From Cyanobacteriota bacterium (lineage in GTDB: Bacteria; Cyanobacteriota; Cyanobacteriia; PCC-6307; Cyanobiaceae), in assembly GCA_046052125.1 (NCBI GenBank), contig JBJOMY010000001.1:576001-640000 (forward strand): a stretch of 64,000 bases of DNA. The letters run 5' to 3'. A program made the position numbers and the translations under genes. The notes below the pieces were generated by a model. That model did not search any database. It saw only the letters and a program-made list of their open reading frames with translations, and had not been told where the DNA came from. This document shows, in pieces, positions 1 through 64,000 of this stretch. The first letter of the stretch is position 1, and the number at the start of each line of letters is the position of its first letter.

Positions 1-3000
1 TGCACTGATCTGACTTGCACCCGGCAGCTGTTCTTGCGCCGTCGATGCTTCATTGCTTCCTGCCGCTTCCGTGCCACCCAGCTGTTCACTCAAAGTCGTG
101 GAAGGTCCCTCAGTGGAAGGCGCAGATGCTGGCCCGCTGATCGTTCCCTCGAGTTCGATGTTCCCATTGGCTGCGATCTCGCTAGAGATGTTCAGTGAGG
201 GATAGGCGATCTCAACCGCGATCCCGATCTGCGATGGCGCCCAATTGTAGCCATCGACACTCGGCACTGTAACGAGCGCAATGGTGGAGGGGCCCTGCCC
301 CGCTATGGAATTGCCGGTTGGGTCGTAGGCGGCGTCGGCCGGATCATTGAACGGCATTGACATGTAGTCGCTCCAGCTTCCTGTGCTGGCGATCGCCACT
401 GAGGCTGGTGTGTTGGATACGGTCTGAACACCACTGGAAATGGTGACGAAGGTTTCTGCGGCAATCGAGCCAATTGTTCCGGGCGTTGGCCGATAGGTTC
501 CATCGTTGCCGTTGTTTGCGTTGGAGCCACCGGCTCCATTCTTTCCTCCTCCAGTTGAGCTGCCGCCGCCACCGCCGCCGCTGGGAGCGACTGGCACGAC
601 AATGGATGTCCGACCTGCAACATTCAGCGGAGCTGTGGTTGTCACAGGCCCGTTTGCTGTGGCGCTGAAATCTCCGCCTGCACTGATTCGCCCAAGCTCA
701 ATGCCGTTGGAATCCTTGATGGTGATATCCCCGGCATCGAGATTGACTGGACCGCGGAAGTCATTGCCTGCATTGCCCAGCAGTAAATCACCGGATGCCG
801 TGATCTCAGTCGTTCCCCCAACTCTGATCACGCCAGATCCGATTTGGGTGACATCACCACCTGAAGTCAGCGAGAAGGTGCCGTCGGCATCAACGTTGGC
901 AAGCTGAAGGTCATTGCTATCAGCGATGGCGATATTGACGGCATCGAGGTTGACCGGCCCCTGGAAGTCGTTTCCAGCGTTGGAGAGGTTGAGGCTGCCG
1001 GGTGTGGAGAAGGAGCTGACGCCAGCGATGTCGAGAGCGGTGCCAGCGACTTGGGTGACATCACCGCCTGATGTCAGGGAGAAGGTGCCATCGGCATCAA
1101 CGTTGCCAAGCTGAAGGTCATTGCTATCAGCGATGGCGATATTGAGGGCATCGAGGTTGACCGGCCCCTGGAAGTCGTTTCCAGCGTTGGAGAGGTTGAG
1201 GCTGCCGGGTGTGGAGAAGGAGCTGTCGCCAGCGATGTCGAGAGCGGTGCCAGCGACTTGGGTGACATCACCGAGTGATGTCAGGGAGAAGGTGCCACCG
1301 GCATCAATGTTCCCGAGGATTGTGGCCAGTGAATTATGGATCTGAATGTCATCGCCGCTGGCGGTAATCGCCCCAGTGAAGGCATTGAGCTGATCAAGAA
1401 GGTTGATGTCTGCCGATGTTGAGAAGTTGCTGGTTCCAGCAACAATCAACGGCCCAGACTGGGTGATGTCTCCCCCCGCATTGACACTGAAGTTGCCGGT
1501 GCTGGTCGTCGTGCCAAGCGTGATGCCATTGCTGTCGCCAAGGGCAATGTCATTGCCGCTGGCCGAGACGGCTCCACCAAAGTTGTTGCTGGTGCTGCTC
1601 AGGTTGATGTCATCTCCGGCTGTGAGGTTCGTCGCGCCAGAGGCAATGATCGTTCCGCTACCGCTCTGGGTGATGTCGCCAGTGGTGGCCGTGAGGGTGA
1701 GATCCTCAGACGTAATCGTGCCTGTTGCGGTGATATCGCCATTCGCTGCGGTTACCGACAGCGAAGCCGGATCGCTTGAATTGCCCGTTGCAGTGATCGT
1801 GCCGAGGATTGTGGCTAGAGAGTTATAGATCTGAATGTCATTGCCGCTGGCGCTAATCGCCCCAGTGAAGGCATTGAGCTGATTGAGAAGGGTGATATCC
1901 GCCAATGTTGAGAAGTTGCTGGTTCCAGCAACAATCAACGGCCCAGACTGGGTGATGTCTCCGCCCGCATTGACACTGAAGTTGCCGGTGCTGGTCGTCG
2001 TGCCAAGTGTGATGCCATTGCTGTCGCCAAGGGCAATGTCATTGCCGCTGGCCGAGACGGCTCCACCAAAGTTGTTGCTGGTGCTGCTCAGGTTGATGTC
2101 ATCTCCGGCTGTGAGGTTCGTCGCGCCAGAGGCAATGATCGTTCCGCTACCGCTCTGGGTGATGTCGCCAGTGGTGGCCGTGAGGGTGAGATCCTCAGAC
2201 GTAATCGTGCCTGTTGCGGTGATATCGCCATTCGCTGCGGTTACCGACAGCGAAGCCGGATCGCTTGAATTGCCCGTTGCAGTGATCGTGCCGAGGATTG
2301 TGGCTAGAGAGTTATAGATCTGAATGTCATTGCCGCTGGCGCTAATCGCCCCAGTGAAGGCATTGAGCTGATTGAGAAGGGTGATATCCGCCAATGTTGA
2401 GAAGTTGCTGGTTCCAGCAACAATCAACGGCCCAGACTGGGTGATGTCTCCGCCCGCATTGACACTGAAGTTGCCGGTGCTGGTCGTCGTGCCAAGTGTG
2501 ATGCCATTGCTGTCGCCAAGGGCAATGTCATTGCCGCTGGCCGAGACGGCTCCACCAAAGTTGTTGCTGGTGCTGCTCAGGTTGATGTCATCTCCGGCTG
2601 TGAGGTTCGTCGCGCCAGAGGCAATGATCGTTCCGCTACCGCTCTGGGTGATGTCGCCAGTGGTGGCCGTGAGGGTGAGATCCTCAGACGTAATCGTGCC
2701 TGTTGCGGTGATATCGCCATTCGCTGCGGTTACCGACAGCGAAGCCGGATCGCTTGAATTGCCCGTTGCAGTGATCGTGCCGAGGATTGTGGCTAGAGAG
2801 TTATAGATCTGAATGTCATTGCCGCTGGCGCTAATCGCCCCAGTGAAGGCATTGAGCTGATTGAGAAGGGTGATATCCGCCAATGTTGAGAAGTTGCTGG
2901 TTCCAGCAACAATCAACGGCCCAGACTGGGTGATGTCTCCGCCCGCATTGACACTGAAGTTGCCGGTGCTGGTCGTCGTGCCAAGTGTGATGCCATTGCT

Positions 3001-6000
3001 GTCGCCAAGGGCAATGTCATTGCCGCTGGCCGAGACGGCTCCACCAAAGTTGTTGCTGGTGCTGCTCAGGTTGATGTCATCTCCGGCTGTGAGGTTCGTC
3101 GCGCCAGAGGCAATGATCGTTCCGCTACCGCTCTGGGTGATGTCGCCAGTGGTCGCCGTGAGGGTGAGATCCTCAGACGTAATCGTGCCTGTTGCAGTGA
3201 TATCACCATTCGCTGCCGTTACCGACAGCGAAGCCGGATCGCCTGTATTGCCTGTTGCAGTGATCGTGCCGAGGATTGTGGTCAGAGAGTTATAGATCTG
3301 AATGTCGTTGCCGCTGGCGCTAATCGCCCCCGGGAAGGCGTTTTGCTGATTGAGGAGGGTGATATCTGCTGGTGTTGAGAAATTGCTGGTGCCAGCAATA
3401 ATCAGCGGCCCAGACTGGGTGATGTTTCCGCCCGCGTTGAGATTGAGGTTGCCGGTGGTTGTGATGGAGCCGAGTGTAATGCCATTCAGATCGGCAATGG
3501 CAATGTCGTCTGCATTCAGGTTGAGCGAACCTGTGAAATTGTTTGAGGAACTGGCGAGAGAAATATCAGATGTTGTGCTGATGCTGGTCACGCCGCCTAC
3601 GGAGAGCTGTGCAGTGCCGCTTTGCATAACCGGTGTCGATCCGGCGGTGATGGTGAGATTGTTGCCAACACTCAAGTTGCCAGTGCCACTCTGACTAAAT
3701 GTGCCCGTAATGAACAGGTCTGATGGCGTCGATAGGGCACCGCCACTCTGCGTCAATGTGGCCAGTTGTATGGCTCCACTGCTCGCTAGCAATCCGCCAC
3801 TTTGATTAAGGGAGTTCAACGAAATTCCACCGGATCCCACCTGCAGACTGCCGCCTGATTGGACTAGAGACCCGCCACCACTAATTGATGTAAGTGTGAT
3901 GGGGCCGGTCGCGGCAGGCGAAACGGCTGATGTGCCCAATGTTGCTTGAATGCCACTGGGGAGGATCACATTGGCAACGTTGGCCAGATCAGGAACAGCG
4001 CCCCCTGCCCAATTCAATGGATCAAGCCAATCTCCGGTTGCAGGTCCGGTCCATGTGACGGAGGCAAGCTGGGTGATGGAAGCTGCTGACGTTACTTGGT
4101 TGGTGATCTGATAATTGCCGGCATCAGCTCCGCTATAGGTGGAGCTAGTCAGAGTGACGGTTTTGCCTGGTGCAACGTTCTTGTCACTAAAGACACCGGT
4201 CGGCGTCACGGTGACCGCGTCACCAGCGAACCAGCCTGTGGCTGCTGTTGTGTCGAAGCTGGCTGTGGTTGAGCCGTCGTAAACCTTGTCGAGCGCTCTG
4301 ATTCCGCTGATCGTGATCGCTTTGGGAGTGATCGTGGCTGTGGTTGTGAGCTGGTTGTTAATCCGATAGTTGCCAACGTCCGCTCCGCTGTAGCTCGCAG
4401 GCCCGAGATCGACCGTTTTGTTGGTGCCTACAGCCTTGGTGGCAAAGGCGCCGGTAGTGCTCACAAGCACGCTGTCGCCGGTTAGCCAGCCAGCGGCGTT
4501 GGTTGTCGTAATCGTGGCTGAAGTTGTGGCGTCGTATTCTTTGCCTGCGGCAGTGATGCCACCGATTGTGATCTCTCTTTGGCCCACTTGTAGAGAGCCA
4601 AGCAATGTTACGGTCCCGCTGAAGTTGCCACCATTCGTGAGGCTGAGATTGCGTGTTGACAGGTCGTATCCGCCAACGTTTAGATACCTACCGGTGCTCA
4701 GTGACGGATTGGAGATGGCGATATCAAAGACCGCGGACGAGCTGCCGTCGTTCACCGTTATTGTGTTGCCGGTGAGACCAATCTGGTTGCCCGTCAAGGA
4801 AACAATGGACGTATTGTCTGCGGCGAGATAGCTGACTGAGTTGATGCTGTAACTGGGCGCATCGCCATAGGTTGTCGACGAGTTATTCAGTTTCACCAAG
4901 AGCGAATTGGCCGGCACCACGGTGTAGGTGGCGGGGCTGTACGTTATCGAGTAGTTATTTGAGGTCTGGCCGCTAACCGAGAGGGTGTAGTTACCCGCCT
5001 GAGTGTTGCTGGCATTACTGCTGTAAGCCAAAGAACCAGCGAGCACGCTGGATGTTTCACCGTTCACAAAACCGGTGTAGCGCACGCCTGCACTACTGAG
5101 ATTCAGCGCTTGCTGATAGAACGTGGCGTTGTCGTTGGCCGCGATGGTGAGCGGCGCCTGCGTGATTGTTCCGGACCCGTTGGACCAATTTAAGGTGTAA
5201 TTGCCTGCATCAGCGCCGGCTAGAGCAACATTGCCCCGAACAACATCGACGGAGCCTGCATCCTTGGCGAAAAACTGCGCAGCACCGTTCAAGCTGACTG
5301 CGTCTGAGAGAAGGACGCCTGCCAGCGGCCCGTAACCGGGGAGATCAGATGCCCCTAATGCAACCGTGCCGTCATAGACCTTGGTCAGTCCGCTGCTTCC
5401 AGATACGGAGAGTGTTGCTTTGTTGATTGTTGCCGTCGCTGATGCTTGATCAGCAATGAGGTAGTTCGCAATGTCGTCGCCGCTATATGTGGAGCTCAGG
5501 AGTACGGTTTTGCCAATTGCTGCGTTCTTATCGGAGAAGACGCCTGTAGCAGAGACGCTGACAGCATCACCTGCGAGCCACCCGCTGGCGAAGCCCACAT
5601 CCACAGAAGCGGCGGTTGTAGCGTCATAGGTCTTATCGGAAGCAGTTATTCCACTAATTGTGATTGCCCTCGGGGCAATTGTCGCGGTTGTCGAAGTCTG
5701 ACTGGTAATCAGATAGTTGTCAAGGTCATTGCCTGAGTACGTCGTTGACAGGCTTACGGTTTTTCCGGCTCCGGCATTCTTGTTGTCAAAATTACCACTC
5801 GCCGAAACTACAATATTGTCACCGAGTAGCCACCCGGTGGCGCCTTGAGTGTTGACTGTGGCGAGAGTGTTCCCGTCATAGGTTTTGTCGGCTGCAGTAA
5901 TGCCGCTGATCGTGATCGCTTTGGGTGTAATGGCGCCATAGAGTTGTTGGCTGCCCAGTTGGTAATTGCTGGCCAAAGCACTCGGCACGCCATCTACCGA

Positions 6001-9000
6001 AGGTGCATCGTTGAGCGTGTAAGTCACGGTGGCAAGGCGTGCACCTGCATTCGAACTATCAAATGTTGCAGAGGCCACAGATACGCTGATGCCTTCACCT
6101 GTCACTACACCGACCAGATTCCCGGGTGTGACCGTGGCAACCGTCGACCGGTCGTAAACCTTGTCTGTGACGAGAGAGCCGAAGATCTGAAGACTCTTTG
6201 GTGTAATGGTGCCGCTGAGAGTGGAGCCTGCGAGGGTGTAATTCGAGGCCTTACCACCGTTGCTCCCGTTGGCCAGTGTGTAATTGGTGGTTACGGCGTG
6301 AGTGCCGGCATTTTTGCTGGCGAATTGAGCGTCAACCTGGCTAATGCTCAAGGTTTCAGCGCCGACCATGCCAGAAAGTTGACCAGGTGTTACAACGGCG
6401 ATCTGAGTGCCGTCGTAAGCCTTTGTTGTGACTGTACCTGGTGTGATGGATAGCGCTCGCGGCGTAATCGATGCCGTCAGGGTGAGACCAGGATCGGCAA
6501 GCACAAAGTTGGAGGCTGATCCTGCCTGCGCACCAACTCCATCAACCAGTGTGAGTGTGTAGCTGACCGGGATGCTGTTTCCCGCATCGGCCGTGTTGAA
6601 AGCACCGCTAGCTGTAACGCCGAGGGTCTCACCCAGGGTTCCTTCTAGGGTTCCGAGCGTCAGTGTTGCTGCGGTTGTTCCGTCGTAGGTTTTGTCTGCA
6701 GCCGTGAGTGAGCTGAGGCTGAGGGTTGCGGGAGTGATGCGTGAGCTGAGAATCTCCCCTGCCAAGACGTAGTTACTGGCGAGGCCCGAGGCGTTAACCC
6801 CGTCACTTAACGAATAAGTCGTGGTGACATCGCGATAACCGGCATCCTTGCTGCTGAATACGCCACTAGCCACAACCTGCAACGATTCACCAGCCACCAC
6901 GTTATTGAGGGTGCCAGGATTCACCGCGGCATTGGTTGTTCCGTCATAGCTCCTCTCAACGGCTTGGCTACCACTGATCGTGAGCACGCGCTCAGTGATT
7001 GAGGCTTGTAGTCCGGTTGGGTTGGCCAGGCTGTAATTGCTCGCTAAACCTGATCCATCCACGAGTTGATAGGTGCCAGTAACCGCTTGAACACCCACCA
7101 CATTGGTGTTCGCGAATGTGCCAGTGGCCGTCACACCCAGTGTTTCGTTGCCTACAAGGCCTGCCAACTGCCCAGGTGTGATGCTGGCTGTCGTTGTTCC
7201 GTCGTATTGACGGCTCGCTGCTGATGTGCCTGAGATCGAGAGGGCCTTGGTTGTGATCAGACCATTCACCAGGTTCGACGCCAGGCTGTAGTTGCTGGCC
7301 AGACCTCCGTTAGCCCCATCGGCCAGTGCGTAGGAGACGGATGCCGTGGTTGTGCCGGCATTCGCACTGGTGTAGAACGCCGATTGAACCGACGCCGTCA
7401 CTTCTTCAGTGCCAACAAAACCTGCAAGAGAGCCCAGGTTCACGCTTGCATCACGAGTGCCGTCATAGGCGCGGCCCACAGCTGTGGAGTCAATCGACCA
7501 ATTGAGAGCTTTGGGCGTGATGGCGGCAGTGATCACATCAGAAGCCAAGCTGTAATTGGTAGCCCCGTTGCCACTCAGGCTGTAAGTCACGGTGGCCTGT
7601 CGGGTTCCTGCGTTGGCGCTGTCGAAGAGGGCTGATTGAATGGCAGCGGTTACCGACTCGCCGCCCACGAAGCCAGTGAGCGTGCCGAGGCTGGCCGTTG
7701 CAATGGTTGTCCCGTCATAGACGCGCCCCACAACGGACGTTGGCGTGGCGAACGACAGTCCCTTCGCTGTGATGGTTGCGTTTGCCGATCCTGCGAAACT
7801 AGGCAGTGTGTAGTTGGTGGCGACGGTATTGCCGCCCCCAGTGAGGGTATAGGTGAAATCAGCTGTCTGTAGGCCGGCATTGGCGCTGCGGAAGGAGCCG
7901 GTCGCTGTTACAGCAATACTTTCACCTGAAAGCACACCAGAAACCGTGCCAGGGGTAATTGTGGCCGCAGTTGTGCCGTCATAAACCTTGCCGTCAACCG
8001 TTGCAGTGCCGAGGATGAGCTCCTTCGGAGTAATCAGAGCGCTGAGCCTGTCGCCTGCGAGGGTGTAGTTGGAGGCCAGTCCGCCGCCTGTGCCGTTGGC
8101 CAGGGAGTAACTGACGGTGGCGGTTTGCATGCCTGCATTGGCACTGTCGAAGACAGCCGACTGAACGGCAGCAGTGACTGTTTGTCCGGTGACAAACCCA
8201 CTGAGGGTGCCCACGCTGACCGTGGCATTTCTTGTGCCGTCGTAGGTGCGAGCGGCTGCGTTGCTGCCACTGATGCTGAGCACGCGTGGCGTGATTACAC
8301 CGTCGTTCCCCGTGAGGGTGTTGGAGGCGAGGTAGTAGTTGGCGGCATCATCGCCGCTCAAGGCAAGCCCGGAATAGCTGTAGGCGCGGTTGGTGCCGGC
8401 GTCTGGACCGCTGAAACTGCCGGCTGGGCCAGCCGTTGGTGCCACCACATCATTGGTGAGCACACCACTCAGGCTCACAGCCGATGTCGAAGCAGCAGTT
8501 GTGCCGTCATACATCTTGGTGGGTGCGGTAACACTGGCCTGCACCAACTTCGGAGCGATGGTGAGCTTGCCCACATACACAGGTCCGCCGGGATCAACGT
8601 TGGCTCGCCCGGTCTGTGTGAAGGTTGTGGCGGTGACGTCGTAATTGCCAACCGTGAGATTCCCCGAGTTTGACATCGGACCAACGGCACCAAGACGGAA
8701 GGTGAATGAACCCCCTGCCCCATCGTTGTAGGTGTAGGTGTATTCGCCCGATGATGTTGTTGCTTGAGTGAGATCGTAAAGCCTGCTATCGGCGGCAAGG
8801 TATTGAACGCTTGTTGGCGCCAGCGAGATGATCGATCCGAAGGTTTGCGTTTCGTTGGCCGTTTTGATCAACAACCGATTGGCAGCCACGATGGTGTAGG
8901 TGCCATTCTCATAGCTGATCTCATAGTTACTCGATGTGAGCCCCGAGGGAGTCAGGGTGTAATTGCCGGCTGAGTTGAACTCAACTCCCTGCTGGCGCGT

Positions 9001-12000
9001 AAAGCTGAGCGCTCCCCCTAGGACTGAACCGGTTTCACCCGCCACCAGGCCGGTGTAGCTCACACCGTTGTATCCAGACGGCTCGGTTTGGGTCACAAAA
9101 CGAGCGTCGTTATTCGCCGTCACCGTGAGAGCTTTTTTGGTGATTGTGCCGCTGCCGTCGGTCCAATTCAGGGTGTAATTGTGTGCGCTGCTGCCTGTGA
9201 GTGCGAGAGTTCCCACCTGCACAGCTCTTTGCCCGCCGTCTTTGCTGTCAAAACGTGCAAGCCCGCTGAGCTCCACCACATCACCCGTTAACACACCACC
9301 CAGCGCGCCATAGGCCGTTGCTCCGCCAGGCAACGCGGTTGTTCCGTCGTACACCTTCGTCAGGCCGGTGGCGCCGCTCAGGCTGAGTGGAGCCCTGGCG
9401 ATGTTGACGGTGGACGTCGATGCGTTGGAGCTGAGGGTGTAGTTCGCCGCATCGGCACCAGCCAGGCTGAGGCCGGTGATGGTCACGAGTTTGCCGGTTC
9501 CGGCATCCGCGTTGGCCATCGTGCCGTTCCCACCCAGCGCCAGCAGTACATCTCCAAGCGCAGCACCGTTAAACACGGCAGTGGCCTGGTTGAGAGCTAC
9601 ATCGTTGTTTTGGTTGTAGGTGCGATCCACACTGCTGATGCCAGTGATGGAGATTGCTTTGGGCGTGATATCAGCCGTGAGCGAGAGCGTGGTTGCGGTT
9701 AGCTGGTAGTTGCCGGCATCAGCTCCTCCAAGCGTCATGTTGGACACGCTCACGGCCTTCGCTGCGCCCACGGTCTTGTCGCTGAAGCTGGCCGTGTAGG
9801 TGCCGATGGTGAGTGAATCAGCACCGAGCTTGTTAGTGAAACCGGCGTTGCTGAGATTGAGCGTCGCCGTGACGCCACCGTCGTAGACACGGTTGTTGGC
9901 GCTCACACCCGTGACCGCACTGATGGTGACGGGTGTAATGCTTGCCGCACTCGTCACCGGGGCGTCGAGTGTGTAGTTCGGGGCGGCGCTCCCGCCAAGG
10001 GAAGCACCGGTCACCGTCACGGTGCGGTTCGTTCCCACAGCCTTGTCGGCAAAGCTGGCTGTGCCGCCCGTGAGCGTGAGATTCGATCCGTCCAGGTTGC
10101 CCGTGAGGACGGCACCGGTCAAACCAACCGTGGCAACTGCAGTGCCGTCGTACACACGATCTGTGGCTGTAACGCCGCTTACTGCTGTGATCGGTCGCGG
10201 CGTGATGTTGCCTGAGGTGCTGAGTGTTCCGCCGGCAAAGCTGTAGTTACCAGCATCCGCGCCTGTCAGCGATAGGGAGGTGAAGGTCACCCCGATGTTG
10301 TCGCCCACTGTGGCCTGGTTGAACGTGCCAACGCCGCTCACGCTGAGCACGTCGTTTCCTTGGCGGTTGTTGTAAACAGCTTGCGAGAAATCAACCGTGG
10401 CGGTGTTGGTGGCGTCATACACCTTGTTGGCAGCCCGCAGATTGCTCACCTGCAACGCCAGCGGTGTGATGTTCGCTGTCACGGTGGGTAGAGCACTGGC
10501 CAGTTGGTAGTTTCCAGCGTCATTGCCGGTGATGGCTGCACCGGTGAACGTCACCGTTTTGCCAACACCAACGTTTTTGTCGCCAAAGGATTGGCCTGTG
10601 AAACTGAGGGTGACAGCATCCCCGGAGAACAGATCGGCGAAGCTGTAGCCGCTCAGCTGGGCAGCTGTTGTGCCGTCGTACGTCCTGTTGGCGGCGCTGA
10701 TGCTGCCGATGGTGAGTGTGGCCTTGGTGATCTCGGCATTTGCTGTTGCCGTGTTGTCGGCCAGCGTGTAGTTGGCAGCGTCTGTGCCTCCAAGACTCAG
10801 GCCGCTGATCGTCACATGTTTGTTTGTGCCAACGTGTTGATCACTGAATGCACCCGTCGCTGTGGCAACGCTCAACACGTCGCCGGGGGCGATTCCGGCA
10901 AAGCTGGCACCAGCGGTGTTGAGGGTGGCGGCGGTGCTGTCGTTGTACACCTTGTTGTTGGCCGTGATGCCGCTGATGGCCGTGATCGATGCCCTGCTCA
11001 CATCAGCGGTGAGCGTTGTGGGGATTGCGCCGGAGCCGAGTTGATAGTTGCCGGCTGAAATCCCGCCGAGGCTGAGGCTATTGATTGTGATCGCTTTGCC
11101 TGTTTCAGCGTTCTTATTAGCGAAGCTGGCGTTGTAGCTGCCCACGCTGAGACCGTCTCCATCGATCAGGCCTGTGAATGTGGCTGATGCGGTGTTGAGC
11201 TGGGCCGCGGTTGTGGCGTTATAAGTGCGGTTAACGCCGCTCAGGTTGCCGATGGCCGTGATCGTGGCCTTCGTAATGTCGGCTGTGGTGGACGTTGTTG
11301 TACTTGCGAGTTGGTAGTTACCAACGTCGGTACCGCCCAAGGTGAGGCCGCTGATTGCCACCGTGCGGCCTGCTCCTGCGTTCACATTGGTGAAGGCGCC
11401 GTTGGCGCTGCTGATTGTGAGGTGATCGCCGCTGATCAGTCCAGCCAACACAGCAGTGGTGAGATCCAGGTTGGCTGCACCCGTGCGGTCGTACACCTTG
11501 GGTGATGCTGCAATCCCCGTCACCCCTGTGATGGTGGCTTTGCTGATTGCAGCGGTGGTGGTTAGCGTGCCTCCGCTGTAGGTGTAGTTGCCAGCATCAG
11601 CGCCGCCGAGGGTGAGGTTGTTGAAGGTGACGGTTTGCGTGCCGACATTCTTCGTGGCGAATGTGCCGTTTGAGCTCACAGAAACGGTGTCGCCCGCGAT
11701 GAGGCCATTGAAGGTGGCCCCGGCCGTGTTCACGGTGGCTGTTCTTGTGCGGTCGTAGACCTTGTCTGCAGCGGTTAGGCCTGAGATGGTGAGATTTTTC
11801 GGCGTGATCACACCATCGGTTCCCGAAATGCTGGTGGTGGTGATGTAGTAGTTGGCGGCATCAGCGCCGCCCAGCCTGATGCTGGCCGCCGTGTAGCTCT
11901 TGCCAGTGCCTGCGTTTTTGTCGCTGAAATAGTTATCGGATGCGAAGCTCACCACATCGGTGGCCACCAGGCCTGTGGCCGTGATGGGCAGGGCGCCAAG

Positions 12001-15000
12001 CGACTGGGTTCCGTCGTAGACCTTGCTGGGAGCGGTGCTGAGTACAGGACTTGTGAGCTGCTTGGGGCTGATGGTGACGTTGCCCAGGATCAAGGGCGTG
12101 CCATCAAAATTATTGCTACCGGTCTGCGTGAACGATCCTGTGGTGATGGCGTAGTTGCCTGCCTGGATCTGTTGCGCTGTGGATAGGGCAGGGTTTGCAA
12201 CAGCCAGCGAGACGGTGGAGGAGCCGCCTGCAATATCCGTGACAACGAAATCCGAGCCCGAAGGGTTCACCGTCAAGGTGTGAAGCGTTGTTGTACCCCC
12301 AGATATCGTCACGTACTGCGCTGAAGACACCTGAAGCGCCGGAGTGCTGCCGTAGGTGTTGGTGGCATTCACCGGTGCGGTGCGAATCACCAGTTCACCA
12401 GCGGGAACAATGGTGAAGTTGCCGGCTTGGTAGTTGAAGGCGTAATTGTTGCTGGACAGCCCCGATGCCTGGAGCTTGCCGGCATAGGAACCCGCCGGAT
12501 CTTCTGTGCTGTTGGCTCCAGTTAAACCGCTGCGATCACGGGTGACGGTGAGGCCAGTGAGATTGAGCGCGCTGGTGGTTTCGCCATTCACAAAGCCGCT
12601 GTATCGAACGCCGGCATACCCTGTGGAACCGTTGGCGGCCACTGGATCATTGAGGGTGACGAACTTGGCGTCGTCGTTCGCTGTCACGGTGAGCGTGGCT
12701 TTGTTGATCGTGGCGGTGCTCGGCGCCCAGGTGAAGGTGTAGTTGCCTGAATCGGCACCCGTGAGGTAAGCACCCCCTTGGTTCACAGACACAGTGCCTG
12801 CGTCTTTGCTGCTGAAGATCGCCTGGCCAGCACCCGTGACGACGTCGGCCACTCCGTTAATCGATACGATCCCATCCAGCGTGCCAAGGCCATTGCCTGA
12901 GGTGATCGCCGTGGTGCCGTCATAGGTTTTGCTCAGCCCCGTGGCGCCGTTGAAGGTGAGTGTCTTCCTGGTGATGGCGGCAGTGGTTGTTGTCTGATCG
13001 ATGACTGTGTAGTTGCCCACATCTGTGCCACCGAACGTGTTCACCAGAAACACGGTTTTGCCTGTGCCTACGTTCTTGTCGCTGAAGGTGGCAACACTGC
13101 TAACGGTGAGCTGATCGCCGCTCACCATATTGGTGAAGCTGGCTGAGCCTGTGTTGGCGCTGCCAGCGGTGGTGCCGTCGTACACCTTGTCGGCTGCTGA
13201 CAGCACCAGTGTGGCCGTGCGCGGTGTAATCGAGCCGGACACGTTGCTCGAGGTTGGTGTTTGATTCACGGCGTAGCCGTACACCGGCTTGTTTCCGGTG
13301 GCATTTCCGGAATCACCCGACTGGAAGTAGATCGCACCCGGGGTGATGACCTTCCCTGTGCCAACGTTTTTATCTGCGAATGTTCCTTCACCCACCAGCA
13401 GGATGCTGGAGTCTCCATCCACCATGCCGCTGGCGGTGTAGTTGATATTGCCTAGGGCGATGTTGACGTTGCCGTCGTACACCTTGGTTGCCGTGCCTCC
13501 AATCGCCGCGGTGAGCACGGGCTGATAGGTGTATTCGAAGCCATTGCGTCCGTCTACGGGCAATCCAACATCGCCAGTGACGCCATAGCGCTTGTAGTCG
13601 AACACCAAGCCACCGCGTTGATCGGCAGTGCCGCCATTGAGGCCAAAGGGATCGGCGTTGGTGCTGCGTACGGTCCACGATTTGCCACCGCCAGCCAGTA
13701 AGGCATTGGCACCGGCCAGGTTGTCGAAACGAGCGCCCTGCAGGGCAATCGCTCCACCTGTGCTGCTGATCAGGGAACTGGACGGAAGGGTGAGGGCTCC
13801 ACCGGCCATCAGTCTCACGCTGCCGCTGGACCTGATCCCGTTCGTGATCGTGAGGCCTTGCGTGATGCTGCCGAGGGTGAGATCACCAGCGGTGCGCAGA
13901 TCGAGGTTGCCCACATTCACCGAGGCAATCACCGGCACGCTGTTGTTGAGATTCAGGGCGGTGAAGTTGCCCCCGCCCAGCAGCGATAGCTGTCCGGGCA
14001 CCGTGAGCACGCCATCAATGGTGATGCCGCCGCCGCTGCTCGAGCTGAAGGTTGCGGCATTGGTGGCCGTAACCGAACCGGTGATCTGGCCCGTTCCACT
14101 ACTGCTCAACAACACCGGCGTGTCGCCCTGCGCGGTGAGGGTGATGCTGCTGTTGGTGGATTGGCTTCCCTTGAGATCGAGGGCAGCGCCTGCGGCCACG
14201 GTGATTGTGCCGGTGCCGAAGGCTTGGCTGGCGCCGAAGGTGGCTGTGCCCGCCGTCACGCTGGTGGCGCCGCTGAAGCCTGCATTGCTAGAGGCGAGGG
14301 TGGCCGACCAGCCGGAAGCGTCGATCAACAGCGAACCGCTACCACTGAGGGTGCCGTTGATCGTTGTATTGGCGCCAGGCCTGATCACCAGTGCGGCGTT
14401 GTTCACGATGTTGGCGCCACCAAGGGTTCCGCTGGACACGGTGTTGCCGAGCTGCAGGGTGCCCGCTTGCACCGTCACGGTGGAGGGGCTGGTGAGACCC
14501 AGGTCTTGGAGGATGGTGATCGTGCCGCTGCCGGCCTTCACCAAATCACCGGTGCCCACCACCGTGGGATTGAGCACATACGACGAGTTGTCGCCGCCGA
14601 TGATCAAGGTGCTGGCGAGGCGAATCGTGCCGGTGCCAGCCACCCGGTGCACGGTTTCAGTTTTGCCGTTGAGGAAGAATTCACCGCCGTTGGCAATCGT
14701 GAGCAGGCTGGCGTTGGGGATCACCTCATTGGCACCCAGGATCAACTTGCCGCCATCCACCCAGGTGGAGCCGCTGTAAGTGTTGGCACCCGAGAGGGTG
14801 AGATCGCCGCCCAGGAGCCGCAGCGCGCCGGTGCCAGACACCAGGCCCGAGAAACTGCTGGCTTGGCCGGAAGCGCGGCTGAATTCCAGCGTTGCGTTGT
14901 TGGCTAGAGCGATGGCGTTGCCGTTGAGGCTGCCGGTGGTGCCGTTGTCGCCGATGCGCAGGCTGCCGGTGTCCACGCTCACAGTGCCGCTGAAGGTGCC

Positions 15001-18000
15001 ATCGCCAACCAGGGTGAGCCTGCCGGCACCGGTTTTGATCAGCCCACCGGTGCCAGCCAGATGGGGCTGGATGCTCTGGCTGTTGGCGTTGCTGGCCGTA
15101 ATCCCCGCCGTGGTGAGGGTGCCGGCCGTGCCCAACACCGACGAGTCTGTGAGCAACAGGGTGCCGATCCTGTCGCTGAAGCCCGCCAAATCAAACGTGG
15201 CATTGGTCACGCTCACCGGCAGGGAGTCCGCCAATGCTCCGGACACGCCCAAGGCGAGCGTGCCGGCGGTGACGCTGAGGCCACCGGTGAAGGTGGACGC
15301 GCCCGCCAGGGTGAGGGTGCCGCTGCCGGTTTTGGCGAGATTGCCGCCAGCACCTGAGATCACACCCGAATAGCTGGTGGACGTGTTGAGGCCGCCCACG
15401 CTCAAGGTGCCTGTGCCCAAGGTGATCCCAGTGGTGCCGGCGATGGACCCCGCGGTTTCGGTGCGGTTGTTCACGTCGAATACGCCACCACTGAGCACCA
15501 GGGCGCTGAGGTTGGGGAGCTGTTCGTCGGCCGCCAAGCGCAGGATGCCGCCGCTGATGGTGGTGATGCCGGTGTAGCTGTTGGCACCCACGGCGCCACC
15601 GAAGCTCACCGTGCCAGTTCCGGCCTTCTTCAGGCCGCCGGCACCGCTGATCAGCGCGTTGACATCGCGGTTGGTGCCGTCACCGAAGGTGAGAACGTTG
15701 CCGGAGGCGAGGGTGACGAAGGAGCCGGTTGCACCAGCCAGCGAACCGATCGTGTCGGTGCTGCGCACGTCAAAGGTTGCGTTCGCGCTCACGCTCACCA
15801 CCGTGCTGTCGCTGAGGGTGCCGCTCAGGCGCAGGGTGCCGGCCTCGATGTTGGTGGCACCGGTGTAGGCGTGGGTGCCCGAGACGATCTGCACACCGTC
15901 TCCTTTCTTGCTCAGCGCGAGGGTGCTGTCTGTGATGTTGCCGCTGTAGGTGGCAGTGGCGTTGGTGACGCCAATGTTGTTGGCGATGCCGATCTGCAGA
16001 GTGGTAGCGCCACTACCGCCGCTGCGCTTGATTTCGCCACTGCCGGTGAGCGCATCGATGATGACTCCATTGGCATTGTTGTAATCGAAAAGGTTGAGGT
16101 TGGCGCTGCTGGCGATATCGAGGCTGGCCTCGTTTGACGTCCAATCACTCACTGAACCATTGGCCAGGCGTAGCTCACCCTTGAGCAGCTTGATCCAGCC
16201 GCCGGCACTGAGATCAATCGTGCCGCCATATGAACCATGGAGATAACCAACGGAGCTCGTGGTGGCGCCATCGCGTTCGAGCGTGCCGGCACCGCGGTAG
16301 GTGATCCCGGCCGTGTTGGTGAACGTGTTGAGGTTGCCGCTCAGGGTGAGGGTGGCGCCTGAAGCGATGTCCACCGTTGGCGTTTCGGTGGAGCTGCCGC
16401 CGAACACCAACTTGCCGGCATTCACCTGCGTGCCCACGTTGTAGGTGTTGGTGGTGTGGCTCAAGGTGGTGGTGCCACTGCCGTCTTGGATCAGCAGGCC
16501 GGTGTTGTTGGCGGGATTACTGCCCTTGGTGACGGCCTGGCTCACGCTGTAGGCGTTGCTGCGGTTGAACACGAGGCTGCCACCGGTGAGCTGCACCTCG
16601 GTGCTGCTGGAGCCCAGTTGACCGGTGGTGCCTCCCGCGCCGATCTGCAGCACGCCGCCCTTGACCTGGGTAACACCGGAATAGGTGTTCGCACCGGTGA
16701 AGATCTGCGTGCCGCTGCCCACCTTGATTACATTTTGAAGCTTGTGATTGTTGGCCGCGTCATAGTCTTGGATCACACCACTAAAGGTGCCGCTGCCGCC
16801 GGCGATGCCGATGGTGGGGCTCGACGAGAGGCCACTCCAGCCTGACCTCCAGGTGCCGCCGCCCGTGAGGGCGTCAATAATCACATTGTTTTCTACACTT
16901 GAGAAAGTGGCACCCGAGGCGATATTGAGCGATGCTTTGTTGTCGGTCCATACTTCGTTGTTGTAACTACCGGCGACAAACTCGCCGCCTTGTACATCAA
17001 TCCAACTGCCTGGGCCAAGGTTGAATGTGGCTGCGGTTGTACCCCACTGAATCTTGCCGGCACCCGTTTTACGCAAGGTGCCGTTGCCGCTGACGCTGAG
17101 GTTGTAAGCCAGATCGCGAGTTCCTGAGCCCACGTTGAACTCCAGAACCCCTCGTGTGCCGGCAGCGTCGTTGGCATTGAGGGTGACGCCGGATGTGCGT
17201 GGAGAAACATTGCCCGAGCCATTCGTATCGAAATCGAAGGCCAGGGTGCCATCGTTCACCGTGGTGCTGCCACCGTAGGAATAGGGATTCGTGGTGTTGA
17301 GGAGCCGGAGCGTTCCTGCACCATCCTTCACGATGTTGAGCTTGGAGGTGCCGGGTGTGCCTGCTTTATCGCGAACGTTGCCCGTGAAGGCAACATCCTG
17401 GGCTTGGGTGATGGTGAGGGTTCCATTGGCAAGATTATCGAGATTCCAATGGTTTTGAATGTTGGCGCGCCAGTTGTTGCTGTTGCTGCCCTGCAGGATG
17501 TTGCCGATCACCTGCGAGGTGCCCATGATGTTTGTTTCAGCCCAGCCTGATGAGCGGCTGTCAAACACCAGGTTCACATTGGAGCCGAGCTGATTGTTGG
17601 CTCCAAACTCCAGGAAGGCATCAGCGCCGTTGACTTCCGAGATGATCGAAATATTGCTCGTGGCTGCCGTGTTGGTGTAGAGCGCGCGCCCATTTGGGTT
17701 GGCCAGACGCAAACGACCCGAGATCAAGTTGGTGTAGCCGGTGTAGCTGCTGGAGCCAGTGAGTGTCACCAACGACGCCGTACTGTCGGTGGTGCTTGGG
17801 TTGAAGGCGCGGAACTCCAGGCCATGGGAGCCGCCGCTCTCCGAGATCGAGCTGGCAATGCTCACGTTGGCATTCGTGCTCCACATCCCGATCCGGGCGT
17901 TGCCCGTGAGCACGATCTGGCCATTGAGCTGCAGGGTGCCGTTGTTATCCAGGCGTAGGGCGCCCAGGCCATTCACACCTTTATTGGTGGCTGCTGCCTC

Positions 18001-21000
18001 CAGCCAGCCCTCGCCCTCGAGCTTGATGCGGCTGTTGATGGTGGGCGAGCTGGGGAACCAGAGCTGGCCCCCTTGCTTCACAATCACCCAGGGGTTGTTG
18101 GTGCCGATGTTGGCCTGCGCGTCGACCCGCAGACGGGCCTTGTCCACCGTGATCGTGGCATCAACGCCGATGCTGTTGGTGCCGTTGTAGTCGTAGTGGC
18201 TTTGGCCGGAGACCCCCGTGCCGCGGAAGATCACATTGCCGATGCCTGTGATGTTGTGGTTGATGGATACATCGTTATTGCGGAAATATTCGAGCGTTGA
18301 GGATGTACTCGTCAGGTTGACGGTGTTCCGGGAATCAAGGCTGCCAACGCCATTGCCATCGCCGATCTGCAGGGTGCCTGCGTGGATGGTGATGCCACCG
18401 GTGCTGTAGGTGTCGGTGGTGATGGTGAGCTTGCCGGATCCATATTTCTCCAGGGCAAGCGATGGTTTGGTGCCACCAGATGTGGGTGTTGCGTTGCTGT
18501 CTCTGCCAGCGGAATCACGATAGGCGTCCCGCAGATAGCCCTTGAACTCGAGATCCCTGGTTTGGTTGAAAATCAGCCTGGCCGCTCCAACACCTGTATC
18601 GTGGGCCGCTGACTCCACGTTTTGTAGCACTGCCCATCCCGGGTTCGCTCCAGTGGAGATATTGCCAATCGTCTGCGTCGTTCCGCGCAGTGTCATATAC
18701 GCAAATGGGTTTTGCGTGTCAAACGTGACATCCACATCAGCACCAAGCTGGTTGTCAGCGCCAAACTCCAGCTGGGCCCACACGTTGGGGAAGGTCCATC
18801 CTGTGCTGTTGACCTTGTGGTTAATCACCACCTCACCGCCGCCAGCTCCGGTGTAAAGCGCTGGTCCGTTGGTGTTGGCCAAACGCAAGATGCCGTCGCC
18901 CACAATCGTTTGGCCGGTGTAGGTGCTGGCCCCGGTGAGCAGCATCCGGCCTGGGCCCCACTTCTCCAGGGCAAAGCTGCCGCCCTGCTCAGAGATCACA
19001 CCGCCGATCGTTCCCCATCCCGTGTCGCCCCACACACCAATACGGGCGTTGGCGGTCAAGATGGCGTTGCCGCTGAACAGAGCTGAGTTGTCGATGCGCA
19101 GCGCGCCCAGTTGCCCAACGCTTTCCTGCCAGCCATCCCCAGCGAGATAGACCGTGTTGGCCAGGCCAGCTGCGCCGAAGGCCTGCGAACCTTCGGCTGT
19201 GAGATACAGCTGACCAGTGTTTTCCACCCTGACGATACCGGTGCCGAAGGCGCCGGCATTCGTCACGGTGAGCCTGGTTTGCGGCTTGGAGATCACCGTG
19301 CCGCTGAAATTGGGGCTCGCCAAGCTGAGCTTGTAGCCACCTTGAGTTGACGTGGCCGTGCCCGTGAATTCCACCTGGCCCGAGCCGCTGAGGGTGTTGG
19401 ACACCACGCGGCTGCTTGCATCACTCTTGTAGGTGAGCAGTGCACCGGCGCCCACATTCACATCGCCGCCAATGGAGCCGGTGGAACCGCTGGAATTGCC
19501 GATGTAAAGCTGCCGATTCGCGGCAATCGTGGTTTGCCCGCTGAAGGTGTTGTTATTGGAAAGGGTGAGCAGACCTTCACCTTGCTGAATCAGCGTGCCG
19601 CTCCCGCTCACAACACCCGCCAGGGTTTGCGCCGACGAGGTGTCAAAGCGCAGGGTGGCGCCGCTGGCCACAGACACACTGCCGTTGAGAGTGCCGCTGT
19701 TGAATCGGCCGCTGCTGGTGAGTTTGAATTCACCGGCATTGATCGAAAGACTCTTGGAGAAACCGTGATTCACGGCTCCATCCAGGGTGAAGGTGCCGGT
19801 GCCCACCTTGGTGATCGCACCCACCAGGCCTGTCACCGTGCCGGAGAACGTTGATGTGGCGTCGCTTTCACCCACCACCAGGGTGGGGAGCGTGGCATTG
19901 GTATAACTCGCACCGCTGACGGTGCCGGAGCCTGTGAGGTTGCGGATCCGGTACTGGGGCAGATCCCAGAGGTCAAAGGTTGCGCCAGAGGCAACATTCA
20001 CATCCACTTTGTTGTTGGTGGCGGTGTCATTCCAGCCCCAACCGAAATAGAGCCTGCCCTCTTGCACATCAATCTTGGAGCCGGCAGCAAGCGCCCAGGT
20101 GTCGGCGTCGTCGGTGCTGATCCCCAGGGTGGCGCTGCCCTTCTTGATGATCGTGCCGCCACCGGTCCAGGTGACTCCGCTTGTCCCTGTCCAGAACGCC
20201 CGCTGCGATCCGGTGAGATTTGAGTCGGTCCCACCGCCGGTCCAGCTGGTGGCACCCGTATCAAATTCAAGGGTTGTGCCACTGGCGATATCCATCGCTG
20301 TGGTTTGCGATGTGCCGCCTGTGATCTTGAGGGTGCCGCCATCAAGATCCGTGCGGCCGGTGTAGGTGTTCGAACCTGACAAGGTGACGACACTCGTTGC
20401 GCCATCAATCAACAGATTGCCGCCCGTGCCGCTGATGGCGCCAGAGAACGCTTGCGTGCCGCCCGCCTTGTAGCGCAAGGTTGAACCATTGCCGAGGCTG
20501 ATGGCTCCCGCATAGGCACCGCCGCCGAGATTGCCTCCTGGAAGAATCTCCAGATCACCAGCGCTCACCGTGGTGGAGCCAGTGAACAGCGAGGCTCCAG
20601 CCAGCGCCAGGGTGCCACTGCCACTTTTGCTGAGGCTGCCTGTTGTGGCAGGCGTGCCACCGCTGAACGTGAGGCTGCCCGAGGGTAGATCGATCGTGCC
20701 GCTGCCGCCGGCAGCGATGCTGAAGCCACGGTTGGAGGTGGCCGAAGCAGAGCCGGTGTAGCGGAGCGAGCCACCGTTGAACAGCAGGTTGGCTGCATCA
20801 GCCGTGGAGGCACCGAGCGCTGAAGCGGCCCCAGCATTAGCCACGCTGCTCACCGCCAACACGCCGCCCGCGAGGCCGGTGCCACCGGTGTAGGTGTTGA
20901 GGCCTGAGAGGGTGAGGGTGCCGTTCCAGGTTTTCCAGAGGCGGCTCGTTGTGGCCCCGGAAATCACCCCGGTGATGGACGCTGCATCACTGCTGCTGTA

Positions 21001-24000
21001 GGTGCCCACATCGGCATCCGCCGTGAGCGCAACCGTGCCAGCCCATGAGGCGCCGTTGTCCAAGCGCAAGGCTCCCAATCGGCCAGTCCCTTCGTTCCAC
21101 CCCTGGCCAGCGATGCTCAGCGCTGTGGTGATCGGCGTGGTGGTGTACACGAACACACCGGAGCCGCTGGCCACATTCAGCGTTGCTGTGCCGAGGCCTA
21201 TATCAGTGCCCAGTTTGAGGCGGGTGTTATCGCTGATGCGCATCGCGCCACTGAAGCTGGCATTGCTGCGGGTGAGATCAAAATCACCGACGTTGATCGT
21301 GTTGATCCCTTTGAGTTGAACCGTGCCTGCGCCCGCCAGCTCGGGTGTGAGCGTGACTGACGTGTCGTTGACGTAGGTAAACGTGCTCCCGGCAGCCACC
21401 GTGATCTTGTTCAGCCCCAGAGTGGTATTGCCGTTCGCGCTGGGGTCGTCATCGATGTTGTAAACAAACTCACCAGCATTCACCGTCAGGTTGCCGCCTT
21501 GAAGGTGATTGGTATGAGAACTGGATGTCTTAAACGTCAGCGTGGCGCTACCATTTTTAACTAGATTGAGCTCAGATCCGGATCCGCTCCAGTTCCGGCG
21601 GAATGATCCGGTATAAGTCGCGTCTGTCGTTTGATTCACCGTGAGTGTGGCCGTTTTATTGCTGACACTGTTTTGAAGCTGAATTAAGTTGCGCTGCTGG
21701 CCACCGGCGTCCAGTAGATTTCCAATCGTCTGGCTGAAGCCGTCGAGAGCAAATTCGTTGTACCAGCCGCCGGTATAGGAGGTGCCATCGAAGCTCACAT
21801 TCACATTGGAGCCGAGCTGGTTAGCGGCAAGCGTGTGCACGCCAACGAAATAACCGCCAGAGGTATTGGAGCCTGTTGAGTTGTCGTTATTGATCCGCAC
21901 CGTGCCACTGGGGCGTTCCGTGCTGCCCGTGGGGGCGTTGTATAACGCGGGGCCGGTTTGATTGTTGAGATAGAGCTTGCCGCCGCGGATCACGGTGTCG
22001 CCACCGAAGGTGTTGGCAGCTGTGAGCGTGAGGCCGTAGTAGCCGGTTTTCTCTAGGCCGAAGCTGTTGACGCCGTCGTCGATGACGCCGCTGATCGCGA
22101 GGTTGCCTGCTCCACTGGTGTGGATCCGGGCGTTGTTGGCCAGGGTGATCGGTCCGCTGAGGGTGACGAGGTTGCTGGAAGAATGGCGAATCGCCCCCAG
22201 CTGTGAACCGTCCGGCTCCTTCCAGCCGCTACCGGCCAGCAGGATTGGGGCCGAGAAGGTGCCAGTGACGGCGGAGGAGAAAAACAGCTGGCCACCGGTT
22301 CGCACATCGATGGTGGAGGCGTTGCCGAGTGTGCCCCCAGTCGTCACATCAAAGCGGGCCTTGTCGACCACCACCGTGCCTGCGGCCGAGAGAGAATTGG
22401 TGCCGTAATAGCTATACGACGATTGCCCATTGGCGCCCGTACCTTTCAGGATCACCGTGCCATCGCCGCTCCAGTTGTTGTTGATGGAATACGGATTGGT
22501 GCTGCGGTGATAGGTGAGAGTTGTGCCAGCAGCAAGGCTCACGGGGGCTGAACCAATCCGGCCATGGTCTGATCCATCACCCACGGTGACCGTGCCGGCC
22601 TGCACATCGAGGCCGCCGGTGAAGTTCATGCCATCGTTCTTTGACGATGTGTGCAGGAACAGCAAATCGCCGCTCCCCCGCTTCACGATCTTCAGGGGGT
22701 TATTGGTGCCGTTGCTATCCTGATCGCGCACCCACGCATTCAAAATTGAATTGTCATTGCCTGTGAGGGTGAGGGTGCCCTGGCTGCGGCCGCTCACAAC
22801 CGTGCCATCAGATCCAATGTTCTGAAGGATGAGTGACCCCTGCGCGCTGCTCGAGCCGCTGATGATTTGCTTGAGCGACTGATTCGTTCCGCGCAGATCA
22901 AAGCGCGTCCAATTACCCGCGGCGTTTGCCGAGGTGAGCACCAAGCCATCGGCAAACTGGTTGTCGCGCATCATGCGCAGGTTGGACGCGTTTGCCGTGT
23001 TGTTGCCCAGAGTGATGTTGGTGGCAATCGCCGGCCCACTGGCGGAATTCAGCCACACGGTTCCGTTCTCGAGTGTGAACCCACCACTGAAGGTGTTAAC
23101 GCCGCTGAGCGTGAGCTCTCCGCTACCCGATTTCACGAAGCGGCCGGCGCCCGACATCACACCGGAATAGGTTGTCGATGCGCTGTCGTCGGAGGTCAGC
23201 GTGACGCCCGAGAGGATCTGCACATTGCCGCCGCCTTGCAGATAGGCGATCTTGTGGGTATTGGCGGCGATGTAGGTCGCCCCCGTGGCCACCGTGGTTT
23301 CGGTGCCATCGCCGGCGCTTGGATACTGCGTGCCGCTCACCTTCAAGGTGCCGGCGTTGACATACGTGGCGCCGTAATAGGTGTTGTTTCCCGCCAATTC
23401 CAGCTGACCGAGGCCAGACTTGGTCAGCGTGCCGTGGGTTCCGTTGGTGTGGATCGGCGCGGAGACGAGGGCCGAGGCGTTTTGCGCCACGTCAAAGGTG
23501 ATATTGAGGCCATCGTTGCGGAGCCTGAAATCACCTGAGCCACCACCAGGCAGGATCTCGGAGATGGCACCTGATGTTGTCGGTGCCTTGATATTGAAGG
23601 TCAGGCCCATCACCTGCGTGTTATTGCCCATGTAGAACTTGCCGCCGGTCATCTCGACCGTGAAGTTGTTCCACATGTGCTGCTGCAGCGCATTATCGGC
23701 CCGGCCCACTTGGCCGCCTTCGTTGACGGTGATCGCTTCGATGGCAGAGTTGCCGATCCAGCCGAAGGAATTGGCAACAGCCCAATCGAGGATGCCGCCG
23801 CTATTCACAATCACTCTGCTGCTGTTGAGTGTGCCGGCGCCGCTACCGTCGAAGCGATCCAACGAGAGGGTGCCCCCATTGATCGTGGTGGTGCCCGTGT
23901 AGTCGCTCCAGTTGGTGAGATTGAGGGTGCCGGTGCCGTTTTTAACCAGCCCACCAGTGCCGCGGATGTTGCCCGCGAAGCTGCGATTGCTCGTTTGATT

Positions 24001-27000
24001 CAGCGTGAGCGTACCGCTGCCCAGCTGGATGGAGCCGCCTGTGCCCGACAGCTTGCCCATGGAGTGGCTGACGCTGTTGAGATCGAGCAAGCCACCATTG
24101 ACGATGAGATCGCCTCCGGATGGGAGGCTGCTGCCGGCTCCAGAAAGCGCGAGGGTGCCTGAAGACACGGTCGTGGAGCCGTTGTAGGTGAGCTGGTTCG
24201 AGAACGTCTGAGTGCCAGATCCTTTCGTCTTGGCGATGGAGCCTTGACCTTGAATCACACCGGCAAAGGTGCTGTTTGCGTTGTCGCCCAGCGTCAAGGT
24301 GGCGTTGTTGCTGAGGTTGACGACTGTGTTGGTTGGGCTACCTGTGTTATGCCCCAGCAAACCGATCGAGATATTGCCGCCGATGTTTAGCGTCGTGCCG
24401 GCATCCATGCGCACATCGGAGTCGACGTTGAGGCTCCAATTCGTGCCGCTGAGCTCGAGCGTGCCACCACGGAGAACGTAGTCGCCGAAGTTCCCCTGGG
24501 CACCAGAGAAGGTCTGCTTACCAGCCCCGGCCTTTTCGATCCACAGATTCCAATCAACAATGCCTGAATAGGTGTAGTTGGCAGCGCTGGTTGAATTGGT
24601 GATGTAGATCGCCTTGTTGCCGCCGGCGCCATAGGTGTTCTGCAGGAGGCCGCCACCAGTTAATCCTGAGATGTAGACGTTTTCGCTGTATGTGTCGAAG
24701 GTTGTTCCAGAGTCAATCTGAAGCACGCCTTGGTTGTTGCGCCAGTTGTCCCGCGTGTAGTTATGGCTTACTTGCCCCTCCGCCACCTGAAACAGGCCGT
24801 CGCTGGCTTGGCTCACGATGAAGCGGCGATCGTTCCAGCCCATCTCCAGGCTAAACGTGCCCGTTTTTTTAACGGTGCCGGAGCCATTGAGTGTTAATGA
24901 GCGACCAGATTCGAGGTAGGTTTGATTGCTGGAATTGCCCGCTGTTGCCGCGAGCTCCAGCACGGCACCGCTGTTCACCGTGATCGTCTGGTCGCCATTC
25001 GCCCAGCGGAAGCGGTTGGTGCCCTCGGCCGAGCCAGGCACAAGTCGCAGCGTGCCCGCTTGAACTGTTGTGCCGCCCGTCATGTCGCCACGACCGGCCA
25101 AGGTTTGTGTGCCGGTACCGCTCTTGATCAGGGTCCCGCTGCCGGTGATGTCGCCGCTGTAGCTCCCGGATCCGCCCACATTGAAGATGACATTTCCTCC
25201 GCCGACGGAGATTTCACCTGATCCAAGTACTGCACCCGTTGTGGTTTTCAGTTCCAGGCAGTCCCTCCTGTCACACACGCGAAGGATCCTGGCATTGATG
25301 TTGATGTTCCGGTAGGCATCGAGGGTGAGTTTGTTGTTGCTACCGCTGGTGAAAGCCGTTGCAAGGGTGATATCACCTGCTTGTGTTCCGGCTGAGCCGG
25401 CTCCACCGGTGCTCACCGTGACGTTCGAGCTACCTAGAGCGTTTGTGAGGGTGGTGACATTGACCACTGCCGAATCAGCAGTGCCTGTGAACGATCCATC
25501 CACTCCTGCCTGCGTTCCTTCGCTGATGGTGATGTTGTAGGGATCGAGCAACCACAGGCCCGTTTCACCCGCTGCCGCCGTTGTGTCCACGCGGATGTCA
25601 TCCACCTTCAGGTCGTAGCCGGAGGTTTCGATGCGGCCGCCGTTACCGCCTGCCGCACCACCTTTGGCCAGCAGCGTGCCCGACACCGTGGTGACGCTGT
25701 TGGCTTTGGTGATGTCGCTCCAGGCGACGATCGTGCCGCCGTCACCCAGGCGTGTGGCCGATGCATCCACTACCGCACCGCTGGCGATGGTGGTGGTAGT
25801 GGCCTGGCGCACGCTCGGGTTGCTGTTTTGCCAGCTGCCGCCGATCTGGATGGTGCCGCCCGCTGTTTCGCCCTTGGCATTCAGGGTGGCTGCCGAGCCA
25901 ACATTGATGGCATCAGCCACGATGGTGATGGCACCGCCTCTGGTGCCGTTGGTGGCTTGTATGGCTCCCTGGATGTCGACGTTGCTACCTGCAATGTCGA
26001 TCCTTTCGCCAGCTTTCAGAGATCCTGACTGGCTGACCTCTACTGAGCCAGTGCTGACCAGTGCCAGGTTTTGCGCCGAGCGCAACTCCTGATGCACCAC
26101 GATCGAGCCGTTGTGCGCGGCATCACCGATGGTGAGCTTGCTCACCGGTGCCTGATTGATCGCCTCAAGCGTTGAACCGCTCAGGGTGAGTGTGCCGAGG
26201 GTGGGGAGTGCACCGGCCTGGGCCGCACCGATTTGAATCGCCTGCTGTGGTGCGCTTGAGGTGATCTGCAGCTGACTCGACGGCCCCAGATCCAGGGCCA
26301 CCTGGATCGGCTTGGCGATCTCAATGTCTGCAGCGCTCAGCCTGATCGATGGCGCTGAGAGGAAGAGATTGCCTTGGAAGTTCAACCGGTTGGCCACACT
26401 GATGTCGCCCCGTAGGTCGATCCGCGTGGGTGCCAGCACCTCAAGGCTGTTCAAGCCCGAGAAGCCGAGGAAGGTGATGTTGCCCGTGCTCGGGAAGCTG
26501 CAGGTGGTGGAGCAGGCCTCAATCACGAGGTCTTGGCCGGCAAAGTTGAGCGCACTGGCCTGATCGATCGTGAGATCAAGCCCGTCGAGATACAACCGCT
26601 TGATGGTTGTGATTGATGCCGTTGGCGCAGCGGGGGTGCTGATCTGCGCTGCGGTGGCCTGGGTCGCAACCTGCTGCTCTGTGGCCTGCTCCACCTGGGC
26701 GATGGCCTCGGCTTCTTTGTCGTCCTCTGCGGCTGTGGTGGCTGGCGCTGCAGCCTCTGACTCTGGAGCGGGGGCCGCCTGGCTAAGCGGCTCTGTAGGG
26801 CTTGGTGAGCTGGTGGTTTGAGCCGTGTTGGCCTGGTTGGCTGCCACCACCAAGCTTCCAGCGCTGGGCTGATCGGTGGAGATGGCCTCTGCACCTTGAA
26901 TTTCGCCTTTGGCTTCCACCGTGACGGTGGAGCCCTCGTTCACGGCTTGTTGGAGCGATTCAGCACTGATCGTGCTGGTTGCTTCTGTTGGGGCTGCTGT

Positions 27001-28578
27001 TGCGCTCTCCTCTGTTGTTGATTCGCTGTCTGCGCTGGTTGCTTCTGTGGTGGTTGCTGCCGTTGCCGCTTGTTCGGTGGAGGTGATTTCCACCTCTTCT
27101 GGATCAAGCAACCACTGGCCCGCTTGGCCTTTTGGTGCAGCGGTGGTCACCCGACCGGTGACGTTGAGCAGCTTGGCCGAGCTGGTTTCCACAAAACCAC
27201 CATCACCGCCCTCAGCCCCACCAACGGCGCTGATGGAGCCGTGCATGTCGGTGCGCTCGTCGCTCCAGACGATCACGCGGCCACCATCGCCCTGTTTAAC
27301 CGCATCAGCGCTGATTCGGCTGTTGTGGTCGATCAGCACAGCTTTGGCGTTGGGGAGTGCCGCATTGGCACCGCGTTGATCACCGCCGATGCGGATCTGG
27401 CCACCACCACTGGTGCCGTTAACGCTGAGGACAGCGCCAATCAGCTGAATGTTTTCTCCGAGGATGTCGATGCTGCCGTCGTAGAAGCGGCTCACATCAC
27501 CACTGCTCGATCCCTGTGAAAACAGGCTGCCCGGCTGCAGGCTCACCCCTTTGAGTGCAACAGCTGCATCGCCCGCCGCGACGGTGTGATCGCTGAAGGC
27601 TGTCTTCGACTGATCGGATTTTGAAACGAGGTTTTGTGCTTCCAGGGTGCCCTGGAGCTTCACCTGTTTGCCGGCAACCGTGATCGCTCCGGCCGGTGCA
27701 CTCACCGCTTCTCCGCCGAGCAACTCCGCCATGGAGTTGGCCTGAACAAGACCGCCGACGTTGACGACGGAGGTGAGCGCCCCGCCCAGGTGGGACGCAC
27801 CGATCCAGATGTCTCCGCCTGGAGCCTGGATCGTGCCTTGCTGATTGATCAGCGAATTGAGAACTTCATCACTCACCGCCAGAGTGATCAAGCCATCGCC
27901 ATTCACATCCAGCGTGGCGCTCTGGCCGCTGGCCAGCACCACCGTGCCCATGCGGGCACTGATCAGGCCCTCGTTGCTGATGTTGGCGCCCACCAGGGCT
28001 GCCAGGCCACCTTCTGCAACGCTGATGCTGCCTTGGTTGAGGATTTGGCCTTCTGCGGGCCCGCTGGTGGGTTTCCACAGGCGCAGAGGGCCGCCCGAGA
28101 GGAACTGCTCAGGGTTGGCATCCAGCGTGGAGGCCATGAAGCTGGCCGTGTTCACGCTGCCGGAGGGTCCGATCAACAGGCCCTGCGGGTTCAGCAGGAT
28201 CACCCCGCCGTTGGCCTTCAGCAGGCCATCAATTTTTGACGGCCCTAGGCCGCCAACCACCCGGCCCAGAAACAGCGACTTGGCGTCCGGCTGCTGGATG
28301 AGCACCCGCTCGTTGGCGCGGATGTTGAAGCTGTTGAAATCGACCGCCCCACGCCGCTGCTGCTGGCGGATCTGGAGGGTGGCCGGATCAGGGTTCGAGA
28401 ACTCGATGCCACCACCGCGCACGCGTGCGCCATCGGGCAGGGCGAAGCACGGCGCAGCCGAAAACGCTGCAATGGCCGCCATCGCACCGGTTTGCACCAC
28501 AAGCGCAGCCGCGTCGCGGCCACTGGGTCGGGCCTTTCCGGCCAGATCGCTTGCAGTGGCGGGTGTTTCCGGTGCCAA
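1..28578 (-). CDS. Giant filamentous haemagglutinin/TpsA-like exoprotein (>9,500 aa; 3' end beyond left edge of window)
   Basis: The same minus frame (codon 5' ends at multiples of 3) reads as sensible protein at 28440, at ~900 and at base 1. The ORF track reports no ORF in this frame, implying no in-frame stop. An upstream in-frame stop lies at 28597-28599. Candidate starts are TTG 28578, GTG 28500/28497 and ATG 28482. A signal-like segment ...AMAAIAAFSAAPCFA|LPDG precedes a TPS/haemagglutination-activity domain (FNSFNI, GRVVGG..SKIDGLLKANGGVILLNPQG), then PATR repeats and YDG repeats. Confidence 0.93.
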   Translation of the reverse strand, partial: MAPETPATASDLAGKARPSGRDAAALVVQTGAMAAIAAFSAAPCFALPDGARVRGGGIEFSNPDPATLQIRQQQRRGAVDFNSFNIRANERVLIQQPDAKSLFLGRVVGGLGPSKIDGLLKANGGVILLNPQGLLIGPSGSVNTASFMASTLDANPEQFLSGGPLRLWKPTSGPAEGQILNQGSISVAEGGLAALVGANISNEGLISARMGTVVLASGQSATLDVNGDGLITLAVSDEVLNSLINQQGTIQAPGGDIWIGASHLGGALTSVVNVGGLVQANSMAELLGGEAVSAPAGAITVAGKQVKLQGTLEAQNLVSKSDQSKTAFSDHTVAAGDAAVALKGVSLQPGSLFSQGSSSGDVSRFYDGSIDILGENIQLIGAVLSVNGTSGGGQIRIGGDQRGANAALPNAKAVLIDHNSRISADAVKQGDGGRVIVWSDERTDMHGSISAVGGAEGGDGGFVETSSAKLLNVTGRVTTAAPKGQAGQWLLDPEEVEITSTEQAATAATTTEATSADSESTTEESATAAPTEATSTISAESLQQAVNEGSTVTVEAKGEIQGAEAISTDQPSAGSLVVAANQANTAQTTSSPSPTEPLSQAAPAPESEAAAPATTAAEDDKEAEAIAQVEQATEQQVATQATAAQISTPAAPTASITTIKRLYLDGLDLTIDQASALNFAGQDLVIEACSTTCSFPSTGNITFLGFSGLNSLEVLAPTRIDLRGDISVANRLNFQGNLFLSAPSIRLSAADIEIAKPIQVALDLGPSSQLQITSSAPQQAIQIGAAQAGALPTLGTLTLSGSTLEAINQAPVSKLTIGDAAHNGSIVVHQELRSAQNLALVSTGSVEVSQSGSLKAGERIDIAGSNVDIQGAIQATNGTRGGAITIVADAINVGSAATLNAKGETAGGTIQIGGSWQNSNPSVRQATTTTIASGAVVDASATRLGDGGTIVAWSDITKANSVTTVSGTLLAKGGAAGGNGGRIETSGYDLKVDDIRVDTTAAAGETGLWLLDPYNITISEGTQAGVDGSFTGTADSAVVNVTTLTNALGSSNVTVSTGGAGSAGTQAGDITLATAFTSGSNNKLTLDAYRNININARILRVCDRRDCLELKTTTGAVLGSGEISVGGGNVIFNVGGSGSYSGDITGSGTLIKSGTGTQTLAGRGDMTGGTTVQAGTLRLVPGSAEGTNRFRWANGDQTITVNSGAVLELAATAGNSSNQTYLESGRSLTLNGSGTVKKTGTFSLEMGWNDRRFIVSQASDGLFQVAEGQVSHNYTRDNWRNNQGVLQIDSGTTFDTYSENVYISGLTGGGLLQNTYGAGGNKAIYITNSTSAANYTYSGIVDWNLWIEKAGAGKQTFSGAQGNFGDYVLRGGTLELSGTNWSLNVDSDVRMDAGTTLNIGGNISIGLLGHNTGSPTNTVVNLSNNATLTLGDNANSTFAGVIQGQGSIAKTKGSGTQTFSNQLTYNGSTTVSSGTLALSGAGSSLPSGGDLIVNGGLLDLNSVSHSMGKLSGTGGSIQLGSGTLTLNQTSNRSFAGNIRGTGGLVKNGTGTLNLTNWSDYTGTTTINGGTLSLDRFDGSGAGTLNSSRVIVNSGGILDWAVANSFGWIGNSAIEAITVNEGGQVGRADNALQQHMWNNFTVEMTGGKFYMGNNTQVMGLTFNIKAPTTSGAISEILPGGGSGDFRLRNDGLNITFDVAQNASALVSAPIHTNGTHGTLTKSGLGQLELAGNNTYYGATYVNAGTLKVSGTQYPSAGDGTETTVATGATYIAANTHKIAYLQGGGNVQILSGVTLTSDDSASTTYSGVMSGAGRFVKSGSGELTLSGVNTFSGGFTLENGTVWLNSASGPAIATNITLGNNTANASNLRMMRDNQFADGLVLTSANAAGNWTRFDLRGTNQSLKQIISGSSSAQGSLILQNIGSDGTVVSGRSQGTLTLTGNDNSILNAWVRDQDSNGTNNPLKIVKRGSGDLLFLHTSSKNDGMNFTGGLDVQAGTVTVGDGSDHGRIGSAPVSLAAGTTLTYHRSTNPYSINNNWSGDGTVILKGTGANGQSSYSYYGTNSLSAAGTVVVDKARFDVTTGGTLGNASTIDVRTGGQLFFSSAVTGTFSAPILLAGSGWKEPDGSQLGAIRHSSSNLVTLSGPITLANNARIHTSGAGNLAISGVIDDGVNSFGLEKTGYYGLTLTAANTFGGDTVIRGGKLYLNNQTGPALYNAPTGSTERPSGTVRINNDNSTGSNTSGGYFVGVHTLAANQLGSNVNVSFDGTSYTGGWYNEFALDGFSQTIGNLLDAGGQQRNLIQLQNSVSNKTATLTVNQTTDATYTGSFRRNWSGSGSELNLVKNGSATLTFKTSSSHTNHLQGGNLTVNAGEFVYNIDDDPSANGNTTLGLNKITVAAGSTFTYVNDTSVTLTPELAGAGTVQLKGINTINVGDFDLTRSNASFSGAMRISDNTRLKLGTDIGLGTATLNVASGSGVFVYTTTPITTALSIAGQGWNEGTGRLGALRLDNGASWAGTVALTADADVGTYSSSDAASITGVISGATTSRLWKTWNGTLTLSGLNTYTGGTGLAGGVLAVSSVANAGAASALGASTADAANLLFNGGSLRYTGSASATSNRGFSIAAGGSGTIDLPSGSLTFSGGTPATTGSLSKSGSGTLALAGASLFTGSTTVSAGDLEILPGGNLGGGAYAGAISLGNGSTLRYKAGGTQAFSGAISGTGGNLLIDGATSVVTLSGSNTYTGRTDLDGGTLKITGGTSQTTAMDIASGTTLEFDTGATSWTGGGTDSNLTGSQRAFWTGTSGVTWTGGGTIIKKGSATLGISTDDADTWALAAGSKIDVQEGRLYFGWGWNDTATNNKVDVNVASGATFDLWDLPQYRIRNLTGSGTVSGASYTNATLPTLVVGESDATSTFSGTVTGLVGAITKVGTGTFTLDGAVNHGFSKSLSINAGEFKLTSSGRFNSGTLNGSVSVASGATLRFDTSSAQTLAGVVSGSGTLIQQGEGLLTLSNNNTFSGQTTIAANRQLYIGNSSGSTGSIGGDVNVGAGALLTYKSDASSRVVSNTLSGSGQVEFTGTATSTQGGYKLSLASPNFSGTVISKPQTRLTVTNAGAFGTGIVRVENTGQLYLTAEGSQAFGAAGLANTVYLAGDGWQESVGQLGALRIDNSALFSGNAILTANARIGVWGDTGWGTIGGVISEQGGSFALEKWGPGRMLLTGASTYTGQTIVGDGILRLANTNGPALYTGAGGGEVVINHKVNSTGWTFPNVWAQLEFGADNQLGADVDVTFDTQNPFAYMTLRGTTQTIGNISTGANPGWAVLQNVESAAHDTGVGAARLIFNQTRDLEFKGYLRDAYRDSAGRDSNATPTSGGTKPSLALEKYGSGKLTITTDTYSTGGITIHAGTLQIGDGNGVGSLDSRNTVNLTSTSSTLEYFRNNDVSINHNITGIGNVIFRGTGVSGQSHYDYNGTNSIGVDATITVDKARLRVDAQANIGTNNPWVIVKQGGQLWFPSSPTINSRIKLEGEGWLEAAATNKGVNGLGALRLDNNGTLQLNGQIVLTGNARIGMWSTNANVSIASSISESGGSHGLEFRAFNPSTTDSTASLVTLTGSSSYTGYTNLISGRLRLANPNGRALYTNTAATSNISIISEVNGADAFLEFGANNQLGSNVNLVFDSRSSGWAETNIMGTSQVIGNILQGSNSNNWRANIQNHWNLDNLANGTLTITQAQDVAFTGNVRDKAGTPGTSKLNIVKDGAGTLRLLNTTNPYSYGGSTTVNDGTLAFDFDTNGSGNVSPRTSGVTLNANDAAGTRGVLEFNVGSGTRDLAYNLSVSGNGTLRKTGAGKIQWGTTAATFNLGPGSWIDVQGGEFVAGSYNNEVWTDNKASLNIASGATFSSVENNVIIDALTGGGTWRSGWSGLSSSPTIGIAGGSGTFSGVIQDYDAANNHKLQNVIKVGSGTQIFTGANTYSGVTQVKGGVLQIGAGGTTGQLGSSSTEVQLTGGSLVFNRSNAYSVSQAVTKGSNPANNTGLLIQDGSGTTTLSHTTNTYNVGTQVNAGKLVFGGSSTETPTVDIASGATLTLSGNLNTFTNTAGITYRGAGTLERDGATTSSVGYLHGSYGGTIDLSAGGWIKLLKGELRLANGSVSDWTSNEASLDIASSANLNLFDYNNANGVIIDALTGSGEIKRSGGSGATTLQIGIANNIGVTNATATYSGNITDSTLALSKKGDGVQIVSGTHAYTGATNIEAGTLRLSGTLSDSTVVSVSANATFDVRSTDTIGSLAGATGSFVTLASGNVLTFGDGTNRDVNALISGAGGLKKAGTGTVSFGGAVGANSYTGITTISGGILRLAADEQLPNLSALVLSGGVFDVNNRTETAGSIAGTTGITLGTGTLSVGGLNTSTSYSGVISGAGGNLAKTGSGTLTLAGASTFTGGLSVTAGTLALGVSGALADSLPVSVTNATFDLAGFSDRIGTLLLTDSSVLGTAGTLTTAGITASNANSQSIQPHLAGTGGLIKTGAGRLTLVGDGTFSGTVSVDTGSLRIGDNGTTGSLNGNAIALANNATLEFSRASGQASSFSGLVSGTGALRLLGGDLTLSGANTYSGSTWVDGGKLILGANEVIPNASLLTIANGGEFFLNGKTETVHRVAGTGTIRLASTLIIGGDNSSYVLNPTVVGTGDLVKAGSGTITILQDLGLTSPSTVTVQAGTLQLGNTVSSGTLGGANIVNNAALVIRPGANTTINGTLSGSGSLLIDASGWSATLASSNAGFSGATSVTAGTATFGASQAFGTGTITVAAGAALDLKGSQSTNSSITLTAQGDTPVLLSSSGTGQITGSVTATNAATFSSSSGGGITIDGVLTVPGQLSLLGGGNFTALNLNNSVPVIASVNVGNLDLRTAGDLTLGSITQGLTITNGIRSSGSVRLMAGGALTLPSSSLISSTGGAIALQGARFDNLAGANALLAGGGKSWTVRSTNADPFGLNGGTADQRGGLVFDYKRYGVTGDVGLPVDGRNGFEYTYQPVLTAAIGGTATKVYDGNVNIALGNINYTASGMVDGDSSILLVGEGTFADKNVGTGKVITPGAIYFQSGDSGNATGNKPVYGYAVNQTPTSSNVSGSITPRTATLVLSAADKVYDGTTAGSANTGSASFTNMVSGDQLTVSSVATFSDKNVGTGKTVFLVNTFGGTDVGNYTVIDQTTTTAAITRKTLTFNGATGLSKTYDGTTAITSGNGLGTLDGIVSINGVADVVTGAGQAIFSSKDAGTVSVNQGGAYLTGADSGNYTFTWAPSTATINKATLTVTANDDAKFVTLNDPVAANGSTGYAGVRYSGFVNGETTSALNLTGLTVTRDRSGLTGANSTEDPAGSYAGKLQASGLSSNNYAFNYQAGNFTIVPAGELVIRTAPVNATNTYGSTPALQVSSAQYVTISGGTTTLHTLTVNPSGSDFVVTDIAGGSSTVSLAVANPALSTAQQIQAGNYAITTGSFTQTGSNNFDGTPLILGNVTISPKQLTSPVLSTAPSKVYDGTQSLGALPITATGLVATDVVSFASDNYFSDKNAGTGKSYTAASIRLGGADAANYYITTTSISGTDGVITPKNLTISGLTAADKVYDRTRTATVNTAGATFNGLIAGDTVSVSSNGTFATKNVGTQTVTFNNLTLGGADAGNYTYSGGTLTTTAAISKATITGVTGIAASPKVYDRTGAANLDLTTAVLAGLISGDHLTISSANGAFTNVNAGAGRTVAISGLTLGGTDVGNYQLASTTTSTTADITKATITAIGNLSGVNRTYNATTAAQLNTASATFTGLIDGDGLSVGSYNASFANKNAETGKAITINSLSLGGISAGNYQLGSGAIPTTLTADVSRASITAISGITANNKVYNDSTAATLNTAGASFAGIAPGDVLSVATATGAFSDQHVGTNKHVTISGLSLGGTDAANYTLADNTATANAEITKATLTIGSISAANRTYDGTTAAQLSGYSFADLFSGDAVTLSFTGQSFGDKNVGVGKTVTFTGAAITGNDAGNYQLASALPTVTANITPLALQVSNLRAANKVYDATNTATVDFSQAVYNNRQGNDVLSVSGVGTFNQATVGDNIGVTFTSLSLTGADAGNYSFAGGTLSTSGNITPRPITAVSGVTATDRVYDGTAVATVGLTGAVLTGNLDGSNLTLTGGTASFADKAVGTNRTVTVTGASLGGSAAPNYTLDAPVTSAASITPVTISAVTGVSANNRVYDGGVTATLNLSNAGFTNKLGADSLTIGTYTASFSDKTVGAAKAVSVSNMTLGGADAGNYQLTATTLSLTADITPKAISITGISSVDRTYNQNNDVALNQATAVFNGAALGDVLLALGGNGTMANADAGTGKLVTITGLSLAGADAANYTLSSNASTSTVNIARAPLSLSGATGLTKVYDGTTALPGGATAYGALGGVLTGDVVELSGLARFDSKDGGQRAVQVGTLALTGSSAHNYTLNWTDGSGTITKKALTVTANNDARFVTQTEPSGYNGVSYTGLVAGETGSVLGGALSFTRQQGVEFNSAGNYTLTPSGLTSSNYEISYENGTYTIVAANRLLIKTANETQTFGSIISLAPTSVQYLAADSRLYDLTQATTSSGEYTYTYNDGAGGSFTFRLGAVGPMSNSGNLTVGNYDVTATTFTQTGRANVDPGGPVYVGKLTIAPKLVQASVTAPTKMYDGTTAASTSAVSLSGVLTNDVVAPTAGPAGSFSGPDAGTNRAYSYSGLALSGDDAANYYLASNTLTGNDGVITPRVLSISGSNAAARTYDGTRNATVSVGTLSGFVTGQTVTAAVQSAVFDSANAGMQTATVSYSLANGTGGGLASNYTLAGDRLSALITPKELILGTATVDGKVYDGTTAATITPGTVSGVLSGESIAVTATGSFRSANAGLQTADFTYTLTGGGNTVATNYTLPSFAGSANATITAKGLSFATPTSVVGRVYDGTTIATASLGTLTGFVGGESVTAAIQSALFDSANAGTRQATVTYSLSGNGATNYSLASDVITAAITPKALNWSIDSTAVGRAYDGTRDASVNLGSLAGFVGTEEVTASVQSAFYTSANAGTTTASVSYALADGANGGLASNYSLASNLVNGLITTKALSISGTSAASRQYDGTTTASITPGQLAGLVGNETLGVTATGTFANTNVVGVQAVTGTYQLVDGSGLASNYSLANPTGLQASITERVLTISGSQAVERSYDGTTNAAVNPGTLNNVVAGESLQVVASGVFSSKDAGYRDVTTTYSLSDGVNASGLASNYVLAGEILSSRITPATLSLSSLTAADKTYDGTTAATLTLGTLEGTLGETLGVTASGAFNTADAGNSIPVSYTLTLVDGVGAQAGSASNFVLADPGLTLTASITPRALSITPGTVTTKAYDGTQIAVVTPGQLSGMVGAETLSISQVDAQFASKNAGTHAVTTNYTLANGSNGGKASNYTLAGSTLSGTITPKSLQIFGSLVTDKVYDRSTVATVTPGNLVGVVTGEGISVSVASATFDSSNAGARLATVTYTLNDAPSVDGVPSALASNYQLGSQQLYGAITPKAITISGITAADKTYDGNTLATVNTQGATGWLLGDNIVVSASGNFDNKNAGAGKTVSLSTTYSGNDLDNYLITSQTSTTATIAPRAITISGITASDKTYDATTAASVDVGFASGWLAGDAVSVSATGVFSDKNAAIGKTVLLSSTYSGDDIANYLIADQASATATINKATLSVSGSSGLTKVYDGTVALGASDLPGYGPLAGVLLSDAVSLNGAAQFFAKDAGSVDVVRGNVALAGADAGNYTLNWSNGSGTITQAPLTIAANDNATFYQQALNLSSAGVRYTGFVNGETSSVLAGSLAYSSNASNTQAGNYTLSVSGQTSNNYSITYSPATYTVVPANSLLVKLNNSSTTYGDAPSYSINSVSYLAADNTSIVSLTGNQIGLTGNTITVNDGSSSAVFDIAISNPSLSTGRYLNVGGYDLSTRNLSLTNGGNFSGTVTLLGSLQVGQREITIGGITAAGKEYDATTSATITTTNAAGWLTGDSVLVSTTGAFATKAVGTNKTVDLGPASYSGADVGNYRINNQLTTTATITPKAITISGIRALDKVYDGSTTASFDTTAATGWFAGDAVTVTPTGVFSDKNVAPGKTVTLTSSTYSGADAGNYQITNQVTSAASITQLASVTWTGPATGDWLDPLNWAGGAVPDLANVANVILPSGIQATLGTSAVSPAATGPITLTSISGGGSLVQSGGSLQVGSGGISLNSLNQSGGLLASSGAIQLATLTQSGGALSTPSDLFITGTFSQSGTGNLSVGNNLTITAGSTPVMQSGTAQLSVGGVTSISTTSDISLASSSNNFTGSLNLNADDIAIADLNGITLGSITTTGNLNLNAGGNITQSGPLIIAGTSNFSTPADITLLNQQNAFPGAISASGNDIQIYNSLTTILGTITATGNTGDPASLSVTAANGDITATGTITSEDLTLTATTGDITQSGSGTIIASGATNLTAGDDINLSSTSNNFGGAVSASGNDIALGDSNGITLGTTTSTGNFSVNAGGDITQSGPLIVAGTSNFSTLADITLLNQLNAFTGAISASGNDIQIYNSLATILGTITATGNSSDPASLSVTAANGDITATGTITSEDLTLTATTGDITQSGSGTIIASGATNLTAGDDINLSSTSNNFGGAVSASGNDIALGDSNGITLGTTTSTGNFSVNAGGDITQSGPLIVAGTSNFSTLADITLLNQLNAFTGAISASGNDIQIYNSLATILGTITATGNSSDPASLSVTAANGDITATGTITSEDLTLTATTGDITQSGSGTIIASGATNLTAGDDINLSSTSNNFGGAVSASGNDIALGDSNGITLGTTTSTGNFSVNAGGDITQSGPLIVAGTSNFSTLADITLLNQLNAFTGAISASGNDIQIYNSLATILGTITATGNSSDPASLSVTAANGDITATGTITSEDLTLTATTGDITQSGSGTIIASGATNLTAGDDINLSSTSNNFGGAVSASGNDIALGDSNGITLGTTTSTGNFSVNAGGDITQSGPLIVAGTSNFSTSADINLLDQLNAFTGAITASGDDIQIHNSLATILGNIDAGGTFSLTSLGDVTQVAGTALDIAGDSSFSTPGSLNLSNAGNDFQGPVNLDALNIAIADSNDLQLGNVDADGTFSLTSGGDVTQVAGTALDIAGVSSFSTPGSLNLSNAGNDFQGPVNLDAVNIAIADSNDLQLANVDADGTFSLTSGGDVTQIGSGVIRVGGTTEITASGDLLLGNAGNDFRGPVNLDAGDITIKDSNGIELGRISAGGDFSATANGPVTTTAPLNVAGRTSIVVPVAPSGGGGGGSSTGGGKNGAGGSNANNGNDGTYRPTPGTIGSIAAETFVTISSGVQTVSNTPASVAIASTGSWSDYMSMPFNDPADAAYDPTGNSIAGQGPSTIALVTVPSVDGYNWAPSQIGIAVEIAYPSLNISSEIAANGNIELEGTISGPASAPSTEGPSTTLSEQLGGTEAAGSNEASTAQEQLPGASQISA
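844..1312. repeat. Intragenic 207-bp (69-aa) tandem repeat, ~2.3 copies
   Basis: ttgggtgacatcacc...gagaaggtgcc recurs at ~844, ~1051 and ~1258. The shadow ORFs at 914 and 1121 are near-identical. Confidence 0.92.
1313..3430. repeat. Intragenic 489-bp (163-aa) near-perfect tandem repeat, ~4.3 copies
   Basis: Shadow ORFs at 1883, 2372, 2861 and 3350 are exactly 489 bp apart. The central copies look identical and the edge copies carry substitutions. Confidence 0.95.
4070..13550 (-). repeat. Array of ~30 diverged YDG-type (plus MBG-like) Ig-like repeats, ~260-270 bp each
   Basis: Recurrent K/R-x-Y-D-G-T-T, F-x-D-K-N-V/A-G-x-x-K-T-V and G-A-D-A-x-N-Y motifs in the giant ORF (gtcgta/gtcata on the plus strand at ~260-bp spacing). 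Confidence 0.88.
14700..25200 (-). repeat. Autotransporter-associated beta-strand (PATR) repeat region
   Basis: Many copies of L-x-K-x-G-x-G-T-L-T-L-x-G-x-N-T-Y-x-G-x-T-x-V/I-x-x-G-T-L in the giant ORF. Confidence 0.88.
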
Positions 28579-28660
28579 GCCGTTTGGTATCTGTGGTTAC
28601 ATACTAGAGGCTGCCTCAGGCTCTTGCTAGCCCTCACCCGTTGCAGCCTGCAAACGAGTT

Positions 28661-28678
28661 TGTTCAATATTGTGAACA
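28661..28678. promoter_or_regulatory. Palindrome TGTTCA-N6-TGAACA in the divergent promoter region (candidate operator)
   Basis: Perfect 6-bp inverted repeat between the giant gene start and the divergent 28752 ORF. Function is inferred only. Confidence 0.35.
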
Positions 28679-28751
28679 CGCAAGCGATCAGGGGTCGACT
28701 ACCTGTCAATTGTGGGACGCACGAGCCTGACAACAGGGAGTTTGCTAGTAG

Positions 28752-29480
28752 ATGCTTGGGCTAATGCAATCACCTTCGGCGTCAATAAGCACGGTGAAGC
28801 GCCAGCATTTCTCGGATATCCTCAACTCGTGGCTAGCTGTTAATTGTTGGACATCATCTGACTTTGCACTCTTAACTCGGGCATTTTGCTTTCCCTCTAG
28901 AGATTTGTCGGCGAGAGTTATTGATTCTATTTTGACTGGATCAAGGCTCGAGCTTATGCCCATTCACTTTCAGGCCTTTGCAGCCGTCGAGCTCGGTCTT
29001 CGGCAGCGTGAGACAGGTGTAATACAGCTTAGGTCTGACGTTGATCTCCTGTGTGGTTATACAACTTCCTTGTGCCGTGATGATTCTGCTGTTAAAGCCA
29101 GCTGGTGGTTTGCCCTTTACTGCGGCGAGACTTGGGCACTGCAGATGATCGATCAAGATCTGGTCAGCCAGCCTTCGAGCTTGTCTCCACTCATCAAGCG
29201 GTTTCCTGGATACATGAGGTCGGAGTTTGCACGGAATGGGCTCGATCCAGTTTCCCACGTGAAGCAGGCTGCCCAGGTTCTGAATGGTTCAAGCTCTTTG
29301 AAGGCGAGCCGCTACATTGACTGGGCACTGGATTACTGCACTCTCACTGAAAAAGAGGCCCGATTGGCATTTCCTTTCAGTTTAATGCTCCTCTCCTCGA
29401 TAGGGCACACGTGTGATTCATTACATCAGGCGCGACTGAGGCTCGAGCCTGATGTTCGTCGGCCTGCTTTGGCCGCATAA
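28752..29480 (+). CDS. Putative XRE/HTH-like regulator, distant homologue of 44131..44838
   Basis: 242-aa ORF. FSDILNSWLAVNCWT and ASWWFALYCG align by eye with FGKFLRNWRRSNDWS and AEDWFACYIG of the 44131 protein. Confidence 0.55.
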   Translation: MLGLMQSPSASISTVKRQHFSDILNSWLAVNCWTSSDFALLTRAFCFPSRDLSARVIDSILTGSRLELMPIHFQAFAAVELGLRQRETGVIQLRSDVDLLCGYTTSLCRDDSAVKASWWFALYCGETWALQMIDQDLVSQPSSLSPLIKRFPGYMRSEFARNGLDPVSHVKQAAQVLNGSSSLKASRYIDWALDYCTLTEKEARLAFPFSLMLLSSIGHTCDSLHQARLRLEPDVRRPALAA

Positions 29481-29519
29481 ACCTCGCGTCACTTATTCGG
29501 GTCTGCTGCTAAGTTTCTG

Positions 29520-29849
29520 ATGGCTTTATATCAGTGGCATGCGGCAACATCTCAGAATTGCTTGCTGACACTGTTTGCGGATCGGCTTGTGGAACTGAGC
29601 TTCGAGGTCGTTCCCTCAGTTTCCCATTCTGATCAGGTTTATGCGATTGGCTCTCCTGCCTGCCAAATGAATCGATGCTCCAATGTTAGGTGGACAGATC
29701 GCCATGCGGGTGAATTCCAGATTGATCTCATCAGTGACGAGCCTTTTTTGCTGGAAGGATCATGCTGTGAACTGGTATCTGTAACTCTTCAAAAGATTTT
29801 CCCACCAATCCAAGCCCGTGCCGCGTATTCAGAACCGATTGCCGGTTAA
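29520..29849 (+). CDS. Hypothetical protein
   Basis: 109-aa ATG ORF 40 bp downstream of the previous gene in the same orientation. Confidence 0.45.
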   Translation: MALYQWHAATSQNCLLTLFADRLVELSFEVVPSVSHSDQVYAIGSPACQMNRCSNVRWTDRHAGEFQIDLISDEPFLLEGSCCELVSVTLQKIFPPIQARAAYSEPIAG

Positions 29850-30061
29850 TGATCAGATCCGTCAGCTAGAACTTGACATTCGTCTGCCGCGGCAGTTTCT
29901 GCTCAACCTCATGCGGCACCGCGGGTTTGCGTTGATCGTGTCTGCCATGGTTGTACTGCTCTCATCTGCATTGATCCATCCGCATCTGGTCTTCGTGGGT
30001 GTGCCCGCTTTCGCTGTGCTCATGGCGTCTGGGGTTTCAGCAGTCCAAGAGCAGAGAAAGC

Positions 30062-30084
30062 GAGGGGGTGTTGCGTCCCCCCTC
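30062..30084 (-). terminator. Possible intrinsic terminator
   Basis: GAGGGGG...CCCCCTC stem, followed on the minus strand by gctttctct, downstream of 30186..30488. Confidence 0.4.
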
Positions 30085-30185
30085 AATTTAATCACCCTTG
30101 GCTAAGATCGTGAAGCGTTGATGCGATCACGACCACGGAAGACTAGTAGGCAGAACTCTCGTTAGTGTCTCTAGAGCCATTGTAT

Positions 30186-30488
30186 TCAGAGGCCTAGGTA
30201 GCGCATCTGGTAGAGCGCGATGTTGTGCTCTACCAGCCACCGGTTGATCTCCGGCAGCATCTGCATTGGAGTTTCGATTTGCAGGGAGCGTGTACTGGGC
30301 TCGCGTGCCAGCGCCAGGGTTTGGGCTGTGATCTGCGTATGCGGTAGCTGGTTGAGCTGAGTGAGATAGGAGGCCAATTCGGAGCTGCCAGCGCCGATCA
30401 CCAACAACACCCTGTGGGCGGTTTCTGAGTAATCGCGGCTGAGCTGTTCGAGTTCAGCGACGAAGTGCTCTTCTTGCGGTGCTGCCAT
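30186..30488 (-). CDS. Hypothetical protein
   Basis: 100-aa ORF from ATG 30488 (MAAPQEEHFVAELEQL...) with protein-like composition. Confidence 0.5.
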   Translation of the reverse strand: MAAPQEEHFVAELEQLSRDYSETAHRVLLVIGAGSSELASYLTQLNQLPHTQITAQTLALAREPSTRSLQIETPMQMLPEINRWLVEHNIALYQMRYLGL

Positions 30489-30499
30489 TGGTTCAGTAT

Positions 30500-30669
30500 C
30501 GCCGGTGCTACAGGGCTTGGGCTTAAGGGTGAGGCGTGCAACGCCATACACCAGATCGGTGGGCTGGCTTGGCGGGACCAGTTAATCGGGATCAGTGCCA
30601 TGGTGTCCCTAAGGCAGGTTGTCCACCGTGTCATCTGGATTCAACGGTGAGCACACCGATCACCGCCAT
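30500..30669 (-). pseudogene. Decayed paralogue of the 33724..34239 exported protein
   Basis: 30640-30669 matches 33988-34017 at 29/30 nt (MAVIGVLT). Downstream TVDNLP*...TDLVYGVARLTLKPKPCSTG aligns with TVKSLPKTTNLRSGVVQLTLQPGPCRTG but has stops and a frame break. Confidence 0.7.
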
Positions 30670-30731
30670 GCCCGGTGGTCTTCAGCGGACCAGCCGCTGA
30701 TCGTGGGGCCATTTCGGTCCCCATCAGCAAC

Positions 30732-31064
30732 TCATTCGCCGTCACCCAGGAACGTCAGGGATCCGGCTGGGACCCAGAGATTGCGGCCGGTTTGACCGGG
30801 ATAGCCAACCCGGCACCAGGTGAGATCGCCACTGGCTTTGCAGCCCAGTTTGTTCACTACTTCACCGGAGACACCCATGCCGCTGATCGGTGCACCGAAA
30901 TCGGGCCGTGCGTAGAGCGTCACCGTGGACTGCCCATTTCCATTGAGCTTCACTTTGCTCTGGCCCTCTGCTTCAGCAGCGGAAGCCAGCGACACGGCTG
31001 AAACACCGCTCAGCAGAAGGACAGCTGCCAGTCGTAAACGGAGACCCACGTTCTGATTGTTCAT
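30732..31064 (-). CDS. Exported SH3b-like domain protein
   Basis: Signal peptide followed by LYARP..GAPI...GEVV..LGC....WCRV.Y....LWV, the pattern of bacterial SH3 domains. Confidence 0.7.
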   Translation of the reverse strand: MNNQNVGLRLRLAAVLLLSGVSAVSLASAAEAEGQSKVKLNGNGQSTVTLYARPDFGAPISGMGVSGEVVNKLGCKASGDLTWCRVGYPGQTGRNLWVPAGSLTFLGDGE

Positions 31065-31262
31065 CGCAGCGCCATTCTGACAAGCCGCGCAGTTGTTACC
31101 CCGTGACGTGCCGGGATCTGGGGTGCTCTTCTTTTTCGTAGTGATACTTCAGGCACCACCATGAGAGTTAGAAGTAGACCACTGAGCGAACAGACGCTCC
31201 AGTCGCTCGCTTCACAATGCGAGAGGTCTACGCCAAGCTAAGCAAAGACTCCATGCCAAACC

Positions 31263-31622
31263 ATGCTCACTCGACCAATCCTGATCCTGACGGTGGCGTC
31301 ATCGGGTTGCGCCGCCCTGGCCGCTTCCGCGCAACCTTTTCAGCTAGCACCTGAATCAACAGTGCACTACACCTGTGCCGGCGGCAACCACGTTGTGGCT
31401 CGCTACAGCGGGCTCAGTGATGGGAGCCTGAACTTTGTGCGGTTGACCCTTCCTAAGGGTCAACAAATCACCTTGCCTCAGGTTGCTTCTGGTTCGGGAG
31501 CACGCTTCAGCGCTGATCAGGATGTGACCTGGTGGAGCAAGGGAACAGGGGGATTCCTGCAGCGGCGAGATGCGAATGGGCAATGGCAAATCAGCCTGGA
31601 TTCCTGCGTCCAGCAGCGCTGA
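31263..31622 (+). CDS. mliC: MliC/PliC family c-type lysozyme inhibitor
   Basis: Signal peptide, then YTC, LPQVASGSGARF and WWSKG motifs and a C-terminal Cys, all typical of MliC/PliC. Confidence 0.88.
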   Translation: MLTRPILILTVASSGCAALAASAQPFQLAPESTVHYTCAGGNHVVARYSGLSDGSLNFVRLTLPKGQQITLPQVASGSGARFSADQDVTWWSKGTGGFLQRRDANGQWQISLDSCVQQR

Positions 31623-31645
31623 TGCTCCTCAACTAGCCCCTGTCG

Positions 31646-31984
31646 TCAGTCGACCTTGGTGACGTTTCCCTTCCCGTCCACGTAACAGGCACCCTTCAGT
31701 GCCGAGCCGTCGGGGAAGGGGCGCTCCCAGTTGTAAATCAAGCCATACTGCTTGATGTCTTTGAGTGTCATCTCGCCAGCATCAATGCTCGAGCGAGTGG
31801 TGGCGCTCAAGCTGACGCGAATATCAGCCATGGAGGCATTGGATACACGTTCTGCAATAGCGTTTTTGCAGTTGCGACCCCACGCTCCAATGCGAGCTTC
31901 AATCTGGGCTGATGGGTCTGCGGCGAGAGCGGGCACAGCGGCGCCTGCCAATGCGACGATCAGACCCAGGGATGCAAGACGCAT
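31646..31984 (-). CDS. Exported hypothetical protein (two Cys)
   Basis: Clear signal peptide MRLASLGLIVALAGAAVPALA; 112 aa. Confidence 0.7.
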   Translation of the reverse strand: MRLASLGLIVALAGAAVPALAADPSAQIEARIGAWGRNCKNAIAERVSNASMADIRVSLSATTRSSIDAGEMTLKDIKQYGLIYNWERPFPDGSALKGACYVDGKGNVTKVD

Positions 31985-32398
31985 TGTTGTTCACACTAGA
32001 AGAGATTGATGAATTTGTAGCTGACTATCCCTTGCTCTGTCAACCCATAGGGCTTCCATCTCAAAGATTAGTTGTGCTCTGAAGATGGCGCGTTGTATGA
32101 CATCTTGTGTCGAGTCTGGCGTCCTTCTTGCAGGGAGATAGTGAGGGAGAAATTCTGATTCGCTATCTCCGCGGCATGGGCCGCGACCAGGATCGCTCCC
32201 AGCCGAGATCCGCTTTGCAGTCTGCCGCCAAAGAGCAGGCCATCACACCGACGATTCAGAACCCGATCACACCCATGGGGCCTACGCAAGCAACGGTTGA
32301 GCCTTCGAAATGGCTCGGACTGCTGTCAGCAACCCTGCATTCTCTTTGCAGACAGCGGCGCTCAAGCGACCTAGAACGATGTGGTTCGCGCATTCAAC

Positions 32399-32758
32399 AT
32401 GCTTCGCCAAACCTTTGCTGCCTTCGTCGCTGGAGCAGCCCTGGGCGGTGGATTGGCTGTGCTGCCGGTTTCCGCTGAGGTGTCACTCGACCAGATCCGT
32501 GCCGCCAACTTGGCGCGTATGGAGGCTGAGCGCATCAATGGCGGTCTGAGCAAGTACTCCACAGCCAACTGCATGCACCAGAAGGGTGGCGGGAGCTGCA
32601 TGGTGAATGCCGGTCCCAGTGGCTTCCTGTTCAACTTCCTCGGAGGCCCTCCGGGCTGGGAGGTGAACAAGCAGGCCGCCACCAAGGAAACCCGCATCCT
32701 GATCTCACCGGATGGCACCCGCGTGGTGAAGGTGGATTACAACGGCGCACCGCGCTGA
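32399..32758 (+). CDS. Exported hypothetical protein
   Basis: Signal peptide MLRQTFAAFVAGAALGGGLAVLPVSA, a Cys pair and an FLGGPPGWE motif. Confidence 0.7.
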   Translation: MLRQTFAAFVAGAALGGGLAVLPVSAEVSLDQIRAANLARMEAERINGGLSKYSTANCMHQKGGGSCMVNAGPSGFLFNFLGGPPGWEVNKQAATKETRILISPDGTRVVKVDYNGAPR

Positions 32759-32811
32759 AGACAAACGCCCAACATTGGGCGCTTCACCGCCAGGCCTGCC
32801 TCTTTTCACGC

Positions 32812-33279
32812 TCATGGCGTCTGTCGCGCTGGGAGATCTGTGCAGGCCTCTTTCAGCACTTGGATGTAGTCGTTGGCTTTCAGCTGCGCCATCGCACGCG
32901 CTTCTGCTTCCCGTTGCCAACGATCGGGCTGCACCAGGGCCTGTAGCTCGATCCGGTCGTCGCGACTGAGGCGAGCCTCGATCTGCTCGGGGCGGAGCCA
33001 CTGTTGCCCCTGCAGGCACAGGCTTTGCACCAGATGCCAGCCCTCATGGCGCAGGGTTCTGCTGCGATCGCCACGCTCACAGACCACCACCGTGCGTGTG
33101 CCGCGCACGTAGAGGCCGTAGAGATCGGGCTCTTGGCAGCGGGGGTGAGCGCTGCTGATCGTCACACCGCGCTCCTGGAAGGCGGCCAGCAACTGACTCC
33201 AGGCCGCCTGATCCGTACGTTCGGACGGACGGAAGAAGGGCAGGCGCAAAACAAAGGCCAGGGCCAGCAGTGCTTGCAT
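32812..33279 (-). CDS. Small HExxH (zincin-like) protein
   Basis: RHEGWHLVQ motif plus downstream REAEAR. The start overlaps the upstream gene's stop (TGATG). Confidence 0.65.
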   Translation of the reverse strand: MQALLALAFVLRLPFFRPSERTDQAAWSQLLAAFQERGVTISSAHPRCQEPDLYGLYVRGTRTVVVCERGDRSRTLRHEGWHLVQSLCLQGQQWLRPEQIEARLSRDDRIELQALVQPDRWQREAEARAMAQLKANDYIQVLKEACTDLPARQTP

Positions 33280-33704
33280 CAGTGCCCTCCTGTTCTGCGT
33301 GAGAGCTCCTTAATCCGAGGAGACCAGGCCTGGGCGACAGCCAAAGCGGTGGGATCGTTCTCGACCGGCTGCCAACCCCTCGAGACGTTGCCTGGCACGC
33401 GGGTATCGCCGATGCGGTTGAAGCTTCTGTCGCGGCAATCGAGCTGATCACGAAAGAAGGAATGCATTGAACCAGCGGGTGTACCTCCGACCAGGGTCGG
33501 TGGGCTGGAGCCCTGTAGCCAGCAGCTGCCCTGACGGCACTGGAACGTGCCCGGATTGCCTGGATTCAGGCGTGCCGGAGTGGCTGGCCACTCGATCACA
33601 GTGCGCCCCTGATCACCGTTCAGGTGGAGTTGGTGCAGAGAGCTGGCGTCGTAGCTGTACGGGCTCGGTATGCCGGATCTGTTCCACAGAGGTGTTGTCA
33701 GCAT
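33279..33704 (-). CDS. Hypothetical protein
   Basis: ORF from ATG 33704 whose stop is coupled to the next gene. The start is uncertain. Confidence 0.5.
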   Translation of the reverse strand: MLTTPLWNRSGIPSPYSYDASSLHQLHLNGDQGRTVIEWPATPARLNPGNPGTFQCRQGSCWLQGSSPPTLVGGTPAGSMHSFFRDQLDCRDRSFNRIGDTRVPGNVSRGWQPVENDPTALAVAQAWSPRIKELSRRTGGH

Positions 33705-33723
33705 CAGCGCCGTGTGTGTTTGG

Positions 33724-34239
33724 TCACTGCGGTGATTGGGACGGCTGGAAGGCGCCGAAGTAACCGGTTGGCTTCCCTGTGGCATCCAGAGTGACCACCT
33801 CCAGGGCATGGCTCCCATCGAGAGGCATGCCGAGCTGGAGGACGGCAGTACCAGTGCGGCATGGCCCGGGCTGCAACGTGAGTTGCACCACGCCAGAGCG
33901 CAGGTTGGTCGTCTTGGGCAGAGATTTCACCGTGTAATCGCTGTCGCAGATGCCATTGGCTTGATTGCCCCAGCGGATGCGGTTGGGTTCAAGGGTGAGC
34001 ACACCGATCACCGCCATTCCTGCAGTGGTGAGGCCCTGCCAGCGCCCCAGATAAACGTTGTCTGTTGCCCAGCCAGGGGGCTTAGGGATCGCGGGGCTGT
34101 GGTTAGCGCGATAGGCCTTCATGGCACCGCCATAGATGGCACCGATCAGATAGCCGCTGCCGTGATACACAGCGGCGGTGAGCCCTGCGGCGATCACAAG
34201 GGCCCACAGCAAGCGCTTCCTGAACGTTTTTGTTACCAA
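33724..34239 (-). CDS. Membrane-anchored/exported hypothetical protein
   Basis: Basic N-terminus plus hydrophobic helix, and a Cys pair. The TTG start overlaps the autotransporter stop. Confidence 0.6.
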   Translation of the reverse strand: MVTKTFRKRLLWALVIAAGLTAAVYHGSGYLIGAIYGGAMKAYRANHSPAIPKPPGWATDNVYLGRWQGLTTAGMAVIGVLTLEPNRIRWGNQANGICDSDYTVKSLPKTTNLRSGVVQLTLQPGPCRTGTAVLQLGMPLDGSHALEVVTLDATGKPTGYFGAFQPSQSPQ

Positions 34240-37200
34240 CGCAGCCTCAGGCCAGCGCCGTAGTTGATTTCATTGCCATTGCTCCAGAAGGCACCACCTA
34301 CGTTGCCATAAAGAGAAAGGGTGTCTGAGGTTTCGTATTCGAGCGACAGGGCCACATCCACGGCATTGGCTCCGCGGTTCTGGCCGAGTACATCGATGGA
34401 GCCAAGAGCGGGCGCCTCCGCAAAGGAAGAGCTGAGTTGGTGCTCCTCGCTCGTGTCGCCATTGAAGTCGTATTCGTAGCCCACGGCCAGGCGCGGGATC
34501 AGGCGTGAGGTCTTACCGGTGATGATCGGCGTTTCCAGCGAGAAGCCGATGCCGTAGATGAGGGAGTCGGCGGTGTGGGCATCCACCTGTAAATCGAGGG
34601 CACCGGCACCGGATTCGGAGAAGCTGCCCTGGTTGTGAAGGGCATAAGAGAGGTAGGTGCGCGGCTTAAGGCGAACGGCTGAGCGGCTGGCTTTGTTGGC
34701 CGAGAGGATCCAGTCGTATTCAGCGGCGAGGGCGGTGGTGAAACCATTACCACTCCAGTTGGCAGTGGCGTTGCGGTTGAGTCCGCCAAAGCTGATGTTG
34801 CGATCAGAGCTGTATTGGAGGTTCATGTAGCCAGCGAGGGCCGTGAACTTCCAGGCTTCTGAGGGCCTGTAGATCCCCCAGGCAGCTCCGGAGTAGGTGT
34901 CGGAATCGATGCGGGTGCTGCTGTATTCGTAGTTGTAGAGGTTGGCGCGACCGTAGCCAAAGGCAGCGCCTGCACTCCAGTTGGGGTTGAAGTCGTACTG
35001 GAGGCCGTAGGAGCTGGAGAAGATGTTGTAGTCGAAGGAAGCGAGATCGTTGGTGCCGTTGAGTGTGGCCTGGGTGTTGGAACCGTCGATCAGGAGCGAC
35101 CAAGGGGTGAGCTTTTGGCGGGTGACGGGGGTGCAATTGTCCGTCTGCAGCTGAGAGTTCTCTGCTGCTGGATCTGATTGCTCAGGTGCCTCGCAGGCTT
35201 GCTCCTCCACAATGAACGGAAGGCGCTGGCTGTTGGTGAGGGCGAGGGTGTTGGAGCGGAACTGCTCGAGCGCTTCTAGCGCCACAGATTGCATCGAGGC
35301 GTAGGGCTCTGCGGTAATCGAGTGGAGCGCCTGATTGAGTTGTTGGCGTGTCGGTACAGCGAAGAGTGCACCGATGACGGTTGCGAAGTCGTCGGGCACC
35401 AGCGCCGCCTTGGCTTGAGTGGTGGTGTAGCCCGTTGTTCCGATCGCTGAACCGCCGGTGACTCCTGAGGTCACAGCAGCACCGATCGAGGCCCAGCCTG
35501 CATCGAGCGTCTTCGCGGTGGTCACCGTGTTTTTGTTGTGGCCTCCAGAACCCGTACCTTTTTTGTTTTGCTGCTGGCAGTTGGCCTGCGATCCACCGTT
35601 AGCGACACATGTGTTGGTGTTGGTGGCTGGTTTACTACTCGAGGCGGTTGTGATCGATCCACCAATCTTCTTCATGGAGTTGATCGTGGGCTTACCTGGA
35701 GTGGCATAGCTAGCCGGATTGATCGGTGTATTGGTTTTAGGATCAAGGGTCAGCCAAGCAAACTGCAGCTTTGTACAGCCTTGTTGCACACTCGGATCAC
35801 TACTTGTACAGATGCTGTAGTACTCACTGGCGCGTTTTCCAATCGTGGCGAACCATGGATTCGTCTCTCGCACAAAAGCCGTACCCGATGAGCCCACGAC
35901 GTTGAGATTGGTATTCAGGCCCAACTCACCGCCAAATGGATTATTACCCGTGACATCAATGGCGGTATAGATCTTGCCAGGAGTAACGGACGCACCGTTG
36001 ACCGAGCTGATATTGAGATTACCACCTAGCAAGATGAGCTCATTGTCACCGCCAATTTTGAGGGTGTCAGACGTCGTACCGTCAACTTGAATCTCTAGAG
36101 TTCCACTAGAAAGCTGAGCATAACTTCCATTGATCGTTAGCGTTCCGAGTTGATTGACTGCCCCAGGCGCCACCTTGCCGAAGTTAAACACATCGCCGGT
36201 GATCGTTCCGGTTCCACCGAGAATGCCACCAGGCTTCACAGTGGTCGTCGAGGACTGGCTAGCGCCATTGATAACAAGGGTTCCAGCGTCAACCGTCGTC
36301 TCACCTGTGTACGTGAGCGTTCCGGAAAGATATTGAGTGAATGCCCCCTTTTTAACCAAGCTGCCTGTTCCGCTAATGGCAGCACTTGAAGCGATCTGAG
36401 ACGCACCGTTCGAGCTGCCATTCAAGGTCAGCGTGTTTGGGCCTAGATCAATGGCTCCATCCAGAGTGATTGCCGATACTGACTGATTGAAACCATCCAG
36501 GGATAGATTGGCGCCACTAACAAGAACAAGCTCGGTTGTAGTAGGGAGGGCGTTGTCTGCGCCGATCTTGAGAGTTACACCTGAAAAGACGGCCGTCAGC
36601 CCTGTATAAGTACTTTGATTGGTCAAAACTATTGTGGCTGGAGATCCTGAATTCTTGAATATGATTCGGCCCTTACCTGCTTGATCAGAGAAGATGCCGC
36701 TGAACGTGGCGCTGTTGCCTGCGAGGTCAACGGCATTCCTCGGCGAGCTATCAAGTGTGAAGTTCTGAACGATTGTGCCGTTATTCTGATCGACTGTGAG
36801 AGTTCCGCCTTGGAAGGCAGGATTGATGCTACTGCCAAGATTTGTCGTTAAGTTGATTCCGCTACCGCCATTGACATTCCCCGTGATCTCGATCGGGAGC
36901 GACTGTGGCGCTGGGGCTGAAGATAGGAATATTGCTGCTAAATCCTGGTTATTACGAAGTAATGTTGATGCTCCGACAGTTCTGGCTTGATTCAGACTGC
37001 CGTCCCATACCTCGCCAGCAACGCTAAAAAAGTTACTGAAACCAGAATATTCCCAGAAAAACGTTGCTCCAAGGCCATTCATGAGCCCCAAGTCGTCTTC
37101 AAATGCAATTGCAAGCTTTCTGGCAAGCTGTTGATTTCGCTTAGTTGGCCCGCTCCCTGATATGAAATTGGCGTCCTGTACTGATGTAAATATTCTTGAG

Positions 37201-37331
37201 GTATAGGTGTACGAAGTTCCGTCGACGACTTTGGTGACCGGATTGGCTACTTGGGCGAAGAGCGGATTCTCGCAGGTCGCGAGAGTTGAGAACAGAATGG
37301 AAGCAAGGAGTCTCTTCTTTTTCATGTGCAT
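34233..37331 (-). CDS. Autotransporter (type Va) with PATR repeats and C-terminal beta-barrel
   Basis: 1032 aa with a signal peptide, PATR-like SGTGSLVKKGAFTQYLSGTLTYTGETTVDAGTL, and alternating aromatic barrel strands ending YGAGLRLRW. Confidence 0.92.
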   Translation of the reverse strand: MHMKKKRLLASILFSTLATCENPLFAQVANPVTKVVDGTSYTYTSRIFTSVQDANFISGSGPTKRNQQLARKLAIAFEDDLGLMNGLGATFFWEYSGFSNFFSVAGEVWDGSLNQARTVGASTLLRNNQDLAAIFLSSAPAPQSLPIEITGNVNGGSGINLTTNLGSSINPAFQGGTLTVDQNNGTIVQNFTLDSSPRNAVDLAGNSATFSGIFSDQAGKGRIIFKNSGSPATIVLTNQSTYTGLTAVFSGVTLKIGADNALPTTTELVLVSGANLSLDGFNQSVSAITLDGAIDLGPNTLTLNGSSNGASQIASSAAISGTGSLVKKGAFTQYLSGTLTYTGETTVDAGTLVINGASQSSTTTVKPGGILGGTGTITGDVFNFGKVAPGAVNQLGTLTINGSYAQLSSGTLEIQVDGTTSDTLKIGGDNELILLGGNLNISSVNGASVTPGKIYTAIDVTGNNPFGGELGLNTNLNVVGSSGTAFVRETNPWFATIGKRASEYYSICTSSDPSVQQGCTKLQFAWLTLDPKTNTPINPASYATPGKPTINSMKKIGGSITTASSSKPATNTNTCVANGGSQANCQQQNKKGTGSGGHNKNTVTTAKTLDAGWASIGAAVTSGVTGGSAIGTTGYTTTQAKAALVPDDFATVIGALFAVPTRQQLNQALHSITAEPYASMQSVALEALEQFRSNTLALTNSQRLPFIVEEQACEAPEQSDPAAENSQLQTDNCTPVTRQKLTPWSLLIDGSNTQATLNGTNDLASFDYNIFSSSYGLQYDFNPNWSAGAAFGYGRANLYNYEYSSTRIDSDTYSGAAWGIYRPSEAWKFTALAGYMNLQYSSDRNISFGGLNRNATANWSGNGFTTALAAEYDWILSANKASRSAVRLKPRTYLSYALHNQGSFSESGAGALDLQVDAHTADSLIYGIGFSLETPIITGKTSRLIPRLAVGYEYDFNGDTSEEHQLSSSFAEAPALGSIDVLGQNRGANAVDVALSLEYETSDTLSLYGNVGGAFWSNGNEINYGAGLRLRW

Positions 37332-37740
37332 TTTTTGGTTTATACTACTGGGAGGTTGGCAGTCTTGTCGATAAATGACTGATTTTTACTTGTAAACGCC
37401 TAGGCCTTGCGCCCGCTAGATCTGTAGAGCGGAGTGCTAGGGAGTCACCGCAATAACCCCCGTTTTTCTGAGCAAGTCGCAGGACACGCCAGGTTTGGTT
37501 TTTCCTCAGAGTGCTTTGAATGGTGTTCAGCCCTATGTGGCGACACATTATTGTCCAGTCATTTGACAGGCTCTGATAACTCCCACCGAATTGGCAAAGC
37601 AAGGCACAGTCAGTCTTGCCTGCAAGGTAGGTGTTGGTTCAACTTTGCTTGATGAGTGCCTTCGCCACCTAACGCGCACGCCGGCATCTGCGAAACATTG
37701 GTTCGCGTGATGGCAGGCTGTTTGGGTGCAACAATCTTGC

Positions 37741-38319
37741 TCAATAACTATTGCTGCTCACCGGCTTGAACTGCCAGCTGGCTTCTCCAGGCACCAGCTT
37801 GTAGGTGATCGTGCGAATCCCGCCCGTCGGCTTGGCATTGCTGTCGCCGGGGCGGTAGATGGGGAATTTGCGCATCAGGCTGGTTTCCACCACGGCAAAG
37901 CTGTCATGGCCCATGTAGCCCTTGGCCCACTTGCCGGTGAGTTCAGGCATGTTGATTGGCAGGAGCGTGTGGCCTTTGCTCACGGTCCAGGCCTTCACGC
38001 TGCCGTAGCTGCCGCTGCCCGCGCTCGTGGCATAAACCAGGAGTTCAGGCTTGCCGTCGCTGTTGAGATCCTCCACTTCTATTCCCGTGACCCGCCCGTC
38101 GGTTTCAGTCTTCACCGTGGGTAAGGACTTGCCGTTTTCGCTCGCTTTCACCACCAGCTGCTGCAGTGAGCCCTCTCCGGTTGCTTTCACCTGAAAGGTC
38201 ACACCCTGCAAGGAAGCGCTCTGTTGAAACGGTGCGGCCTGAACCGCCGATACCAGGCTCAGGCCAATGCTGGCAGCGAGCAGCCCAGGCAGCAGCGATT
38301 GGCGACTGGAAAGTGTCAT
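37741..38319 (-). CDS. pliI: PliI family i-type (invertebrate) lysozyme inhibitor
   Basis: Signal peptide from ATG 38319, then DGRV..IEVEDLNSDGKPELLVY.TSAGSGSYG, GYMGHD and a YKLVPGEA tail. Confidence 0.78.
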   Translation of the reverse strand: MTLSSRQSLLPGLLAASIGLSLVSAVQAAPFQQSASLQGVTFQVKATGEGSLQQLVVKASENGKSLPTVKTETDGRVTGIEVEDLNSDGKPELLVYATSAGSGSYGSVKAWTVSKGHTLLPINMPELTGKWAKGYMGHDSFAVVETSLMRKFPIYRPGDSNAKPTGGIRTITYKLVPGEASWQFKPVSSNSY

Positions 38320-38386
38320 CGGGTGCGTGTGGCTCAACCCACTCTGGTTGCTGTGAGCCCAGTTGCAATCACCTGGTTGGGGGATG

Positions 38387-38611
38387 TCACGTCTTGCGTT
38401 TGGCAGCCGTGATCCCTGCTCCGACAAGGCTGACACTGCTAGCCAGGAGGAGCACTGCGCTCGTTGGGATCAGAAAAAATGGTTCACGCAGAACGCCTTG
38501 CTGGTCAATTTTTGAGCCAATCGCTTTGTAGCTTAGTTGGCAGGCCAGGAACCCGGCAAAGAGGATTCCGGACAGGATCAGCAGTCTCTGGGGCTGAGTG
38601 ACACCTTTCAT
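38387..38611 (-). CDS. DUF3955-like small membrane protein
   Basis: Two hydrophobic helices flanking GSKIDQQGVLREPFFLIP. Confidence 0.7.
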   Translation of the reverse strand: MKGVTQPQRLLILSGILFAGFLACQLSYKAIGSKIDQQGVLREPFFLIPTSAVLLLASSVSLVGAGITAAKRKT

Positions 38612-38651
38612 GACTGATCTGCTCTGGTGACTGGGAGGCGGGCTCAAGATG

Positions 38652-39008
38652 TCACATCTTTGATCCGGCCGCTGCATTGAGTGCTTTGCGTTGATCGCCG
38701 AGGCAAACCAGGGTCTCACCTCCTGCCATGGCACTGATTGCGATGCATCCAGACCCGCTCTTGTACGTCCAGCCCTGCGCATCACCTGATCCATTCACGA
38801 TGTAGCGCTCATTGGTGTCACCGTTGTCAACAAAAATGGGGCGACCTGTTTCACCGTTCTGCATCCAGCGGCAATGGAAGAGTGCTGCCGGCAGATCAGT
38901 TGACTTGATGGTGCATGTTGCTCGGTATGACTCTCGGGTAGACTGAGCCAATGAGACCGGTGCCCAGAGAAGAATCGCAGCAGCGATAAGATTGGCGCGC
39001 TTCATCAT
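38652..39008 (-). CDS. Exported hypothetical protein (four Cys)
   Basis: Signal peptide MKRANLIAAAILLWAPVSLA. Confidence 0.65.
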   Translation of the reverse strand: MMKRANLIAAAILLWAPVSLAQSTRESYRATCTIKSTDLPAALFHCRWMQNGETGRPIFVDNGDTNERYIVNGSGDAQGWTYKSGSGCIAISAMAGGETLVCLGDQRKALNAAAGSKM

Positions 39009-39155
39009 CGTTTCCGCTTGCTTTGTTGGCAGGCTTAGCTTTTGGTTCTTAGGGTAGCGATAGTGGTTGGCGATGTCTGTTACAGCCCCTGGGAAGCGTA
39101 ACGATCTCAGGCTTGGTCAGTTGGAGGCAATGCACCTGGGCTGTCGACCTGTGGC

Positions 39156-39183
39156 AAAAAGCCCCGGGCCGTAGCCCAAGGCT
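39156..39183 (-). terminator. Intrinsic terminator
   Basis: Minus strand reads AGCCUUGGGC-UACG-GCCCGGGGCU-UUUU: a C(UACG)G tetraloop hairpin plus U tract, just after the 39213 stop. Confidence 0.8.
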
Positions 39184-39212
39184 CATGTGGTGTGCGGCTG
39201 TCTGATTGCCGG

Positions 39213-39515
39213 TCAGCTCTTGGCCGCCCGCACCTCCCAGAACGCCGCCCCCACGCTGTAACTGGCGGCGCCGCTCTGCTGTTCGTAGCTCTGGCGTGCC
39301 TTGAGTTGGCATTCGATCTCTTTGCACTCAATCGAGTAGCTCCACTGCTTGCGGCCGGGGCGAGGGTTGAGACCGAGATCCGGAGTGATCTGGTAGCCAG
39401 TGCCGTCTTTACCGGTAGGCAGGAGGGTGAGCAGATCACCGCGTAGGTGCGCCAGGCGCAGTTGTTCGTTCAGTTCTTTCTGCTCGTTTGCCAGGAGCTC
39501 CTGCTGTTGCTTCAC
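39213..39515 (-). CDS. Hypothetical protein (possibly 5'-truncated)
   Basis: 100-aa ORF with a coiled-coil-like start, followed by a strong terminator. Confidence 0.5.
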   Translation of the reverse strand: MKQQQELLANEQKELNEQLRLAHLRGDLLTLLPTGKDGTGYQITPDLGLNPRPGRKQWSYSIECKEIECQLKARQSYEQQSGAASYSVGAAFWEVRAAKS

Positions 39516-40289
39516 CTCAAAAAGGGCAGGTCAGGCAACTGGTGATGGTGTTAGTGGAGGAATGGTGGCTCCTGTTTTGGCCTCATGCCGCAGTATCTGG
39601 AGTGGGCGCTGGGCTGCGAAGGAGAGCGATGTCAAAAAACCGACGAGAGATCGGATTAATCAATAGGCCTGAATACGGTTCCAAAAAACCTGTGAGATTT
39701 CCCGAGCTACTGCTCAGATGGAAGATAACCAGCCATCGGGGCGGGGGAGGTCTGCACTCAAGCGCCGGAACCGACACCCAGAGTTGAGGCTCTGTCAGCT
39801 AGTGTAGAAGCAAGCTTTATCTGTTCCAGGATCAGGTGCCATAACCAGGCCCATGATCTCTTTGAACAACAAGCCCCTCCAATCCTGTCGCCCCGATTGA
39901 GTTCTCAGGGATTGAGCTCCAGCGGGGCACGCGCAAAGCACGCAAATGGGCTCACCCCGTAGCGCCCCGTTCAGCCTCAGCCCACCGGATCAACGCCCAC
40001 CATTCCGGCACCGACGTCCTCAGATACCCGCACAGCACAAGCCGATCGAACAGCTATCTACAGCTGGATCGTTGCGCTAGCGAATCGACATCAGAGCCAG
40101 CCGCCGCACAGCCTCATCGGTGGGAGGGGGGGGGGGGGACGCGGTGAACCACGGCCGCAAGCCAAGACCCGGACCCAACAACCCTCAACTGCCCACTTGC
40201 CTGGGGGTTTTGTTGTCTCAGCACCGCTGAGCTCAGGTGGGAGGCCTTCATCGGGTACGGCAAGGTGGGGCTTTCGTGCCAGCTGATCG

Positions 40290-41147
40290 ATGCGCCGCCG
40301 TCAGGTTCTAAAGCTGCTGACAATCGGCGTGTTCGTGGCTCTAGGAGCCTTCCAGGTAGCCAGCGCTGCACCTAAAGAATCCGTTCGTTTTCTGGCAGTG
40401 GCCGATACGGGAAGCGGCAATGCCAACCAGCTGGCCGTTGGGGCCCAAATGGCAGCAGTGCACCGCCAGCGCCCCGTGGATTTGGTGGTGCTAGGGGGCG
40501 ACAACATCTACCCCTCTGGAGACATGGCTCTAGTTGAGACCACATTTCTTCGCCCCTACGCCGAATTGTTAGCGGCCAAGGTGCCATTCCATGCGGTACT
40601 GGGCAACCACGACATCCGCACCGCCAATGGCGATCCACAGGTGGCCTACAAGCCGTTTGGAATGAACGGTCGCTTCTACAGCCTCCGCCGTGGCGATCTG
40701 GAGCTGTTCATGCTCGATACCAATGTCAACGCCGATTGGACCGCTCAGTTGCGTTGGATGCGCTCAGCCCTGGGCGCCAGCAAAGCCACCTGGAAAGTGG
40801 TGGTAGGACACCACCCGATTTATTCCTCAGGCATGTATGGCAACGATCCCGAGCTCCGGAGCAGGATCGCGTCATTGATGCAGCACAACGGAGTTCAGCT
40901 TTACATCAACGGACACGAGCACAATTACGAGCGGAGCCGTCCTATCGATGGCATCACCTACCTGGTAGTCGGTGGCGGAGGTGCCGAGCTGCGCCCCATT
41001 CTTCCGACCGACCAGAGCGCCCGTGCTGTGAGCGCGTACAGCTTTGCAGAGATCGAAGCGGGACCCAAAGAACTCAGCGTGATGGCCTGGAAGAGCAACG
41101 GAGAACTCATCGACCGCGCCGTGATTGCGCATCGCCCTGGGGAATAG
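40290..41147 (+). CDS. Calcineurin-like metallophosphoesterase (purple acid phosphatase-like), probable Tat substrate
   Basis: Motifs DTG, GDNIY, GNHD, GHHP and GHEH. N-terminal MRRRQVLK is twin-arginine-like. Confidence 0.9.
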   Translation: MRRRQVLKLLTIGVFVALGAFQVASAAPKESVRFLAVADTGSGNANQLAVGAQMAAVHRQRPVDLVVLGGDNIYPSGDMALVETTFLRPYAELLAAKVPFHAVLGNHDIRTANGDPQVAYKPFGMNGRFYSLRRGDLELFMLDTNVNADWTAQLRWMRSALGASKATWKVVVGHHPIYSSGMYGNDPELRSRIASLMQHNGVQLYINGHEHNYERSRPIDGITYLVVGGGGAELRPILPTDQSARAVSAYSFAEIEAGPKELSVMAWKSNGELIDRAVIAHRPGE

Positions 41148-41234
41148 GCGGCTCACACTGCACCCAACTGCGGCAGCCTGAGTGAGTGAAAGTGTGAAAA
41201 CAAAAAGAGTTCACGAGTATTTCTCTCAAGGGCT

Positions 41235-41273
41235 CCAGTCACATTTAGTCAGAGCCTCAGCCAGGCTCAGTCA
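41235..41273 (+). promoter_or_regulatory. Four phased direct repeats YYAGYCA (candidate response-regulator site)
   Basis: CCAGTCA, TTAGTCA, TCAGCCA and TCAGTCA at 10/12/10-bp spacing upstream of 41358. Confidence 0.35.
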
Positions 41274-41357
41274 CCTATCAACCAGAAGAGCGGATTTGGC
41301 TGGTTGCAGGTCAAGGAGCACTGCTGCTCTGACCTCCTCCCACACACCCAAGCAGTC

Positions 41358-41777
41358 ATGAACCCTTCTGCTTCCCGTTCTCACCGCCTGAGCTCTGCAG
41401 TGCGACTTGGCCTTGCTCTTGCAGCCACAGCTGCCGCCTTGATTCCACACGCGGCATCAGCGCGGCCCTGGCCGATCCCCCGGACCAGTTGGACTGGCAG
41501 CGTTCAGGACTATCCCGCACCCACAGCACCGCCACGGCCCTGGTGGAACCCTGCAGCGAACAGTGGCGATCAGGCCTACGCCACGCCACCGCTCACTCCC
41601 GAGCAACAGATCCAGCGCTGCAACACCGGTCGACTGATCGGCGGCCTCGGCGGTGGGGCGGTGGCCTACGCCATGTCGCGCGATGATGGCCGGGCCTGGG
41701 CGATTCCCCTTGGCGCACTGCTCGGCTCACAGGTGGGGTGCAACGCGGCGGCCGGCCGAGGTCCGCTGCCCTGGTGA
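41358..41777 (+). CDS. Glycine-zipper 2TM-type exported protein
   Basis: Signal peptide plus GRLIGGLGGGAVAYAMSR...WAIPLGALLGSQVGC. Confidence 0.7.
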   Translation: MNPSASRSHRLSSAVRLGLALAATAAALIPHAASARPWPIPRTSWTGSVQDYPAPTAPPRPWWNPAANSGDQAYATPPLTPEQQIQRCNTGRLIGGLGGGAVAYAMSRDDGRAWAIPLGALLGSQVGCNAAAGRGPLPW

Positions 41778-41784
41778 GGAGCTC

Positions 41785-42495
41785 TCAGGTCTGCTCTTGC
41801 CTTTCCGCCGTCCAGATCCAGCCCTCCTTCCTGGCTCGATCCAGATCCACAGGAGGGCGCGCACGGCCTCGGATGAAATCCGCCGCCGCTAGCACGCAGA
41901 CGAGGGCATCGATGGCATCGGCCGAGCTTGGAAGAGCGCCGTCGAGGGCGGTGAGATCGAGCAACGGCTCCAATCCCTCGATGGAGCCACCCTTGCCTTC
42001 TGAGCCATGGGCAAGTCGGGTGGCTGCCGGATACACCTCAATGGCAGCGGTGGGGTTCACATCAATTGGAGACCAGGCCAATGGAATTGCCATGCCCGTC
42101 GACGTCCTGAGCGTTTGCAGCAGATCGAGCGCTGCGACAGCTGTGCGCGAGATGAAGTTAGCCCCAACTTCCAAAGGCCGCTTACCGAAACGCTGGTAGA
42201 TGTCGTCGTCGCTCTGGCGTCGGAACAGGGCATGGGCTGTGGAACCCATCGCCGCTCCTGCCTGATGAGCGGCCAAGGCCTGCCCGATCGCGAGCGGCCA
42301 ACCCAGCGGAGCGTCAAGGGCCAGCAGCGCCGACTCGCCTGACTTCAACCAGCTGCTCACGATTGAGGCTGGCGACTCCTTGGGACTTGCAGTGCGGCAA
42401 GCCTTGATCCGCACGCGCTCGCCATTCAGTTCACCGAGCGCAAGCCCCACCTTGTTGGGCTGCGTGGCGCAATCGATGCCGATCAGGGCAACCAT
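41785..42495 (-). CDS. DUF429 family protein (predicted RNase H-like nuclease)
   Basis: IGID, LDAPLGWP, IEVYPAA and DAIDALVC motifs. The start could alternatively be 42534. Confidence 0.8.
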   Translation of the reverse strand: MVALIGIDCATQPNKVGLALGELNGERVRIKACRTASPKESPASIVSSWLKSGESALLALDAPLGWPLAIGQALAAHQAGAAMGSTAHALFRRQSDDDIYQRFGKRPLEVGANFISRTAVAALDLLQTLRTSTGMAIPLAWSPIDVNPTAAIEVYPAATRLAHGSEGKGGSIEGLEPLLDLTALDGALPSSADAIDALVCVLAAADFIRGRARPPVDLDRARKEGWIWTAERQEQT

Positions 42496-42512
42496 CGCCG
42501 CTGGACTTCTGC

Positions 42513-42713
42513 TCAGACTCTGGCCTGTATCCACTCCTGCAGCAGTTGCTGAGGGTCAACACCCTCCAGCAGTTCATCGGGCACCACCGCCACGCGCCGC
42601 AGATCCGGCATACGGCTGCGCACCTGCGCGATGGCGTGGTCAGGGTCCATCGCCCGCACCGGCTGAATGCTGCAGCGCTCCTGATCGCAGAAGAACACGG
42701 AAAACGCTGCCAT
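42513..42713 (-). CDS. Small hypothetical protein
   Basis: 66-aa ATG ORF directly upstream of DUF429 in the same orientation. Confidence 0.45.
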   Translation of the reverse strand: MAAFSVFFCDQERCSIQPVRAMDPDHAIAQVRSRMPDLRRVAVVPDELLEGVDPQQLLQEWIQARV

Positions 42714-43347
42714 GCCTGGGCTCTAGAAGTGAAATTGGGTGGGCTGCGGTGTGAGGAGTGCAGCCCAGTGCATCGCTGTGATGACGGCCAGGGGGTGATG
42801 ACCTCTCCTGACGCGTGAAGCGAGCACCGCTCGGTCATGGCCCAGGTGGCGGGTCAAGCGCAAGAGCGATCAGAGCGTCAGTGCTGCTCAATCGGGCTGA
42901 TCGGCTCGAGCACCTCCAACAGCGCCTGCAATTCCACCTGAGGATCACGCTGCAACAGAGCGACCACATCGGATTTGGGGCCTACTCGTGCCGCCCTTGC
43001 CCAGCTGATACACCGTGATCCAGGGGCTTCGCCGGTGCTCTCTCAGCCGGTAGCGGGCGCCGAAGGCGCGCAGCACCGCATTGCAGCGCTGCATGGGGCC
43101 CTAAAGGGTGGCCATGGGAAACGCATCTCTGTCGTGAGTGTTCCCACTGATCAGGCCCCAGAACCCCACTCAGTCTCAGCAAATGAGACGCGGTGGATTC
43201 CTTGGGACTTGTCCCAAGGAAATGACACAACTACGGTTTTCGGCAATCTCCCCGGACTCATTCCGGCCGGAGTGGAGTGCCTTCAGAAGCCCTGAAATCC
43301 CTTGCGCCGCAGGGTTAAACCCTTGCAGTCAAAACGATCTCAAGAAA

Positions 43348-43394
43348 TGGGTCGTCTGAGATTCGAACTCAGGACCAATCGGTTAAAAGCCAAT
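43348..43394 (-). mobile_element. att site: 3' fragment of tRNA-Lys(UUU), not an intact tRNA
   Basis: Minus strand reads ATTGG-CTTTTAA-CCGAT TGGTC CTGAG-TTCGAAT-CTCAG ACGACCCA: anticodon arm, T arm and 3' acceptor strand. There is no D arm or 5' acceptor strand upstream. Confidence 0.88.
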
Positions 43395-44130
43395 CTTGAC
43401 CGCTCGACAATACTTTCGATCACCGGATTGAGTCTCAAGAGGTACAGGGAAGGTACAAATGACAATCTCCGACATCATAAGACACCCCTTTGGGTTCCTC
43501 CTTGCGACACCGGGCCGGAATATGTTTTGTAACCCTGCTTCTGAGGCCGCCCCGCCAGGGCCATGCCACATGCCTATCCGAGCACCCAAGCGGGACAGAA
43601 GCCAGTTGCAGCAAGTGGTCAGCCGCAAGACCTAAGAACAAGCAGAGCCAGCAATGCCACCCCTAAGCATCAATCAGACCGAGCAGGAGTCAGAAGACTT
43701 ATTTAGCTATCTGACGGCGCTGAACTCGATAAGCGGCCCACTTCATGTCTCTTTGATTCTTCTGAGGCTGCTGATATGCGGCATTGATAGCGTCGCCACA
43801 GCCTGCCGTGCACCCACGGGCGACCTCACCCGGCCGCCCAGCCCTTGGCCATAACCGTGGGCGCAAATTACCGCCATTTGGAGAAAGAGAACTGTCATTG
43901 AGGCCAGGCAGCCACTCGAGCAACGCCAGACCCCCCAGGCCGCCCTGCAAGCCCTGGGCAACTGGCTTGGGGCCTTCCAGCCAGGGCGGGACGCCCAGGC
44001 TGAAAAGAGCTGGCAACCCGGCACGACGGCGGCCCTGCAGGAGGAGAGACCTGCCGCAGAGCCCCACGGCAATACAGCTCGTTGCGAAGGCGCTAGCTAC
44101 CGCCAACCGTTCGCGAAGTCAACAGGCATA

Positions 44131-44838
44131 ATGTTAGGGTTCCCAAATGGCAACCCAGTGCAGAGCCTCCAGCACAAGCTAGACGCTGCGCGGGTGCAAT
44201 TTGGCAAATTTTTGCGCAATTGGCGTCGTAGCAACGACTGGTCGGTGACCACCGCCCAGGACTGGGCCAAGGCCTGCCCTGCCCTGATCCCCTGGCCGTT
44301 GCGGGTGGCTGGAGGGCAGTGGGGGAACCTGGAGAACGGCAAGGTCCAGCAGCCCCAGCCCAGCACCTTCATTCAGCTGGGGGTGCTCAACGAGTGCCTG
44401 GCCCTCGAGGACCGTGGCCCGATCAAGGACAAGACCCTGCGCGACCGGGTGCAGCGGGCCCAGCCGGTGCGGCACCCCGACGGCCGGGTCTGGGGCGCAG
44501 AGGACTGGTTCGCCTGCTACATCGGCAAGCTCGAGGGTCCGGCTGAGCTCTGGCCCCGCCAGGACGACATCGACGCGGAGACCGAGACCAAGCGTCTGCG
44601 CACGCTGTTCGACCAGGCAGCAGAGAGCGCCGGCATGCGGCCGGTATCGGCGGCGATGCAGGTGCTGCGCAAGGCCGGTGATCTGCCGATGGAGCAGGTC
44701 GTGGCCATCGAGAACGCGCTTTTTGCCGGCGAGCGACTGCCAGCGGCCATCCTGCCCATCGCCCGCCAGGCACTGGAAGCCTGGGTGAAAGAAGCAGCCC
44801 CGGAACTGCTCTCCTCGGAAGGCGAGGCCTCCTCCTGA
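44131..44838 (+). CDS. Putative XRE/HTH-like regulator
   Basis: FGKFLRNWRRSNDWS...QWGNLENGKVQQPQPSTF resembles an XRE helix pattern. It is the first clear gene inside the element; the start may be GTG 44158. Confidence 0.6.
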   Translation: MLGFPNGNPVQSLQHKLDAARVQFGKFLRNWRRSNDWSVTTAQDWAKACPALIPWPLRVAGGQWGNLENGKVQQPQPSTFIQLGVLNECLALEDRGPIKDKTLRDRVQRAQPVRHPDGRVWGAEDWFACYIGKLEGPAELWPRQDDIDAETETKRLRTLFDQAAESAGMRPVSAAMQVLRKAGDLPMEQVVAIENALFAGERLPAAILPIARQALEAWVKEAAPELLSSEGEASS

Positions 44839-44978
44839 TCCAGCAGCAGCACGCGGAACCAGACCGGGGCCGTGGCCATCACTACAGACCAGCAATTATG
44901 CGTAGCCGGAATACCAGGCTTTAGCGTTCCCGAAACCGTTACAACAGGGGTAGCTTTGGCGTCGACCTGCAAGACCTT

Positions 44979-45323
44979 GTGGATCGCGCCGAACGCGGCA
45001 CACCTGATGCCGATTCCAGGCCTCCTGATGGCCTGGAGATCCGATACCCCCATCGCTCCGATCTGGAGCACTACACCCTGATCCAGGCTTCTTTCTCTGC
45101 AGCCCTTGCCACGTGGCAGCAGCGCTGGCCGGCGATCAACGCTGAATCCCTGGCTGCCCTGGCCGGCCACGGCATCGCCATCAGCTATCGCCAAAGCGCG
45201 TGCGGCGGCTACGTGGCCACCCTGCTGCACCGCGAAGGCGGTGGCATCGATTCGGGCCTGTGCCCGTCGCTGTTGGAGGCCAGACAGCTCGTCCTTGGCC
45301 ATGGCCGGGAGGAGGGGCCATGA
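44979..45323 (+). CDS. Hypothetical protein resembling the N-terminal part of ERF-family annealing proteins
   Basis: LAGHGIAISY...ATLLHREGGGIDS; ATGA-coupled to the exonuclease. The ERF C-terminal TYAxRY motif is absent. Confidence 0.45.
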   Translation: MDRAERGTPDADSRPPDGLEIRYPHRSDLEHYTLIQASFSAALATWQQRWPAINAESLAALAGHGIAISYRQSACGGYVATLLHREGGGIDSGLCPSLLEARQLVLGHGREEGP

Positions 45324-46168
45324 GCGACCTCTCCCTGGCGGACTACCACCGCCATCCCGCCTGGTCTCCCACCGCCTTGAAGGCAGCCGTCACGGGCACG
45401 ATGCGGGCCTGGTGGCAGCGCTTCGGGCCGGGGGCGCCGCCGTTCATCCCCTCGCCGGACATGGTCAAGGGGGATCTGGTCGATGCCCTGCTCACCCCGC
45501 CGTTCCGCATCGAGGAGCGCTTTGCGGCGTTCAAGACGATCGCCCGCAACACCAAGGCCGGTGCCGCCAACTGCGCCGAGGCCGAAGCAGCCGGGCTGAC
45601 GCCGGTGAGCCACGAGATGGTGGAGCAGGCCCAGCGCATCCGCGATGCCCTCCATGCCGATCCGGTGGTGGGGGAGGTGCTGGCGGCGCTGGATCCAGCA
45701 GCCAGCCAGCAGCCCCACTTCTGGGATGACGAAGCCGGCCGGCCCTGCCGCTGCCTGCCGGATGTGGTGACCAGCGACGGCCGCCTGTTCGACCTCAAGA
45801 AGACGCGAAGCGCCGTGCCCCGTCGCTTCTACTGGCAGGCGAAGGATCTGGCCTACGACCTGCAGATCGCCCATCTGGCCCTGGGGCACCAGCACCGCTG
45901 CGGCTCCGAGCCGGCCGAAACCGGGGTGATCGCCTTCGAGTGGCCGAGCGATCCAGCCGCGGCAATCGACTGCAGCCTGCTGATCTTCGACGGACAGGAC
46001 CTGCAGAGCGGGCTGGCGCGGCGGGAGGAAGCCTTCCAGCGGATCGCCGACTGCCAGGCCAGTGGCATCTGGCCGAGCCACGGCCGCCACGCCTTCCGCC
46101 CTGCGCCCTCCAGTTTCAGCCTTCCCGAACGCGAAGAACTTGATCAGGATTCCATTGACCTCTTCTGA
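45320..46168 (+). CDS. PD-(D/E)XK exonuclease, RecE/exonuclease VIII (DUF3799)-like
   Basis: YH.HPA.S.T.LK, M.KG..V.ALL, CRCLPD...DLKKT and YDLQ motifs. Confidence 0.82.
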   Translation: MSDLSLADYHRHPAWSPTALKAAVTGTMRAWWQRFGPGAPPFIPSPDMVKGDLVDALLTPPFRIEERFAAFKTIARNTKAGAANCAEAEAAGLTPVSHEMVEQAQRIRDALHADPVVGEVLAALDPAASQQPHFWDDEAGRPCRCLPDVVTSDGRLFDLKKTRSAVPRRFYWQAKDLAYDLQIAHLALGHQHRCGSEPAETGVIAFEWPSDPAAAIDCSLLIFDGQDLQSGLARREEAFQRIADCQASGIWPSHGRHAFRPAPSSFSLPEREELDQDSIDLF

Positions 46169-47415
46169 TGAGCGACCCCACCCTCACAACCGGCGCGCTT
46201 GCGCCCTCCACTTCCACCTCCTCAGCGCTGACGGTGCACGGGGATGCCCTGCAGGTGTTCAGCGGCATCGCCGCCTTTGACGCCGCCCAGCGCATGGCCA
46301 AGGCCCTGTGCTCCTCCACCCTCGTGCCCAAGGAGTACCAGGGGCAACAGGGGCTGGCGAACAGCCTGATCGCCCTGGAGATCGCCGGCCGCATGCGCCT
46401 CTCGCCCCTGGTGGTGATGCAGAACATGACGCCGATCCACGGGCGGCCCACCTGGAGCAGCAAGTTCCTGATCGCCACGGTGAATGCCAGCGGCCGCTTC
46501 TCGCCGCTGCGCTTCGTGTTCGACGACAAGGAGCAGCCCACCCGCTGCCACGCCGTGGCGACCGACAAGGCCACCGGCGAGGTGCTGGAGGGGGAGACGA
46601 TCACGCTCGAGCTGGCCCGCAAGGAGGGCTGGTGGAGCCGCAAGGACCGCCAGGGCAACGAGACCAGCAAGTGGCAGACGATGACCGGCCAGATGCTGCG
46701 CTACCGCGCCGCGGCCTGGTGGGCGAACGTCTACTGCCCGGAGATTGCCCTGGGGCTGATGACCCAGGAGGAGGCGCTGGACATCGAGCCGGTGTCGGTG
46801 CGGGAGGCGCCTGCGGCAACCCTGCCGACCAGCTCGCTTGATCAACCAACGTCAGGAGCGACAGATGCCAAGCAGGGCCCAGCAGTTCCTGCACTCCTGC
46901 ACTCTCGGGAAGGCGGTTCTCCTCTGCCGGGTCCCCTGAACCCTGAGGCAGATGCGCCGCTGATCCGCAGCGAACCCGCTGCAGGTGAAGCCGCTCTTCC
47001 TGCTGCGGTGGTGGAGGCCGAGATCGTCGACAGCGGCAACAACCAGCCGGAGCCTGCCCCCGCAAGCAAAGCAACCCCCGCAGCGACGCGCCGCTCGCGA
47101 AACCAGGGGACATCCGCAGCCGGCACGACCGCAGCCAACACGCCCGAAAGCCCGCCGTCTGAGCAAGATCCGGCGCCAGTCGGCTCCCAGGAGCCAGTGG
47201 AAGCATCCCCGGCACCAGCGGCAACCCCAGACGTCGACCCGGTGGAGGCCGGGCTGCAGCAGATCCCCCGCATCGCCACCCTGCTGGAGCTTGATGCCGC
47301 CTACGGGCGGGTGAACCAGCTGCTCGGCTCGGGGCGCATCACCGACAGCGCCGCCGAACGGTTGTGGAGTGCCGTCGCCCGGCGCCGCAAGGAGCTGGAG
47401 GGAGAGACCCCATGA
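46168..47415 (+). CDS. RecT-like ssDNA-annealing protein with Pro/Ala-rich tail
   Basis: SSTLVPKEYQG..ANSLIAL, MQNM..IHGRPTW and KWQTM..QMLRYRAA...YCPE motifs; coupled directly after the exonuclease. Confidence 0.72.
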   Translation: MSDPTLTTGALAPSTSTSSALTVHGDALQVFSGIAAFDAAQRMAKALCSSTLVPKEYQGQQGLANSLIALEIAGRMRLSPLVVMQNMTPIHGRPTWSSKFLIATVNASGRFSPLRFVFDDKEQPTRCHAVATDKATGEVLEGETITLELARKEGWWSRKDRQGNETSKWQTMTGQMLRYRAAAWWANVYCPEIALGLMTQEEALDIEPVSVREAPAATLPTSSLDQPTSGATDAKQGPAVPALLHSREGGSPLPGPLNPEADAPLIRSEPAAGEAALPAAVVEAEIVDSGNNQPEPAPASKATPAATRRSRNQGTSAAGTTAANTPESPPSEQDPAPVGSQEPVEASPAPAATPDVDPVEAGLQQIPRIATLLELDAAYGRVNQLLGSGRITDSAAERLWSAVARRRKELEGETP

Positions 47416-47798
47416 GCACCACCCTCTATCTGATCCAGGCCCAACACCTGCTGGAGCTGGCGCTGGATCAGGCCCGCCAGGAGCGCGACAGGGGCGTCTT
47501 TGAGATGGCCCGCGGGGAGCGCAGCCTCAAGCAGCTGCAGCGGCTGGTGGAGCGGGCCGCCTTGATTCGGGGCCTGTGGGAGCAGACCCGCAGCCTGATC
47601 GGCGCCAAGGACAATCCCCCGCCACCGACCGAGTTCCGGCCAGGGGAGCACTGGCTGAGCAAAGAAGGCCTCTATCGGGTCGAGCACTGCCCGCTGATCC
47701 CCAGCTGCGTGCAGCTGATCCCACTGGGCAGCAGCGGCCAGGAGCCGCTCTACCGCCACCCGAGCAACACCAACCGTTTTCAGAGGCTCTGGCCATGA
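47412..47798 (+). CDS. Hypothetical protein
   Basis: ATGA overlaps at both ends within the operon. Confidence 0.65.
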   Translation: MSTTLYLIQAQHLLELALDQARQERDRGVFEMARGERSLKQLQRLVERAALIRGLWEQTRSLIGAKDNPPPPTEFRPGEHWLSKEGLYRVEHCPLIPSCVQLIPLGSSGQEPLYRHPSNTNRFQRLWP

Positions 47799-48040
47799 GC
47801 GCACTGCCGGCACGACCGCGGCCCCTGCGCCAGCGAATCGGTAACCACAAAAAGACGATCACCATGAACAACGACACCTACGAGCGGGTGAACGCCTTCG
47901 CGCGGCGCCACAACATCACCTGGAGTGGGGCCCTGCATGAGCTGGTGCGCACCCATCCCCTGATCGGCTTGTCGTCACTGCTGGACGCCCAGAAGCGCAT
48001 CGATGCCATCAAGGGCGCCGCGCAGGAGGTGCAGGCATGA
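47795..48040 (+). CDS. Small ribbon-helix-helix-like protein
   Basis: KKTITMNNDTYERVNAFARRHNITWSGALHELV fits an RHH pattern; ATGA-coupled. Confidence 0.55.
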   Translation: MSALPARPRPLRQRIGNHKKTITMNNDTYERVNAFARRHNITWSGALHELVRTHPLIGLSSLLDAQKRIDAIKGAAQEVQA

Positions 48041-48543
48041 GCATCAACGTGGTCGTGCTGGTCGGCAACGCCGGCCGGGATCCGGAGCTGCGCTTCTTTG
48101 AGAGCGGGAGCTGCGTGTGTGAGTTCACGCTCGCCATCAACCGGCCACCACGGGATGGCCAGGAGCAGAACCCGCTGTGGGTGAACTGCAAGGCCTGGGG
48201 CAAGACCGCCCAGGTGGCCGGGGACTACGTCCGCAAGGGCAGCAAGGTGGCAGTGGTCGGCCGGCTGGAGAGCGAGCAGTGGACCGACAGAACCAGCGGT
48301 GAGGTGCGCAGCAAGACCCTGGTGGTGATCGACCGCCTGGAGCTCTGCGGCAGCCGCGGGGGCGGCGATGGCTTGGGCACTCCCGCTCCCTCCGGCGGGC
48401 CGCCCACCCGAGGGCATGGCTCAGCACCACCAGGTGCAACCGCGCAAGGTGCAGCACCACCGAGCGCAGGCGGCTGGGGGAATGACTGGAGCGCGCCGCC
48501 CGCCGGCGCCACACCCCTCAGCGACGAGGAGGTCCCGTTCTGA
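48037..48543 (+). CDS. ssb: Single-stranded DNA-binding protein
   Basis: INVVVLVGNAGRDPELR, KGSKVAVVGRL and an acidic C-terminal DEEVPF. Confidence 0.95.
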   Translation: MSINVVVLVGNAGRDPELRFFESGSCVCEFTLAINRPPRDGQEQNPLWVNCKAWGKTAQVAGDYVRKGSKVAVVGRLESEQWTDRTSGEVRSKTLVVIDRLELCGSRGGGDGLGTPAPSGGPPTRGHGSAPPGATAQGAAPPSAGGWGNDWSAPPAGATPLSDEEVPF

Positions 48544-48773
48544 TGGAACGCTCCTCCAGACGGCTGGACCTGCCGGCCTTTCCCCGCAGCCGCCCCCGCC
48601 ATCCCAAACTCCTCACCCTGAGCCGCCTGCGCCGCCTCAGGCGGTTGCAGTTGATCGTGCTGCTGCTCCAGCTCGGCTGCCTGGGTCTGTTGATCCGGGT
48701 GGTGGTGCGGGAGCCACTGCCGCTCTGCCGGCTGCAGCAGGCGATGCAAGTGATCCGAGGACCGATCCCCTGA
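48543..48773 (+). CDS. Small hypothetical membrane protein
   Basis: TGATG overlap with ssb; basic stretch plus one hydrophobic helix. Confidence 0.45.
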   Translation: MERSSRRLDLPAFPRSRPRHPKLLTLSRLRRLRRLQLIVLLLQLGCLGLLIRVVVREPLPLCRLQQAMQVIRGPIP

Positions 48774-48800
48774 CCGAAGGGCTCGCTGGGCGCGTGAGGA

Positions 48801-49973
48801 TCAGAGCGGTTCAGCGCCCTCGCCCAGGATCGCCAGGTAGGCGTCGTAGGCGAACAGGCGGTTGCGCCGACCGCCGGTGATCTCGCGGGCGATACCCAGT
48901 TCCACCAGGGTCTCGAGAACCTTGCCGGCAGTGGGGAAACTCAGTCCACTCAGCTCTTTGAGCTGCTTGGTGCTGGTGAGCGGTCGCTGCCGCAACGCCG
49001 CATAGCCCTGGCGCACGCTCGGCCCGGAGCGTCCGAGGCCGACCAGGCGCTCCTCATCGGTTCGGAACAGGGCGAGCAGCCGCTGGGCGGTGGCCACGGC
49101 GGCCGAGGCCGTGCTCTCGACACCCTCCAGGAAGAAGTCAATCCAGGCCTCCCAGTCGCCCTGCTGGCGGACACCATCGAGCAGCTCGTAGTAGCGGCTG
49201 CGGTGCTCCTTGAAGAACAGACTCAGGTAGAGCAGCGGCTGCTGGAGCACACCGGCCTCGATCAGCATCAGCACGATCAGCAGGCGGCCCAGGCGGCCGT
49301 TGCCATCGAGGAAGGGGTGGATCGTCTCGAACTGAACGTGGGCCAGGGCGGCACGCACCAGCACAGGCAGGGAGTGTTCACCGTGCTGGCCGCCGTGAAT
49401 GAAGTGCTCCAGCTGGCCCATGCAGGGCTCCACCTGAGCCGGTGGCGGCGGCACGAAACGGGCGTTGCCCGGCCTGGTGCCACCGATCCAGTTCTGGCTG
49501 CGCCGGAACTCACCCGGCAGGCGATCGGCACCGCGGCCCCGGGCCAGCAACCGGCCATGGATCTCGCGCAGCAGGCGAGAGGACAGGGGAAAGCCCTCGC
49601 TCAGCCGGGCCAGGCCATGCTCCAGCCCAGCGACGTAACTGGAGACCTCCACCACGTCATCGAAAGGCACGCCGGGAGCCTCCTCCAGTTCAAAGAGGAG
49701 CAGGTCGGAGAGCGAGGACTGGGTGCCTTCGATCTGGGAGGAGAGCAGGGCCTCGCGGCGCACGTAGGCGTAGAGGAACAGCTCCGGATCAGGGAGCAGG
49801 GCAGAGACCCCATCGAGGCGGCCGCAAGCCAGCAGCGCCCGATCGTGCAACGCCTGCAGCGGCCCCTCCAGCAACACCGGCGGATCGGGCGGCAATGGCG
49901 CTGGCACGAACGCCCGGACCGATTCCCCAGCGGTGCTGGTGATCTCGTAGCGACCGGTGCTGTCGCGGCGCAC
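48801..49973 (-). CDS. Fic family AMPylase (class II, with C-terminal HTH-like region)
   Basis: Catalytic HPFLDGNGRLGR motif and N-terminal inhibitory SSQIEG motif. Confidence 0.93.
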   Translation of the reverse strand: MRRDSTGRYEITSTAGESVRAFVPAPLPPDPPVLLEGPLQALHDRALLACGRLDGVSALLPDPELFLYAYVRREALLSSQIEGTQSSLSDLLLFELEEAPGVPFDDVVEVSSYVAGLEHGLARLSEGFPLSSRLLREIHGRLLARGRGADRLPGEFRRSQNWIGGTRPGNARFVPPPPAQVEPCMGQLEHFIHGGQHGEHSLPVLVRAALAHVQFETIHPFLDGNGRLGRLLIVLMLIEAGVLQQPLLYLSLFFKEHRSRYYELLDGVRQQGDWEAWIDFFLEGVESTASAAVATAQRLLALFRTDEERLVGLGRSGPSVRQGYAALRQRPLTSTKQLKELSGLSFPTAGKVLETLVELGIAREITGGRRNRLFAYDAYLAILGEGAEPL

Positions 49974-50188
49974 GAAACCTCCTTTGGGGCGAACCTTGAA
50001 TACGCGTCAAGCTTATTCAAGAGAGAGTCACCTGCGTTAAATAAAGGTGCTTTCGGGCGGATGAGCTCGCCCCCTGTTCCCGCAGGGAGATCAGCACGGG
50101 GAAGGCCAGCTGCAGACAACCGACTCCCTCTCGCCAGCAGCGCCCAGGGCGATGACAATCGCAGAAGGCCATCTGCGGGTGCCAGACG

Positions 50189-50575
50189 ATGAGTCCTCGC
50201 CTGATCATTTCCGACAACCGCGACGACCCCGGCAATCCGCTGGTGCTCGATGGCGAGGCCATTGACGCGGCAGCCAGCGACCCCGTGGCGATCGGCAAAC
50301 TGATGGTCGATCAGGTGTGGGCAGAAGGCACCGATCCCACAGGTGGGGGCCTCTACTACGAACGCAGCAGCAACCGGCACCGGCGCCTGCAGGCCTTCGA
50401 GACCGGCCACGAGGACTACATGACCGGCGGCTGGGTGCGAGTGCTGGCCACGGCAGAACAGGTGAGCAGGGAGCGGGCAGGAATGGAGCAGGCCGCCAGG
50501 CACGGGCTGGTCACGATCCACGGCAGCCACCGGGGCGTGCTGCTGGTCGAGTTTCTGGATGTGGCCTGGGCCTGA
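50189..50575 (+). CDS. Hypothetical protein
   Basis: 128-aa ATG ORF with protein-like composition. Confidence 0.6.
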   Translation: MSPRLIISDNRDDPGNPLVLDGEAIDAAASDPVAIGKLMVDQVWAEGTDPTGGGLYYERSSNRHRRLQAFETGHEDYMTGGWVRVLATAEQVSRERAGMEQAARHGLVTIHGSHRGVLLVEFLDVAWA

Positions 50576-51055
50576 CCGGCATACCGCAGGGCTCCGGTCG
50601 GCAGCGGCCGTCCTTCAGCGTGCCACGGCTGCGCCGTGGCGTGCATCGGCCAGCCGCCGCCGCCCTCCGCTCCGGGGCCGGTGTTGGGGTGGCAGGCAGG
50701 GCTGCTTTCCCGCGGCTGCGGTGGCCAGGCGCTTCAGTCCATTGGGCTGCCAGATCGCTGCCCAGAGATGTCTCGCGCGACTGCGCGGTCAGATGTTTTT
50801 TTAGAGCCCCATTCGTTGCCGATCCCTCGTCGCTCATTTGCAGCGTCTCAAGATGGCCAGCGCCTGCCCAGATCCACTGCGGCACAACGAAACTGGCCCG
50901 CCTTTAGTGCGTTTGCACTGGTAGAATAAGGGCTGCGCCAAAGGCCCTGAGCCCATCGCCGGCGGCAACCTCATCCCCTGGTCTCGCCATCACCGCTGCG
51001 TAGTTCAGAGCAGTTGTGATGCCCCGATCAGTTGTCATTTTCGGCAACTGAATCC

Positions 51056-51559
51056 ATGGATCTTTGTGTATTGCCACGGCCCATTGAGGCCCCCTCCCGT
51101 TCCCTGGTGATCGCCGCCGGTGGCGGCCGTGATCTGGCCTGGCCCCATCAGCGCATTGCCGCTGAGCTGCTCGCCCGCAGTGGCGGCCGGCTGGTGCATC
51201 TGGTGCTCCATGGCGGGGCCCGCGGGGCCGATGCCGCCATTGGCCGGGCTGCCCATCAGCTGGGCTGGTCCTCTGTGGTGATGCCAGCCCGATGGGAGCG
51301 CCACGGCCGGGCCGCCGGGCCGATTCGGAATCGCGAGCTGCTGGAGCAGGCCATTGCCCGAGCCGTCGCCCACACCTCCCCCAGCTGTCTCGCCTCGGTG
51401 CTGGTGGTGGCTTTCCCCGGCGGCCCTGGCACCGCCTCCCTGGTGCAGCAGGCCCGCCGTCTCGCTTCCCGATCCCCGGTGCCGATCGCCGTGGTGGAGG
51501 TCAGTCCATCGGCCGGGCTGTGGGCCGTTCCATCCCCAGAGCTTCCGCCTGGCGCCTGA
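51056..51559 (+). CDS. SLOG superfamily protein (DUF2493/YspA-like)
   Basis: GGGRD, HGGARGAD, GRAAGPIRN and AFPGGPGT motifs. Confidence 0.85.
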   Translation: MDLCVLPRPIEAPSRSLVIAAGGGRDLAWPHQRIAAELLARSGGRLVHLVLHGGARGADAAIGRAAHQLGWSSVVMPARWERHGRAAGPIRNRELLEQAIARAVAHTSPSCLASVLVVAFPGGPGTASLVQQARRLASRSPVPIAVVEVSPSAGLWAVPSPELPPGA

Positions 51560-51623
51560 GGCCGCCTGCCCCGGCCCCATCCATTGCATCCGCTTTCTCC
51601 GTTTCCCATCACCTCTCACCGTC

Positions 51624-52259
51624 ATGGCTGTTCTCACCGCAATCCCTGCCGCTCCAGTCGAGGCCCCTGCCCAAGCGGCAGCCCCCTCGGCATCCGGCCC
51701 CTCCTGCTCGATTCAGCGATCAGGCTCGCTCTGGCAGCTGGGCATCGAGGCCCAGGAGCTCACCACCGCCATCGGCCAGCTGGCCGAGCAGCTGGAAGCC
51801 GACGACCCCGAACAGCGCGCCTCAGCCCTGGCTGAGCTGGAGGCCGCCCTATTGGCAGAGGAGGGCAACAAAGCAGCTCTATCCGCCAAGGCCGATGCCA
51901 CCTGCTGGGTGATCGAGCACCTGCGCGGCCAGGCCGCCTACCGCCAGCAGCAGGCCAAGCGCCTCAGCGATCTGGCCCGCTCCGATGCCGGCCGGGCCGA
52001 TGCCCTGGAGGAGTCGCTGATCTTTGTCCTCACCCAGCTGCAGCCCAGCGCCACCCGTTTCTCGTTCCCCAATCACGAGCTCACCTCCCGCAAATCCTCC
52101 GCCGTGGTGATCGACGACGAGCAGGCCCTCGATGCCGAGTGGCTCGCCGTCACCACCACCACCAAGCCCGACAAGGCCGCCATCAAAGAGGCCCTCAAGG
52201 CCGGCCGCCAGATCACCGGCGCCCAGCTCCTCTCCCGCCGCTCCTGGCGCATCCACTGA
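51624..52259 (+). CDS. Siphovirus Gp157 family protein
   Basis: SLWQL, coiled coil, RKSSAVVIDDE...PDKAAIKEALKAGRQITGAQL. Confidence 0.85.
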   Translation: MAVLTAIPAAPVEAPAQAAAPSASGPSCSIQRSGSLWQLGIEAQELTTAIGQLAEQLEADDPEQRASALAELEAALLAEEGNKAALSAKADATCWVIEHLRGQAAYRQQQAKRLSDLARSDAGRADALEESLIFVLTQLQPSATRFSFPNHELTSRKSSAVVIDDEQALDAEWLAVTTTTKPDKAAIKEALKAGRQITGAQLLSRRSWRIH

Positions 52260-52361
52260 GGGAGGGGGGGCAGAGCCCTCTTTCACGTGGGCTTGCTGCA
52301 GGAGCGGGCCCACGTGATCGGCCCCGAACCACAACAGCAACCAGAAGCCAATCCCAGAGCC

Positions 52362-52574
52362 ATGGATCTTTCCAGCTACGCCAGCGCCACCGCCACCAAC
52401 AGCCCCAGCAGCACCAGGCCCAGGGGGCACATCTGGTCAACCCGGCTGTGCAGCTGGGTGGTGCCGATCACCCGCAAGGGCAGCCGCCGGCCCTCGCCAG
52501 ATCACATCTATTGCAGCGAACCGCCCTGCTGGTTGCTGATCGAGCCCCTCGATCCAGCCAGCACCGCCAGTTGA
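52362..52574 (+). CDS. Small hypothetical protein
   Basis: 70-aa ATG ORF between Gp157 and Rad52. Confidence 0.4.
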   Translation: MDLSSYASATATNSPSSTRPRGHIWSTRLCSWVVPITRKGSRRPSPDHIYCSEPPCWLLIEPLDPASTAS

Positions 52575-52628
52575 TCGCCTGCTGTCCATCCATTCCCGTT
52601 CTGACCGCACACCTCACCCCTCATCGCC

Positions 52629-53504
52629 ATGACCTGCACCTTCTCCACCGAGCAGATCACTGCCCTCTCCGCCCCCCTGGATCGCGCCAAGGTGCGCCAG
52701 CGGGAGCAGGGCCGCAGCCAGGTGAGCTACCTGGAGGGGTGGCAGGTGATCGCGGAAGCCAACCGCATCTTTGGCTTTGACGGCTGGCAGCGCGAAACCG
52801 TCGCCCTGCGCTGCGTCAACCAGAGCGAGCGCACCATCGGCCGGGACCAGCGCCCCGGCTGGGGAGTCACTTACACCGCCCGGGTGCGCATCACCGTGGG
52901 CGAGAGCACTGGTGCCCAGTTGATCCGTGAGGGCTGCGGCGCCGGCCACGGCATCGACACCGACCTGGGCCAGGCCCATGAATCCGCCCTCAAGGAAGCC
53001 GAAACCGACGCCATGAAGCGGGCGCTGATGACCTTTGGCAATCCCTTCGGCTTGGCGCTCTATGACAAGCAGCAGCGGGAGGTGACGGGGGCTGCTGGCG
53101 GGGGCGCTGCTCGTCCCGCCAACCAGCCAGCGGCCCGGCCCACGGCGTTGCGGGTGGTGCCCGCTACGTCGGCTCCGGCTCCGCACCGAGCCCCATCCAC
53201 GCAGGAGGGCCAGAGGGAGGCGACATCGAAAACTGAGCCACCCGCAGCTGCAACGGCTCAAGTTGCTCCAGCTGCCGCAGCACCCCAACCACAACCGGAT
53301 CCCGGCCTGAGCCCTCTCGATCCGGCCACCATCCGTCAGCTGCACGCCACCATCCGGGCCCTTCCCGCCCCGGTGCTGGAGGGTTTCAGCAAGGCCTTTC
53401 GCAAGCGCTTCCAGGTACCGGCTGACGCCCCCTCGATCGCCGATCGGATTTGCCAGCGCAGGCATCACGACTGGATCGAGACGTTTTTGGTGTCGCACCG
53501 CTAG
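52629..53504 (+). CDS. Rad52/Rad22 family (Sak-like) ssDNA-annealing protein
   Basis: SYLEGWQVIAEANRIFGFDGW and A.KEAETDAMKRALMTFGNPFGLALYDK motifs. Confidence 0.92.
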   Translation: MTCTFSTEQITALSAPLDRAKVRQREQGRSQVSYLEGWQVIAEANRIFGFDGWQRETVALRCVNQSERTIGRDQRPGWGVTYTARVRITVGESTGAQLIREGCGAGHGIDTDLGQAHESALKEAETDAMKRALMTFGNPFGLALYDKQQREVTGAAGGGAARPANQPAARPTALRVVPATSAPAPHRAPSTQEGQREATSKTEPPAAATAQVAPAAAAPQPQPDPGLSPLDPATIRQLHATIRALPAPVLEGFSKAFRKRFQVPADAPSIADRICQRRHHDWIETFLVSHR

Positions 53505-53599
53505 GTGCGCTCAGCAAAGCAGCACCAGTCGCCGCCAGAGGTCGCCGCTGCCCTCCACGGCTGAGCCGATCAGACAGGACACGACAGGGGCAACCGTGC

Positions 53600-53615
53600 T
53601 AGTACATGCGTACGC
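53600..53615. promoter_or_regulatory. Candidate cyanobacterial LexA box
   Basis: TAGTACATGCGTACGC contains AGTAC-N4-GTAC, 14 bp upstream of the 53630 start. Confidence 0.6.
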
Positions 53616-53629
53616 ATTGACCATGAGTC

Positions 53630-53914
53630 ATGGGCGCCCCTCTACCCCGACCCGCAGCACTGAATGCCCGGCTCGAAACTCCTGTCGAGGAGTGGCCGTA
53701 CCTCGATGAGGGCACCCTGCTGAAAACCCGCAGCCGCAAGGTCTGCATGACCTGCCACTGGTTTCGCCACCACGCCGGGGTGAACTGCATCCCGGTGCTC
53801 ACCTGCCAGCTGCATCAAGGCCTCATCGCCCATGGCGAGCACCTCACCAGCCGCTGCCAGGGTTGGACCGATGACATGACACGGCAGCAGGGCTGGGCGC
53901 CGGAGGTGGCCTAA
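53630..53914 (+). CDS. Small Cys/His-rich (putative metal-binding) protein
   Basis: CMTCHWFRHH...C....TCQLHQG...H....C. Confidence 0.7.
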   Translation: MGAPLPRPAALNARLETPVEEWPYLDEGTLLKTRSRKVCMTCHWFRHHAGVNCIPVLTCQLHQGLIAHGEHLTSRCQGWTDDMTRQQGWAPEVA

Positions 53915-53924
53915 GCAGGGCTCA

Positions 53925-54218
53925 ATGAACGTCGTCGACCGGCCCGCCCGCCCGCCGCTCTCGCCTCAGGAGGGCTGGATCAGTAATGGCCGGCAGGTGC
54001 TCCACTTCAAGCCGCTCCGCTACGACCGCTGGAGCCAGTCGCTGGAGCTGACCCTTGGGGAGGTGATGCCTGCCGGGGAGCCGCCGCTGCTGAAGAGCCG
54101 CAAGGAGATCACTCGCGTCGAGGCGATCAGGCTCTGGGCCGAGAAGCGCAAGGCTGGCTGGCAGACGTGCCCTCCTCAGTGGACACCACCCACTCCGCTG
54201 CGAGTCCTGCGGAGTTGA
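53925..54218 (+). CDS. DUF1651 family protein
   Basis: GWI...QVLHFKP, PPLLKSRK, AI.LW....GW..C.PQW pattern. Confidence 0.75.
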   Translation: MNVVDRPARPPLSPQEGWISNGRQVLHFKPLRYDRWSQSLELTLGEVMPAGEPPLLKSRKEITRVEAIRLWAEKRKAGWQTCPPQWTPPTPLRVLRS

Positions 54219-54265
54219 TGTGGCAGTCCTTCCGGTACACAGGTAACTGTTCTGTCTTCTCCAGG

Positions 54266-55348
54266 TCAGTGGCGATGGCGGTGGTGAGCATCACTCACAT
54301 GGGGATGGACATGCTCCTGTTCCTGATGGTGGTGCTGATGGGCATGCCAGTAGGCCCGATTCGCCGGCACGCCATCCAGTTCTGCCCCGCAGTGCGCATG
54401 GTCGTGATGGAGATCGGGATGGGCTGGGTCGTGGTGGTGCCGGTGGTTATGGCGTAGCGGTGCGTGGTGATGCCAATGGCTGTGCTGCTCACGCAGTAGT
54501 AGCACCACCCCAGCGGCCATCAAGAACGCTGCCACGCTGAGGGGTGGGGTCAGCTGCTCTCGGAGCACCAGCAGGGAAAACAGGGAGCCAACAAACGGAG
54601 CCGTGGAGAAGATCACGGCCTCGCGGGCAGCCCCCAGATCACGCAGAGCGAGTAGGTCGAGCCAGATGGAGATGCCATAGCCGAGGGCGCCGATTCCCAG
54701 CAGCCCGCTGATCACTGGAAGTGATGGGAACGATTCACCCAGTAGGAGAGCCAAGCCGAGCATTGGCAGGGAAGCTCCCACCGCTTTGAGGCTGGCGATC
54801 TGGATCGGATTGCGCAGGCTCAGCCGCTGGCTGAGGTTGTTATCGATGGCCCAGGCCAGGGTCGCCAGGGCGATCAGGCTGGCCCCAGGCCAAGAGGCAG
54901 CGCTGAGGGTGCCTCCGGAGAGCACCACTGCACCGGCCAGGGTGAGAGCAGCGGACAGCAGGCCGCGTTTGCCGAGATGCTCCCGCCCCACGGCCACGGC
55001 AATGGTGAGGGTGAACACGGCCTCCAGATTGAGCAGTAGGGAGCTGGATGCCGCCGGCAGACGGGCCAGCCCGAGCACCAACGCAAGAGGGCCCACCACA
55101 CCTCCCAGCAGCGTGAGGCTCACCAGTGCGGGCCAGTCCTGACGCTGCACCGGAGTTTCCGCCTGGGCTCGGCCCTGAATCAACCGCACTGCCAGCAACG
55201 CCAGACCGGCGCCCGCGTAGAGCAGCCCGGCGATGCTCAGAGCCGACCCGGAACCAGTCAGCGTGCTGATCAATGGCGCGCTGCAGCCAAAGAGCACGGC
55301 AGCGGTGAGACCTGCCAGTTGTCCCCGTCGAACAGATGCATGGGCCAT
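54266..55348 (-). CDS. EamA/DMT transporter with His-rich C-terminal tail
   Basis: About 10 hydrophobic helices with DNNL and FSTAPF, then the tail HSHWHHH...HVHPHVSDAHHRHRH. Confidence 0.88.
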   Translation of the reverse strand: MAHASVRRGQLAGLTAAVLFGCSAPLISTLTGSGSALSIAGLLYAGAGLALLAVRLIQGRAQAETPVQRQDWPALVSLTLLGGVVGPLALVLGLARLPAASSSLLLNLEAVFTLTIAVAVGREHLGKRGLLSAALTLAGAVVLSGGTLSAASWPGASLIALATLAWAIDNNLSQRLSLRNPIQIASLKAVGASLPMLGLALLLGESFPSLPVISGLLGIGALGYGISIWLDLLALRDLGAAREAVIFSTAPFVGSLFSLLVLREQLTPPLSVAAFLMAAGVVLLLREQHSHWHHHAPLRHNHRHHHDPAHPDLHHDHAHCGAELDGVPANRAYWHAHQHHHQEQEHVHPHVSDAHHRHRH

Positions 55349-55368
55349 GGCGGACCGTTCGTGCGTGC

Positions 55369-56534
55369 TCAGTTCCGGGATGCCGGCTGGGGACCAGCCA
55401 TGGCTTCGCGCAGCTTGGCCGTGTTGCCGCTCAGCAGCAGATCGCTACTGCGCAGGCCCTGCAGGATTTCGACTCGCTCAGCAGACTGCTGTCCCACGAC
55501 CACTGGCACCGCCTGCACCATCCCCCGCTGGTAACGGAACACCGTTGGCGTCCCATTCACCAGCTGCACGGCGTCGGCAGGCACCGACAAGCGTTGCTCG
55601 GAGGCCGGCACCTGCACAAAGGCGGTCACCGCCGTCCCAGCTGGGGGCAGGGGTGCATCGACGGTCTCGGCACGCACCACGTTGACCCGGTTGGCACTGC
55701 CGCTGTCTGGAGCCACGGCCAGCACGCGGGCGCGCAGCTCGCGAGATCCTGCCCGCACCCGCAGCAGCTGGCCGCTCGCCAGGTTGGCGGCCAGCACCGG
55801 CGACACCAGAAAGCGCAGTTCGCTGCCGCGAGCATCGCTCACCTGCGCCACCTCCTCACCGGCCTGGAGCACCACTCCCGGTGAGGCCTTCACGGCCGCG
55901 ATCCGGCCGCGGATCGGGCTGCGGATCAGCAGACGGCCCATGCCATCGGGCTGTCCCATCGCCGAGACCTTGGCCGTGGCAGCCCGGGCTTCAGCCGCTG
56001 CCGTCACGCTGGCGATCCGGCGACTCTCCAGCTCCTGCGCGGAGAGAGCACCCTGGCGGGCCATGGGCAGGGCCAGCCGGTATTGATAGGCCAGCGACTG
56101 GGCCGTGGCCCGGGCTGCATCCGCATCGGCACGCACCACGGCTGCATCGGGGCTCTGCACTGCAGCGATCGGCTCGCCGGCCTCGACGGCAGCACCCGGT
56201 GCCACCAGCACTCGCACGATCCGACCCGCCACCAGCATGCCGACGCTGGAACTCGCCCCTACCGATGCCTCCACAAAGCCGGAGATCGGCCGTTCGGTGC
56301 CGCTGCTCACCTCCGGGCGCACCGCGGCCAGGCCTGAGCGACGCAGTTGCTCGTCGCTGAACGCGAGGGCGTCGCTGCGCTCGGTGCTGGCTGTTTCGGC
56401 AGCTGACGGGGCTTTGCCTGGGCTGCCCTGGAGTCGCCCCAGCGCGATGCCCAGCAGCAGCGTTGCGCCGATCGCCACAGGAAGCAGCACCCGGGGCTGA
56501 CGCAGACGACCCGTGAGGCGGGGAAGGCTGAGGT

Positions 56535-56538
<4 letters not shown>
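55369..56538 (-). CDS. RND efflux periplasmic adaptor (MFP)
   Basis: N-terminal TM helix, GRIVRVLV.PG..V.AG and IRSPIRGRI lipoyl halves; ATGA-coupled to the RND pump. Confidence 0.88.
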
Positions 56539-59662
<3,124 letters not shown>

Positions 59663-59666
<4 letters not shown>

Positions 59667-60244
59667 TCGCCCCGCTTGTTGCGGCGGCTGAGCAGCACCG
59701 CGCCTGCGGCTACCACCACAGCAACGCCGGCTCCAGCGGCGATCAGCGGCAGCTTGCTGCTCTCCATGGTTTCGCCGGTTTCCGATTGGGTGGCAGCGCC
59801 CGCTTCTGCGGCAGGCTCCTCAGCCTGCTGGGTCTTCATCGACTCGGCATAGAGCGACAGCGCGCCGGAGATCACGATGTCGTCAGTGAGATCGATCCCT
59901 TCGCTCACCACCACCCGGTCGCCCTGGTTGGCGCCGGTCTGCACGTAAACAGGGTCAAAGGTGCTGTCGGTCTGCACGAACAGCAGCGGCTTGCCATTGG
60001 CGTCCACCAGGGCGGTAGAGGGCACGGTGAGGCCATCGGGGCCCGATTCAGGCCTGGCCGTGGCCACCCCCAGGAGAGCATCGCTCTCGGCATTGCGTTT
60101 CACCTGGCGGGCATCGCCCTGCTGCTGAAACTCATCGCCATGGCCCACGTGGGCCATGGCTCCAGGAGCGATCAAGAGGAGACTGAACAGAGCAACGGCG
60201 CTGAGGCTGGTGCTGGCGGCGAGCCGCAGGATCCGGTGGCGCAA
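59663..60244 (-). CDS. Exported/membrane-anchored HVGH-motif protein with partial MFP C-terminal domain
   Basis: Signal peptide, mature N-terminus HVGHGDEF, LTVPSTALVDANGKPLLFV...V.TG...GI and a C-terminal TM helix. TTG start at 60244 is inferred. Confidence 0.7.
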
Positions 60245-60287
60245 AACCGTGCGGAGCGGGAACTGGGCGGAGGATCGCGCAGCTGGG

Positions 60288-60304
60288 ATGAAAAACAGGT
60301 GAAA
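60288..60304. promoter_or_regulatory. OmpR-type direct repeat TTTCAC-N5-TTTCAT (minus strand)
   Basis: 11-bp-period repeat in the divergent promoter, similar to the TTTCA direct repeats bound by Synechocystis CopR/NrsR. Confidence 0.6.
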
Positions 60305-60346
60305 TCGCCTGCGCTCACTAGCATCAGCACCCTGGATCCACCCCTG

Positions 60347-61057
60347 ATGCCGCTGCGGATCCTGCTGGTGGAAGACGAGAACGATCTGGCCGCTGCCATC
60401 CAGACGGTGCTGCAGCAGCAGGGCCATGTGGTGGACCACTGCGGTGATGGCCTCAGTGGCTGGACGCTGCTGAGCGGCGAGCTGGCCCGCTACGACCTGG
60501 TCATCCTCGATTGGATGCTGCCGGATCTGAGCGGGGTGGATCTCTGCCGGCGTGCGCGGGCTGCAGGCATGGGCCTACCGCTGCTACTGCTCACGGCCCG
60601 CAGTGACACGGCCGATCGGGTGGAGGGCCTCGATGCCGGTGCCGACGACTACCTCAGCAAGCCCTTTGCGATGGAGGAGCTGCTGGCGCGGATCCGGGCG
60701 CTGCAGCGCCGCCACCCCGGTTATCGGGAGCCGCTGCTGACGGCAGGGAGGTATCAGCTGGACCCCACCACAGGCACATTGTTAGTGCAGGTCGGCGGAC
60801 AGGCGATCAGCGTGGAGCTGTCGGCCAAGGAGCAGCAGTTGATGGCCTACTTCCTGGAGCATCCGGGCCAGGTCATCCCGGGATCGCGGCTGCGCCACCA
60901 GCTCTGGGATGTGCATCAGGATCCGGTGAGCAATGTGGTGGCGGCCCAGGTGCGGTTGCTGCGGCGCAAGTTGGAGGCGCACGGTGTTCCCTCGCCGATC
61001 AAGACGGTGCCCAGCAGGGGCTATCGCTTTGTTCCGCAGGCGGCCGCTACGCCATGA
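60347..61057 (+). CDS. OmpR-family response regulator (NrsR/RppA-like)
   Basis: ILLVEDE, DWMLP, GADDYLSKPF and NVVAAQVRLLRRKL motifs. Confidence 0.93.
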   Translation: MPLRILLVEDENDLAAAIQTVLQQQGHVVDHCGDGLSGWTLLSGELARYDLVILDWMLPDLSGVDLCRRARAAGMGLPLLLLTARSDTADRVEGLDAGADDYLSKPFAMEELLARIRALQRRHPGYREPLLTAGRYQLDPTTGTLLVQVGGQAISVELSAKEQQLMAYFLEHPGQVIPGSRLRHQLWDVHQDPVSNVVAAQVRLLRRKLEAHGVPSPIKTVPSRGYRFVPQAAATP

Positions 61058-62415
61058 AAGCGGCCCGTTCGCCTGCCCCGGAGTTGCTGTGGCACGCCCG
61101 TCTGCGCCTGGCAGGCCTGTCGGTGCTGGTGATGGGCACGCTCCTCTACGCCGCCGGCTTCTCGATGGGACGGCTGTTACTACAAAGCCAGGAGCGAGCG
61201 ATCCGGCGTGAACTGCAGACCCTGGCCGGGACCCTGCACGACAGCCTCAAGCCCGCCCTGCCCCAGCAGGCCAGACCCTCCGCCGCACTCGCTGCGGTAC
61301 TTCCGGGTCTGTGTGTGGAAGGCGAGCCCTGCCGTCCGCCCACGGATCTGCTCCACCGCCATGCGATCAGCGCCAGCGATCCCGACCGCTACAAGCTGCG
61401 GTTCTTCGATCACCACGGCAGCTTGATCGCCAGCTCTCCTGGCGCCTTGCCCGTGGGGCCAGAACCGGAGCAGCTGGGCTGGACCCTCTCCAGTGAGCGG
61501 GCCACGGAACGCTGGGGCACCTACGGGATTCACCTGCATCACAGCAACGGCCCGGATGAGCCGATCTGGGGCTACCTGCAGATCTCCAGCAGCCTGGCGA
61601 ACTTGGACGCGGAAGCGCAGCGCCTGTGGTGGCTGGGCCATGGCGTGTTCCTGCTCGCCATGCTGGGCATCGGCGGGGCGAGCTGGTGGCTGGCCGGTCT
61701 GGCTATGGCGCCGCTGCTGGAGGCCTACCGGCGCCAGGAGCAGTTCAGCGCCGATGTGGCCCATGAGCTACGCACGCCCCTGGCCAACCTGCTGGCGCTT
61801 GTTGAAGCCGAGCGCAGCTCCATCCCTGATCGGCCCCACTCCAAGGCGGAAGCCAGCCTGGAGCGGGTGCTGAACCAGGGGCGACGCCTTCAGCGACTGA
61901 TCAGCGATCTGTTGCTGCTGGCCAGCCTCGAGCGCCCCTCTTCCGAGAGCAAACAACAAGTGTGCGATCTGGCCGAGATCAGCGCGGATGTGCTGGAGGA
62001 CTTCGGGGAACTGGCTGCCCTAGCCCAGGTGAAGCTGGCGCAGGGAGCATGGGTGGCCCCCGCCCTGGTGCGGGGTGTGGACTCCGAACTGAGCCGACTG
62101 GTGATCAACCTGCTGAGCAACGCCATTCAGCACAGCCCTGCCGGGGGGCGTGTCGGTGTGGAGCTGCAGCAGCGCGGCCGCGAGATTCGGCTGTCCATTC
62201 GTGACAGCGGCCCTGGTATTCCAGCGGCTGAGCAGGAACACATCTTTGATCGCTTCACCCGCCTGGACCCAGCCCGCTCCCGGCAGCAGGGCGGAACGGG
62301 CCTGGGCCTGGCCATCGCAAAGGCCATCGCCCTTCGGCATGGGGGCAGGATCACGGTGGAGTCGTCCCCGGGGGAAGGCAGCTGCTTCGACGTGGTTTTG
62401 CCAGCCTCAACCTGA
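61054..62415 (+). CDS. Sensor histidine kinase (NrsS/RppB-like)
   Basis: Two TM helices, HELRTP H-box, NLLSNA N-box, DSGPG and GTGLGL. Confidence 0.93.
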   Translation: MKAARSPAPELLWHARLRLAGLSVLVMGTLLYAAGFSMGRLLLQSQERAIRRELQTLAGTLHDSLKPALPQQARPSAALAAVLPGLCVEGEPCRPPTDLLHRHAISASDPDRYKLRFFDHHGSLIASSPGALPVGPEPEQLGWTLSSERATERWGTYGIHLHHSNGPDEPIWGYLQISSSLANLDAEAQRLWWLGHGVFLLAMLGIGGASWWLAGLAMAPLLEAYRRQEQFSADVAHELRTPLANLLALVEAERSSIPDRPHSKAEASLERVLNQGRRLQRLISDLLLLASLERPSSESKQQVCDLAEISADVLEDFGELAALAQVKLAQGAWVAPALVRGVDSELSRLVINLLSNAIQHSPAGGRVGVELQQRGREIRLSIRDSGPGIPAAEQEHIFDRFTRLDPARSRQQGGTGLGLAIAKAIALRHGGRITVESSPGEGSCFDVVLPAST

Positions 62416-62496
62416 CGATCTCTGGACAGAAGATCGGGCCCGGGGTTCTGCCTTTCTCGTTCCGGCTGAGAAGCTGGATCAAACAAAAGAGCTCCG

Positions 62497-62691
62497 ATGG
62501 GCGATCACGACGGGCAGAAGCTCACCCCCCGAGAGATGGTTCGGGCCCATGCCTACCCCGTGCTTGCTGCGGTGAGCACAGTGGCCTTGGTGGTTATCGC
62601 TGCCAGTCTCGTGCCCATCGCTAGACAGGCCGACCACATGAATCGCTGTCTTGCCGTACCCGGTGGCGCCGGCTGCCATCGATTCCGTTGA
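62497..62691 (+). CDS. Small membrane protein
   Basis: 64-aa ATG ORF with one TM helix, followed by a hairpin. Confidence 0.55.
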   Translation: MGDHDGQKLTPREMVRAHAYPVLAAVSTVALVVIAASLVPIARQADHMNRCLAVPGGAGCHRFR

Positions 62692-62711
62692 AGGGCACAA
62701 GGCACAACAAC

Positions 62712-62740
62712 GCCCGGGGCATTGCCCCGGGCATTTGTCT
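62712..62740 (+). terminator. Probable intrinsic terminator
   Basis: Perfect 9-bp stem GCCCGGGGC-ATT-GCCCCGGGC followed by atttgtct. Confidence 0.65.
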
Positions 62741-63378
62741 GCTCAGCCGTGGTGCCGTCCCAAGGTGGTCGGGCGCAGCTGTGCGATGGATTGCGTTGAA
62801 ACAGCCTGATCGTTTTCAGATCAGGTGGTTTTCAGTTGTGGTCGGAGCTGCCGGCGCTGGCACCTGGGGCCAGGTGTCGATTGGGACGTTCCGTTGGGTC
62901 CGGGGCACCTAGGGCGATGCAGTGGACGGCGACTGGCTTGACACGCCAGGAACGTCAGTAGATCCGTCGAGAGTGTTGGAGCAGGGGCCGGATCGTCAGC
63001 GCGCTCCTACTGGCTGCTCAGGGGGGGTGTCTTCCATCAATGGAGCCTCCGAATCCCGTTGCAGCCACGATGGATCGGGCGGCAAGGCCGAGCAAGGGCA
63101 GCACGCCGATCGACACCGCTCTTCACCGGGGGCAATGGGAGTTCATGAAGGGGGCTTCATGGCCCGACCTGTAGCGGCAGGCGGTTTCCTTCGGGTCCAG
63201 TAGCCAAGGCCCCGGCACCAAAGGGATTCTCCCGTGAGGTTGTGCAAGAGGGTTCCCTGCGCCAGGGCACTGGCGATCACATCACCCGGCCTGCCCCAGC
63301 GCCTGCACCGCGCAAGGGCTGAACGCGAGTCGCTGCGCGCCCCTTCCGCGGCACTGACGGCACCGGGGCGAGACGGCG

Positions 63379-63648
63379 GTGTCGTTCGCCAGCACAGCTA
63401 TGGCCGCCACCCTCCTTCCCCTCTCGCTCCATCCCGTTCGCCCAGCTGCAGCTGAGCGGCACTGCCCGATCCGCATCATCTCGGTGCATCTGCTGGATGC
63501 CGCAGGCCAGCTGCTGCGGGTGCTCTTCCTCGATCGCGAGGGGCACATCACTGCCCAGCCGCACTATGTGCCCAGGGCAGAAGCCCTGATCCTTGCGGCC
63601 AATCAGCAGCGGGTGCTCGGCGCCCAGGCCCGGGTGCAGGTGCTCTGA
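63379..63648 (+). CDS. Hypothetical protein
   Basis: ~89-aa ORF upstream of the nuclease; start uncertain (GTG 63379 or ATG 63400). Confidence 0.5.
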   Translation: MSFASTAMAATLLPLSLHPVRPAAAERHCPIRIISVHLLDAAGQLLRVLFLDREGHITAQPHYVPRAEALILAANQQRVLGAQARVQVL

Positions 63649-63776
63649 GGCGCTGGCACGCATCAGCGCAGCAGGCCCGGCAGGCAGTGCTGGGCCGTAA
63701 ATCCCTGCGGCAGGGCCCCGCTTCCTGCCAGTTATGCGGGGACTGCATGAAAGATCGCCTGAGGCAGAGTCGATCC

Positions 63777-64000
63777 ATGCCCCGACGTGTTCACGCCGCC
63801 AGCACCCTGGCTGTCGCGCTGGCCCTGCTGCCGATGGCCATGGCCCAGGCGCCGGTCGGCGCCAGTTCCGGAGCCACCGTGATTTCCGTTGGCGATGGCG
63901 ACACCATCCGCGTGCGGATGAACGAGAAGCCGATCACCGTGCGGCTGGCCTGCATCGATGCCCCCGAAACGGCCCAGAGCCCCTACGGCCAGCAGTCCCG
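63777..64000 (+). CDS. Thermonuclease (SNase-like), 3' end beyond window
   Basis: Signal peptide then VISVGDGDTIRV...VRLACIDAPE. Absent from the ORF track because it is truncated by the window edge. Confidence 0.9.
   Translation, partial: MPRRVHAASTLAVALALLPMAMAQAPVGASSGATVISVGDGDTIRVRMNEKPITVRLACIDAPETAQSPYGQQS

Follow-up and report, generated by a model that had tools for sequence, protein, structure and literature searches.

The locus considered here raises the question of why a single 9-kb region should encode several single-strand annealing proteins. The region lies in a 64,000-nucleotide stretch of DNA (the window) from a freshwater picocyanobacterium. The first-pass annotation listed RecT-like, Rad52-like and ERF-like proteins in it, and left open whether they represent two fused elements or a dedicated recombination module. 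Our analysis indicates that the region is very probably the early replication and recombination block of one tRNA-Lys-integrated, head-encoding mobile element, for whose family two annealase systems are normal.

An Operon Encoding an Exonuclease, a RecT-like Protein, and an SSB

The first module is an overlapping gene chain that extends from 44131 to 48773 in the window:

44131–44838, plus strand: unk235 (family F03), 235 aa, first gene of the early operon, conserved
44979–45323, plus strand: orf114, conserved small protein, found in 29/34 RecT loci
45320–46168, plus strand: RecE-like PDDEXK 5′-3′ exonuclease (DUF3799, phrog_412, NF007259)
46168–47415, plus strand: RecT/Redβ-family single-strand annealing protein (phrog_561, Pfam RecT, AF2 model)
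47412–47798, plus strand: unk129, optional small operon gene, in 15/34 RecT loci
47795–48040, plus strand: 81-aa protein (family F07), conserved, RHH-like by eye only
48037–48543, plus strand: element-encoded SSB (PF00436, 6e-29; TIGR00621, 1e-32)
48543–48773, plus strand: 76-aa ORF, doubtful gene, TGATG overlap with the SSB stop

The translational coupling that had been proposed was confirmed, as ATGA or TGATG overlaps were found at all six junctions from orf114 through the 76-aa ORF, including an ATGA at the start of the exonuclease gene. The available RNA-library data are assembled contigs, which cannot reveal transcription. The operon is single-copy in this genome.

Protein families were searched with the HMMs of Pfam, PHROGs, and NCBIfam, and the assignments made at first reading for the exonuclease, RecT-like, SSB, SLOG, Gp157, and Rad52/22 proteins were all borne out. 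The exonuclease matched DUF3799 PDDEXK (3.2e-10), phrog_412, exonuclease VIII (9.1e-37), and NF007259 (3.2e-7), the last aligned on the RecE C-terminal domain. The RecT-like protein matched phrog_561 (7.5e-57) and Pfam RecT (7e-5; at 22.9 bits it narrowly misses the cut-off of 24 bits), and NCBI gives its close homologs the name "recombinase RecT". The RecT fold claimed for this protein was supported by its AF2 model of intermediate quality (mean pLDDT 68.8): the two best Foldseek matches in the PDB, both with weak E-values, were λ Redβ (7ujl, E 1.5e-3, prob 1.0) and a Listeria phage RecT (7ub2, E 3.6e-2, prob 0.96). The protein also contains a disordered linker of ~170 residues and a C-terminal helical region. 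The C-terminal tip of the SSB, DEEVPF, is that of the host SSB encoded on contig C2.

Two other assignments were not sustained. No match to ERF or to any other family in Pfam, PHROGs, or NCBIfam was obtained for orf114 (E <= 0.01 or 0.001), which is also without a named Atlas family; its resemblance to the N-terminus of an ERF-like protein found in related elements is a weak lead (BLASTP E 0.001 and 0.005; hhalign probability 1.2%). Likewise, the 81-aa protein, described as RHH, matched no family in the HMM searches. It is present in 25/34 RecT loci, each time immediately ahead of the SSB gene, and homologs also occur in ERF-type variants of the element. No match was found for unk235 and unk129 in the three collections, nor for the 76-aa ORF in Pfam or PHROGs; unk235 lies immediately upstream of orf114 in 29 of the 34 RecT loci.

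The SLOG-Gp157-Rad52 Module

The second module spans 50189–53504 and is separated from the operon by a cargo gene on the opposite strand:

48801–49973, minus strand: Fic/DOC protein (Fic_N + Fic), 390 aa, cargo between the two modules, identified by HMM matches
50189–50575, plus strand: unk128, small gene ahead of SLOG in several relatives (synteny)
51107–51559, plus strand: YAcAr-type SLOG protein, which opens the triad, with its start at either 51032 or 51107
51624–52259, plus strand: Sipho_Gp157 protein (PF05565, 5e-22; phrog_253, 2.3e-23)
52287–52574, plus strand: 95-aa ORF in the Gp157-Rad52 gap, low coding score
52629–53504, plus strand: Rad52/Rad22-family annealase (PF04098, 7.2e-42)

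The Fic/DOC gene (Fic_N 1.5e-22, Fic 5.8e-21, phrog_5978 2.6e-87) was absent from the gene list of the first-pass annotation; it also adjoins SLOG in L042 and in the G067 prophage. The unk128 gene, which had no family match in Pfam or PHROGs, lies upstream of SLOG in G028, L044, L138, and L153. The SLOG protein (PF10686, 8.5e-7; phrog_289, 6.6e-12) has five copies in the genome, each followed by Gp157. The PHROGs annotation of phrog_253 is "Mu Gam-like end protection"; the AF2 model of Gp157 (pLDDT 78.7) shows a long helical hairpin with a small beta domain, and neither Ku nor Gam was matched when it was compared with solved folds. ORFs resembling the 95-aa ORF were found in L040, L042, L135, L137, and contig C38 of G014, and not in the paralogous copies B–E of this genome.

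The Rad52-like protein was related by phmmer to yeast Rad52 (8g3g, 7.6e-14) and human RAD52 (6e-10). It comprises an N-terminal Rad52 domain, a variable linker, and a 65-aa C-terminal domain which also occurs in the ERF-like candidate of the element family; in an alignment of Rad52-like proteins (A3), the core was invariant and the C-terminal domain conserved. The complete triad occurs five times in this 2.64-Mb genome, four of them without the RecT operon, because elements of a second type, with DnaB and DnaG, have it too.

The Two Modules Are Probably Blocks of One Integrated Element

The limits of the element and the content of the window downstream of Rad52 were as follows:

43348–43391, minus strand: left attachment-site repeat, 44 nt that duplicate the 3′ end of tRNA-Lys(ttt)
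53630–54218, plus strand: Cys-rich 94-aa protein and DUF1651 protein (3.8e-11), a multicopy pair that opens the cargo region
54266–62415, no single strand assigned: lineage-specific cargo, comprising an EamA transporter, an HlyD/AcrB efflux pump, and a two-component system (Pfam)

The repeat is identical to the tRNA-Lys gene at C1:738248 (100% over 44 nt), and three direct copies of this 3′ end were found, at C1:619348, at C1:691727 (691727–691772), and in the gene itself. A gene for an integrase homolog of 511 aa adjoins the copy at C1:691727. The copies thus delimit an integrated element of 72.3 kb (C1:619391–691727) with the flagged genes at its left end, and window positions 43392–64000 are its left 20.6 kb. 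The early gene chain begins 740 bp past the 44-nt fragment, and the same tRNA-Lys fragment is found ~740 bp upstream of unk235 in L135, L137, and L141. Just left of the locus lies the remnant of a different element, with an integrase N-terminal fragment and a DnaG fragment.

The earlier statement that the window lacks capsid, terminase, and conjugation genes is correct for the ORFs scanned (28.7–64 kb) but misleading, since the head, terminase, primase, helicase, and integrase genes of the element lie past the window end. The major head protein (C1:665345–666256), portal, scaffold, and large terminase (C1:682005–683663) are encoded 25–44 kb beyond it. With an integrase, head genes, and a terminase, the element looks complete. 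It may nevertheless not be a phage but a satellite or a defective element, because no tail genes were recognised in the 72.3 kb and because CheckV gave a completeness of 65% for the related viral record G069.

The multicopy pair is represented in the genome by seven copies of the 94-aa protein and five of the DUF1651 protein. The collinear G014 prophage lacks an equivalent of the cargo at 54266–62415, and the AcrB gene was found in only 9/45 genomes of the genus.

Two Annealases Are Regularly Found in Related Elements

Two distinct annealing proteins are a regular feature of relatives of the 72.3-kb element. RecT and Rad52 were found in one element at all nine loci whose assembly permits a test, so the earlier generalisation that a phage normally has just one annealase class fails for this family. 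The two modules are linked elsewhere, being adjacent in L135, L137, L138, L141, and L153 as in the window, and are 56–62 kb apart on the same strand in G014, G067, and G075. The G014 and G067 prophages are bounded by exact repeats (45 bp of tRNA-Pro and 48 bp of tRNA-Arg, respectively), and both have int-SLOG-Gp157-Rad52 and exo-RecT-SSB at opposite ends. When the G014 prophage is circularly permuted, C1:620–689 kb is collinear with it by tblastx: unk235 to SSB correspond to 65–69 kb, SLOG to Rad52 to 5.7–8.5 kb, and C1:639.8–689.4 kb to 14.4–65.0 kb. In G069, a circular viral record of 49.9 kb with a 99-bp terminal repeat and genes for terminase, portal, scaffold, and major head protein, the early operon, integrase, tRNA fragment, and SLOG-Gp157-Rad52 are mutually adjacent.

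Among the 34 RecT loci, 16 have at least 6 kb downstream, as read from locus lengths; 12 of these showed no triad in that flank, the far end having been checked in three of the 12. RecT was found within 10 kb of none of 80 viral Rad52 loci, and Rad52 in none of six viral RecT loci. In all five viral records with the triad, an ERF-like candidate, so named from language-model similarity alone, takes the place of RecT. The first slot is thus exchangeable among relatives, containing either exo, RecT, and SSB or the ERF-like candidate with a Gp2.5-like SSB, whereas the second slot is constant.

All ten genes compared with G005 evolve under purifying selection, with dN/dS values of 0.10–0.44 (Fic/DOC 0.105, unk235 0.135, Rad52-like 0.185, orf114 0.246, and unk129 0.44).

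Comparison with Known Systems

The first module resembles RecET of the E. coli Rac prophage and λ Red (Exo/Beta) in that the gene for a PDDEXK 5′-3′ exonuclease overlaps that of a RecT/Redβ-family protein in the early operon of a temperate element. It differs in the coupled SSB with a host C-terminal tip, in three or four conserved small genes (unk235, orf114, unk129, and the 81-aa gene), and in the linker and extra C-terminal region of RecT; no Gam homolog was recognised with the operon in the HMM searches. The phage Rad52-like annealases include the Sak proteins of lactococcal phage ul36 and staphylococcal phage 80α. The latter (PDB 8pq8) was met in the structure search of the RecT-like model. 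The Rad52-like protein, also encoded by a temperate element, is directly homologous to Rad52's DNA-binding domain (Pfam and yeast matches above); it differs from Sak and Rad52 in the fixed SLOG and Gp157 genes ahead of it, the C-terminal domain shared with the ERF-like candidate, and the second annealase in the same element.

In a survey of Firmicutes phages (Steczkiewicz et al. 2021, PMC8093625), erf-ssb or sak4 modules are reported to have gp157, Gam, DUF2483, or DUF1351 genes on their upstream side. Those modules likewise have Sipho_Gp157 immediately 5′ of the annealase gene, whereas here the partner is of the Rad52/22 type, SLOG precedes Gp157, no SSB follows Rad52, and the host is cyanobacterial. 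Sullivan et al. (2009, PMC2784084) also describe several Rad52-family genes near tRNA and prophage-like genes in islands of the marine picocyanobacterium Synechococcus RS9917, and interpret them as a reaction to attack by IS elements. The present case differs in that each Rad52 copy lies in a defined integrative element with att repeats and a fixed SLOG-Gp157 pair, and one element type holds a second annealase. Compared by description, capsid-forming PICIs share the integrase, primase or helicase, terminase, portal, scaffold, and major head protein, and the lack of a recognisable tail; this family is distinguished by its size (50–73 kb) and its large defence and transporter cargo, and perhaps also by its two annealase systems.

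Alternative Explanations

A RecET-SSB element and a SLOG-Gp157-Rad52 element, or the ends of tandem prophages, could have landed next to each other and degenerated afterwards. This is consistent with the four other sites that have the triad without the single-copy RecT operon, with the remnant left of the locus, and with a tRNA 3′ fragment between the early operon and the triad in L153, L044, L046, L041, and L042, as expected at a tandem-element junction or at attP. We consider such a juxtaposition most improbable, since in the window, L135, L137, and L141 the fragment lies upstream of unk235 and not between the modules, the whole 70 kb is collinear with the single att-bounded G014 prophage, the circular viral record shows the same adjacency, and all compared genes are under purifying selection. 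The proposal of two fused elements gives way, for the same collinearity, to a single one.

It is also quite unlikely that the element is dead and that the host retains one or both annealase sets for RecA-independent recombination or repair, island shuffling, or cargo capture, even though dN/dS is well under 1 for the time since divergence from G005, the genome has five Rad52 copies, and the RS9917 islands encode several RAD52 family proteins (PMC2784084). Variable cargo (toxin-antitoxin pairs, restriction systems, and transporters) starts directly after Rad52 in all five genome copies, which is circumstantial support for cargo capture driven by the module. Each copy examined resides in an element that has an integrase, tRNA att repeats, or replication genes, occurrence among genomes is patchy (RecT in 6/45 genomes of the genus, Rad52 in 22/37 with G000 counted and in 0/24 genomes from other families of the class), and the element at this locus appears intact. 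Alternatively, one set might not serve recombination as such but act in conflict with other elements or with defence systems, for example as a reserve once one annealase comes under attack, or with SLOG and Gp157 blocking host nucleases or nucleotide signalling. Such a role would fit the many defence genes of these elements, the first description of Gp157 as conferring phage resistance (quoted in PMC6157547), the predicted processing of NAD+ or nucleotides by YAcAr SLOG domains in conflict systems (PMC7824862), and the targeting of phage recombinases by defence systems and satellites (PMC11846896). We regard it as very unlikely: the Rad52 core is near-invariant across copies, including residues common to the yeast and human proteins, which fits a working annealase, and the regular position of gp157-type genes upstream of erf and sak4 in Firmicutes phages (PMC8093625) points to a recombination accessory.

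Proposed Functions

The modules are thus best regarded, from their sequence and synteny, as adjacent blocks of a single tRNA-integrating, head-encoding element whose remainder lies outside the window, and not as a free-standing host kit. From the gene anatomy observed here we infer the following biochemical steps. On the model of RecET and λ Red, the exonuclease would resect 5′ strands at double-strand ends, and RecT would coat the 3′ tail and anneal it to complementary single-stranded DNA. The SSB may connect these proteins to host replication proteins via its host-type tip. The Rad52-type protein would form a ring and anneal single strands as phage Sak proteins do, with Gp157 probably occupying the position of the Gam-like accessory genes of other phages. 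These genes could constitute a plausible native recombineering kit for cyanobacteria. The element itself would likely use them for its recombination-dependent replication, its repair, and its circularisation, as well as for exchange with the other resident elements.

Gene Content of the Two Recombination Modules

Genes were called with a codon-usage model trained on the source genome (G000), and families were assigned with Pfam, PHROGs, and NCBIfam. The genes fall into an early operon that runs from unk235 to an SSB gene (slot 1) and, to its right, a SLOG-Gp157-Rad52 triad (slot 2).

Genes of the two modules and adjoining genes (window coordinates, strand, assignment)
44131-44838, plus: unk235, no family
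44979-45323, plus: orf114, no family
45320-46168, plus: RecE-like PDDEXK exonuclease (DUF3799, 3e-10; phrog_412, 9.1e-37)
46168-47415, plus: RecT-like protein (phrog_561, 7.5e-57; Pfam RecT, PF03837, 22.9 bits, below the 24-bit cut-off, E 7e-5)
47412-47798, plus: unk129, no family
47795-48040, plus: 81-aa protein, no family
48037-48543, plus: SSB (PF00436, 6e-29)
48543-48773, plus: doubtful 76-aa ORF, no family
48801-49973, minus: Fic/DOC gene, between slot 1 and unk128 with the triad
50189-50575, plus: unk128, no family
51107-51559, plus: YAcAr SLOG protein (PF10686, 8.5e-7)
51624-52259, plus: Sipho_Gp157 (PF05565, 5e-22)
52287-52574, plus: 95-aa ORF with a low coding score
52629-53504, plus: Rad52/Rad22 protein (PF04098, 7e-42)
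53630-53914, plus: Cys-rich 94-aa protein, no family
53925-54218, plus: DUF1651 protein (3.8e-11)

From orf114 onward, gene overlaps of the ATGA or TGATG type were found at all six junctions, and the exonuclease gene overlaps the RecT start codon by 1 nt. The exonuclease scored 40.6 bits with DUF3799 (cut-off, 26 bits), NF007259 aligned it to RecE residues 609-813, and a PD...DLK pattern is visible by eye. Its gene accompanies RecT in 32 of the 34 RecT loci that we collected from species-representative genomes. The phrog_561 family matched by the RecT-like protein is annotated as "RecT-like", some homologs of 82-88% identity have a precomputed PF03837 match, and close homologs are named "recombinase RecT" at NCBI. 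A single-sequence phmmer search against PDB sequences gave nothing relevant, and the sole match of a 13-row profile was λ Redβ (7ujl, E 0.87). The AF2 model of the N-terminal domain, built on the same 13-row alignment (mean pLDDT 68.8), was compared by Foldseek with 350,542 PDB chains: the best match was again Redβ 7ujl (weak E of 1.5e-3, prob 1.00, TM 0.51 on target), followed by Listeria phage RecT 7ub2 (weak E of 3.6e-2, prob 0.96). As modelled, the N-terminal DNA-binding domain has the RecT/Redβ fold. The SSB carries an OB-fold domain (PF00436, 100.6 bits) and matches TIGR00621 over its full length, and its acidic C-terminal tip, DEEVPF, is exactly that of the host SSB. The assignment of an exonuclease, a RecT-like protein, and an SSB by the first-pass annotation is thus borne out by DUF3799 and phrog_412, by phrog_561 together with the fold match, and by PF00436, respectively; its RHH label for the 81-aa protein found no family support in the Pfam, PHROGs, and NCBIfam searches.

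The three slot 2 assignments were upheld, as all three proteins scored above the Pfam cut-offs. The SLOG protein did so marginally (29.1 bits against 28.2 bits; phrog_289, 6.6e-12) and had no phmmer match in PDB; a DprA-like single-strand binder and a nucleotide- or NAD-processing protein are both candidates, the processing of nucleotides or NAD being predicted for YAcAr SLOG proteins in a passage of PMC7824862. Gp157 reached 79 bits (cut-off, 28.6 bits), and the phrog_253 family that it matches is annotated as Mu Gam/Ku-like end-binding. Its AF2 model (pLDDT 78.7) consists of a long helical hairpin and a small beta domain; in the Foldseek PDB set and in VIA-align (48,161 chains) it matched generic coiled coils only and no Ku or Gam, a result that does not exclude such a fold, and its profile gave nothing relevant against PDB sequences. 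A passage in PMC8093625 reports that, in Firmicutes phages, gp157 genes regularly lie upstream of erf and sak4, where Gam-like genes are otherwise located. The Rad52-like protein scored 143.3 bits (cut-off, 20.3 bits), and its residues 22-148 matched yeast Rad52 (8g3g, 7.6e-14) and human RAD52 (1h2i/1kn0, 6e-10) by phmmer. A complex prediction for Rad52 and Gp157 scored 0.00 against a mark of 0.32 and is informative in neither direction.

The 72.3-kb Integrated Element That Holds Both Modules

Copies of a tRNA-Lys 3' end were found on contig C1 of the source genome at C1:619348 (44 nt) and C1:691727-691772 (46 nt), both in the orientation of the gene at C1:738248. The 44-nt copy corresponds to window positions 43348-43391, 740 bp upstream of unk235 and not between the modules. 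By tblastx, C1:620-689 kb is collinear with a prophage of genome G014, after circular permutation of the latter: unk235 to SSB pairs with G014 65-69 kb, SLOG to Rad52 with 5.7-8.5 kb, and C1:639.8-689.4 kb with 14.4-65.0 kb. The repeats and this collinearity together indicate an integrated element of 72.3 kb (C1:619391-691727), with the region at its left end. The element carries head and packaging genes (large terminase, portal of the DUF4055 family, scaffold, and major head protein) 25-44 kb past the window. A 511-aa ORF (C1:690020-691552) adjoins the 691727 repeat; it has no Pfam or PHROG match, is homologous to ORFs beside tRNA-Lys (36% identity) and tRNA-Met, and is more weakly related to phrog_1-matching integrases, among them the integrase of genome G067 (3e-15).

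The G014 prophage is bounded by an exact 45-bp repeat of a tRNA-Pro 3' end (C12:4164-71047), and a prophage in G067 by an exact 48-bp repeat of a tRNA-Arg 3' end (C2:37265-110072). In both, one end carries integrase-SLOG-Gp157-Rad52 and the other exo-RecT-SSB. The RecT operon there has no triad nearby and is preceded by terminase, primase-helicase, DEAD helicase, and VRR-NUC nuclease genes. The att site of the element in the window lies between VRR-NUC and unk235, and that of its relatives between SSB and integrase. Three other RecT loci (L135, L137, and L141) have a tRNA fragment placed as in the window, upstream of unk235.

The same organization was observed in viral sequences. Relatives of the Rad52 protein are encoded by 197 IMG/VR stretches, from which 80 loci were kept. 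The seven closest carry SLOG-Gp157-Rad52. In three of these (L041, L044, and L046), the triad is preceded, at a distance of 4-6 kb, by a DEAD helicase or VRR-NUC gene, a unk235-like gene, genes for a 232-256-aa protein and a small protein resembling the 81-aa protein, and further genes. The viral record G069 (49.9 kb, with a 99-bp terminal repeat) encodes a large terminase, portal, scaffold, major head protein, two sigma factors, a primase, and a helicase, and its integrase gene separates the early operon from the triad. No tail gene was recognized by PHROGs in G069 or in C1:638-692 kb, gene calls being gapped in low-GC stretches. Between the integrase and SLOG genes, G069 has a 45-nt tRNA-Gly 3' fragment, and fragments of tRNA-Arg or tRNA-Pro occupy the equivalent place in L042, L044, L046, and L153. 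A fragment at this place, between the integrase or early operon and SLOG, is what would be expected of an attP site or of a junction of tandem elements. Other viral contigs have the Rad52 gene itself in the early-operon slot, where it follows VRR-NUC and precedes SSB.

One explanation put forward for the two modules in the first-pass annotation was the fusion of two elements, and a chance fusion was also the first reading here, since the triad occurs at five sites in the 2.64-Mb source genome (the window, C1:~160 kb, C1:~712 kb, C3:~28 kb, and C3:~111 kb) and the RecT operon, like the Fic gene, is single-copy. This reading was overturned by the G069 record, by the presence of the same modules in single att-bounded prophages, and by the 70 kb collinear with G014 between the tRNA-Lys repeats. 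A related idea, that a block with DUF429 and primase fragments to the left of the locus is an inversion within one element, was ruled out by the tRNA-Lys fragment at 43348-43391, which assigns the inverted block to a different, decayed neighbor element. This neighbor includes, at 42881-43115 on the minus strand, fragments of a DnaG-primase C-terminus and a 55-aa piece of an integrase N-terminus that shares 75% identity with the integrase beside tRNA-Lys. The DNA of 41226-42983 matches, at 84% identity, the DUF429 block found in the C1:~712 kb element. These sequences left of the att site are the relics of a third element, now decayed, of a tandem array at tRNA-Lys.

Farther left, in a lower-GC island, genes at 31263-38436 encode two lysozyme-inhibitor-type proteins (MliC and PliI) and a 1032-aa autotransporter, and a single open frame of more than 9526 aa on the minus strand (1-28578) runs off the start of the window; the GC content of the island around it is 0.55-0.60, against 0.645 for the genome. 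On contig C3, a tRNA-Pro 3' end is repeated at C3:14548 and C3:47859 (the gene itself lies at C3:113228), and integrases stand nearby at C3:14742 and C3:48154. This points to elements arrayed in tandem over roughly 99 kb (C3:14548-113301), among them two Rad52 triads as well as a terminase-type remnant that has the ERF-like/Gp2.5-like variant of slot 1.

Two Annealases as the Apparent Rule in the Element Family

The usual gene order in the 34 RecT loci is terminase, primase, DEAD helicase, VRR-NUC, unk235, orf114, exonuclease, RecT, in some cases unk129, a small protein, and SSB. A terminase was present in 14 loci, primase, helicase, and VRR-NUC in 19 each, and unk235 and orf114 in 29 each. 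The triad lies within 10 kb downstream of RecT in five loci (L135, L137, L138, L141, and L153), so that, with the two ends of the G014 and G067 prophages, the modules are indeed linked elsewhere, as the first-pass annotation had asked to be checked. Judged by locus length, 16 RecT loci have at least 6 kb of downstream sequence, four with the triad and 12 without it. In three of the latter (G014, G067, and G075), a Rad52 gene was found on the same strand of that contig at a distance of 56-62 kb, at the other end of the element, and in four genomes (G074, G076, G077, and G078) the contig stops before the expected place of Rad52. Both annealases are held by one element in all nine assessable cases, the window included; these are not nine independent events, because close kin are among them. 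L141 (63-65% identity) and L153 (49%) differ enough to be treated as lineages of their own. A pair of annealases seems to be the norm in the element family, for which the earlier premise of a single annealase class per phage does not hold.

In the viral records the second system is probably of another kind. No RecT gene was found within 10 kb of Rad52 in the 80 IMG/VR loci kept. Five viral records with the triad likewise lack RecT, and all five encode the 232-aa protein. A Gp2.5-like SSB/annealing protein is encoded near it in G069, and the same pair occurs in the related remnant on C3.

For orf114, Pfam, PHROGs, and NCBIfam gave no match at E <= 0.01 or 0.001 and the Atlas no named family, so that the ERF label proposed for it, lacking a match to an ERF model or any other family, stays a lead and not a finding. 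It shares its genomic position with the 232-aa protein and resembles the N-terminus of the latter weakly (BLASTP E 0.001 and 0.005; hhalign probability 1.2%, E 0.046). ERF clusters made up 27 of the 30 language-model similarity matches of the 232-aa protein (score 0.90), its only functional lead, and its profile gave nothing relevant against PDB. Over its last 71 residues, the 232-aa protein shares 45% identity (E 5e-15) with the C-terminal domain of the Rad52-like protein. This conserved domain of 65-70 aa, at residues 217-287 of the Rad52-like protein of the window (52629-53504) and in the 232-aa protein at L133:7260-7958, is common to two otherwise unrelated proteins, which suggests a shared docking partner.

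Copies, Cargo, and Selection

Of 37 genomes of the genus, G000 among them, 22 encode relatives of Rad52, and many of these have more than one copy; the 24 genomes from other families of the class have none. RecT was found in six of 45 genomes of the genus. G000 itself holds five Rad52-like genes, one RecT-like gene, one ERF-like candidate, and one Gp2.5-like gene in 2.64 Mb, an unusually high load of annealase-type genes. A second element type (L026-L031) also carries the triad, preceded by genes for a sigma factor, an unknown 355-aa protein, a DnaB-like helicase, and a DnaG-like primase and, farther upstream, by a phrog_284 exonuclease and a small sigma factor. It is present in three copies in G000 (C1:~160-174 kb, C1:~712-732 kb, and C3:~28-40 kb), with 75-97% protein identity.

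Variable cargo begins right after Rad52 in all five copies of G000 and includes toxin-antitoxin pairs, restriction systems, an Abi protein, a Thoeris TIR protein, and transporters; after the Rad52 gene of the window, it includes an efflux pump and a two-component system. This position fits the idea of cargo exchange but does not prove it. The cargo of the window (54266-62415) includes an EamA transporter, the HlyD/AcrB efflux pump, and the two-component system, the AcrB gene being accessory in the genus (9 of 45 genomes). The Cys-rich 94-aa protein (seven copies) and the DUF1651 protein (five copies) travel as a pair in or beside these elements, at 53630-54218 in the window and at six other sites in G000.

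All ten genes compared with orthologous contigs of genome G005 were in the purifying range (dN/dS 0.10-0.44, dS 0.2-0.5), and the five Rad52 copies of G000 have no internal stops and a nearly invariant core. Contigs at least 95% alike, from four freshwater metatranscriptome libraries, cover 30, 23, 22, and 17 of 30 bins; this was not counted as expression, because the contigs are assembled, may include DNA carry-over, and have depths summed over relatives. A scan of 43300-54400 returned no promoter-like site (0.7 expected) and four terminator-like sites, all on the minus strand (4.7 expected), and is uninformative.

Proposed Functions and Implications

Slot 1 would work as a RecET/Red-type pair with an SSB: the exonuclease would resect 5' ends, RecT would be loaded on the 3' tail and anneal it at replication forks or between ends, and the SSB tip would link the process to host proteins. 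Slot 2 would provide a Sak-type Rad52 annealase. Single-strand annealing by the RecT-like protein and ring formation with annealing by the Rad52-like protein are predicted activities. The two systems may be kept for a division of labor, as a back-up against defenses that target recombinases (PMC11846896), or for exchange with resident relatives (De Paepe et al. 2014, PMC3945230).

A bolder reading, which we consider improbable as a whole, is that the triad is a portable recombination system of its own that drives cargo swapping beside an exchangeable second annealase, with a shared docking domain. Two or more kinds of tRNA-integrating elements in freshwater picocyanobacteria would share the triad, its partner being either RecT with the exonuclease or the ERF-like protein with the Gp2.5-like SSB. 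The 65-aa C-terminal domain would dock the Rad52-like and ERF-like proteins on one partner, and the triad, always at the cargo border, would let at least five related resident copies swap or acquire cargo. If this were true, the elements would be self-remodelling defense and transport islands.

The RecET-like pair, the phage Rad52-like annealase, the pairing of gp157 with an annealase, and multiple island RAD52 genes are of already-known kinds. The fixed SLOG-Gp157-Rad52 triad, its sharing by two element types, the regular second and exchangeable annealase system, and the C-terminal domain common to two different annealases are new. The literature searched contained no description of the triad or of dual annealases in picocyanobacterial elements, and the matching passages of Lopes et al. 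2010 (PMC2896510) contain nothing on two recombinases per genome. The elements explain an earlier record, in PMC2784084, of several RAD52 family genes in Synechococcus islands.

The exonuclease, RecT, and SSB with its host-type tip, and the separate Rad52-based set, are intact, selected, and host-adapted parts to try for picocyanobacterial recombineering. Recombineering rests on phage annealases, which are usually treated as one per phage. Here, a conserved family of head-encoding integrative elements from freshwater picocyanobacteria carries two annealase systems of different families next to each other, one in a swappable slot and one constant, and offers a natural case for asking why one element needs two annealases.
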